NCBI GenBank assembly: GCA_964583985.1
Contig: CAZOYD010000007.1
Location: forward strand, 1 to 33,687
DNA: 33,687 nt
Direction of reading: 5' to 3'
Origin: an uncultured archaeon
Lineage (GTDB): Archaea > Asgardarchaeota > Lokiarchaeia > Sigyniarchaeales > SOKP01
Shown: positions 1 through 33,687 of the stretch, piece by piece
Position numbering within the stretch: the stretch's first letter is position 1
Layout: every line of letters begins with the position of its first letter
Program-made: the position numbers and the translations under genes
Notes under the pieces: generated by a model
Database searches by the model: none
Seen by the model: only the letters and a program-made list of their open reading frames with translations
Told to the model about the DNA's origin: nothing

Positions 1-83
1 TCAGATAACTATTTCTAAAAATGTAAAAGATATATATATAACTTTTGATAATTATACTTAAGAGAAAATATAATGCGAGTATT

Positions 84-476
84 ATGGAATTAGAAAATAT
101 TAATTTTAACGCACAGCTAAGTACTGCAAATGAATTCTTAATCAGTAAAGAAAACGATAAAGCAATCGAGTACCTAAATAATGTATTAGATGATAATCCA
201 ACCATGGAAAATGCATGGTTACTTTTAGGTATTGCTAAAAGAAGAATTGGAAAATTTAAAGATGCCGTTGAATGTTTTAAAACTGTAACGGAATTAAATC
301 CCTCAATAGAAGAAGCTTGGGGGTTATATACTGTAACACTTCTCGATATGGGAGATATTTCTAGCGCTGAAGCAGTTATACAAAAAGCATTCACATTAAA
401 TCCTACGAATGAAAAAATTAGCTTCTATCAAGAGAATTTAGTACGAATTTATAAGAAATTTGGCCCCTTTTTTTAG
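84..476 (+). CDS. Tetratricopeptide repeat (TPR) protein
   Basis: About three TPR units (KAIEYLNNVLDDNP, AWLLLGIAKRRIGKFKDAVECFKTVTELNP, AWGLY...AEAVIQKAFTLNP). The ORF track starts at TTG 45; ATG 84 is the more likely start. Confidence 0.85.
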   Translation: MELENINFNAQLSTANEFLISKENDKAIEYLNNVLDDNPTMENAWLLLGIAKRRIGKFKDAVECFKTVTELNPSIEEAWGLYTVTLLDMGDISSAEAVIQKAFTLNPTNEKISFYQENLVRIYKKFGPFF

Positions 477-492
477 AGGAACTTCATTCGTG

Positions 493-747
493 TTAGAAAA
501 ATTCAGGATGTTTTCTTTCTATATTATTTAACGTGGAAACTAAATCAAATAAGAGTCTTTCATTCCGATATTCGTTAATGGTTTCAGAAAGTTTATCTAA
601 AATCTCATTTGCTAGTTTTAAATCGTTCTGTGTATAATTGTATGTCTTACTCTTGAAGATCATGTCGAATTCTTCTTCAAACCATAATAATTTTTCTTTG
701 AATTCTCTCTTAATGAGATTTTGATCATCAATTTTAAGATTCATCAT
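493..747 (-). CDS. Small helical hypothetical protein
   Basis: 84-aa ORF with a strong SD (GGAGGAG) just upstream of ATG ATG; amphipathic helical composition. Confidence 0.75.
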   Translation of the reverse strand: MMNLKIDDQNLIKREFKEKLLWFEEEFDMIFKSKTYNYTQNDLKLANEILDKLSETINEYRNERLLFDLVSTLNNIERKHPEFF

Positions 748-1149
748 ATCTCCTCCAATACCTCAACCACTGCCAAGAACGACTAAAATACTCTTGAACT
801 AACATTATAATTTTAGTACCTTTATTTAAACCTATTTATAATCCCACCATTTCTACTTACTTCCGGGAAAAAAAGGACATTTATTTTTGTATTCAATTAT
901 ATCTTTGGGAGATTTGATCATTAAAAAAAGAGAATAGGGTGTTGATTTTTTTATGTCGACTGAAAATGAGGAAAAATCTAGATTATTTATACCTAAATTT
1001 ATCGCTTTTCATTTTTTGATTAAATGAAGAATTGGACCCCACATTCTTTAATAATTTAGAAGATATCATTAAATTAAGAATATTTCTTATTTTCAAATAT
1101 TGGTGATGTTCAAATTAATGAGGATGGAGTCGAATTTGATAAATTAGAC

Positions 1150-1344
1150 TTGGTAAAAAGGTACTTTTCGCGCATGTTCAGTACTTTATCTAAAGAGATT
1201 AGAGAAGAACTTTTAAAATTGGAGTTAAATAAGGAAGAACTTAAAGAAATTAAAAAAGAATTAGCTTTTCTGCCTTTAAATAAGCAAAAAGAATATTTGA
1301 AAGAATTGAAGGTAAAAAAGAGTCGAAAGATAAAATTTAATTAA
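1150..1344 (+). CDS. Small charged helical hypothetical protein (start uncertain)
   Basis: Amphipathic helices (STLSKEIREELLKL...KELAFLPLNKQKEYLKEL). The frame stays open upstream to 1078; a possible ATT start at 1114 follows a GGTGA motif. Confidence 0.55.
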   Translation: MVKRYFSRMFSTLSKEIREELLKLELNKEELKEIKKELAFLPLNKQKEYLKELKVKKSRKIKFN

Positions 1345-1497
1345 GCATAATAATCACATTTATCCAATTAACTCTTGAAATACTTAAAAACCTATATGAT
1401 ATGAGAATAAATCAAATTCCCTCTTCTGATTATCAATAAACAATAACAAATTTTTTATTAATAATTTCTTTTCAATTCTTAAGATTATAATTAATAA

Positions 1498-1538
1498 TGT
1501 TTGATCAAACAAGTCAAAAAGTACGTGGCGTACTTTTT
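1498..1538. promoter_or_regulatory. Two adjacent inverted repeats upstream of hdrC (candidate operators or attenuator hairpin)
   Basis: Perfect 14-bp palindrome TGTTTGATCAAACA (1498-1511), then AAAAAGTACG-TGG-CGTACTTTTT (1516-1538) running into further T residues; 51-91 nt upstream of the hdrC ATG. Confidence 0.5.
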
Positions 1539-1589
1539 TTCTATTTTTACAAATCAAATCAATAACTTAAAAAAAGATTTGAAAGAAAA

Positions 1590-2207
1590 ATGAGCGAAAA
1601 TGTAGATAAATACGTAAAACGTAAAGTATACTCGGGTACGAACTCAAGAATTGCTAATAAATTCGTGGATGCCGGATTAGAAAAAATAAGGGCTTGTATA
1701 AACTGTGGTACGTGCTCTGGTTCTTGTCCATCAGGAAGAAGAACGGCTATCCGCACGCGATCCATCATACGTCGAGCTCTAACAGGAGATGAATCTGTAT
1801 TAAAAGATATTGATATCTGGTTGTGCTCAACATGTTATTATTGCTATGAAAGGTGTCCAAGAGACATACCTGTCACGGACATGATCATAAAACTGAGAAA
1901 TATTGCTGTAGAAGAAGGGCACATATTAGATTCTCATTTTGGATTGGCTAATAATATTTTTTGGGTCACCGGTCATGGAGTACCTGCTAATGGAGAAGCT
2001 AATAAAAAATGGCAAGATCTAAGAGTCTCTTATGGGTTGCCACCCTTACCTCCCACGGTTCACATGCATCCAGAAGCGGTTAAAGAATGCCAAGATTTAA
2101 TGAGATCAGTCGGATTTAGAAAATTAATGGACGATATTGAAGAAAAAAAGGCGAAAGAAAAAGCTGAAGCTGAAAAAGAAAAAAATCCGGAGGAAAAACA
2201 AAAATGA
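1590..2207 (+). CDS. hdrC: Heterodisulfide reductase subunit C
   Basis: Two ferredoxin motifs, CINCGTCSGSCP and IWLCSTCYYCYERCPR; ATGA overlap with hdrB. Confidence 0.95.
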   Translation: MSENVDKYVKRKVYSGTNSRIANKFVDAGLEKIRACINCGTCSGSCPSGRRTAIRTRSIIRRALTGDESVLKDIDIWLCSTCYYCYERCPRDIPVTDMIIKLRNIAVEEGHILDSHFGLANNIFWVTGHGVPANGEANKKWQDLRVSYGLPPLPPTVHMHPEAVKECQDLMRSVGFRKLMDDIEEKKAKEKAEAEKEKNPEEKQK

Positions 2208-3154
2208 GTGAAAAAAAGAATTTAAGATATGGATTTTTTTTAGGCTGCGTCGCCCCAAATCGATATCCTCAGATAGAAGTTTCAATACGAGCCGTTTTTG
2301 AGCACCTAGGAGCAGAACTTCTCGATTTAGAAGGAGCTTCGTGTTGTCCGGCGCCGGGAGTTTTTCGTGCTTTCCATATTCCGACATGGCTCGTAATAGC
2401 AGCACGCAACATTACACTCGCAGAAGAATTAGGTGTAGACATTGTTACTGGATGTAATGGGTGTTATGGAACTCTAAGAGATGCGTGGTATGAACTTGAA
2501 CATGAGCCTGAGTTAAAGAAAATGGTCAATGAACATCTTGCTAAAATTGGCAGAGTATATAAGGGTAGTATCGAACCTAAACACGTCGTTCAAGTGTTAT
2601 ATCAAGACATGGGAATTGATTACTTGAGGGGTTATATAAAACATAAATTTACAGATCTCAAAGTAGGAGTCCATTATGGCTGCCACATTGTGAAACCTTC
2701 CGATAAAAGGCCATGGGGTGGAGAATATGAAGATCCGAGATTTCTTGATGAAATTGTTGAGTTAACGGGTGCTAAAAGCATAGATTATAAAGATAAGTTC
2801 ATGTGCTGCGGGGCTGGGGGGGCATTAAGAACTGCTGTTAAGGAAGTTTCAGCGGATTTTTCTAGAGAAAAATTAGAAAACATGAGAAATGCGGGGTGCG
2901 ATATTGTAATTGATTGTTGCCCATTCTGCCACCTCCAACTCGATTTAGGGCAGATGGAAGCAAATAATACGTATAAAGATATGATTGGAGAACCTTATAA
3001 AATTCCAGTAATTTACATTACTCAACTTCTCGGGTTAGCTTTTGGCATAGATCCAAATCGTCTTGGTCTCGTACGAAATCACAATTTAACGGGAGTCTCA
3101 CCATTCATCCCAATAGATTCATTTTTACAAAAAGTTAAGGAACAACTCACTTAG
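2204..3154 (+). CDS. hdrB: Heterodisulfide reductase subunit B (two CCG domains)
   Basis: FLGC...SCCPAPG...GCNGC and HYGCH...MCCGAGG...CCPFCHLQLD motifs. Confidence 0.95.
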   Translation: MSEKKNLRYGFFLGCVAPNRYPQIEVSIRAVFEHLGAELLDLEGASCCPAPGVFRAFHIPTWLVIAARNITLAEELGVDIVTGCNGCYGTLRDAWYELEHEPELKKMVNEHLAKIGRVYKGSIEPKHVVQVLYQDMGIDYLRGYIKHKFTDLKVGVHYGCHIVKPSDKRPWGGEYEDPRFLDEIVELTGAKSIDYKDKFMCCGAGGALRTAVKEVSADFSREKLENMRNAGCDIVIDCCPFCHLQLDLGQMEANNTYKDMIGEPYKIPVIYITQLLGLAFGIDPNRLGLVRNHNLTGVSPFIPIDSFLQKVKEQLT

Positions 3155-3164
3155 GAGGATTATC

Positions 3165-5183
3165 ATGACAGAAACCGAAAAACAAATAAAAATAACGGGA
3201 AAAGAAATACCTAAAATAGGTGTTTATGTTTGTCACTGCGGTATTAACATAGCGGGCGTTATAGACGTAGTTAAACTAAAGGATTATGCATTAAGTCTTC
3301 CAAATGTCGTTCTCGCGCGCGAATATAAATTCATGTGTTCGGATAATGGACAAAATCTTATTAAAGATGATATTGAAGCAGGTTTAATAAATAGAGTAGT
3401 AGTTGCGGCATGTTCACCACGAATGCATGAATCCACATTTAGAATAACTTGTAAAGAAGCGGGTTTAAATCAATTCCTCTTTGAACAAGCTAATATTAGG
3501 GAACATGCAACTTGGGTCAATATGAATGATCCTGAAGGAGCTTATGACATCGCAAAAGATCATCTTCGAATGGCCGTTGCGAAGGCAAGTAAGTTACAAC
3601 CATTAGAAGTTCAAAGAGTAAGCGTAGAACCCTCGTGTTTAATTATTGGAGCAGGAATCGCTGGAATGAATTCCGCTTTAGATTTAGCTAAGGAAGGATA
3701 TAAAGTATATCTTGTTGAAAAAACTCCCACAATTGGAGGACATATGGCTCAACTTGATAAAACATTCCCAACCATGGATTGCTCAGCTTGCATCATCACA
3801 CCACGAATGGTAGATGTCGCTCGAGAAAAAAATATCGAACTTCTTACTTATTCTGAAGTTGTAGATGTCGCAGGTTATGTTGGCAATTTTGAAGTTACTA
3901 TTAAAAAAAAACCACATTATGTTGATCAAAAAGTCTGTACTGCCTGTGGTGCTTGCGTTGAATCTTGTCCAGTATCAGTAGGTAATGAATTTGAACTAGG
4001 CATGGCACCTAGAAAAGCAATATACATTCCGTTTCCCCAAGCGGTACCTGGACAATACACTATCGACATGGAACATTGTATAAAATGCGGAATTTGTGCG
4101 CGACCTGAAGTGTGCGAACCAGATGCAATTAGATATGATGATAAACCAGAATTTCTTAAAGTAAAGGTGGGCACTATAATTGTTGCCACGGGATGGGATC
4201 CTTACGATCCAACTCCACTTAAACAATATGGATATGGTAGATATCCAAATGTCATCACTGCATTTCAAATGGAACGCTTACTGAGCTCTTATGGACCCAT
4301 GTTAGGAAAACCTGTCAGACCATCAGATCTAAAAGCTCCTCACAGCATTGCCTTTCTCCAATGCGTCGGAAGTCGAAATTTTAGAGAAGGTGGAAATAAA
4401 TACTGTTCCAGGGTTTGTTGCATGTATGCGACGAAACAAGCCAGGCAATACAAGGAAAAGCATCCAGAAAGTGATGTATATATTTTTTACATTGATATCA
4501 GAGCATTCGGCAGGGGTTATGAAGAATTTTACGAATCTGCTGCAGAAAATTACGGAATAGAATACATTAGAGGAAGAATCGCAGAAGTTACCGAAGACAA
4601 AGATCATAACATCATTATTAGGGCGGAAGATACATTGATGCAAACGCCAATCGAATTAAAAGTTGACATGTTCGTTTTATCTATAGGGCTTGAGGCAGTT
4701 GCCAATGCCGCCGAAATATCCTCATTATTAAGCATTCAAAGATCTGCTGACGGATTTTTTATGGAAGCCCATCCGAAATTACGTCCAGTTGATACTTTAA
4801 CTGATGGAATTTTTATCGCAGGGGTGGCTCAAGGACCAAAAGATATCCCGGATACGGTCGCCCAAGCGAAAGGAGCAGCTTCCAGCGCATCAGCTTTAAT
4901 GGCACAAGGAGAAGTTGAAATAGAACCATATTATTCGGTAGTGCTGGATCATCTCTGTTCTGGATGTCGTAGTTGCCAATCTTTATGTCCTTTCGGTGCA
5001 ATCGATTTTGACGAATTTAAGAAAGTCGCTATTGTAAATCCAGCACTTTGTAAGGGTTGTGGTACTTGTGTATCAGCATGTCCTTCAGGTGCAATGGTTC
5101 AAAATCACTTTGCAAATATTCAACTAAATTCAATCATAAACGTAGCAGTGAAACAGCCCGCAATTGAAAATGGCGGCAAATAA
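3165..5183 (+). CDS. hdrA: Heterodisulfide reductase subunit A (FAD, Fe-S; Cys form)
   Basis: GVYVCHCGINI, ACSPRMHE, GAGIAG, LDKTFPTMDCSACI, inserted 2x[4Fe-4S] domain, QCVGSR, YCSRVCC, GPKDI, C-terminal ferredoxin domain; SD AGGAGG at the hdrB stop. Confidence 0.97.
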   Translation: MTETEKQIKITGKEIPKIGVYVCHCGINIAGVIDVVKLKDYALSLPNVVLAREYKFMCSDNGQNLIKDDIEAGLINRVVVAACSPRMHESTFRITCKEAGLNQFLFEQANIREHATWVNMNDPEGAYDIAKDHLRMAVAKASKLQPLEVQRVSVEPSCLIIGAGIAGMNSALDLAKEGYKVYLVEKTPTIGGHMAQLDKTFPTMDCSACIITPRMVDVAREKNIELLTYSEVVDVAGYVGNFEVTIKKKPHYVDQKVCTACGACVESCPVSVGNEFELGMAPRKAIYIPFPQAVPGQYTIDMEHCIKCGICARPEVCEPDAIRYDDKPEFLKVKVGTIIVATGWDPYDPTPLKQYGYGRYPNVITAFQMERLLSSYGPMLGKPVRPSDLKAPHSIAFLQCVGSRNFREGGNKYCSRVCCMYATKQARQYKEKHPESDVYIFYIDIRAFGRGYEEFYESAAENYGIEYIRGRIAEVTEDKDHNIIIRAEDTLMQTPIELKVDMFVLSIGLEAVANAAEISSLLSIQRSADGFFMEAHPKLRPVDTLTDGIFIAGVAQGPKDIPDTVAQAKGAASSASALMAQGEVEIEPYYSVVLDHLCSGCRSCQSLCPFGAIDFDEFKKVAIVNPALCKGCGTCVSACPSGAMVQNHFANIQLNSIINVAVKQPAIENGGK

Positions 5184-5275
5184 AAATTTTATATCTTTTT
5201 AATTTTCATCAAAAAAATTTATCTATTCCAAGTCTTTTTCTAATTCAAACCAAATTTATCTCATATAAGTACCTT

Positions 5276-5881
5276 TTGATACGAAATATTGTTTTTGACA
5301 TAGGAAATGTGCTTCTTTCATTCAAACCTGAAGAATTTTTATTTCGGTATACTGAAGATCACGATTTGGTCTACTTTTTTATCAAAAACATAATTAGATC
5401 TAAAATATGGTTGGATTTGGATCGAGGTACTATTTCCACTAAATCTGCCCGGAAGGATTTTTTGGATCAATTTCCCGAAAAAAGAGTTATAATTAATTCA
5501 TTTTTTGAAGAGTGGATGGACATTTTTATTCCAATTCAAGAGAATGTTCAAATTATTAAGAGTCTCAAGAATAAGGGATATAAATGTTATTTCTTGTCAA
5601 ATTTCATTAAAGAGGCATACATTTTCGTGATAAAAAAATTTGATTTCTTTACTTATTTTGACGGAGGGATAATCTCTTCAATAGTGAAAACGATAAAACC
5701 AGAAACTAAAATTTATTCTGTATTATTAAAAACCTATCAATTAAGACCAAAAGAATGTGTCTATATTGACGATATCCTTGGTTTCTTAAGTCCAGCGAAA
5801 AAATTAGGATTTACGACAATCCAATACACGCCAAAATCCGATTTGAAACGAGAATTGAATAATTTTGGAATATTATTCTGA
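5276..5881 (+). CDS. HAD-superfamily phosphatase
   Basis: VFDIGNV (motif I), LSN (II), KP (III), YIDD (IV). Confidence 0.9.
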   Translation: MIRNIVFDIGNVLLSFKPEEFLFRYTEDHDLVYFFIKNIIRSKIWLDLDRGTISTKSARKDFLDQFPEKRVIINSFFEEWMDIFIPIQENVQIIKSLKNKGYKCYFLSNFIKEAYIFVIKKFDFFTYFDGGIISSIVKTIKPETKIYSVLLKTYQLRPKECVYIDDILGFLSPAKKLGFTTIQYTPKSDLKRELNNFGILF

Positions 5882-6101
5882 TTTTTCATACATTAACTCA
5901 GAAACAGATTTTAGTTCTCGTTGTAAATAGAAATAAGACATAAACTTTTATTAAGCTAAATGCTTAAGAATTAAAATACCATTTTTTTCATATAATGAGG
6001 TTCGTGACACATCCTAAAAATACCACTTAAAAAATTAAACTTATATATATATAAAGAATGACTTTACTATTGTTGGATCTTTTTCCGAGCTAAATAAAAT
6101 A

Positions 6102-7406
6102 ATGTTGGATGATAAATCTTTTTCTCATGAAAATATCATATCTCGTTTAAAGGAGATAAGTAAGTTCAAATATGGATTGATCAGCATTAATTATATTTTA
6201 ATTAATTGTAGCATGGAGGATTTATTACATTTTATAAAAAATTATGGAATTTCGCTTCCAGAAGAAAAAATCCTTACTCGATTTGAATACGTTATTCTAA
6301 TTGCTTTACATTTAACAAAAATGTATTATGCTTCTGATATTCAAAAAAAGTACGAGGATCCGATAGATTATATAGGACATGCATTATTAAATGAGAAGAT
6401 GTTCAAAAAATATTTGATCAACCTCGATTTTATTGTTAAGCAAGATCTAATTGATGCATTTGCAGATTTATTTGCAGATTTGGGAGATACCATATACAAT
6501 ACTTCAATGAATTCCTTGACACCTAAAATGGACATGTATACAGTGAGGAAAAAATCAACACTCAGAACAGAATCGATATTTGCATTGACTGGATTTGATT
6601 TGAATGAGAAGACATATTTAGACACAAAAAATTTAATTGAGAAATCAAAATCCGTTGTAAATGGTAGCATATTTGTGACTACTCCCATTGGAGTCTTAAA
6701 AATTGGTTTAGATAAGTTAAGATATGACTTGATCAAATTAAATTGTCAACTATACATTGTTGATCCTTCAAGGAAAAAAATTTTTTGTTTATCAAAAACC
6801 AAGAAAAATGAAATACAAGATGAAGAATTAAGAGAAAAATTTGTTCGAAAGCTTCCTAAAACCCCCATGAGAGCCCCTTCTCAAGTTTTAAAATTATCAG
6901 ATTATTATTTTAATGACTCAAACTCTTATAGTTTTAATGATTATAGGCTTTTTGATATTTATGATAAGTTGGAACATAATAAACTAATCCTTAAGGAAGA
7001 TAAAGTCCCTAAATATGTAGATATTTTCAAAAATTTAATTATCATGGAAATAACGTCTGGAACGCCAATTATCTCTTATTCAAGTGAAGATTTTAAAGAG
7101 ATGACATTAGCATCAGGTTTTTTAGCCGCCATGGATTCGTTTGTTTCACAAATTGGTGGTTCAAAAATGGAAGAAATTAATTATAAAGATTTTTATGTCC
7201 AAGCAGCTTATGGAAAATTTACTAAATTAGCTTGTTTTCTGTCCATACCTGCTGATAAAAGTTTAAAGGAGAGATTAAAACATCTCATAGCAATATTTGA
7301 AGAAAAAAACGAAGAAAACATTAAAAAATTTAGAGTATCGGGGGATACTAATTTATTTGATAATGACGAAATAATTTACTTGATAAAAGAAATTATTGAT
7401 ATCTAA
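6102..7406 (+). CDS. Multidomain protein with C-terminal longin-like domain and a possible degenerate PD-(D/E)xK fold
   Basis: aa ~309-434 (LIIMEITSGTPIISY...LASGFLAAMDSFVSQIGGSKMEEINYKDFYVQAAYGKFTKLACFL...LKERLKHLIAIFEEK...SGDTNLF) follows the Asgard longin pattern; aa ~113-230 resembles Mrr-like topology (GSIFVTT). Confidence 0.7.
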   Translation: MLDDKSFSHENIISRLKEISKFKYGLISINYILINCSMEDLLHFIKNYGISLPEEKILTRFEYVILIALHLTKMYYASDIQKKYEDPIDYIGHALLNEKMFKKYLINLDFIVKQDLIDAFADLFADLGDTIYNTSMNSLTPKMDMYTVRKKSTLRTESIFALTGFDLNEKTYLDTKNLIEKSKSVVNGSIFVTTPIGVLKIGLDKLRYDLIKLNCQLYIVDPSRKKIFCLSKTKKNEIQDEELREKFVRKLPKTPMRAPSQVLKLSDYYFNDSNSYSFNDYRLFDIYDKLEHNKLILKEDKVPKYVDIFKNLIIMEITSGTPIISYSSEDFKEMTLASGFLAAMDSFVSQIGGSKMEEINYKDFYVQAAYGKFTKLACFLSIPADKSLKERLKHLIAIFEEKNEENIKKFRVSGDTNLFDNDEIIYLIKEIIDI

Positions 7407-7493
7407 CTGAAATGCTTTTTTAGAAGTTCTCCTAAAAATATTTATAAATAAATAATAAGAAAATTATGAATTTTTCATCATATGATACTACAT

Positions 7494-8264
7494 TCACGCC
7501 AAGATATTTTTTTTGCTTTCTCTTGATATTTTATCCGCTAAATATAACGGTTCAGGCTGCTTATGATCTTTGCTTAGGTATAAAGCCACCTCAATAGCTA
7601 ATTCTATTTCAATATTGTATCCGATGCTTATATACACTGGTTTTTGATTATTAGCAAGACATATCAAGTAGCCTAAAATATCATTACCTTCTAAAATCGG
7701 TGCTTTTTCTCCCTTGCGCCTTGATAAATATTTTGGGTTTGACTTTCCTATGAATGGTTTCTTAGCAATCCCAATTGATGGTATGTTTAAAGCATATCCA
7801 ATATGAGTCGCTTCTCCAAACCTGTAGGGATGAATAATCCCATGTCCATCGCATATAATGATATCTGGTTTTATAGACATTTTTTGCAATGCTTTAACCA
7901 TTAATGGGACTTCTCTAAAACCCAAAAACCCAGGAAGATAAGGAAAGTCTATTATCTCATATTCTATTTCGAATTTTTTTAGCTGATTTTTCTTAAAATC
8001 CCATAATATTGCACATGCAATCCCATATTCCAATTGATCTTTATGGAAATATGAAATATCGATTGCTGCAATGGTTTCGATTGAATCCCAATCGATAAAA
8101 TCATGTTTTTGTAAATTATTTAATTCGATATTCTTACTATATTTTTTTTGTATTTTTTCAGCTTCTACTTTATCATAACCACGTTTTATTAATTCTGAAT
8201 TTATATCGCTCATTGTCAATGGGTTCAAATGTGTCTCATTTTTAAATTTACTCATGCTAAGCAA
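7494..8264 (-). CDS. nfi: Endonuclease V (deoxyinosine 3'-endonuclease)
   Basis: AAIDISY, FPYLPGFLGFRE, ICDGHGIIHPYRFG, SIGIAK, PVYISIG, PEPLYLAD. The true start may be ATG 8255 or 8213. Confidence 0.93.
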   Translation of the reverse strand: MLSMSKFKNETHLNPLTMSDINSELIKRGYDKVEAEKIQKKYSKNIELNNLQKHDFIDWDSIETIAAIDISYFHKDQLEYGIACAILWDFKKNQLKKFEIEYEIIDFPYLPGFLGFREVPLMVKALQKMSIKPDIIICDGHGIIHPYRFGEATHIGYALNIPSIGIAKKPFIGKSNPKYLSRRKGEKAPILEGNDILGYLICLANNQKPVYISIGYNIEIELAIEVALYLSKDHKQPEPLYLADKISRESKKNILA

Positions 8265-8325
8265 AAATTATATAAGATTATTGATTAATTCATATTTGAT
8301 AAAAATATAAAAGATAATATATAAA

Positions 8326-8517
8326 ATGTTTCCAAAGTCAATAATTGAAAACCTAAAAGATAGTGATGTTTATATTTACATCCGAAACATTGATCGCGAA
8401 TTTGGTGGGGTTCTTCAGGATATAACCAGTAATGATATTATTATATTAAAAGATAAGTATAATAATCTTATTCACATTCCTTTAGATTTAATAGATATTG
8501 TCACAGAAAGACGATAA
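8326..8517 (+). CDS. Small Sm/LSm/Hfq-like fold protein
   Basis: 63 aa: N-terminal helix, then VYIYIRN..REFGGVLQDI (Sm1-like) and IHIPLDLIDIV (Sm2-like). Confidence 0.65.
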   Translation: MFPKSIIENLKDSDVYIYIRNIDREFGGVLQDITSNDIIILKDKYNNLIHIPLDLIDIVTERR

Positions 8518-8522
8518 AATGC

Positions 8523-10622
8523 TTAAACCCTAGTAGGATTTAAATATTCCAACATCTTCTGAACTTCATTAGTTGGTGGTTTGCAAGTCTTATTGATACA
8601 GACATAAGCTGTAGCTTTATTCAAGTATTTATCAAAAAACTCAACATAATTCGCAATTTTATCAATTGGGGGAGAATCTTTCTCAGTTTCACGATATAAT
8701 AACGTTTTATTCGGTAAATATTCCGTTCTAATCGATTCTATCATCTTTAGAGTATCCTCTTTCCCCTTATCTCCTGATATTACTAAAGAATAAGTAGGAC
8801 CAACGGCAAAATCAACTGCGGTCATTAAAAAAGCGTGTGCTGAAGGATTATTTCTAACATTTTCGGCAAAAATTCGGCTAATGATATCTGCTTTTCGTTC
8901 AAATTCTTGATTTCCTGTTATTTGAGAGAGCCGTAATAGATTAAGCATTGAAACGGAATTTCCTGAAGGAATTGCTCCATCATAAATTTCTTTTTGGCGA
9001 GCTATTAACTCTTCACCCTCTTTAGCTGTAAAATAAAATCCCCCAATTTCATTATCCCAAAATTGATCAATTTGGATATTCATAAGATAAATAGCCTTTT
9101 TGAGATAAAATATTTCGAAAGTGCTTTCATATAATTCCAATAAAGCCCATATTAAAAAAGAATAATCATCTAAATATGCAATAATCTCTGCAGAATTTTG
9201 TCGAAACCTATGTAATAAGTGCTCTTTTTCATCTTTCAACTTTTCAAGAATGAATTTCATGGCTTTTTCAGCTATATCAACGTAGTTCTTGTCATTAAAC
9301 ACAAATCCTCCTTTCGCAAATGCCGCAATCATTAATCCATTCCAATCTGTTAGTATTTTATCATCTAAATGTGGTCTTATTCTTTTTTCTCGAGCTTGGA
9401 AAATTTTAATTCTAATAACTTCTAATTTAGTCTTTAACTCATCCAATGATAAATTTCTCGCTTTAGCAAAATTATTCAGATTTTCTGTTATATGAGGGAT
9501 ATTTTTTTCCGTATGTTTTCTGGTGGATTCTTCCAAATAATTACCCCCCTTTTTTATGTTATAAAATGAAGAAAAAAGCTCCATTTCTTCAAAATTTAAT
9601 ATTTTATCCAAATCATTTATATGCCATGTGTAAAATTTCCCTTCTACTCCTTCACTATCAGCATCTTCTGCAGAATAAAAGGCACCTTCTGGAGATTTCA
9701 TATCTCTTATGATATAATTAAAAATCTCCTTTGCAGTATCCTTATATTGAGAGTTATTAGTTGCTTGAAATGCCTCAATGTACGTAAAAGCTAGAAGTGC
9801 ATTGTCATAGAGCATTTTTTCAAAGTGAGGTACCAACCATTGTCGATCTGTTGAATATCTATGAAATCCATAACCAATATGATCATGAATGCCTCCCATT
9901 CTCATGTATTTTAGGGTTTTCTCAACCATATTTAATGCTTCTAAATTATTATCGCGTTTATATATCCGAAGTAGAAAAAGCAAAGCATGTGGGGTAGGGA
10001 ATTTTGGTGAGGTCCCAAATCCACCATACTCATCATCAAATCGATCTTTTAATTGTTCATATGCATTATGTAAAACTGTTTCGTTTAGACTATTTCCAGG
10101 GGATTCAAGATTGATATCTTGAAGGGCAAATACAATTCTTTCACTAGAGTTAATTATATCCTCCTTATGATTATTCCAAAGATCTTTTACTTTTATAATT
10201 AAATCAACTAATCCTATTCTGCCAAAACGAGATTCCTTGGGAAAGTATGTACCCGCAAAAAAAGGTTTTTTATCAGGTGTCATTATTATTGTAAGTGGCC
10301 ATCCTCCTGAATTATTCATCATCTGGCAAACCATCATGTAAATTTTATCTATATCAGGGCGTTCCTCCCTATCTACTTTTATTGAAATAAACATTTCATT
10401 CATTAATTTCGCTACTTCTAAATCTTCAAAAGATTCATGAGCCATAACGTGGCACCAGTGGCAAGTAGAATACCCAATCGATAAAAAAATCGGCTTATTT
10501 TCTTTTTTCGCCTTTTGAAAGGCTTGCTCTGTCCACGGAAACCAATTTACAGGGTTTTTGGCGTGTTGTAACAAATAGGGACTTTTCTCGTTTATTAACT
10601 TATTATATTTTATTTCTGTCAT
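8523..10622 (-). CDS. yyaL: Thioredoxin-domain protein with (alpha/alpha)6 barrel, YyaL/SPATA20 (DUF255) family
   Basis: [79 protein letters not shown]. Confidence 0.93.
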
Positions 10623-10812
10623 ATTATTTAATCTGTTTTTACCACTCTAAATAATAGATATCTTGCAATTATATCAAAATAATGTTTATAATTCATGAGG
10701 TAAAATAGCTTAGCTCATAGCAATCAAAAGATAAAAAATAAGAATTATGATATTTTTTAAATTATAAATTTGAAATTCTAATTTAAAACAAAACTTAGTG
10801 TGGTTTTCTAAA

Positions 10813-11379
10813 TTGAAGGTTGTATTATTTAATGGGAGTCCTAGAAAAGAAGGAAATACATATCATTGCTTAAGCACTGTAATGCAAGAATTAACATCTG
10901 AAGGAATTGATTGTGATTATGTTTGGATCGGCATGGATAAATTACAAGGATGTACTGCATGTTACAAATGTGTTGAGAATAATGATCAAAGGTGTATTCT
11001 GAAAGGAGATAAAATGAACGAGTATATTGAAAAAATGCTCGAGGCTGATGGAATAATCATCGGGTCACCAACATATTTCTCAAATTTAACTACAAGTACG
11101 AAAGCATTGATAGAACGCGCTGGTTATGCAACATCTGGACATTTAAAAAACAAGATTGGTGCAGCTGTCGTGGCGGTTAGAAGGGCGGGCGCTAACCACG
11201 TCTTTTCGAGTATTAATTATTTCTTTTTAATCAAAGAAATGATTGTAGTTGGAAGTACATATTGGAACATGGGAATTGGAAGGGATCCAGGGGAAGTATT
11301 AGATGATAAAGAAGGAATTCGAACATTTAAAAATCTGGGCAAAAATTTTGCGTATGTACTTAAAAAAATGAAAGCTTAA
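10813..11379 (+). CDS. Iron-sulfur flavoprotein (Isf-like, flavodoxin/FMN-reductase family)
   Basis: NGSPRKEGNT FMN loop, compact CTACYKC-x7-C cluster motif, GSPTYF, RRAG. TTG 10813 is preferred over GTG 10798 as start. Confidence 0.88.
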   Translation: MKVVLFNGSPRKEGNTYHCLSTVMQELTSEGIDCDYVWIGMDKLQGCTACYKCVENNDQRCILKGDKMNEYIEKMLEADGIIIGSPTYFSNLTTSTKALIERAGYATSGHLKNKIGAAVVAVRRAGANHVFSSINYFFLIKEMIVVGSTYWNMGIGRDPGEVLDDKEGIRTFKNLGKNFAYVLKKMKA

Positions 11380-11394
11380 TTTTTTTTATTTTTA

Positions 11395-11976
11395 TTATTC
11401 TATACGATTTTCGATAAATTTATTTCCATATTCATTTATGTATATCAATTTAGAAAGCGGTTTACGAGGTGGTCTTTGTTTTTCACCTAATTTCATATTT
11501 TCACTTAGAACGGGATTAACTTCACTTGAATGTTTTCCTATGTTAATAAAAGTGATCAATCTCAGTTCTTTAGGAATATTTAATATTTCTTTAGCTTTTT
11601 CTTCATCGAATCCAGCAATAGGGTGTGCAACAAGTCCCAATTCCGTAGCTCTTAATATTATAAAAGCAACTGCCATTCCAGTATCAAATAAATAATACAT
11701 TCGTTCTTTTATTACGCAATCGTCCTTAGGAGTGGAAAAAACAGCAATCATCATGGAGGATTTTTCAACCCACTTGTTGCCAGGAGTTAAAGTGGAAAAT
11801 AGTTTTTCTAATTGTTCTTTATTATAGACAAATACAAAACGCCACGGTTGACTGTTACTGCATGATGGAGCGATTTGAGCAACATGAGCCAAATCATTTA
11901 TTAAATCATCATCTATTTCAACCGGATCTAATGATCTATAAGCTCGTCTCTTTTCTGTTGCTTCTTTCACATTCAT
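11395..11976 (-). CDS. Nitroreductase family protein
   Basis: KRRAYR, APSCSNSQPWRF, DTGMA...ATELGL..HPIAGFD, RK near the C-terminus. Confidence 0.92.
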   Translation of the reverse strand: MNVKEATEKRRAYRSLDPVEIDDDLINDLAHVAQIAPSCSNSQPWRFVFVYNKEQLEKLFSTLTPGNKWVEKSSMMIAVFSTPKDDCVIKERMYYLFDTGMAVAFIILRATELGLVAHPIAGFDEEKAKEILNIPKELRLITFINIGKHSSEVNPVLSENMKLGEKQRPPRKPLSKLIYINEYGNKFIENRIE

Positions 11977-12118
11977 ATTATAATCACCAAATTTCTTTAT
12001 TGAATTACAAAGAAAAACAAGTTATATCAAAATTAGGATTATATTCTATTAGATTTTTAAAGAGTAAATTTTTAATTGTTATATTTAATCAAAGATTAAA
12101 TAAGATATTAGGTAAAAA

Positions 12119-12601
12119 TTAAGCAGTTAATTCTACTAATTTAGATTTGACTTCTTCAGCATGTCCATTTACACTTACTTTAGGCCAAATAAAAGCAATT
12201 TTTCCTTCAGCATTAATTAAAAAAGTGCTCCGAATTACACCTTGATATGTATTACCTTTAAATTTTTTTAATCCCCATACTCCATATTTCGTTAATACTA
12301 TTTTTTCTTCATCACTGAGCAGTGTAACCTTCAATTTCTTTTTTTCTATGAATTTTCCATGCGATTCTGGACTGTCAGGGCTTACTCCGATTACGGTTGC
12401 ATCTAATTTCTCTAATTCCGGTAAGATTTCCGTAAATCCAATTGCTTCAGTGGTACAACCAGGAGTGTTATCAGCGGGATAAAAGTATAAGATAACATTT
12501 TTTCCTAAAAACTCTTTTAAACATACCTTTTTTTTATCTTTATCAAGAAGACAAAATTCTGGCGCTATGTCTCCAATTTTAAATTCAATTTTATCAGGCA
12601 T
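12119..12601 (-). CDS. bcp: Peroxiredoxin, Bcp/PrxQ family
   Basis: YFYPADNTPGCTTEA, GVSPD, RSTFLI; the helix-2 resolving Cys position is Ile. Confidence 0.92.
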   Translation of the reverse strand: MPDKIEFKIGDIAPEFCLLDKDKKKVCLKEFLGKNVILYFYPADNTPGCTTEAIGFTEILPELEKLDATVIGVSPDSPESHGKFIEKKKLKVTLLSDEEKIVLTKYGVWGLKKFKGNTYQGVIRSTFLINAEGKIAFIWPKVSVNGHAEEVKSKLVELTA

Positions 12602-12820
12602 TCTTATTTTCTCTATTTGTTTTAATTTTTTTTAATCTGTAATTCAAAGATGAAGTTGATAATTTGAACCTTCAGATTATTATTTATCATCTTATTTTTG
12701 AGTTTGTTTACACCAGATTTCTTGCTTGTCTTTAAAATTAATAAATTATAAAATCCCTAAAAATAAATTATATAAATCACATTCTTTTTACACATAAATA
12801 CAAATAAAAAGGGATGAAAT

Positions 12821-13435
12821 TTGGAAAAAAGGAATTTGGGTTATTTTCTGTTTATTATAGGATTTATATTTTTAATAATTTCATTCATGACAATTTGGGC
12901 CTTAACCATTAATTGGGTGCCATCAAATGGAATTTATTTACTATTTACGATTCCGCTATTAATCTTTAGCACTTCTACTTTAATTGCCGCCATTTTTTTG
13001 ATATACCAAGATCATTTAAATAACATAATTAAAGGTTTGATCTTAATTCTTGATGGGCTGGTTCCAACATTCACTCCTATTTATGCTTTATTTGATCCCC
13101 GATTACAACCTTTTAGTGATATTCGAGGAATGGTTCTTATTCCTTTGTTCTTGGTAGGAGTTTTTATTATAATATATGGAATTGGATGGTTAGTAATAGA
13201 TAAATATGTTACTATCAAACTACGAAAAAAATTGAATAAAATTTTAGGCTCTATTTCTATAGGTATTGGTATTCTAAATTCGATATTCTTTATCTTTGTG
13301 CTGAACTATGATGCAAGTCAGCCCTTACTTGTGACTTGGCTACTTGTTGGAGCAATCTTAATTATTTTTGGGATCATCCTGGTTTTTAAAAAAGTAGATA
13401 GCGCTAAAATTAAATCAAGTAGAAAGAAAAGATAA
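12821..13435 (+). CDS. Integral membrane protein (~6 TM helices)
   Basis: Six long hydrophobic segments and a basic C-terminal tail; TTG start after GGGATG. Confidence 0.8.
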   Translation: MEKRNLGYFLFIIGFIFLIISFMTIWALTINWVPSNGIYLLFTIPLLIFSTSTLIAAIFLIYQDHLNNIIKGLILILDGLVPTFTPIYALFDPRLQPFSDIRGMVLIPLFLVGVFIIIYGIGWLVIDKYVTIKLRKKLNKILGSISIGIGILNSIFFIFVLNYDASQPLLVTWLLVGAILIIFGIILVFKKVDSAKIKSSRKKR

Positions 13436-13471
13436 AATTTTAATTAGCCTGTTCTATAATATTTTTTTATT

Positions 13472-14872
13472 TTACATTTTAAAATAATTCGCAGCGTTAT
13501 TATAACAAACATTTTCAATCATTTCCCCTAATAAATTCATATCAGCTGGTATTTTTCCTTTTTCAACATCCATTCCAATTATATTGCATAATATCCTTCG
13601 AAAATATTCGTGCCTTGGAAATGAAAGAAAACTTCTTGAATCTGTAGTCATTCCAATAAAGTGATATAACAAACCAAGATTTGATAATGAATTAATTTGT
13701 TTTGTGATCCCATCAATCTGATCTAAAAACCACCAACTTGGTCCAAATTGAATTTTCCCAGGACAAGTCTCATCTTGAAAATTTCCAATCATGGATGCAA
13801 CCATTTCATTATCTCTTGGATTGAGATTATAAATCACTGTTTTAGTGAGTTCATTTGATTGGTCAAGACGATCTAAAAATTTTGCCATATCTCTACTCAG
13901 GTTATAGTCTCCTATTGTATCACAACCAACATCAGGGCCTAAATTATTAAATAATCGAGTGTTTACATTGCGAAGTGCTCCAATATGGTATTGTTGAACC
14001 CAACCCCTCTTATGATTTAACCTTCCAACTTCAAATAAAAAAGCAGATTTAAATTTTGATGCTTCCAAATCGGACAACTCATTATTTGAAAGGATTTTTT
14101 GAAATATCATTTCAATATCTTGATCGGAATAGTTTTTGGCATATAAATGATCAACTCCATGGTCAGCTATGCGACAACCGTTATTATGGAAGTACTTATG
14201 ACGAATTCTTATTGCTTCTATCAAGCTAGAAAAATTTACTATTGGAACTTCAGATATTTCACCTAATTGTCGAATATACTTTATAAAATGCGCAGTATTT
14301 TCAATATTCATTGCACTATCGGGTCTAAAAGTTGGAAAAACCTTAACTTTATATCCATCCGATTTTATCTTCTTATGAAAATCCAAAGAGTCGATTGGAT
14401 CGTTTGAAGTACAGATTAATTTTACATTCATCATTTCTATGAGGTTTTTGATTGAGTATTCAGAAGATTTTAATAATTTAGAACAATGGTCATAAATCTT
14501 CTTGCTTGTTCCTGAATTTAGTAAATCTGAAATCTTAAAATAACGTTTTAATTCCAAATGAGTCCAATCGTAGAGTGGATTTCGAATTGTTTTAGGTACA
14601 GTTTCTGCCCACTTTTCGAATTTTTCATAATCTGTAGCATTACCCGTGCAAAAATACTCAGATATTCCATTAGCACGCATCAATCTCCATTTATAATGAT
14701 CTTCAGCAAGCCATGCTTGTCCAATATTATCAAAATTAATGTCATTAGCGATATCTTCTGCTGGTAAATGGCTATGAAAATCATATATCGGCATAGTTTT
14801 GGCGTGTTCGTGAAATAAATATTGAGCGGTTTTTGTTTCCAATAGAAAATTATCATCCATAAAAGGTTTCAT
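13472..14872 (-). CDS. uxaC: Uronate (glucuronate/galacturonate) isomerase
   Basis: FMDDNFLL, PIYDFHSHL, DHYKWRLMRANG, NPLYDWTHLEL, PTFRPD, QYHIGALRN, WWFLD, TDSRSFLSFPRHEYFRR. Confidence 0.96.
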   Translation of the reverse strand: MKPFMDDNFLLETKTAQYLFHEHAKTMPIYDFHSHLPAEDIANDINFDNIGQAWLAEDHYKWRLMRANGISEYFCTGNATDYEKFEKWAETVPKTIRNPLYDWTHLELKRYFKISDLLNSGTSKKIYDHCSKLLKSSEYSIKNLIEMMNVKLICTSNDPIDSLDFHKKIKSDGYKVKVFPTFRPDSAMNIENTAHFIKYIRQLGEISEVPIVNFSSLIEAIRIRHKYFHNNGCRIADHGVDHLYAKNYSDQDIEMIFQKILSNNELSDLEASKFKSAFLFEVGRLNHKRGWVQQYHIGALRNVNTRLFNNLGPDVGCDTIGDYNLSRDMAKFLDRLDQSNELTKTVIYNLNPRDNEMVASMIGNFQDETCPGKIQFGPSWWFLDQIDGITKQINSLSNLGLLYHFIGMTTDSRSFLSFPRHEYFRRILCNIIGMDVEKGKIPADMNLLGEMIENVCYNNAANYFKM

Positions 14873-15024
14873 CGATGCATCCTCAGATTATTATTCGATA
14901 AGTAACTATTTTTTTATTTCCATAAAAGGATTAGGTAGTCTTATTTTTTTTAATACGCTCAATTTTCATTGAGTTAATAATCTAAAATGTTAAAAAATAT
15001 AAGAAATTGAATTTAGAAGTATTA

Positions 15025-16524
15025 TTACGGATCATTTCTGAAAGGGTGACGAGCATTTTCCGCATTATCAATTGCATCTTCAACCGTAGGAAGCCCCTCG
15101 ATTGCTTTTCGAATGGCATTCCTCGTAGCTTTATAGTTATTTATAAAAACTCTTTTACGACTACTCGCACTAGGATGTATAAAAACATTTACTATTATTA
15201 CAATGTCTTCAGAAGCAGCTTTTGGTAGTATCCCATCTTCAACACATTGTATTACGGCTTTAGCAATTGCAGCTTGTGCTGGTCCGTACGTTAAACTTGC
15301 ATGCCTAAGAGAAGTGACTTTTACTGTTGGGATCATTACTGTTGCTGGTTTTACTTGCATATTTGGTTCTAATATTACTTGTAGCCCTTCACGTCCTTTT
15401 GCTGGATGTGTCAAAGCTTTTGCATAAGCCTCTCCTACAGGTCCTTTCTTATCTCCAATTAATAGATCTATATGGGCCAGTTCTACTCGATCTCCTACTA
15501 AAGATTCACCTACTTTTAAGCTGAAATCTGATATCTTTTCAGGTGTAACACCAACGGCATAAAATCGACTTGTGAGTTCTTTTTCTCCAATCTCAAACTT
15601 GAGCTCTTTCTTTTCTATCAATCCTAATTTTTCTAATTCTACACGAAATTCATCTCTTAACTCATATGAAAGGGAATCTCCCAAAATTATTGGTTGACGC
15701 GTTATGCCTACAGGTATTCCCATAAGATTAAGACATTCCTTAGCACCCAATGCACCCGAATTAATTAGCATTCTTGCTATTTTTTGTACCTTTTTTTGCA
15801 GTGTTTGAGCTTCTGTTAAGCGATTATTTTGAACTAAATCATACAATTCTAGCCATATTTTAGGAATAACATTAGCTGACCCCAAGATGCATCCTGCAGC
15901 TCCACCTGCTAATGCTCCAAGCACCAACTCATCCCATCCGATTAAGACAGAAATTTTATCACTAACTTTTTCTAATAACGCAGAATGGTATTTATAATCG
16001 CCACTTGAATCTTTAATTGCCACAAAATTTTCGATATCAACTAAATCTTCTACCACGGTCCAAGGTAAATCAACTCCAGTGCACACGGGAATGTTATATA
16101 GTACAATTGGAATGTCTGTTTTTTCAGCGATGGAGAAATAATGATCGTATAACCCCTTGGCTTTTGGCTTTAAATAGTAAGGAGTGACGATAATAACTGC
16201 ATCTGCTCCTATATCCGTTGCAGCTTTACTAGCATCGATAACTAATTTAGTCCCCGTTTCTCCTGTACCAGCAATTACTGGCACTCTTCCATTCGTCTCA
16301 TCAACAACAATTTCAATCACTTTCAGTCGTTCCTTAAAAGTCATATTCACAAATTCTCCAGTTGTACCACAAGGCACAAGTCCAGTTACACCCTGTTCGA
16401 TGAAATAATTAACTAAATATCTCAATTGATCTTCATTTATCGATTCATCCTTATTGAAGGGAGTTACCATCGCAGGCATTACTCCTTTTGGTCTATAATC
16501 AAATTTTCCCATATTATTTTTCAC
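15025..16524 (-). CDS. Fusion of a DHDPS/NAL-family class I aldolase (aa 1-~303) and formaldehyde-activating enzyme Fae (aa ~336-499)
   Basis: N-terminal part: VTPF, GTTGE, TPYY, LYNIP (Y143), IKDSSG (K171), GWDE, GSANV. C-terminal part: VGESLVG..ELAHIDLLIG..GPVG, PN..VKP.T, GPAQAAIAKAV, VFIHP, NY.ATR.AI..A, RHPF. One uninterrupted frame; start GTG 16524 or ATG 16512. Confidence 0.92.
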   Translation of the reverse strand: MKNNMGKFDYRPKGVMPAMVTPFNKDESINEDQLRYLVNYFIEQGVTGLVPCGTTGEFVNMTFKERLKVIEIVVDETNGRVPVIAGTGETGTKLVIDASKAATDIGADAVIIVTPYYLKPKAKGLYDHYFSIAEKTDIPIVLYNIPVCTGVDLPWTVVEDLVDIENFVAIKDSSGDYKYHSALLEKVSDKISVLIGWDELVLGALAGGAAGCILGSANVIPKIWLELYDLVQNNRLTEAQTLQKKVQKIARMLINSGALGAKECLNLMGIPVGITRQPIILGDSLSYELRDEFRVELEKLGLIEKKELKFEIGEKELTSRFYAVGVTPEKISDFSLKVGESLVGDRVELAHIDLLIGDKKGPVGEAYAKALTHPAKGREGLQVILEPNMQVKPATVMIPTVKVTSLRHASLTYGPAQAAIAKAVIQCVEDGILPKAASEDIVIIVNVFIHPSASSRKRVFINNYKATRNAIRKAIEGLPTVEDAIDNAENARHPFRNDP

Positions 16525-16532
16525 TCTAATTT

Positions 16533-17819
16533 TTATTTATAATAATGCAAATTTCTTGCCGCAATAAAGGACAATCCGTTCCTTGTCAGTGCCTCTGCTG
16601 TTGAATTAACAGCATCATTCCGATCTAAATGGTTAATCCGAAGAAAATCCCATAATCCGGCCTTTATTATTTCTTCCTTAGGTAAAAAGTATTCAAGTAT
16701 ATCAGTAGGATGTTCTCGTTTTTCATCAACTTCAACGTTTCCCCCTTCATGCTTGGCACTTACATTCTTAACTTTTTTTGCTAAATCTAACAACTCATCC
16801 CTTCGATCATATGGCTGGCGAACAATACTTTTCCAAGTCTCCGTTATATGGTGCTCCAATCTAACGACATCCTCAAATCCGAAAGGTTTTCGGATATAAG
16901 CAGCCATTTCAATTGTGTCATTATTTACAGCGTTTGATAAATTAAACCCAATTAATGGGCTAGTTCCATCTTCTCGAGCGAATAATTTTGCCGTGAGTAA
17001 TGTCCATAAACAAGAATAAGGATTGTCGTTACCCATATAAACGCTAATTTTAAATTCATTATTTATTCCAAGTTTATGAATAAAATAACCTAAAAGCACG
17101 GTCCCAGGGTTGACATTTAGAACTTGTTTAATCCCATAGTTTGTATAATAATAAAGGAACTCATCTATCCATTTAAGTGCATAGTCATTTGGTTGTCCGA
17201 CACCTCCAAAATAACCAGTAATTGTATCTGGTCCGCCCAAATGTACATTAACAGGCATTCCATCTGGACCTGGAGCAGTTCCCTTTGTATCAAGCGTTTC
17301 AACCCAACTCGAACCAATAACTTGCATCGCCGCAGCCATAGCAGGCAAATCTCCATCTTCCTCTTGTTCTTTCATGCGTCTTACGCGAATGATTCTACCA
17401 GGAACTAATTTTTGATTTTCAAGTGCATCTTTAGCAATATCAATTAAAAAAGGAAAATATTGGCACGCAGATAATTCTAAGGTTACAGCAAAATCTTCAT
17501 TAAATTGCATTTCTGAAAACTGCTCTCCTAATATTTTTCTTCTATAATCATTAACGCTAATAAAGGAATGATTGTCACGCTCATTTATTAGCCACTCTAT
17601 ATCCTTAACATAATCAGGATTCTTTCTATTAATTTTATCAATTAAATTATCAAATTTGCTTGCTTCTTCTGCTTTCCTATTTATCTCATTGATACCACCA
17701 TATTTATCTAATATGGTAAATAAATCATTAATTAATGGATTTTCTTCATCCAGCAAAAAATCATTGACTGATTTTAGGGCATCCTTAGGGATTTCTAATT
17801 TTTTTCTTAAATCTTTCAT
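16533..17819 (-). CDS. Uncharacterised soluble protein, probably enzymatic, immediately upstream of the aldolase-Fae fusion
   Basis: 428 aa with motif-like blocks (VTLELSACQYFP, ETLDTKG, NVHLGGPDTITGYFGGVGQPN, FKISVYMGNDNP, GFNLSN, EHHITE, SAKHEGG); 8-nt gap to the next ORF. Confidence 0.85.
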   Translation of the reverse strand: MKDLRKKLEIPKDALKSVNDFLLDEENPLINDLFTILDKYGGINEINRKAEEASKFDNLIDKINRKNPDYVKDIEWLINERDNHSFISVNDYRRKILGEQFSEMQFNEDFAVTLELSACQYFPFLIDIAKDALENQKLVPGRIIRVRRMKEQEEDGDLPAMAAAMQVIGSSWVETLDTKGTAPGPDGMPVNVHLGGPDTITGYFGGVGQPNDYALKWIDEFLYYYTNYGIKQVLNVNPGTVLLGYFIHKLGINNEFKISVYMGNDNPYSCLWTLLTAKLFAREDGTSPLIGFNLSNAVNNDTIEMAAYIRKPFGFEDVVRLEHHITETWKSIVRQPYDRRDELLDLAKKVKNVSAKHEGGNVEVDEKREHPTDILEYFLPKEEIIKAGLWDFLRINHLDRNDAVNSTAEALTRNGLSFIAARNLHYYK

Positions 17820-18167
17820 TTCAATACACTATGTACTTTTTTTCTATAAATTTGAGCGTCTACCCATAGCTTTCCCACAATTCCAAAACATACTGGGATA
17901 GATCATAAATTTTATCAAGATTCATTATGTTATAAATTTATTTGTACCACTATGAAATTCAAGGAAATAATGAACTATTCATCATAAAAAGTAACAATTG
18001 AATTTAAACTCATAAATTAACTATAATATATCTAATATATTTCCCTCTTTCCAAAATTTCGCTAAAATAATTTATCGGGGATTGCATCTATGGCCAAGAT
18101 TAGCAATAGATAGAGTCATAAAATTTTCCAATCTGGTGAATAATGCATAAGATTCAGATCAAAATGG

Positions 18168-18533
18168 TCAATAACAATTTATTGCATTCACAATTTCATC
18201 TAATAAGTGATCCAAAGAAAAGGGTTTCTCATAGAAGCTAAAAGCTCCAATTGATAAAGCTTCTTCTTTGATACTCATATCAGCACTAATAAAAATTATC
18301 TTTACTTTTTTATCTATTTGTAAAATCTCTTTAGTAGCCTCAAGTCCTGATTTAATTGGCATACGATTATCCATTAAAATTAATTTTGGTTTCGTCTCGA
18401 AAGATTTGAACATAAGGATTGCTTCTTCTCCATCCGATGCAATACCAATCACTTCATATCCACTGAAAGTCAAAAATTTCTCAAAAAAAAATTGAACAGC
18501 TGGTTCATCATCTACTATAAATATTTTTTCCAG
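18168..18533 (-). CDS. Stand-alone response-regulator receiver (CheY-like) protein, apparent CTG start
   Basis: Extending the frame upstream of TTG 18473 gives LEKIFIVDDEP, the required acidic pair; also ILMDNRMPIKSG, ISA, KPF. CTG at 18533 lies 6 nt after SD AGGTGA. Confidence 0.9.
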   Translation of the reverse strand: MEKIFIVDDEPAVQFFFEKFLTFSGYEVIGIASDGEEAILMFKSFETKPKLILMDNRMPIKSGLEATKEILQIDKKVKIIFISADMSIKEEALSIGAFSFYEKPFSLDHLLDEIVNAINCY

Positions 18534-18984
18534 TCTAATTCACCTTTGAAATTGATCCTTTTGAGAAATCTCCCTTGCTTTATTTTACCGTTATATACTA
18601 TAATTAAATAATGTTTGATTGTATTGTTTTAATATACAGTTCTTGGTAACTTATTTATTTGAACCTAAAATTACATTATAATCAAATCTATAGAAATCTT
18701 TTTATTTATTTTTTTTTCGATGCCATTCTGTAATCAAATGATTTCTTTAAGAATATAAGTAATTTTGTTTTGTTTTTATAATTGTAATAGAGCTAATACC
18801 GATATTTAATTACTTTGTAAATTAGATTGAAGCTTTTCTTGAATGAATTTAAAAATTGTTGATCTTCTTCGATAAGAGGTTTTCATTGAGTTATCAAAAG
18901 AAGTAATATAAAGTTGGAATTGGGTAAAGTAATAAAAATAGTAATAAAAAAATCTCATTTGAAGAAAGAATTTTTTCCCGTTAT

Positions 18985-21372
18985 TTAATAGCTTATATTA
19001 TTATCTGCCACATTCCAAGAATTTATTATGGAATTAAACACCCTTGGCGGATTATCTCCGAGATAAAGAGAGCCATGATTCATTAGATCAAAACAAGAGC
19101 TAATAATCATATCACCCCCACCTAAAGCATCATTTTCACACCAATAATTCGTACCGCTTGACCCGTGAATGAATGTAGAGTATTTTGAAATCCATGTATT
19201 ATTTGCTATCATCGTCCATTTAATAACAGGGTTATCGATATAGCCAATTAATGTGCTTCTCTCAATATATACATTAGTATAATTGCTATTATGGTGTATC
19301 ACATACAATCTGTCTGAATGTCCTTGGATTTGTGAATCTATAATATTTAAATATGAATTACTGTTTCCTCCCGTAATATTAATTAACATAATAGCCCTAT
19401 TATTAGGATCACCGCAATCCTCTATATGAACAAGAGTGTTATTTCCACTAATTTCAAGCGTTTTAATATTTAAAATTTTTAATTCATTAAATTCAATATT
19501 TTGTCCTTCTGAGACATTAATAAATGTTTCAGAAATACTTGTAATACCATGTGTATCATGCCCATCAATAAAGATTGGATAATTTCCAAGAATTAATTCA
19601 TCTTCTGTTGAAATATCTTCAGTTAAAGATATGCTACAATCTTCTTTATTTATGGATTTGATAGCATCTTGAAGTGTTATATAACCATCAAAACCTCCTT
19701 TTCCTACCGTCTTAATTGGATTAATATAACTGAAATTTCCATCTAATCCTGCATTTTGATAATTCCCAGAATAATCAGCACCCGTGATTGGAACATCACA
19801 GATAATATCTCTCCCATCTAATCCTCTCCATTGGTCAGTAGGAGTTGAAGGAGTTGGAGGTGAAATTCTTGGGAAATGGAAGAAATTGTCTTTTATGATG
19901 ATTAAAGAAGGTTGTCGAACCAATTCAATCCCAGCAGGTAAATAGCAATCCATTATATCTATAATTTCCGATGTGTTAATAATCATTCTACCAATACCAT
20001 CATTCTGTTCACTCCAAAGATTCCAATGCGAGATTTTATTATTCTCAACAGCACCACCCAAACCAAGTAATCTGTACCATTTATATTCGTGGTGATCTGC
20101 AAGAATAACCGGATCAGTAAAACCCGGATAATCACCCGAAAACGTCCAATCACCAGGAGTTATGGTGTGTAAAGTTAACCAAGCACCATTCACACCATTA
20201 GTAGAATCATCCGAACCTTGAAGTGTTGGGAAGCTTGTCAGGAGTTCTAAAAAAGCATTTTCATCTGGAACTGCCACCGAAAACTGACCAATATTTGTAG
20301 ATTCATATAACGATTCGCCAACATTTACTGCTATATATGTCATATTTTCAGCATAGGTAGTTAAAAATCCATCTTGAACATTCTCTATGTTTACCCCATC
20401 TGAATAATGAGGTTTACCCACAATTATATTTTTACCAATACCATTATTAAGACCCATGGCTAATTTTGAACTTGTTGCATATAAAGACCAGTCTCCTCCA
20501 ATATAAGGTGATGTGGCACTGAAATCTGTATCAGAGAAGAATCTGACTTGACTAACCATACTTTTACCAACATTTGTATTATTATGAGTACTCCCAAATT
20601 CAAAAGTTGTCGATGTTATCTCGCAATTTTCAAACCATATATCCAGAGGATCTTCATGTTCTCCGGTTAAACTTACGCGAGCGTTTTCACTAAAACCACA
20701 ACTTTTAAAGTGGACTGTTCGATATGGGCCTGTTGAACCACCAGTACGATTATTTTCCTTGATATATCCCTTATTGAAATTGCAATCTGTAAATCTACCT
20801 GCTGTAGCGCCTATTTCCATCATTATATTATTACTTGAATTTGCCTCGATTCGCATATTCCACATTCTATAAAAATCTGCTGATGTACTTCTGAGAGGAT
20901 AATTACTTGAATTGCTGCCAATATTTACAATCTTAGCTGAGGCACCATCCCATGATCTTTCAACACCAAGTATATTAACACCAGAGGGAGCATGAATCTG
21001 CTCGTTATAAACTCCCGCATAAACCATAACAGTTGCTCTCGCACCACCTGTAGGAGCCCATTCAGATATTGCAAAGTCTATTCCTGCTTGTATTGTACTA
21101 AATTGATGAGCATTAGAATCATTTGTAAAGGAAGGACTCACAAAACAAGTCTTTTCTGGATTAAAATTATCATCAAAATAATTTGTAATAGCATCAGGAC
21201 TATTTATGTAATAACCAAGAGTCCCTGCGACAATAGCAACAGCTAGAACAATAATGATTCCAGCACTAATTCTTTTTCTCATCTGCATCTTATTTTTAGC
21301 TCGTATTTTATCATGAGGAAGATACGAGATATTTAGAAATCTTTTTTTAGAATTTATAAAATTAAACATCAT
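18985..21372 (-). CDS. Membrane-anchored extracellular pectin-lyase-like beta-helix protein with inserted discoidin-like module
   Basis: TM segment aa ~35-56; beta-helix cap motifs FSTIQAGID...VMVYAGVYNEQI and GYITLQDAI; I-x-D/N-C/S rungs; many N-x-S/T sequons; SD AGGAGTGA. Confidence 0.7.
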   Translation of the reverse strand: MMFNFINSKKRFLNISYLPHDKIRAKNKMQMRKRISAGIIIVLAVAIVAGTLGYYINSPDAITNYFDDNFNPEKTCFVSPSFTNDSNAHQFSTIQAGIDFAISEWAPTGGARATVMVYAGVYNEQIHAPSGVNILGVERSWDGASAKIVNIGSNSSNYPLRSTSADFYRMWNMRIEANSSNNIMMEIGATAGRFTDCNFNKGYIKENNRTGGSTGPYRTVHFKSCGFSENARVSLTGEHEDPLDIWFENCEITSTTFEFGSTHNNTNVGKSMVSQVRFFSDTDFSATSPYIGGDWSLYATSSKLAMGLNNGIGKNIIVGKPHYSDGVNIENVQDGFLTTYAENMTYIAVNVGESLYESTNIGQFSVAVPDENAFLELLTSFPTLQGSDDSTNGVNGAWLTLHTITPGDWTFSGDYPGFTDPVILADHHEYKWYRLLGLGGAVENNKISHWNLWSEQNDGIGRMIINTSEIIDIMDCYLPAGIELVRQPSLIIIKDNFFHFPRISPPTPSTPTDQWRGLDGRDIICDVPITGADYSGNYQNAGLDGNFSYINPIKTVGKGGFDGYITLQDAIKSINKEDCSISLTEDISTEDELILGNYPIFIDGHDTHGITSISETFINVSEGQNIEFNELKILNIKTLEISGNNTLVHIEDCGDPNNRAIMLINITGGNSNSYLNIIDSQIQGHSDRLYVIHHNSNYTNVYIERSTLIGYIDNPVIKWTMIANNTWISKYSTFIHGSSGTNYWCENDALGGGDMIISSCFDLMNHGSLYLGDNPPRVFNSIINSWNVADNNISY

Positions 21373-21581
21373 AAATCACTCCTATAATATTTTAAGCATT
21401 TCTCTGAGTTTTAGATAATATAACAGCAAATTCCTACCCTGTATTAAATTCAAAATACTTTTCTCAATTCAATATTAAAAATTTCTATTTAAATATACTT
21501 GCCTTAAAAAATAAAAATAAAAAAAAATATAAGTCTTTGATTAATGGCTATTTAAGATATTACATAATCAAGATTAAATAT

Positions 21582-23546
21582 TCACCCAATCTCGGGTATT
21601 AAAACGATAAAAGTAGAACCTTTCTTATAATTTCCTTCGATTCTATCTTGAACCCAAATTTTTCCATTAAGAAAACACATTATAGTATTCACCAGAGATA
21701 ATCCAATACCCATCCCATGAGCACTCCTACCATCTAAATAACCTCTCTCAAAAATTTTCTTTTTTCTTCCATCTTCTATACCCTTCGCATTGTCCGAGAA
21801 TTCAATCCTAAGATATTTTTTATTTTTTTCCTCAAATTTAGAGATAGAGATATCAATTTGAACTATAGAATTTTCATTATGTTTTATAGCATTAAAAAGA
21901 ATATTTTCAAAAACATCTTCAAGAAATTCATTAGCTTTAACAAAAAGTTTTTTATTAACAGAATCAAATTGAATATTTACTTGTTTTTCTTTTTCAAGAT
22001 TTTTTAACCTTAGTATCACTCTTTCTAACAAATGGCAAACATCCATTTTTTCAAAATCAAATTTTTTTTCTTCTATTGTAGAAAGTTTTTGGACATTCTT
22101 TATTAAATTCTTTCCTCGAAAGATTTGATCTTGAATAATCTTTAGATTCTTCATTATAGTTTCAGAATTTTGTGGCTGTGAAATTAAAAGTTCACTAACT
22201 TGTAATCCCGATAAACAAATCTGCAGAATATTATTTATATCATGCGATAATAAGTCTTTATAAAATTCCGCTCGTTTATATGCTTGACGAAAACTATTTT
22301 CGGATTCTTTTAATGCTTTTACCGCACTTACACGTTCACTGATATCTAGTTGACTCCCCCAAATTCTAATTAAAAAACCCTCTTCTATTATCCCAATGGT
22401 ATTGTTAGAAATATAAACATTATTTCCATCTTTATCAACCTCTACTGATTCTGCATTTAATATCTTATATTCTGAACGGATCCAAGAACTTAAAAATTCA
22501 ATATTTTCTGGAATTTCCTTAGAGCCATGGAAATCCAGTATGCGAGCTCCAATAAGCTCATTAGCATTTGAAAAGCCATATAAGTGAGCAAATTTATTGT
22601 TACAGCTTGCAATATACCCGTATTTATAAATCGCTTCAATTTGATCTTTCTCAGGAAGAATTATAGATATGGGTTGATCAAACTCAATAATGGATGTTCC
22701 TTCCCCGCTATGTTCGATAAAACTGCGATACTTTTCTAAAGTTTCCTCTAATTTTTCTTCAGCTATTACACGTTGAGTTATATCATTATGATAAATAATT
22801 GCATTGGTTACTTCCCCATCTTGATTTAATATAGGAGAAACGGTGACCTCTAAAATACTTCTTGTTTTTTTTTTGATTCCTGTTAATTTTTTAAATGTAA
22901 CTGGTTTATAATCAATAATAATTTTAGCCGGTTCACCTTTTTTAAAAACATTTTTTACTAATGTTAAGTTATTTCCCTCAGCTATTATAGGATCATCAAA
23001 GATATTGAAATTATTTACCAATACTTCATGATCTGCATCCCATAAATCTTGACATGTCTTGTTTTGCTTAAGAAATGTTCCTTTATTGTCGGAAATCCAC
23101 ATACTAAATGGACTTTGCTCAAATATGCTATAATGAAGGTTTTCATGATTAAAACGCTCAGTTATATCAAAAGAAAATCCTATAATACCTTTTACTTTAC
23201 CCTCATCATTGACAAAAGGAATCTTATTAGAATTCAACCACAAAGTACCTTCCTTCGTTGGCCATGGTTCTATTACACCAAATTTAGGTTTACCGGTTTT
23301 AATTATCTCTAGATCGTCTTGAAAGTATGCTTGAGCTCGTTCTTTTGGGTATAATTTAAAACAACTCATGCCGGTTAACTTATCCTTGGTTGTATTGTGA
23401 AAATCAGCAAAATATTTATTTACTCGGAGAAGATTATTTTTAGAATCTTTATAAAAAACCAATCCCGGAATATTATCCAAAATAATTTCCATTTCTTTAT
23501 TAATTTCCTTATACTTTTCTAAAGATATATCCTCGGAATTACTCAT
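21582..23546 (-). CDS. Cytoplasmic sensor histidine kinase with three PAS/PAC domains
   Basis: Three PAS domains ending DITER, DITQR and DISER; H-box SHDINN, N-box FENILFNAIKH, G1 SDNAKGI, G2 GMGIGL. The ORF track starts at TTG 23564. Confidence 0.92.
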   Translation of the reverse strand: MSNSEDISLEKYKEINKEMEIILDNIPGLVFYKDSKNNLLRVNKYFADFHNTTKDKLTGMSCFKLYPKERAQAYFQDDLEIIKTGKPKFGVIEPWPTKEGTLWLNSNKIPFVNDEGKVKGIIGFSFDITERFNHENLHYSIFEQSPFSMWISDNKGTFLKQNKTCQDLWDADHEVLVNNFNIFDDPIIAEGNNLTLVKNVFKKGEPAKIIIDYKPVTFKKLTGIKKKTRSILEVTVSPILNQDGEVTNAIIYHNDITQRVIAEEKLEETLEKYRSFIEHSGEGTSIIEFDQPISIILPEKDQIEAIYKYGYIASCNNKFAHLYGFSNANELIGARILDFHGSKEIPENIEFLSSWIRSEYKILNAESVEVDKDGNNVYISNNTIGIIEEGFLIRIWGSQLDISERVSAVKALKESENSFRQAYKRAEFYKDLLSHDINNILQICLSGLQVSELLISQPQNSETIMKNLKIIQDQIFRGKNLIKNVQKLSTIEEKKFDFEKMDVCHLLERVILRLKNLEKEKQVNIQFDSVNKKLFVKANEFLEDVFENILFNAIKHNENSIVQIDISISKFEEKNKKYLRIEFSDNAKGIEDGRKKKIFERGYLDGRSAHGMGIGLSLVNTIMCFLNGKIWVQDRIEGNYKKGSTFIVLIPEIG

Positions 23547-23761
23547 TTTCAAACATTTTAACAAATTATTTCTTCTAATGTCTTTTATATTTTTTTAATT
23601 TTAAAATATATCTATAATATTTTGAACAGAATAGAATTCTTTTGAAAATATTAAGGCATTTAGCATCAATCTGCGCGTTAAATCGCATTGAAATTTATAT
23701 AAATTTATATTTTTGGATGGATATATTAAAGTATAATTATAAAAATATCAAAATTTAAAGC

Positions 23762-24820
23762 TCATCCGAGTGAAATACCACCTGATTTAGTTAATAAACT
23801 CAAATCTTCCCAAATATAGCTAGTATCAATCATCGTAGGAGAATTACAACTACTACATTTTTCCGCATCTTCTAAAAATTTTTTCATCCGAGGTAATTCC
23901 AAGGCGTCTATTACGGAGATGTCGCGCAAATTTGCAATTGGTTTATCTAATTCCAGGCAATTTTCAATATCACCATTATAATTAACATACATAAAAACTC
24001 TTCTTGCGTGACAATTATATTGCTTTTTTCCTCCGATAAAATGGTTTAAATACGATTCCGAGTTCAAAATTTTAGACCCATTCTTTTTTGCTTCCAAAAT
24101 TTTAGTAAAAGCGGCGCTTATTTCCTCATCTGTAGCTGAAAGCGAACCTTTTTCATCGATATCTCCACTTGAATAGTGACGGATTGTATTTATTACGTTA
24201 AAAGCAATTGGAACTTCAATTTGATCTCCTAATGCTATCATTTCCTCAACGCGATGAATGTTATATTTACTAATAGAAAAACTGAACTGTAGTGATATAA
24301 GGGGAAATTCATCTTTGATAATTTTTACAGAATCCATAATATTATCATATAGCCCTTTTAAACCACGAATTTTATCGTGTTCTTCTTTTTTCGGGGAATC
24401 AAGAGATATTAATATTAAATTAAGATCATTTCCATATTCATGGATTTGTTTTGGAAGTAAATATCCATTTGTAACCATACCTATAAAGGCAAATTCGGCT
24501 TTATTTTTTATGAATTTAATGATATTGGTTATATCTTTACGGAGAGTTGGTTCTCCACCCCAAAGAACAGTCATTATAAAACCAGCAGTTTTTGCATCTA
24601 AATAAATTCGTTGGATTTCTTCAAGTGATAATTCACCTTTTGCTGTATTATCCTTCCATAAACACGATTCACAATCACAATTACACCTTAATGTAGTAAG
24701 AAAGTGAAATATAAATGGTCTATCACCTGAATCTTTAGCGCGTTTAGCTGCTATTGCTAATTTACCAATATATTTTTTTTTATAACGATTTATTTCCTTG
24801 GCTGTTAATTTATGCTCCAT
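23762..24820 (-). CDS. Radical SAM protein with C-terminal SPASM/Twitch-like domain
   Basis: CNCDCESC (CxxxCxxC), GGEP, TNG, ISLDS...HDKIRG; auxiliary Cys in YNCH, GDIENC and KCSSC. Confidence 0.9.
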   Translation of the reverse strand: MEHKLTAKEINRYKKKYIGKLAIAAKRAKDSGDRPFIFHFLTTLRCNCDCESCLWKDNTAKGELSLEEIQRIYLDAKTAGFIMTVLWGGEPTLRKDITNIIKFIKNKAEFAFIGMVTNGYLLPKQIHEYGNDLNLILISLDSPKKEEHDKIRGLKGLYDNIMDSVKIIKDEFPLISLQFSFSISKYNIHRVEEMIALGDQIEVPIAFNVINTIRHYSSGDIDEKGSLSATDEEISAAFTKILEAKKNGSKILNSESYLNHFIGGKKQYNCHARRVFMYVNYNGDIENCLELDKPIANLRDISVIDALELPRMKKFLEDAEKCSSCNSPTMIDTSYIWEDLSLLTKSGGISLG

Positions 24821-25019
24821 AATTTTACAAAAAACCCTCTTTTATTGATATCTTAAAACAAGTGTAATATTTATTACTGAAGATATAACATTTATATTTT
24901 TGGGATATACGTGTAGTACATGATTTTTAACTAGATATCCACACAAGAAGTTAAATTGAATGATTAACTTAAATTTTCTTGAATGTTCTTATCTTTATCA
25001 AAAAAAATCGTGGTTTAAA

Positions 25020-26378
25020 ATGTATAAATATGGTGTATCAATTTTAGGGACGGGTTTCATTGGTTTGTGTTCAGCAGCTTGCTTTTCTAACAAGGATATA
25101 AAGGTTCTTGCTTCCACTCATGACGAGAAAAAAGCTAAAATGATAAATGATGGAAAAGCACCATTTTTTGAAGCGAATTTACAAGAAATAATGGATGATG
25201 TTAAAAAAAATACCCCAGAACTTTTGCGTTGTCTTACTGATCCCGTGAAAGCCGTGTTAGAGACAGAAATTTCCATGATCACTCAAGGTACTCCGATGCG
25301 AGAAGATAAAAGCATTAATTTATGTTATATCGAGAGTACTGCTCGGGAAATTGGTGAGGCTCTTAAAAAAAAAGATTCCTATCACCTAGTAGTTGTGAGA
25401 TCGACTGTAGTTCCCGGTACTACTAGAAATCTTGTAGGAAAGCTAATAACCGAAGTTTCAGGAAAAGTACCGGGAAAAGATTTTGGATTATGCATGCAAC
25501 CCGAGTTTTTGGCTGAAGGATCGTCTGTTTCAGATACCTTACATCCGGATAGAATCGTTATTGGAGGAATTGATGATAGAAGTAGTGATAAGCTCCAAGA
25601 ATTTTATGAATATTTCTATGGTGACCACTTACAAAATTGCCCCATATTAAGAATGAATTTAGAAAGCGCCGAATTAGTTAAATATGGTAATAACTGCCTA
25701 TTATCTACTAAAATAAGTTTTGCTAATGAATTCGCAAATTTTGCTGAGTTGGTGCCAAATGTAGATGTTGCCCAAGTAATGAAAGGGGTAGGACTTGATT
25801 ACAGATTGAATTCTCGATTTTTAAATGCAGGTGTTGGCTTTGGAGGTTCTTGCTTTCATAAAGATGTAAACGCAATAAAGGCGTGGTCAAAATCTAAAGG
25901 ATATACTTCACGATTATTAGAAGCAGTATTGGATATTAATGATGATCAAGCAATTCACATCGTAGATATTGCCGAAGAATTAGCTGGAAAATTAGCTGGT
26001 AAAAAAGTTACGTTATTAGGTCTTGCCTTTAAACCGGGTACTGATGATATGAGAGAAGCTGCTAGTATTAGGGTCGTAAAGGAGCTCTTGAAACGAGGAA
26101 TTAATGATATAATAGGTTATGATCCTAAAGCAAATGAAACTGCTAAAGTTGAGTTAGGAGACTCCATAAAATATGCTAATTCAATCGCTGAAGCTTTGAA
26201 AGACTCTGAATGCGTATTCTTAATAACTGAATGGGATGATTTTAAAAAACTTTCACCTGAAACCTTCAAGAAACACATGAAGACAGCTAATTTAGTAGAT
26301 GGTCGAAGAATCTATGATTTTGAGAAATTTAGTAAAGAACTATCTTTTAGAGCAATCGGTAGAGTCGCCTTAGAATAA
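25020..26378 (+). CDS. UDP-glucose/GDP-mannose 6-dehydrogenase family protein
   Basis: GTGFIG, GTP, RSTVVPGT, PEFLAEG, AELVKY, GFGGSCF.KD, GLAFKPGTDDMRE, TEW, DGR. ATG 25020 is preferred over 24960. Confidence 0.93.
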   Translation: MYKYGVSILGTGFIGLCSAACFSNKDIKVLASTHDEKKAKMINDGKAPFFEANLQEIMDDVKKNTPELLRCLTDPVKAVLETEISMITQGTPMREDKSINLCYIESTAREIGEALKKKDSYHLVVVRSTVVPGTTRNLVGKLITEVSGKVPGKDFGLCMQPEFLAEGSSVSDTLHPDRIVIGGIDDRSSDKLQEFYEYFYGDHLQNCPILRMNLESAELVKYGNNCLLSTKISFANEFANFAELVPNVDVAQVMKGVGLDYRLNSRFLNAGVGFGGSCFHKDVNAIKAWSKSKGYTSRLLEAVLDINDDQAIHIVDIAEELAGKLAGKKVTLLGLAFKPGTDDMREAASIRVVKELLKRGINDIIGYDPKANETAKVELGDSIKYANSIAEALKDSECVFLITEWDDFKKLSPETFKKHMKTANLVDGRRIYDFEKFSKELSFRAIGRVALE

Positions 26379-26585
26379 GCTAGATTTATTATAAATTAAT
26401 ATGCGACCCATTTCTATATTGATTTTGGTGAGCCGAATAAATTAAAATTCTGCTTTCTTATTCTCTTTTATCATTTTAATTTTATCTTTTTTTCTATTAT
26501 TTAAAGAAACAATAATTTTATAGGTAAGCCAGAATACTATTATGAGTAGAAGAGATAAAATTGAAAATATTTTAAATTTAAAATT

Positions 26586-26804
26586 ATGAAAATTATTAAC
26601 GATACAGCAGAAGAGATAAATGGAAGCATGATCATCTTGAAAAAAAAATGTGAAGTATGTGGGAAACCTTTAAAACTGTATCAGAGTGATTACGATAGAC
26701 CTTACAAATTTGTCTTTATAAATATCAGTCAAAACCAACCAAAACATTACTTTTGCTCTAAGAAATGTAAAAACGAGTGGATATTTAACCCAAGTAATCG
26801 TTAA
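26586..26804 (+). CDS. Small treble-clef/TRASH-like metal-binding protein
   Basis: CEVCGK ... YFCSKKCK four-Cys pattern in 72 aa. Confidence 0.7.
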   Translation: MKIINDTAEEINGSMIILKKKCEVCGKPLKLYQSDYDRPYKFVFINISQNQPKHYFCSKKCKNEWIFNPSNR

Positions 26805-26853
26805 AAATAATTTTTAGAAGAATAATTTTAATCTGTTTTTATAATCATTAGAA

Positions 26854-28284
26854 TTATGATTGACTTCTCTTAGCATTAAAAATCCTGGTCTTCTGTTTTA
26901 ACATTGAAACACCTTGTACTGCTTCTTCAATACTATGAAAAACTGGGATGTTTGACAATTCCAAAGCTTCAGTTATAGCACCATATTTAGGAATGTAAGG
27001 AATAAAGCAAACCACGGGCTTTTTTGAAATAGTAACTGTATTAGCTATTCTTCTCCCTATTTGAAAAGAAATGGAAGGAGTATAAGGTAATATCAATACG
27101 ATAATACATTCTACGCGTTTAATATTCGATAAATACGTTATAATAGCCTCTAAATCTTCATCTTTAGCAGATCCAGTGAGATCTATAGGATTTCCAAAAG
27201 TTGATATACTTTTAGCGACAGGATTAACTAATTCTCTCATTTCTTGTTGTTCTTCTTGAGTGAAGTCCACTGCTCTTAGCCCATAATTCTTGAGTAAATC
27301 TGCGCAAATAACTCCATGACCACCAGAAATAGACAATATTGCAACATTTCCATTATTTACAGTATTGGGATCGAATGGCTTTTTCTTACGAGATAATACG
27401 TCTAATAATTTTAAATCGGTTAATAATTCGAGTTCAGTAAAAGGTTGTGTTATTAAGTTTTGTTTTAGTGCTGCTTGAAGTATTTTTTCATTACCAGAGA
27501 GAGATGCTGTATGAGATTGGGTAGCCTTTTTTCCCTTATCGGACAAACCCCCAAAATATACAATGATGTCATCTTCCGATTTTCTTGCTAATTGGAGAAA
27601 ATCCCTGCTTTTTGATGGTTTAAATGCTTCCAAATAAAATGCAATATTACGAGTCTCTTCATCTCGTTTACTAAAATAATCTAAAAGCATTGTTTCATCC
27701 ACGACTGCTCGATTTCCTATAGAAACGGCAGTAGACACTCCAATTTTAATTTGATTAAATTTATGAAAGAATTGATCAACTAAAACTCCTCCTGATTGGC
27801 TTATTAAGGCAACTGAGCCTTTAGGAGGGCGTGTGATACGCTCTGTAGGCATAAAAATTGTATCTAATAAGGGAGGGGAATAAACACCGATGCAATTTGG
27901 ACCGAGTATTGCAATGTCATTATCGGTGGCAATTTGGATAAGTTTTTGTTGACGCTTTACACCTTCTCCTCCAATCTCTGCAAATCCACCACTAATGATT
28001 ATACACCCTGGGATTTTATAATCCGCACATTGTTCTACATAATCTAATGTTGCTTTTGCAGGGACTGCTATAACTAAAACATCGGGAACTTTGGGTAATT
28101 CTTCTATTTTTGTGAATAGATTTACACCCTCAACTTCTCCCCCCTCCGGATGAATCCCAAACACTTCAACTTGCATTTCAAAGTAATTTTTAATAAAAAT
28201 GATCCTTCCTGGGCTTAAGGGATTTTTTTTGCTTATGCCAACAACAGCCATTGTTTTTGGTCTAAAAAGACTTTGTAAATTCAT
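26854..28284 (-). CDS. acdA: ADP-forming acyl-CoA synthetase, alpha subunit
   Basis: LFRPKTMAVVG, ISGGFAE, LGPNCIG, ISQSGG, SIGN, phospho-His motif SHTASL, SGGHG, NPIDLTG. The ORF track starts at TTG 28296. Confidence 0.88.
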   Translation of the reverse strand: MNLQSLFRPKTMAVVGISKKNPLSPGRIIFIKNYFEMQVEVFGIHPEGGEVEGVNLFTKIEELPKVPDVLVIAVPAKATLDYVEQCADYKIPGCIIISGGFAEIGGEGVKRQQKLIQIATDNDIAILGPNCIGVYSPPLLDTIFMPTERITRPPKGSVALISQSGGVLVDQFFHKFNQIKIGVSTAVSIGNRAVVDETMLLDYFSKRDEETRNIAFYLEAFKPSKSRDFLQLARKSEDDIIVYFGGLSDKGKKATQSHTASLSGNEKILQAALKQNLITQPFTELELLTDLKLLDVLSRKKKPFDPNTVNNGNVAILSISGGHGVICADLLKNYGLRAVDFTQEEQQEMRELVNPVAKSISTFGNPIDLTGSAKDEDLEAIITYLSNIKRVECIIVLILPYTPSISFQIGRRIANTVTISKKPVVCFIPYIPKYGAITEALELSNIPVFHSIEEAVQGVSMLKQKTRIFNAKRSQS

Positions 28285-28310
28285 TTTGTTCATCAAAAGA
28301 AATTATTAAT

Positions 28311-29168
28311 TTATTCAGAAAGATGTTTTGAATTAAATTCATAAAATAGTTTAATATCCTCAGGTGACAATCTAATGTCTGCTGCCTTTGCGTTTTCAAT
28401 GACATGCTTAATACTAAATGCTTTAGGAATAGTAATGATATTTTCATGATTAATTAACCAAGCAATGGCAATTTGTTGGATTGTCGAGTTATATTTTTTA
28501 GCCAGACTTTCTAACTTTTCTCTTATTTCGCCTTTTAATTTTGTGTACCCTTTATGAGCAAGTGGACTGTATGCCGTTACCATAAGATTATTCTTTTGAT
28601 AATAAGGGAGAGATTCTTGTATGTGTTTTTGGTAAGTAATGTTAATATGAAGTTGATTATCTACTAATTCTTCTTTTTTAAGCGCTTCTTGAGCATATTT
28701 AAATTGTTTCACGCTAAAATTACTTACTCCAATATATCTCGTTTTTCCATTTTTAACTAAATCTTCGAGTACTTTCATTTCTTTTTTGATAGAAATGAAT
28801 TTTGAGGGCCAATGAATTAAATAGAGATCTACATGATCCAGCTTTAATCGGTTTAAACTCTTATCACATGCTTGTTTCATTGAATTTTTACTAAAATGAA
28901 TAGGGAACAGTTTTGTAGTGATAAATAGGTCGTCACGAGGATATTCCTTAATTAATTCTCCCAATACTTCTTCTGCCTTTCCTAAACCATAAAATTCTGC
29001 AGTATCTAAATGTGTCATGCCCAATTCAATCCCCTTTCTCAAGGTAGATTTAATTTCTTCATAAAACTTTTTCCCTTTAGATAATCCTTTTGATCTCCTG
29101 ATACCCCAGAGACCTTGTCCTAAAATTGGAATGTACTCTCCAGTTTTGGCTAATTCTATTTTTCTCAT
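28311..29168 (-). CDS. Aldo/keto reductase
   Basis: DTAEFYG, ITTK, DLYLIHWP, IGVSNF, AYSPL, IPKA. Confidence 0.93.
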   Translation of the reverse strand: MRKIELAKTGEYIPILGQGLWGIRRSKGLSKGKKFYEEIKSTLRKGIELGMTHLDTAEFYGLGKAEEVLGELIKEYPRDDLFITTKLFPIHFSKNSMKQACDKSLNRLKLDHVDLYLIHWPSKFISIKKEMKVLEDLVKNGKTRYIGVSNFSVKQFKYAQEALKKEELVDNQLHINITYQKHIQESLPYYQKNNLMVTAYSPLAHKGYTKLKGEIREKLESLAKKYNSTIQQIAIAWLINHENIITIPKAFSIKHVIENAKAADIRLSPEDIKLFYEFNSKHLSE

Positions 29169-29391
29169 AATTCTTATTTTTTAATCTAAAAATTTAACTC
29201 AACTGATTATAAATTATAAATTCAATTATCATTTTCGGTTTTAGGAATTATGATATAAGTCATTATATCTCCCACGAAAACAAAATTTCTTACTTTGTAT
29301 CAACTCGCTTTTATTATTACAAAATTCTTTGAATAAGCATGGCATTTTGCACGTGTTTAGATATTTAAATAGTAAGTTTATCACCGTTTAG

Positions 29392-30228
29392 TTAATGTTC
29401 AAAAAATTTACGTATTTTATCGATTCTTTCTTCTCTTGATAAGTTGTTAGCTAATGGGTTATGTTCCCCGTATAATTCTTTATGATACACTTGTTTACTA
29501 GCTTGATAAAAAATTCCTAACATATATTTATGAGATTTTCGAGCAGTAGCAAGACCTTCTTCTTTGGTCGCAGGTATTGCATCAAGAAACTCGATCTTTT
29601 TATTATATTCTGACCAAGCATGATAAGGAACAGCAGGCTGTAATATTTCGATAAAAGAAAATCCCTCATGTTCTACTGCTTGTATTATAGTTTCCGTTAA
29701 ATGATCTATCTTACCGGAAAAACATCTTGCCACGAATGTAGCTCCCGCTTCAATCATTAATGACAAAGCATTAAAAGGATTTTCAAGACTTCCTTTAGGT
29801 GTAGATGGTCCATCCCAACCCTTCTCGCTAAGAGGAGAAAATTGTCCTGTGGTCAATGCATATACGCTATTATTATGCAATAACATCGTAATATCTTGAT
29901 TTCTTTTTGCTGCAAACATTGTGTGTTCTAATCCTTCTCCCAAACCATTTCCATCTCCCGAGAAAGTTATAACTTTTAATTTTGGGTTAGCAAGCTTGAT
30001 ACCTTGTGCCGTTGCAACGTCTCTACCATGAAGTGAATATAGTCCGCTTAAATTTAAATAATCAAATATTTTGGCATGGCATCCTATTCCAGCAGTGATA
30101 ACCATGTCTTCTCGCTTGATACCTTTTTGCTCTAAACCCAGAATTGCTTTTTGTACAGCCGTAAGAATACCAAAATTTCCACATCCTGGACACCATGTAA
30201 TTTCAGCATCAGTTTTCAGATCTGCCAT
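29392..30228 (-). CDS. korB: 2-oxoacid:ferredoxin oxidoreductase beta subunit (KorB type)
   Basis: WCPGCG, GIGC, HGR, GDG...NN..YALT.GQ.SP; start ATG 30228 after SD GGGAGGTG. The fourth cluster Cys position reads Ala. Confidence 0.9.
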   Translation of the reverse strand: MADLKTDAEITWCPGCGNFGILTAVQKAILGLEQKGIKREDMVITAGIGCHAKIFDYLNLSGLYSLHGRDVATAQGIKLANPKLKVITFSGDGNGLGEGLEHTMFAAKRNQDITMLLHNNSVYALTTGQFSPLSEKGWDGPSTPKGSLENPFNALSLMIEAGATFVARCFSGKIDHLTETIIQAVEHEGFSFIEILQPAVPYHAWSEYNKKIEFLDAIPATKEEGLATARKSHKYMLGIFYQASKQVYHKELYGEHNPLANNLSREERIDKIRKFFEH

Positions 30229-30232
30229 GTTT

Positions 30233-31891
30233 TTAGAGCACCTCCCTAATTTTTTTTGATAAATTAATAGGATCAAAGGGTCTTCCGTCGTACTTTTTTA
30301 TTATTTTTCTCACATTAATTCCTGCTTTCTCTACTAAAAGAGTTGAAAATTGTCCCGAGATGCTTTGCTCAACAACGATATTATCTTGATCCTTAAATTC
30401 TCTTAATTCCCAGGCAGGTAATGGATTCAAATATATGGGTTGAATGACGGTTGGATTTAATTTTCCATGCCTAAGCGCTTCCAATACACTCATATAGGTG
30501 GAGCCATAAACAAAAATATTTACTGGTTGCTCCCCACGGATAATGTTAACCGTCTTTTTATCCTTTAAATAAACTTCAAGTGCTTTTACTTTCTTATTTC
30601 GTTTTTGATGCATTTTATTAATCATTTCAGCTTTTTCTGTGGTAATACCAAGTTCATCATGTTCATAGCTGTTCCACTTGATTATTTCTTTGGAGGGTGG
30701 GAAGAGCATTGGAGAAATGCCATCATCTTTATCAAGATACCTTTTATAATTTCCACCTTGATGCAATTTTGGCTCTGCCCATTTAGCTTTTCTTATATCT
30801 AAATCAATCGTCATTCCATTCTCGGAAAGGTGTTTATCAGTAAGTAATATTCCTGGTGTTTGAAACTTCCACACGAGGTCTAACATTTCTGCAGTTAAAT
30901 AATAAGCTTCTTCCACCGTTCCAGGAGATGCTACGATTCGCAAAAAGTCGCCATGACCAGCAGTCAGTGCAAAACTTAGATCAGCTTGTTCCGTGTATGT
31001 GGGTACTCCTGTAGCAGGTCCAGAACGCATGGATAATACACACAAAATAGGAGTTTCTGTCATGCCTGCTAAAGAAATTCCCTCAGTCATTAGTGAAAAC
31101 CCTCCACCACTAGTTCCCACCATTGATCTTGCTCCAGTAAATGCGGATCCAATTGCCATATTAATCACCGCAAGTTCGCTTTCAGCATGAACGACTGCTA
31201 ATCCAAAATTTTCTGCTTGCACTGCTAAAAAGTGCAATATTGAAGAAGCAGGCGTCATAGGGTATCCATAGTACGTATTTAAACCGCCTGCTATAGCACC
31301 CAAACTTATTGCTTCATTACCAGTAATGATTGGTCTTTCTTTATCTCCTTTGCTTAACAAAAATTTACCATGACACTCACTCTTGGCTATATCATAGATG
31401 GTATTTGCATATTGAATGTTATCTTCGATACCTCTTGGATATTGATTCCGTATGATCTGGTTCATTTGTTCTTTTTCGAACCCAATAACAGATGCCAAAA
31501 TTGCTACCGCCCCCACGCCGTACATTAGTGTTTTCATTGGATATTTTTCGGCTTCTGAACTTAACGGGATGCCAATACCTGTAACACCTTCTTGTTCATC
31601 CGAATTAAAAATAACAATACCACTATCAGCAACATCGTTCATGTGAATATCATAACTTCTCTTATCAAAATTTACCACCAGATTGGCTTTCATGTACTGA
31701 CTCGTAATCCAACGAGGAGCAGTACTTACCACGGAAAAATTATGACCTCCCCGTATGAGGCTCATATAGTCATCCATTTGAAAAACATAGCGCCCCAGGC
31801 TAGAAAATAAATGAGATCCCACTGATCCCGCTTTTTTCACGCCTTCGCCCGCTTTTCCTCCTACTAAAAATGTAAAGACATCTTCACCCAT
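30233..31891 (-). CDS. korA: 2-oxoacid:ferredoxin oxidoreductase alpha subunit (gamma-alpha fusion, KorA type)
   Basis: GGKAGEGV, SLIRGGHN, GNEA, YPMTPAS, AESE, TSGGGFSLM.E, R.GPATG.PT..EQAD, EHDE.G, YDGRPF. Confidence 0.93.
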   Translation of the reverse strand: MGEDVFTFLVGGKAGEGVKKAGSVGSHLFSSLGRYVFQMDDYMSLIRGGHNFSVVSTAPRWITSQYMKANLVVNFDKRSYDIHMNDVADSGIVIFNSDEQEGVTGIGIPLSSEAEKYPMKTLMYGVGAVAILASVIGFEKEQMNQIIRNQYPRGIEDNIQYANTIYDIAKSECHGKFLLSKGDKERPIITGNEAISLGAIAGGLNTYYGYPMTPASSILHFLAVQAENFGLAVVHAESELAVINMAIGSAFTGARSMVGTSGGGFSLMTEGISLAGMTETPILCVLSMRSGPATGVPTYTEQADLSFALTAGHGDFLRIVASPGTVEEAYYLTAEMLDLVWKFQTPGILLTDKHLSENGMTIDLDIRKAKWAEPKLHQGGNYKRYLDKDDGISPMLFPPSKEIIKWNSYEHDELGITTEKAEMINKMHQKRNKKVKALEVYLKDKKTVNIIRGEQPVNIFVYGSTYMSVLEALRHGKLNPTVIQPIYLNPLPAWELREFKDQDNIVVEQSISGQFSTLLVEKAGINVRKIIKKYDGRPFDPINLSKKIREVL

Positions 31892-32082
31892 AATTAGATT
31901 TACCTTAGTATATGCTTTGATAATTGAATTAAGAAATAACTATAGATTAACAGTTCTAGGATATTATTTAAATATTTGTCTTATAATCCTTTCGATAATC
32001 CATTAAAAAGTAGTTTATATCGACCATTTTTAAAAGATTAATACTAAAAATTATTATAAAAAAAAACTTATTATTACATATC

Positions 32083-33081
32083 ATGAAAGAAAATCGTTTA
32101 AAAATCATTTATTATATAGGTATAGCAATTTCATTAGTATTGATGCTTTTAATTATGAATTTTGGAGGTTTTACGCTTGATATTGTATCTCTGATCTTCT
32201 TTTACGCCATTAAATATCTAGCAGGATTTGGTTTAATAATAAGTATAGCAAACGGATTTTTAGTACTTTTAGATAAAACAAGTGAAAAATTAGGTAAAAA
32301 GGGGACTAATTTATTGGTAATAATGGAGATTATAATACCATTTGTATTTATTGGATATGCAATATATCAAATTATCTCAAGTTATTTCCAGAGTTCTTTA
32401 TTTTCGCAAGGTGGGTTTTCGTTAATAATAGATATCTTAATGTATGTTTATGGTATACTCTCACTTTTATTGAATTTATACATATTGCCTTTGGTAAAAG
32501 ATGCTTTTTATAAGGGAGTAGAATTGAGTAAATTTGTAGGATTAAAAAAAGGTGCAAAAAAAGCAGCAAGAAACGTAAAAAAAAAATATTATGCACTAAA
32601 AGGAGAATATGCGAAGTTAGAAAAACAAGATCATTTAACTATAAAAGATTTATTAGGTACATGGAGAAATAAATTTGCAGTCAATTTCCTAATCATTATT
32701 GCAATAGGTTCCCTAATTTTCACTCCTATTTCGTTTATTTGTGTAATGTATTGGTTAAGATTGTATGTACTTTTTAGATTAGAAAGGAAATACTATGAGA
32801 GAATCGCTTTACTAATAGGAATATCTCTTGTTGGAATAATAGCCCTAATCGCTCCATTTTTGAATTTACCTTTCTACGCGGCAATATCACAATATTTCTG
32901 GACGATAAATATCTTCTACTTGTTAGGAATAGTATTGGCATCATATATCTTTCTAAAGAGATTGCTCAGCCTACGTGGAATTACAATCCAAGAATTTAAA
33001 ATGAAAAAAAGAGAAAATAAGATTGATAAATTAGAGCAAGAAAAAGCAGATCTTCAAAAGCAATTAGATAATAAAGAATAG
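32083..33081 (+). CDS. Polytopic membrane protein (~7 TM) with basic cytoplasmic loop and C-terminal coiled coil
   Basis: Multiple hydrophobic segments; K-rich loop at aa ~140-195; KIDKLEQEKADLQKQL tail. Confidence 0.8.
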   Translation: MKENRLKIIYYIGIAISLVLMLLIMNFGGFTLDIVSLIFFYAIKYLAGFGLIISIANGFLVLLDKTSEKLGKKGTNLLVIMEIIIPFVFIGYAIYQIISSYFQSSLFSQGGFSLIIDILMYVYGILSLLLNLYILPLVKDAFYKGVELSKFVGLKKGAKKAARNVKKKYYALKGEYAKLEKQDHLTIKDLLGTWRNKFAVNFLIIIAIGSLIFTPISFICVMYWLRLYVLFRLERKYYERIALLIGISLVGIIALIAPFLNLPFYAAISQYFWTINIFYLLGIVLASYIFLKRLLSLRGITIQEFKMKKRENKIDKLEQEKADLQKQLDNKE

Positions 33082-33096
33082 ATTTTTTAAAATAAG

Positions 33097-33591
33097 ATTA
33101 AAAATCATCCATCAGCGACAATCGAAAAAAATTCTTATTCGAATCCGAAAGGAATAATTTCATTTCAAAATCAACCCTCGATTATTCTCGGTTCGATGAA
33201 ATCGAAATATGAACAAAAGAATAGAATCTTTTTCATTGCTGATGATTTTATCTATTATTTTAACGAAGAAACTATATCCAATTTAATGATTGAAATGGCA
33301 AAACGTTTCCCAAAAGCAGAAATTATTATTGATGCCACCTCTAAACTCGCTAATTCAGTTGTTAACTTAAGAGCTAAAAAAGCTGGTGAAAAAGGATTAA
33401 GATTTCATTTTGGAGTCGGTAATCCCTCAAAAATGTTTCCAAGGTGGTCTTTTAAGATTTAAGTATATGATTGGCACATCATTTGGGCAAGAACAAAGAT
33501 AAATCCAAATTGGAATAAAAAGATTATTTCTGCAATTAAGAAATCGGAGCGAATAAAAGCAGCAAAAATTATACATTTAAAATTTCTATAA
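33097..33591 (+). pseudogene. Decayed LCM/TcmP-like class I SAM-dependent O-methyltransferase
   Basis: Pieces in shifting frames: IKNHPSATI (33097-33123); RKKFLFESERNNFISKSTLDYSRFDEI (from 33123); YEQKNRIFFIADDFIYYF...FPKAEIIID...; in-frame TAA at 33460-33462; continuation VYDW...KIIHLKFL to TAA 33591. Confidence 0.7.
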
Positions 33592-33687
33592 TAGACAACA
33601 ACATCTCCATTTTAATTACTCTCTTTAAAATACATATACTAAATTTTTTAAAATACAAAAAATTTAAAATCTTAATTTTAGATTGTA

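Follow-up and report, generated by a model that had tools for sequence, protein, structure and literature searches.

An Asgard archaeal aldolase–Fae fusion as a candidate enzyme of one-carbon transfer between methylene-H4MPT and pyruvate-type 2-oxoacids

Asgard archaea and Bathyarchaeia carry a gene which joins a class I aldolase of the DHDPS/NAL family to a formaldehyde-activating enzyme (Fae) domain. We propose that its product is probably a bifunctional enzyme that moves a C1 unit, at the formaldehyde level, between methylene-H4MPT and C3 of a pyruvate-type 2-oxoacid. Several levels have to be distinguished in this proposal. That a C1 unit is transferred between a pterin and a 2-oxoacid is likely; that the substrate pair is pyruvate/4-hydroxy-2-oxobutanoate (HOB) has about equal chances for and against; and that the net direction is biosynthetic, i.e., to homoserine and threonine, is only tentatively put forward. 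The proposal is built on domain anatomy, active-site residues, distributions, and gene neighbourhoods.

The fusion gene is carried by the reverse strand of the window, i.e., the whole stretch of 33,687 nucleotides analysed here. Its ORF (15025–16524, (−)) is uninterrupted and encodes 499 aa when counted from the GTG at 16524, while its homologues are 495–496 aa in length. A Shine-Dalgarno-like motif, GAGTGA, is located 9–14 nt before an ATG at 16512, itself 20 nt beyond the stop of the upstream gene, and because of this spacing we take this ATG as the probable start; the actual gene is thus likely 15025–16512, encoding 495 aa. The aldolase domain (residues 12–293; 15646–16491, (−)) is delimited by Pfam (DHDPS, E 3e-76), by alignments to solved DapA structures, and by a tree signature, and the Fae domain (residues 338–495; 15040–15513, (−)) by Pfam (E 7e-57), by TIGR03126, by alignment to 1Y5Y, and by a whole-genome search. 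The inter-domain segment (residues 294–337; 15514–15645, (−)) was defined from the AF2 model m32b9406d5014 and from alignment conservation. A sequence-only reading of this DNA had already described one ORF in which a complete DHDPS-family barrel is joined to a complete Fae domain; this is borne out, with every motif that it cited present, GTTGE at residues 53–57, and Y143, K171, and the AHID histidine H351 at the very positions it named. On the other hand, the ~40-residue segment that it took for a plain linker is no simple tether, as it holds a beta-hairpin (residues ~301–318 in the AlphaFold2 model of the fusion, pLDDT 86.6, pTM 0.83) which the alignment shows to be kept among fusions.

This architecture is widespread. 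More than 120 protein clusters (82–94% identity) present the DHDPS–Fae architecture, and full-length matches extend over a large number of Asgard families as well as Bathyarchaeia. The number of clusters and the occurrence across many Asgard families rule out an assembly chimera, and the gene is not confined to one genome, two objections which had been foreseen from the sequence. Among the relatives, one apparent split is a frameshift, and two apparently stand-alone aldolase-domain proteins (P0399 and P0406) have no Fae gene nearby. The window also contains, 150 nt downstream of the fusion, a glucuronate isomerase gene (UxaC; 13472–14872, (−); Pfam and NCBIfam), which we consider as context only, outside the proposed system. 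This neighbour is not conserved, since just one of the 99 related loci has it beside the fusion, and the sugar-acid link that it could have provided was rejected.

The fusion belongs by sequence to the DHDPS/NAL superfamily of class I pyruvate aldolases (PF00701), as it shows the barrel, the Schiff-base Lys, the catalytic Tyr, and the G-x-T-G-E motif for carboxylate binding. The aldolase domain displays GTTGEF (53–58), Y116/Y117, Y143, the Schiff-base K171 (codon 16012–16014), and W197, and among 19 diverse fusions K171, Y143, and GTTGE 53–57 are invariant or almost so. Fusions form one clade in the tree, with a signature made of a Phe after GTTGE and of W/H/Y/F at position 197. Public records call the protein 4-hydroxy-tetrahydrodipicolinate synthase, and the fusion does score above the cut-off of the NCBIfam dapA model TIGR00674 (236 bits; cut-off 206.15), as a true lysine-pathway DapA with an incidental Fae domain would. 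We nevertheless consider this reading as extremely improbable. Alignments to three solved DapA structures show YNIPVCT in the fusion vs. YN(V)P(S/G)R(T), so that Cys148 (codon 16081–16083) occupies the position of the DapA Arg (R138 in E. coli) that binds the aspartate semialdehyde carboxylate. Across all the fusion variants this position is C, V, or L, and R in none of them. Moreover, contig C37 of the host carries a separate dapA 3′ fragment directly before dapB, followed by lysA and dapF, and the fusion adjoins dapB in none of the loci examined. Some fusion-bearing families also present no detected Asd, hence no aspartate semialdehyde by the usual route. Thus, because of the Cys148 replacement and of the separate dapA-dapB-lysA-dapF locus, the fusion is, judging by its sequence, a non-DapA pyruvate-type aldolase mislabelled DapA in databases.

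The Fae domain is intact at the sequence level. Indeed, it scores 189 bits with TIGR03126 (one_C_fae; cut-off 118), covering profile positions 2–160 of 160, and H351 (codon 15472–15474) aligns with the VAHID histidine of the Methylobacterium Fae 1Y5Y. A host devoid of H4MPT enzymes would have spoken against a pterin-linked function; profile searches of the host genome recovered both Mch (344 bits) and a canonical Fae-Hps (527 bits).

In the reaction that we propose, the Fae domain would reversibly open and close the methylene bridge (CH2=H4MPT ↔ H4MPT + HCHO), and in the aldolase domain K171 would form a Schiff base with pyruvate, the enamine of which would add to formaldehyde to give HOB, or the reverse. 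The net reaction, pyruvate + methylene-H4MPT ↔ HOB, would make the fusion a counterpart of PanB that uses H4MPT where PanB uses folate. HOB would be linked to homoserine via transamination, and the adjacent TIM-barrel protein described below may act on the same C4 node. DHDPS-family enzymes are usually tetramers and Fae is a pentamer; this mismatch bears on the assembly of the fusion and on formaldehyde channelling, and it counts against this explanation.

Directly upstream of the fusion and on the same strand, a 428-aa partner gene (16533–17819, (−)) shows conserved adjacency with it and is probably co-transcribed. No Pfam or NCBIfam family matched the partner protein, for which a helical domain at the N-terminus and then a TIM barrel are predicted (AF2, pLDDT 90.7). 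At least 592 species genomes carry the gene, and it adjoins the fusion in ~35 Loki-type, ~25 Bathyarchaeia, and 4 Heimdall-type loci; fusion without partner and partner without fusion are each seen in some families. An exhaustive sequence search retrieved only its own narrow family, many matches being fragments or frameshifted, and fold searches returned generic TIM barrels only, the best matches being CutC with VIA-align (Z 12.6, within a flat list), a class II FBP aldolase with Foldseek (E 3e-4, TM about 0.3), and a U32-type barrel in the Atlas (TM 0.56/0.70). Despite this last match, no Cys cluster motif is obvious by eye. Rfam elements, riboswitches included, were absent from all seven bacterial partner loci searched.

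In Chloroflexota, another gene stands beside the partner. A PanB-family gene lies within 1.5 kb in 23 of 30 partner loci, directly upstream and on the same strand in 21 of them. This gene is a second, divergent paralogue present beside the canonical PanB, with catalytic motifs kept and a changed loop, and it takes the place of the fusion, in what we read from the sequences as an analogous gene displacement. Two Chloroflexota loci also contain an amino-acid dehydrogenase beside the partner, and in one locus the PanB paralogue is accompanied by Fhs and FolD, as judged by their N-terminal sequences.

The Asgard lineages in which the partner occurs without the fusion give a further indication. Neither Fae nor Mch was found in five sampled genomes of this kind, and the loci of these fusion-less families present an operon composed of the partner, a class I/II aminotransferase, a homoserine dehydrogenase (Hom), and an aldehyde:ferredoxin oxidoreductase. 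In the window's own family, Hom is present in 5/5 genomes of genera lacking fusion and partner and in 5/19 genomes of genera having both, and in four other fusion-bearing families it is present in 1/26, 0/19, 0/3, and 0/3 genomes; three of these families also yielded no Asd. By contrast with Hom, threonine synthase (ThrC) is kept in all five Hom-less Asgard genomes checked (two single-contig, one complete chromosome). Among 10 Bathyarchaeia genomes, 7 are without Hom, and 5 of these 7 keep ThrC. The distributions of fusion and Hom are thus largely complementary, as counted in MAGs, where auxotrophy or incompleteness could cause an absence and where related genomes are non-independent samples. 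The host genome itself carries Asd, Hom, and ThrC, so that a homoserine route via the fusion would be redundant here. Furthermore, canonical homoserine kinase (thrB) is above its cut-off in only 11/150 Asgard genomes, with or without the fusion, and the downstream path is therefore incomplete as read.

The core of the sequence-only reading was a non-DapA pyruvate aldolase coupled to an H4MPT-loading Fae, probably via HOB. It gains independent comparative support because the PanB paralogue displaces the fusion beside the partner in Chloroflexota, because an aminotransferase and Hom accompany the partner in Asgard lineages in which Fae and Mch went undetected, because five partner-bearing genomes without the fusion likewise yielded neither Fae nor Mch, and because fusion and Hom distributions are largely complementary. 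On this basis the activity is predicted, in either the assimilatory or the catabolic direction.

The same chemistry could indeed run catabolically, HOB (from homoserine transamination, or from C4/2-keto-3-deoxy sugar acids via the partner) being cleaved to pyruvate and formaldehyde, and Fae capturing the latter as methylene-H4MPT for oxidation to formate/CO2. Several observations point this way. The known Fae fusion, Fae-Hps, runs in the formaldehyde-capturing direction, and two bacterial partner loci are embedded in sugar/sugar-acid catabolic clusters, one with an IlvD/EDD dehydratase, Dak1/Dak2, and IclR, the other with PfkB kinases, an MFS transporter, GntR, and ROK. In addition, one Chloroflexota locus with the PanB paralogue also contains Fhs and FolD (assigned by eye, from N-terminal sequences only), the aldehyde:ferredoxin oxidoreductase of the partner–aminotransferase–Hom operon suits an oxidative flow, and a host with its own Asd and Hom needs no second homoserine route. 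However, catabolism offers no explanation for Hom and Asd going mostly undetected alongside the fusion while ThrC is retained, and the strong conservation and wide spread of the fusion suit core metabolism better than the use of a rare substrate; we hold this direction as unlikely.

A transfer of the C1 unit to another 2-oxoacid, e.g., to 2-oxoisovalerate to give ketopantoate (as an H4MPT-dependent PanB replacement), to 2-oxobutanoate, or to hydroxypyruvate, is in our view quite unlikely. Pyruvate is mostly the donor of the characterised DHDPS-family enzymes, and the link with homoserine dehydrogenase and aminotransferase indicates a C4 substrate. It is true that the bacterial gene involved in the displacement is a member of the ketopantoate hydroxymethyltransferase family, that one complete Bathyarchaeia chromosome with fusion and partner has no PanB, and that Thorarchaeota have an ECF vitamin-type S component ahead of the partner. 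But the partner-linked PanB of Chloroflexota is a second, divergent copy, and strong canonical PanB accompanies the fusion in a Thorarchaeota chromosome and in the host, where its score of 368 bits rules out the fusion as a PanB replacement; the ketoisovalerate alternative raised from the sequence is thereby weakened. A KDG-type sugar-acid aldolase releasing an aldehyde other than formaldehyde, with Fae serving for detoxification or as a scaffold only, would be in keeping with the KDG aldolases of the DHDPS family and with the UxaC gene of the window. As noted above, UxaC is a neighbour in just one of the 99 related loci, and the archaeal KDG-aldolase model gives the fusion 119 bits for a cut-off of 390. 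Moreover, a passenger Fae would predict neither the missing Fae and Mch in the five fusion-less, partner-bearing genomes nor the bacterial swap for a pterin-dependent C1 transferase, and we judge this reading very improbable.

The formation of HOB from pyruvate and formaldehyde has precedents in synthetic systems. Three papers (PMC10022506, PMC10992282, PMC8879981) report promiscuous or engineered aldolases that produce 2-keto-4-hydroxybutyrate (HOB), which can be transaminated to homoserine, and one of the three concerns a class II (metal-dependent) pyruvate aldolase. In the literature searched, no paper dealt with a DHDPS–Fae fusion or with a natural HOB route, and neither a natural enzyme dedicated to this reaction nor its coupling to a pterin was described. 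In its most extended form, which remains as tentative as the biosynthetic direction itself, our proposal is that of a natural route, ATP-free beyond methylene-H4MPT, from pyruvate and Wood-Ljungdahl methylene-H4MPT to HOB, homoserine, and threonine, perhaps serving the whole aspartate family. Such a route would stand in for Asd and Hom in several Asgard/Bathyarchaeia lineages, have a folate version (the PanB paralogue) in Chloroflexota, and involve an orphan TIM-barrel enzyme with a new function. If our reading holds, the gene annotated DapA in many Asgard/Bathyarchaeia MAG records is a different enzyme, and metabolic reconstructions of these lineages overlook a connection of the H4MPT one-carbon pool to central C3/C4 metabolism. 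Building the homoserine skeleton from pyruvate and reduced C1 would spare organisms at the energy limit what the aspartate kinase/semialdehyde route costs in ATP and reductant. The route would then be the natural counterpart of the engineered formaldehyde + pyruvate routes and a new C1-assimilation branch in energy-starved sediment microbes, and the fusion would be a natural catalyst, coupled to a pterin, of the reaction for which synthetic methylotrophy now presses promiscuous aldolases into service. The partner, conserved and without Pfam or NCBIfam family, is a well-defined target for function discovery.

Compared with known systems, the fusion has its nearest sequence family in DapA (M. 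jannaschii 2YXG being the solved structure that matches best, E 2e-53), with which it shares the pyruvate-binding and catalytic residues (Thr-Thr, Tyr, and Lys). It differs from DapA by the lack of the Arg, by the bulky clade-specific F58 and W197, by the added Fae, and by a host whose lysine operon carries its own dapA. Fae-Hps is a bifunctional 5,6,7,8-tetrahydromethanopterin hydro-lyase/3-hexulose-6-phosphate synthase. Like Fae-Hps of methanogens, the fusion joins Fae to an aldolase-type enzyme that would handle formaldehyde, in an H4MPT-using organism. However, its barrel is of the Schiff-base DHDPS family instead of the OMP-decarboxylase-fold Hps, and its Fae is C-terminal instead of N-terminal and ~39% identical to that of the host Fae-Hps; of the Fae-Hps model NF009833, only the Fae part (positions 2–161 of 392) matches the fusion (157 bits, cut-off 274). 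With the promiscuous or engineered HOB aldolases, the fusion would share the aldol reaction and its product, whereas these enzymes are reported to act on free formaldehyde, be it in vitro or in designed systems. With PanB, it would share the kind of net reaction, in which a hydroxymethyl group passes between a methylene-pterin and C3 of a 2-oxoacid. PanB itself has a single domain, depends on a metal, and uses tetrahydrofolate. The two have no sequence relationship (no PF02548 match on the fusion in Pfam), and their likeness is a functional analogy suggested by the gene displacement. Where PanB acts on 2-oxoisovalerate, the fusion would act with H4MPT, probably on pyruvate, and split the reaction into two half-reactions carried by two domains.

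The sequence-only reading had described a DHDPS-family aldolase and a formaldehyde-activating enzyme (Fae) joined in one gene, and this is confirmed: the ORF (15025-16524, minus strand; public name DapA) is uninterrupted, encodes 499 aa counted from GTG and matches both Pfam domains (DHDPS, residues 12-293, E 3e-76; Fae, residues 338-495, E 7e-57). It scores 236 bits against NCBIfam dapA (cut-off 206) and 189 bits against one_C_fae (cut-off 118). Since an ATG at 16512 lies downstream of a GAGTGA motif, 16512 is probably the true start; homologues measure 495-496 aa. The residues proposed earlier all occupy their expected positions (GTTGE at 53-57, Y143, K171 and H351), and H351 aligns with the VAHID-motif His of the solved Fae 1Y5Y. 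The AlphaFold2 model (pLDDT 86.6, pTM 0.83) predicts a beta-hairpin at about 301-318, inside the presumed linker. The fusion is a new variant assembled from known domains. No paper on a DHDPS-Fae fusion was found in the literature searched, in which pyruvate + formaldehyde aldol chemistry is reported only for promiscuous or engineered enzymes (PMC10022506, PMC10992282, PMC8879981).

The window (G+C about 30%) belongs to a 3.8-Mb genome in 138 contigs (completeness 100%, contamination 5.25%), and its proteins have close relatives in records titled Promethearchaeota (Lokiarchaeota) MAGs. A chimera or a rarity confined to one genome is ruled out by more than 120 clusters carrying both Pfam domains at 82-94% identity to the fusion (word-index search), which come from several assembly sources (NCBI, JGI, ENA and Logan, some contigs reaching 200-500 kb), by full-length matches of 38-89% identity in many Asgard families (sample of 150 Asgard genomes), and by a Bathyarchaeia form of 54-58% identity. 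In the same 150-genome sample, one Asgard family carries tandem fusion pairs. Such a pair, with overlapping genes, is seen on the Thorarchaeota chromosome CP070761: the first gene (L099:484-1881) has a shortened Fae that ends early and whose AHID His is replaced (SVSTD), and the second (L099:1875-3362) is complete. This arrangement, which recurs across one Asgard family, may correspond to a heteromer.

We rejected the fusion as the lysine-pathway enzyme from its residues, its phylogeny and the presence of another candidate. The DapA motif YN-V-P-(S/G)-R-T reads YNIPVCT in the fusion (HMMER alignments with three solved DapA structures), and fusion variants carry C, V or L, never R, at the DapA-Arg position. 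In the aldolase-domain tree, the fusions group with a few stand-alone relatives in a single clade, whose signature is that Phe follows GTTGE, Arg is missing from position 148 and position 197 holds W, H, Y or F; the bulky F58 and W197 may narrow the aldehyde pocket so that it suits formaldehyde. The genome also contains a second DHDPS-family gene, truncated by the start of contig C37. Directly after it comes dapB (254 bits), and ORFs resembling lysA and dapF lie close by (both by sequence inspection only). Only the last 53 residues of this presumed genuine dapA are assembled (C37:6-161), the Arg138 site lying outside the assembled part. Some other proteins named 4-hydroxy-tetrahydrodipicolinate synthase may likewise be misnamed: P0499, P0503 and about 30 related stand-alone 297-aa proteins from Bathyarchaeota records carry Phe where DapA has its Arg and read S-N-G-E-A in place of T-T-G-E-S.

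Upstream of the fusion, a 428-aa gene, the partner (16533-17819, minus strand), stops 8 nt short of the fusion GTG and 20 nt short of the ATG. No Pfam or NCBIfam family matches it, and it is as conserved as the fusion (79-91% identity). Searched exhaustively against 1.84 billion representatives, it gave 485 hits, many of them fragments, only within its own narrow family. The model (pLDDT 90.7) predicts a helical N-domain and a TIM barrel, and fold searches with it gave no decisive relative. The partner occurs in at least 592 stretches from species-representative genomes of Asgard archaea, Bathyarchaeia and Chloroflexota. In partner-less Asgard families, the fusion always has a neighbour that encodes a conserved protein, about 320 aa long and without Pfam family (L107:8529-9515, L105:4328-5293 and five more; alignment A5); its weak profile-profile match to the partner (45% probability, E 2e-4, 183 columns, matching strand motifs) is no more than suggestive of a remote homology to the partner barrel. 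A 385-aa partner homologue of about 45-50% identity (L012:8001-9158) sits on a 41-kb contig that its VirSort label marks as viral (ENA ERZ16303040), among small unannotated ORFs and replication/repair genes (RFC-like AAA, ERCC4, Vsr), and possibly serves an archaeal virus as an auxiliary metabolic gene. The partner's start is overlapped, in one uncultured archaeon, by a DHDPS-family gene (L088:6919-7959) that is very divergent, encodes 347 aa without Fae and has Ile in place of the DapA Arg.

Elsewhere in the window, a 795-aa ORF without Pfam match (18985-21372, minus strand) is preceded by a single-domain response regulator (18168-18473), then comes a PAS histidine kinase (21582-23564). Compared with the related locus L007, these three genes and UxaC (glucuronate isomerase, 13472-14872, minus strand) look like insertions in an otherwise syntenic block. 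The regions 26854-31891 and 1590-5183, whose synteny with the fusion region is kept in related MAGs, encode an ADP-forming acyl-CoA synthetase type protein, an aldo/keto reductase, 2-oxoacid:ferredoxin oxidoreductase subunits and an HdrA/CCG-type cluster, which would fit 2-oxoacid fermentation.

The genome encodes H4MPT enzymes, as the channelling of formaldehyde would call for: canonical Fae-Hps (527 bits) and Mch (344 bits) were found, and the host can, judging from these genes, use the Fae domain. Three Asgard families have the partner without the fusion; in five of their genomes (87-96% complete), Fae and Mch gave no match and one PanB (ketopantoate hydroxymethyltransferase) is present in each. 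In loci from these partner-only families, the operon runs from the partner through an aminotransferase and a homoserine dehydrogenase (Hom, 198 bits) to an aldehyde:ferredoxin oxidoreductase (AOR), and in two Chloroflexota loci the partner adjoins a Glu/Leu/Phe/Val-type amino-acid dehydrogenase with CBS domains. The natural 2-oxoacid joining the pyruvate + C1 aldol product to an aminotransferase and Hom is 4-hydroxy-2-oxobutanoate (HOB). The core of the earlier formaldehyde-channelling proposal is supported at the sequence level. We infer that the Fae domain would interconvert CH2=H4MPT with H4MPT and HCHO, that the K171-pyruvate enamine would add HCHO to give HOB, and that a transaminase would connect HOB with homoserine, the partner being a putative consumer or supplier of HOB.

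The reaction may run in either direction, and the complementary distribution of the fusion and Hom favours synthesis. In family f1, genera g3 and g6 lack fusion and partner and have Hom (5/5), and genera g1, g2, g4 and g5 mostly carry both, with Hom in 5/19; Asd is present throughout f1. Family f7 has fusion and partner in 25/26 genomes, Hom in 1/26 and strong Asd matches in 6/26. Without the partner, f12 (0/19) has the fusion in 18/19, Hom in 0/19 and no Asd over cut-off; f13 and f21 each have the fusion in 3/3 and partner, Hom and Asd in 0/3. The families devoid of fusion and partner possess Asd, with Hom in 16/17 (f3, f4, f8, f19) or 2/4 (f14). Among ten partner-bearing Bathyarchaeia genomes (fusion adjacent in eight), Hom is without match in seven, five of which keep threonine synthase (ThrC). 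All these counts rest on MAGs, and related genomes are not independent, auxotrophy being an alternative account of the missing Hom in fusion-bearing MAGs. ThrC exceeds the cut-off in 5/5 Hom-less fusion-bearing genomes, a set that includes two single-contig assemblies and one complete chromosome. The window's own genome has Asd, Hom and the fusion together, with a ThrC-like ORF (by eye) next to Hom. Cleavage, the opposite direction of the same chemistry, is favoured by the Fae-Hps precedent, the sugar-acid contexts at two bacterial partner loci and the AOR gene.

The main argument for the proposed net reaction of the fusion comes from the genes beside the partner. In the 80 best partner loci, whose ORFs were called and clustered (lineages as titled in the records), the partner precedes the fusion on the same strand in about 35 Loki-type loci, lies adjacent and divergent to it in about 25 Bathyarchaeia loci, and precedes a fusion of 46-49% identity in four Heimdall-type loci. 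In 11 Thorarchaeota loci it follows an ECF S-component, two tandem fusions being elsewhere in the genome, and in Hodarchaeota-titled loci it is followed by a class I/II aminotransferase. In Chloroflexota and one high-GC metagenome contig, a PanB-family gene precedes it. In a wider search, 30 of 401 Chloroflexota genomes had the partner, with a PanB-family gene within 1.5 kb in 23 of the 30 loci and directly upstream on the same strand in 21; these 21 proteins share 71-81% identity. Two Chloroflexota genomes have two PanB each, a canonical copy elsewhere in the genome (392 and 386 bits) and a paralogue next to the partner (336 and 334 bits); the paralogue retains the catalytic motifs with TIGIGAG changed to IMSLGSG and CDGQ to AHGQ. 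Hence, judging by sequence, a folate-dependent 2-oxoacid hydroxymethyltransferase of the PanB family stands beside the partner in bacteria, in the position held by the aldolase-Fae fusion in archaea with H4MPT enzymes.

Follow-up and report, generated by a model that had tools for sequence, protein, structure and literature searches.

An orphan protein family beside an aldolase-Fae fusion

What is the role of an uncharacterized protein encoded directly upstream of an aldolase that is fused to a formaldehyde-activating enzyme (Fae)? The question is raised by a 33,687-nt stretch of DNA (the window) from an uncultured archaeon of the Lokiarchaeia, in which an open reading frame at positions 16533 to 17819 on the minus strand translates into a 428-aa protein, here called T. 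Searches with T were empty against Pfam and NCBIfam, even at E values of ≤10, and against PDB sequences, so that its label as uncharacterized holds and, by sequence comparison, it is a member of no described family. The gene is clearly real, because clustering of its family at 90% identity leaves >8000 clusters and because, across 200 sequences from archaea and bacteria, 106 of its 428 positions are ≥97% identical. T is carried by at least 580 species at 63 to 90% identity and was found in Asgard archaea, Bathyarchaeia, Thermoplasmata, Chloroflexota, Desulfobacterota, and others, with Anoxynatronum sibiricum and A. buryatiense as cultured carriers. One homolog sits on a virus-like contig, and antioxidant genes (peroxiredoxin, nitroreductase, rubrerythrin, desulfoferrodoxin, and DJ-1) lie near T in several lineages.

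Every motif quoted in the original prediction is present in the translation, namely, NVHLGGPDTITGYFGG (residues 191 to 206), FKISVYMGNDNP (256 to 267), ETLDTKG (174 to 180), GFNLS (291 to 295), EHHITE (322 to 327), and KHEGG (356 to 360), and its invariant residues include four histidines (H193, H323, H324, and H357). T contains just two cysteines, C119 and C270, neither of which is kept in distant homologs, in agreement with the earlier remark that a Cys cluster is lacking. In the region upstream of the gene (17820 to 17860, minus strand), a TTTATA box at 17850 to 17845 lies ∼25 nt ahead of the ATG and may serve as an archaeal promoter, which would leave a leader that is short or absent.

The adjacent gene (15025 to 16524, minus strand) encodes a class I aldolase of the dihydrodipicolinate synthase (DHDPS) family (residues 12 to 293; PF00701, 3.4e-76) fused to Fae (residues 338 to 495; PF08714, 7.2e-57; TIGR03126, 189 bits). 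Both genes lie on the same strand as stated earlier, and the stated gap of 8 nt applies if the fusion starts with the GTG at 16524, but the ATG at 16512, which gives a gap of 20 nt, is the more likely start, since homologs are 495 to 496 aa long and a Shine-Dalgarno-like GAGTGA motif in the junction (16513 to 16532, minus strand) precedes this ATG, 12 nt further on. No terminator-like site is present at the junction, implying cotranscription of T and the fusion. A glucuronate isomerase gene (UxaC; 13472 to 14872, minus strand; PF02614, 5e-199) follows 152 nt downstream of the fusion, an arrangement confined among 78 archaeal loci to two (L010 and L011) from the closest relatives, and it is probably outside the core module. 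UxaC and UDP-glucose dehydrogenase were both rejected as pathway members, as each is only a lineage-specific neighbor among the archaeal loci.

Partnership with C1 enzymes in archaea and bacteria

Linkage of T homologs to aldolase or C1 genes, which the original prediction had expected, does recur, with the DHDPS-Fae fusion as the partner in archaea and a paralog of PanB in bacteria. The fusion accompanied T at 43 of the 78 archaeal loci, lying immediately downstream at 35, near at 2, and divergent at 6. Within the window's own family, 18 genomes contained both genes and 8 neither, with three mismatches that all fell at contig ends; thus, the two genes were lost together. The predicted tight coupling is borne out by these counts, by the joint loss, and by the replacement of the fusion with a PanB paralog in bacteria, but exceptions exist in both directions. 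T is found in Heimdall and Hod lineages with neither Fae nor a second PanB, and other Asgard families have the fusion but not T, whose place is taken there by a second orphan protein, k1. The partners of T in Heimdall, Hod, and Thermoplasmata lineages are an aminotransferase, a homoserine dehydrogenase (HSDH; NF004912, 422 bits), and an aldehyde:ferredoxin oxidoreductase (AOR), with operons of the order T-aminotransferase-HSDH-AOR at 14 to 15 loci. Genes of the Fae-Hps type are present in the same genomes as the T-fusion module, and RNA modification genes (TrmI and RsmB/F) were seen near some loci.

In two independent bacterial sets, a PanB family gene adjoined T at 27 to 30 of 69 loci and at 29 of 76 loci, with a TIGR00222 match of 304 bits, above the equivalog cutoff. 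This gene is a second, dedicated paralog (PanB2), while the housekeeping panB adjoins panE. All five bacterial genomes checked carried two PanB copies, one of which was next to T in every case (the lower-scoring copy in four genomes), and the higher-scoring copy was next to panE (ApbA) in three. Formate-tetrahydrofolate (THF) ligase and FolD genes are sometimes divergent from T-linked PanB loci, and further bacterial operons have the orders AsnC-PanB2-T-aminotransferase and PanB2-T-Glu/Leu/Phe/Val-type dehydrogenase. PanB2 might act on a substrate other than pyruvate. Literature searches returned nothing relevant on PanB paralogs of this T-linked kind or on Fae fusions in Asgard archaea.

A barrel fold remotely related to peptidase U32

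The AlphaFold2 model of T (pLDDT 90.9) comprises an N-terminal helical domain (approximately residues 1 to 105) and a (β/α)8 TIM barrel (approximately residues 106 to 425), and invariant E, R, K, H, D, and N residues map to the C-terminal ends of all eight strands. The model and the placement of these polar residues support the earlier claim of a barrel enzyme. The Foldseek comparison that had been suggested for the predicted structure yielded class II aldolases as the top class for both T and k1 (5u7s, E of 3e-4; 1gvf, E of 4.6e-9 and TM of ∼0.5), but TM scores of these matches were only 0.3 to 0.5 and structure scores were flat, with VIA Z values of 10.5 to 12.4 for dozens of unrelated barrels. 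The T and k1 models have in common with class II aldolases (PF01116) a barrel with a β-hairpin insertion after strand 3; nevertheless, membership in that class was rejected at the profile level, as T has no Pfam match and hhalign gave ∼1%. ManD-type structures were weak matches only (E of ∼6e-3, TM of 0.32), and ESM-Atlas feature searches with T returned nothing but noise (replication proteins and hypothetical proteins). A structural match to GlmE over residues 22 to 417 raised the idea of a B12 mutase large subunit, which was also rejected because no B12-binding subunit occurs in any context examined.

The protein k1 is a 315-aa orphan encoded beside DHDPS-Fae in Asgard genomes without T. It adjoins the fusion at 8 of 10 loci from Asgard families that have the fusion and lack T, never occurs together with T in any of 150 genomes, and is also paired with DHDPS-Fae in Chloroflexota and Bathyarchaeia. 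Profile comparison related T to k1 over the whole barrel (hhalign 52.9 to 75.5%, E of 1.4e-4 to 2.4e-5) and k1 to Asgard U32 proteins (93.3 to 94.6%, E of 6.5e-8 to 2.8e-7), both from small alignments and with no secondary-structure term, whereas reversed controls gave 0.1 to 0.4%. The earlier hunch of a U32-like barrel without a Cys cluster gains some indirect backing from this chain and from the best ESM-Atlas shape match of T, a U32-annotated cluster (TM of 0.57/0.76) of which only 17% of members carry PF01136. Direct comparison of T (200 sequences) with Asgard U32 (18 sequences) gave 0.1% in hhalign, and PF01136 matched none of 28 T family members at E values of ≤10; hence, direct U32 membership was rejected. 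Among the structure alignments of T, the U32 protein Mk0906 (5d88) had the lowest root mean square deviation (2.9 Å over 183 residues), although its Z value of 11.2 lies within the range of unrelated barrels (10.5 to 12.4). Most U32 proteins carry a four-Cys [4Fe-4S] motif, which is reported to matter for function in UbiU/V (PMC10990095). T and k1 lack this motif, and where k1 is aligned with U32, other residues stand at the U32 Cys positions. In its predicted TIM barrel core, T would resemble peptidase U32 proteins (PF01136; RlhA, TrhP, UbiU/UbiV, and Mk0906), but it adds the N-terminal helical domain, and its partners are aldolases and amino acid enzymes rather than RNA or quinone pathways. 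The best reading of these comparisons is that T would be a very remote, Fe-S cluster-less relative of the U32 barrel family.

Proposed function and alternatives

The occurrence of T in a C1-enzyme neighborhood in hundreds of anaerobic archaea and bacteria points to an undescribed natural pathway around 4-hydroxy-2-oxobutanoate (HOB). With slightly less than even confidence, we propose that T, as a U32-like barrel enzyme without a cluster, uses HOB or a 4-substituted 2-oxobutanoate as its substrate and is probably a lyase or hydratase. T would act as the catalytic partner of enzymes for the reversible attachment of a formaldehyde-level C1 unit to pyruvate, and it is the chemistry of these partners that suggests HOB as the putative shared metabolite: to our knowledge, no other 2-oxoacid releases formaldehyde on pyruvate-aldol cleavage, and transamination connects HOB with homoserine. 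T may convert HOB to or from a neighboring C4 compound, most likely by forming an enolate at C-3 of the bound 2-oxoacid and then eliminating or adding a group at C-4. Candidate reactions are the interconversion of HOB with 2-oxobut-3-enoate plus water and the hydrolysis of 4-methylthio-2-oxobutanoate to HOB and methanethiol. Aldolase-Fae or PanB2 could then take HOB to pyruvate and methylene-tetrahydromethanopterin (methylene-H4MPT) or methylene-THF, the pterin carrier being H4MPT for the archaeal DHDPS-Fae and THF for the bacterial PanB paralog; alternatively, aminotransferase, HSDH, and AOR might link HOB to aspartate. More tentatively still, T and k1 may be the missing dedicated enzyme of a natural, reversible, and widespread "HOB shunt" between C4 amino acids (methionine, homoserine, and aspartate) or C4 sugar acids and pyruvate plus methylene-H4MPT or methylene-THF, which would also be a new cluster-less use of a U32-type barrel. 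The hosts of such a shunt would, with the same reserve, be Asgard archaea, Bathyarchaeia, and anaerobic bacteria. The genome from which the window derives leaves no obvious pathway gap for T to fill, since it contains two copies of HcyBio, a Cys/Met PLP enzyme, PanB, ApbA, and PDT. Roles of T in homocysteine or methionine biosynthesis (two HcyBio genes and the Cys/Met PLP enzyme are present) and as a cluster-less prephenate dehydratase (canonical PDT is present) are thus unsupported. A genome scan with P0130 gave no match.

Other readings account for part of the evidence. T could instead be an acid-sugar dehydratase that makes HOB or another 2-keto-3-deoxy acid from L-threonate, D-erythronate, or a larger sugar acid and feeds the aldolase, which we regard as rather unlikely. 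UxaC in the window is in its favor, as are a T context with MFS, GntR, two PfkB genes, a xylose isomerase-like barrel, and ROK, a 40%-identical T clade near IclR, an ABC transporter, IlvD/EDD, an MBL fold, and Dak1/2, a PanB-FGGY-T cluster opposite DHDPS-AOR-altronate-type dehydratase, and the k1 gene clusters, which include AOR, Aldolase_II, FGGY, and TAL/FSA; the conserved Lys/His/Glu/Arg set of T would likewise fit proton abstraction beside a carboxylate. Nevertheless, such contexts are a minority, and some of them contain a different dehydratase already. The extra partners seen most often are aminotransferases, amino acid dehydrogenases, and an AsnC regulator; T has no consistent link to a sugar-acid dehydrogenase or lactonase and gave no Pfam or NCBIfam match to enolase superfamily, UxuA, IlvD/EDD, or UxaA profiles. 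It is improbable that T itself makes or breaks a C-C bond as a metal-dependent aldolase or lyase, with Fae, PanB2, or AOR removing the aldehyde. The Foldseek ranking of class II aldolases for T and k1, the recurrence of AOR as a neighbor, and the Heimdall and Hod lineages that have T without DHDPS-Fae or PanB2 are consistent with this activity, but T or k1 scored only 0.1 to 2.3% in hhalign against two Asgard PF01116 groups, TM values stayed at 0.3 to 0.5 with Z values flat across barrels, and T would duplicate the neighboring aldolase.

The adjacency of panB and T mirrors that of panB and panE in the same genomes, and the T-linked gene exceeds the TIGR00222 equivalog cutoff, as would be expected if T were a pantoate/CoA enzyme, e.g., a nonorthologous ketopantoate reductase acting after PanB, with DHDPS-Fae as an archaeal analogue of ketopantoate hydroxymethyltransferase. 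This is very unlikely, given that a separate canonical PanB exists in all genomes tested (next to panE in three of five bacterial ones), that PanB and ApbA matches lie elsewhere in the Asgard genome, that T is absent from about half of Asgard genomes, close relatives included, and that its model has no nucleotide-binding fold, in line with the absence of a match to PF02558, the Rossmann NAD(P)-binding domain. T as the missing PanB/PanE analogue was accordingly rejected, with canonical PanB in its own and all bacterial genomes checked and ApbA/PanE in its own. We give equally little credence to retention of a U32-type activity, be it prephenate-dependent hydroxylation or RNA or quinone modification; the remote profile chain from T through k1 to U32, the Atlas match, the TrmI and RsmB/F genes near some loci, and the homolog on the virus-like contig agree with it, whereas the four-Cys motif is absent from T and k1, T gives no PF01136 match and has no U32 C-terminal domain, its consistent partners work on small molecules, and the genome has three ordinary U32 genes besides T.

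Comparison with known C1 and aldolase modules

The proposed action of T on HOB has counterparts in characterized and engineered pathways. In the archaeal reverse ribulose-monophosphate route (Fae-Hps fusion plus Phi), a formaldehyde-releasing aldolase is likewise fused to Fae, so that C1 passes directly to H4MPT, and the aldolase receives its substrate from a separate enzyme; here, by contrast, the aldolase is a DHDPS-type pyruvate aldolase rather than Hps, T or k1 takes the place of Phi, and the putative substrate is a C4 2-oxoacid rather than hexulose-6-phosphate. In bacteria, T follows the PanB paralog as panE follows the housekeeping panB, and each pair makes up a two-step module in which a 2-oxoacid first receives a hydroxymethyl group from methylene-THF, but T is a barrel without a Rossmann fold and its module is an addition of patchy distribution to the canonical pair. 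Aromatic meta-cleavage pathways pair 2-oxopent-4-enoate hydratase, which has the FAH fold, with 4-hydroxy-2-oxovalerate aldolase. The proposed principle is similar, in that a hydro-lyase makes a 4-hydroxy-2-oxoacid and a pyruvate aldolase splits it; there is no sequence or fold relation, and the aldehyde here would be formaldehyde caught on a pterin. The same intermediates as those proposed here (pyruvate plus formaldehyde, HOB, and homoserine, interconverted reversibly) occur in the synthetic homoserine cycle and HOB pathways, whereas the present route would be natural and pterin coupled, with an extra dedicated enzyme, T or k1, that is missing from the engineered versions. Among the papers retrieved, HOB features mainly as an intermediate of engineered routes, and nothing relevant was found on a natural HOB pathway.

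Implications

If the proposed role of T is true, a "hypothetical" protein of thousands of sediment genomes would be a key enzyme linking C1 carriers to central C3/C4 metabolism, a link unrecognized so far, and the "DapA" and "PanB" labels of its partner genes would need correcting. The known chemistry of the U32 barrel superfamily, which is poorly understood, would become broader, and synthetic biology would gain a natural, evolved enzyme set for C1 assimilation routes. The T family is amenable to direct testing, with cultured carriers and few candidate substrates. The carriers of such a link would include Asgard relatives of eukaryotes, and changes would follow in the metabolic reconstructions for Lokiarchaeia, Thorarchaeia, Bathyarchaeia, and Anaerolineae that feed arguments on syntrophy and eukaryogenesis.

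An orphan family encoded beside an aldolase-Fae fusion

The single open reading frame at 16533-17819 (minus strand, 428 aa; hereafter T) is followed on the same strand by a gene (15025-16524) in which a DHDPS-family class I aldolase (PF00701, 3.4e-76) is fused to a formaldehyde-activating enzyme (Fae; PF08714, 7.2e-57; TIGR03126), hereafter DHDPS-Fae. The originally predicted gap of 8 nt between the two genes holds if the fusion begins at GTG; an ATG lying 12 nt past this codon, with GAGTGA just before it, fits the 495- to 496-aa homologues better, and the gap would then be 20 nt. No terminator-like site was found in the scanned junction, and a TTTATA box is located ∼25 nt ahead of the T start codon. 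The motifs quoted in the original prediction are all present in the translated ORF in the order given there, and the reported absence of a cysteine cluster was borne out, with just two cysteines in T, neither of them conserved. T was rightly called uncharacterised: it matched no Pfam, NCBIfam, or PDB sequence, and scanning the T-family profile and each of 28 members at E ≤ 10 also yielded zero matches.

A word-indexed search retrieved at least 8000 relatives, every one labelled hypothetical, including records named Lokiarchaeota, Promethearchaeota, and other Asgard, names that place the source of the window among the Asgard archaea. The family is compact, since exhaustively searching representatives at 50% identity turned up just a handful of separate full-length clusters (62%, 50%, and 40% identity). 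Scans of one genome per species revealed at least 579 to 584 carriers, including archaea (Loki-, Thor-, Heimdall-, Hod-, Hermod-, and Odinarchaeota, Bathyarchaeia, Thermoplasmata, and Methanomassiliicoccales) and bacteria (Chloroflexota, mostly Anaerolineae, Desulfobacterota, Synergistota, Bacillota, Spirochaetota, Coprothermobacterota, and some cyanobacteria), with Anoxynatronum sibiricum and A. buryatiense among the cultured ones. Archaeal and bacterial members share 62 to 68% identity, and 106 of the 428 positions were ≥97% identical in 200 sequences, including E115, S117, R142, R147, D177, N191, H193, N235, N237, K257, S259, D265, N266, R282, D284, N293, R310, R320, E322, H323, H324, Q335, K356, H357, E358, and H425. 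The T gene is real, and its family is an orphan.

One 41-kb virus-like contig encodes, amid genes for replication and repair (RFC-like AAA, ERCC4, and Vsr), a 385-aa homologue with 50% identity and a shorter N-terminus (L008:8001-9158), which an archaeal virus may carry as an auxiliary metabolic gene. Several of the high-GC database representatives (P0134, P0136, P0143, P0178, and P0266) are frameshifted translations, one of which continues into a gene for BKACE (beta-keto acid cleavage enzyme), hinting at a further T neighbor in high-GC bacteria.

Archaeal gene neighborhoods

ORFs were called and clustered in 78 archaeal T loci, and four context types were distinguished, bacteria being the fourth. 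The predicted coupling to the aldolase-Fae gene recurs among homologues: DHDPS-Fae accompanies T in 43 of the 78 loci (35 immediately downstream, 2 two genes off, and 6 divergent, the latter from Bathyarchaeia), covering Lokiarchaeia, one Heimdall group, and Bathyarchaeia. A further Heimdall/Hod group and Thermoplasmata carry tight T operons with a class I/II aminotransferase, homoserine dehydrogenase (HSDH), and aldehyde:ferredoxin oxidoreductase (AOR) (14 to 15 loci); this HSDH is bona fide (NF004912, 422 bits versus a cutoff of 373), and these genomes have one PanB and zero Fae. In Thorarchaeota, the T neighbors are uninformative, and a tandem DHDPS-Fae pair occurs elsewhere on the chromosome (L090/L091). 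Tandem pairs were also observed in Chloroflexota (L293 and L295), there with a 64-aa DUF6485 gene in between, and may represent hetero-oligomers or two successive formaldehyde-releasing steps.

Other genes surround the pair in the window. A full-length glucuronate isomerase, UxaC (13472-14872; 662 bits), lies 152 nt downstream of DHDPS-Fae, an arrangement confined to the closest relatives. Just downstream, a redox/antioxidant block (8523-12601; peroxiredoxin, nitroreductase, FMN reductase, and DsbH-like thioredoxin) keeps its synteny with T across many Lokiarchaeia, and T in other lineages neighbors rubrerythrin and desulfoferrodoxin, nitroreductase, or DJ-1 and thioredoxin. The response-regulator receiver ORF at 18168-18473 has a profile match beginning only at position 21 (TTG start), and may have its true start upstream or an unusual start codon. 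The 795-aa ORF at 18985-21372 has no Pfam or NCBIfam match; similar ORFs, also large, turn up repeatedly close to T at several Asgard loci (ORF cluster c9).

A TIM barrel and a second orphan family

The AlphaFold2 model of T, built from a 28-sequence alignment (pLDDT 90.9, pTM 0.90), comprises six N-terminal helices (1-105) and an eight-stranded beta/alpha barrel, with the invariant polar residues at the C-terminal ends of the barrel strands and low confidence in the Gly-rich loop 185-210. Foldseek matches in the PDB were weak throughout, the top ones being class II fructose-bisphosphate aldolases (E 3e-4, TM 0.32 to 0.40). Alignment against all representative structures gave a flat TIM-barrel ranking (Z 10.5 to 12.4) including CutC, IspG, the U32 protein Mk0906, BKACE, class II aldolases, and xylose-isomerase-like barrels. 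The top ESM-Atlas shape match was a 313-aa cluster named "putative peptidase U32" (TM 0.57 query, 0.76 target).

Among 150 Asgard genomes (≥80% complete), T was patchily present in 77. In the family of the window's own genome, T and a DHDPS-Fae-type frame occur together in 18 genomes and are both missing from 8, and 3 are mismatched, all at contig ends; the 8 double absences imply no fewer than four independent losses, in two genera and in two single genomes. T occurs without Fae in Asgard families f5 and f21, and DHDPS-Fae without T in f9, f12, f13, f17, and f20. In such fusion-bearing families without T, a second orphan family, k1 (310 to 316 aa, 315 aa in Asgard loci; zero Pfam match), adjoins the fusion in 8 of the 10 retrieved loci. 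Present in 21 of the 150 genomes, k1 never co-occurs with T. Since each Asgard family having DHDPS-Fae-type frames carries T or k1, never both per genome, the fusion appears to need a barrel partner from a T/k1 superfamily. The k1 family is widespread and conserved (∼65% identity between Asgard archaea and Chloroflexota); it is always beside DHDPS-Fae in loci L283-L290 and L293-L296 (e.g., L283:5304-6251), and ahead of it in Chloroflexota and Bathyarchaeia as well. The Chloroflexota cluster reads TAL/FSA, k1, DHDPS-Fae, DUF6485, and DHDPS-Fae, with AOR, Aldolase_II, and FGGY opposite.

In hhalign comparisons, T aligned with k1 along the whole barrel with strand motifs in register (8 k1 sequences; probability 75.5%, E 2.4e-5, 241 columns) and again with 125 k1 sequences (52.9%, E 1.4e-4, 230 columns). 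The k1-U32 alignment was stronger (93 to 95%, E 6.5e-8 to 2.8e-7, 151 to 198 columns), with the U32 cysteines replaced in k1; reversed-alignment controls gave 0.1 to 0.4%. The k1 model is also a barrel (pLDDT 81), with class II aldolases as its top Foldseek class (E 4.6e-9, TM ∼0.5), and neither T nor k1 showed profile similarity to Asgard PF01116 proteins. The original hunch of a U32-like barrel gains indirect support, as a probable distant tie within the TIM-barrel fold, from the chain from T via k1 to U32 and from the ESM-Atlas cluster, but setting the T profile directly against that of 18 Asgard U32 proteins gave nothing (0.1%), the link emerging only via k1. The literature portrays U32 proteins as iron-sulfur hydroxylases that depend on prephenate (PMC10990095, PMC6599085, PMC5727448). 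T lacks both the U32 profile match and the U32 Cys motif, which are defining, and was therefore not filed under U32.

Bacterial neighborhoods and a second PanB

Two independent sets of 80 bacterial T loci extended the predicted one-carbon linkage: the gene adjoining T encodes a PanB-family hydroxymethyltransferase (TIGR00222, 304 bits) in 27 to 30 of 69 loci and in 29 of 76, sometimes with formate-THF ligase and FolD divergent from it. Recurrent AsnC/Lrp regulators and aminotransferases were found in Desulfobacterota, Glu/Leu/Phe/Val-type amino-acid dehydrogenases in ∼13 loci, and a class I fumarase-type hydro-lyase in 3. One cyanobacterial cluster runs ThDP enzyme, ApbA, amino-acid dehydrogenase, DHDPS, and T, and one Syntrophaceae-type cluster PanB, FGGY kinase, and T, with DHDPS, AOR, and an altronate-type dehydratase opposite. 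The 40%-identical clade neighbors an ABC transporter, IlvD/EDD, an MBL fold, Dak1/2, and IclR.

All five bacterial genomes checked contain two full PanB genes; by coordinates, the T-adjoining copy is the lower-scoring in four and ties in the fifth, and the other is directly followed by ApbA/PanE in three. The T-linked PanB is a paralog, not the housekeeping gene. Many anaerobic bacteria have such a second PanB dedicated to T, with the housekeeping panB beside panE (L095-L172 and L183-L261; e.g., L170:5405-6265), and automatic annotation would name both copies "3-methyl-2-oxobutanoate hydroxymethyltransferase." Matches to canonical PanB and ApbA also lie in the source Asgard genome, away from T. 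Because canonical PanB and ApbA/PanE are separately present, T cannot be explained just as a missing pantoate enzyme, or DHDPS-Fae just as a missing archaeal PanB.

Proposed function

The coupling of T to one-carbon aldol enzymes is robust. An almost unchanged T is paired with a PanB-type partner in bacteria (THF) and with aldolase-Fae in archaea (H4MPT); this exchange of partner with pterin, while T stays nearly constant, suggests that T handles a non-pterin substrate. DHDPS-type aldolases convert 4-hydroxy-2-oxoacids to pyruvate and an aldehyde, the condensation of formaldehyde and H4MPT is catalysed by Fae, PanB carries out hydroxymethyl transfer between methylene-THF and the C3 position of 2-oxoacids, and homoserine and 4-hydroxy-2-oxobutanoate (HOB) are transamination partners. 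HOB would be the one compound suiting the chemistry of all three enzymes and, as the transamination partner of homoserine, would explain the aminotransferase or amino-acid dehydrogenase, HSDH, and AOR near T; AOR could oxidise aspartate semialdehyde. Since the HOB-related partner steps all have non-T enzymes, T must then link HOB to another compound, and the operons with AsnC and aminotransferase suggest that this is also the 2-oxoacid of an amino acid.

We favor a mechanism in which C3 enolisation of a bound 2-oxoacid would be followed by elimination or addition at C4, candidate reactions being the interconversion of HOB and 2-oxobut-3-enoate and the conversion of 4-methylthio-2-oxobutanoate to HOB and methanethiol. 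Sugar-acid gene contexts keep alive the alternative that T is a dehydratase forming HOB from tetronate. An essential biosynthetic role is unlikely because homocysteine synthesis in the source genome showed no gap. An accessory, probably catabolic, capability would fit the patchy distribution of T. In the literature found, HOB is chiefly an intermediate of engineered pathways. The logic of T with DHDPS-Fae is akin to that of Fae-Hps with Phi, and that of the T module to PanB-PanE and hydratase-aldolase pairs. The T family matters in being large, extremely conserved, present in evolutionarily important organisms, and testable with a handful of substrates.
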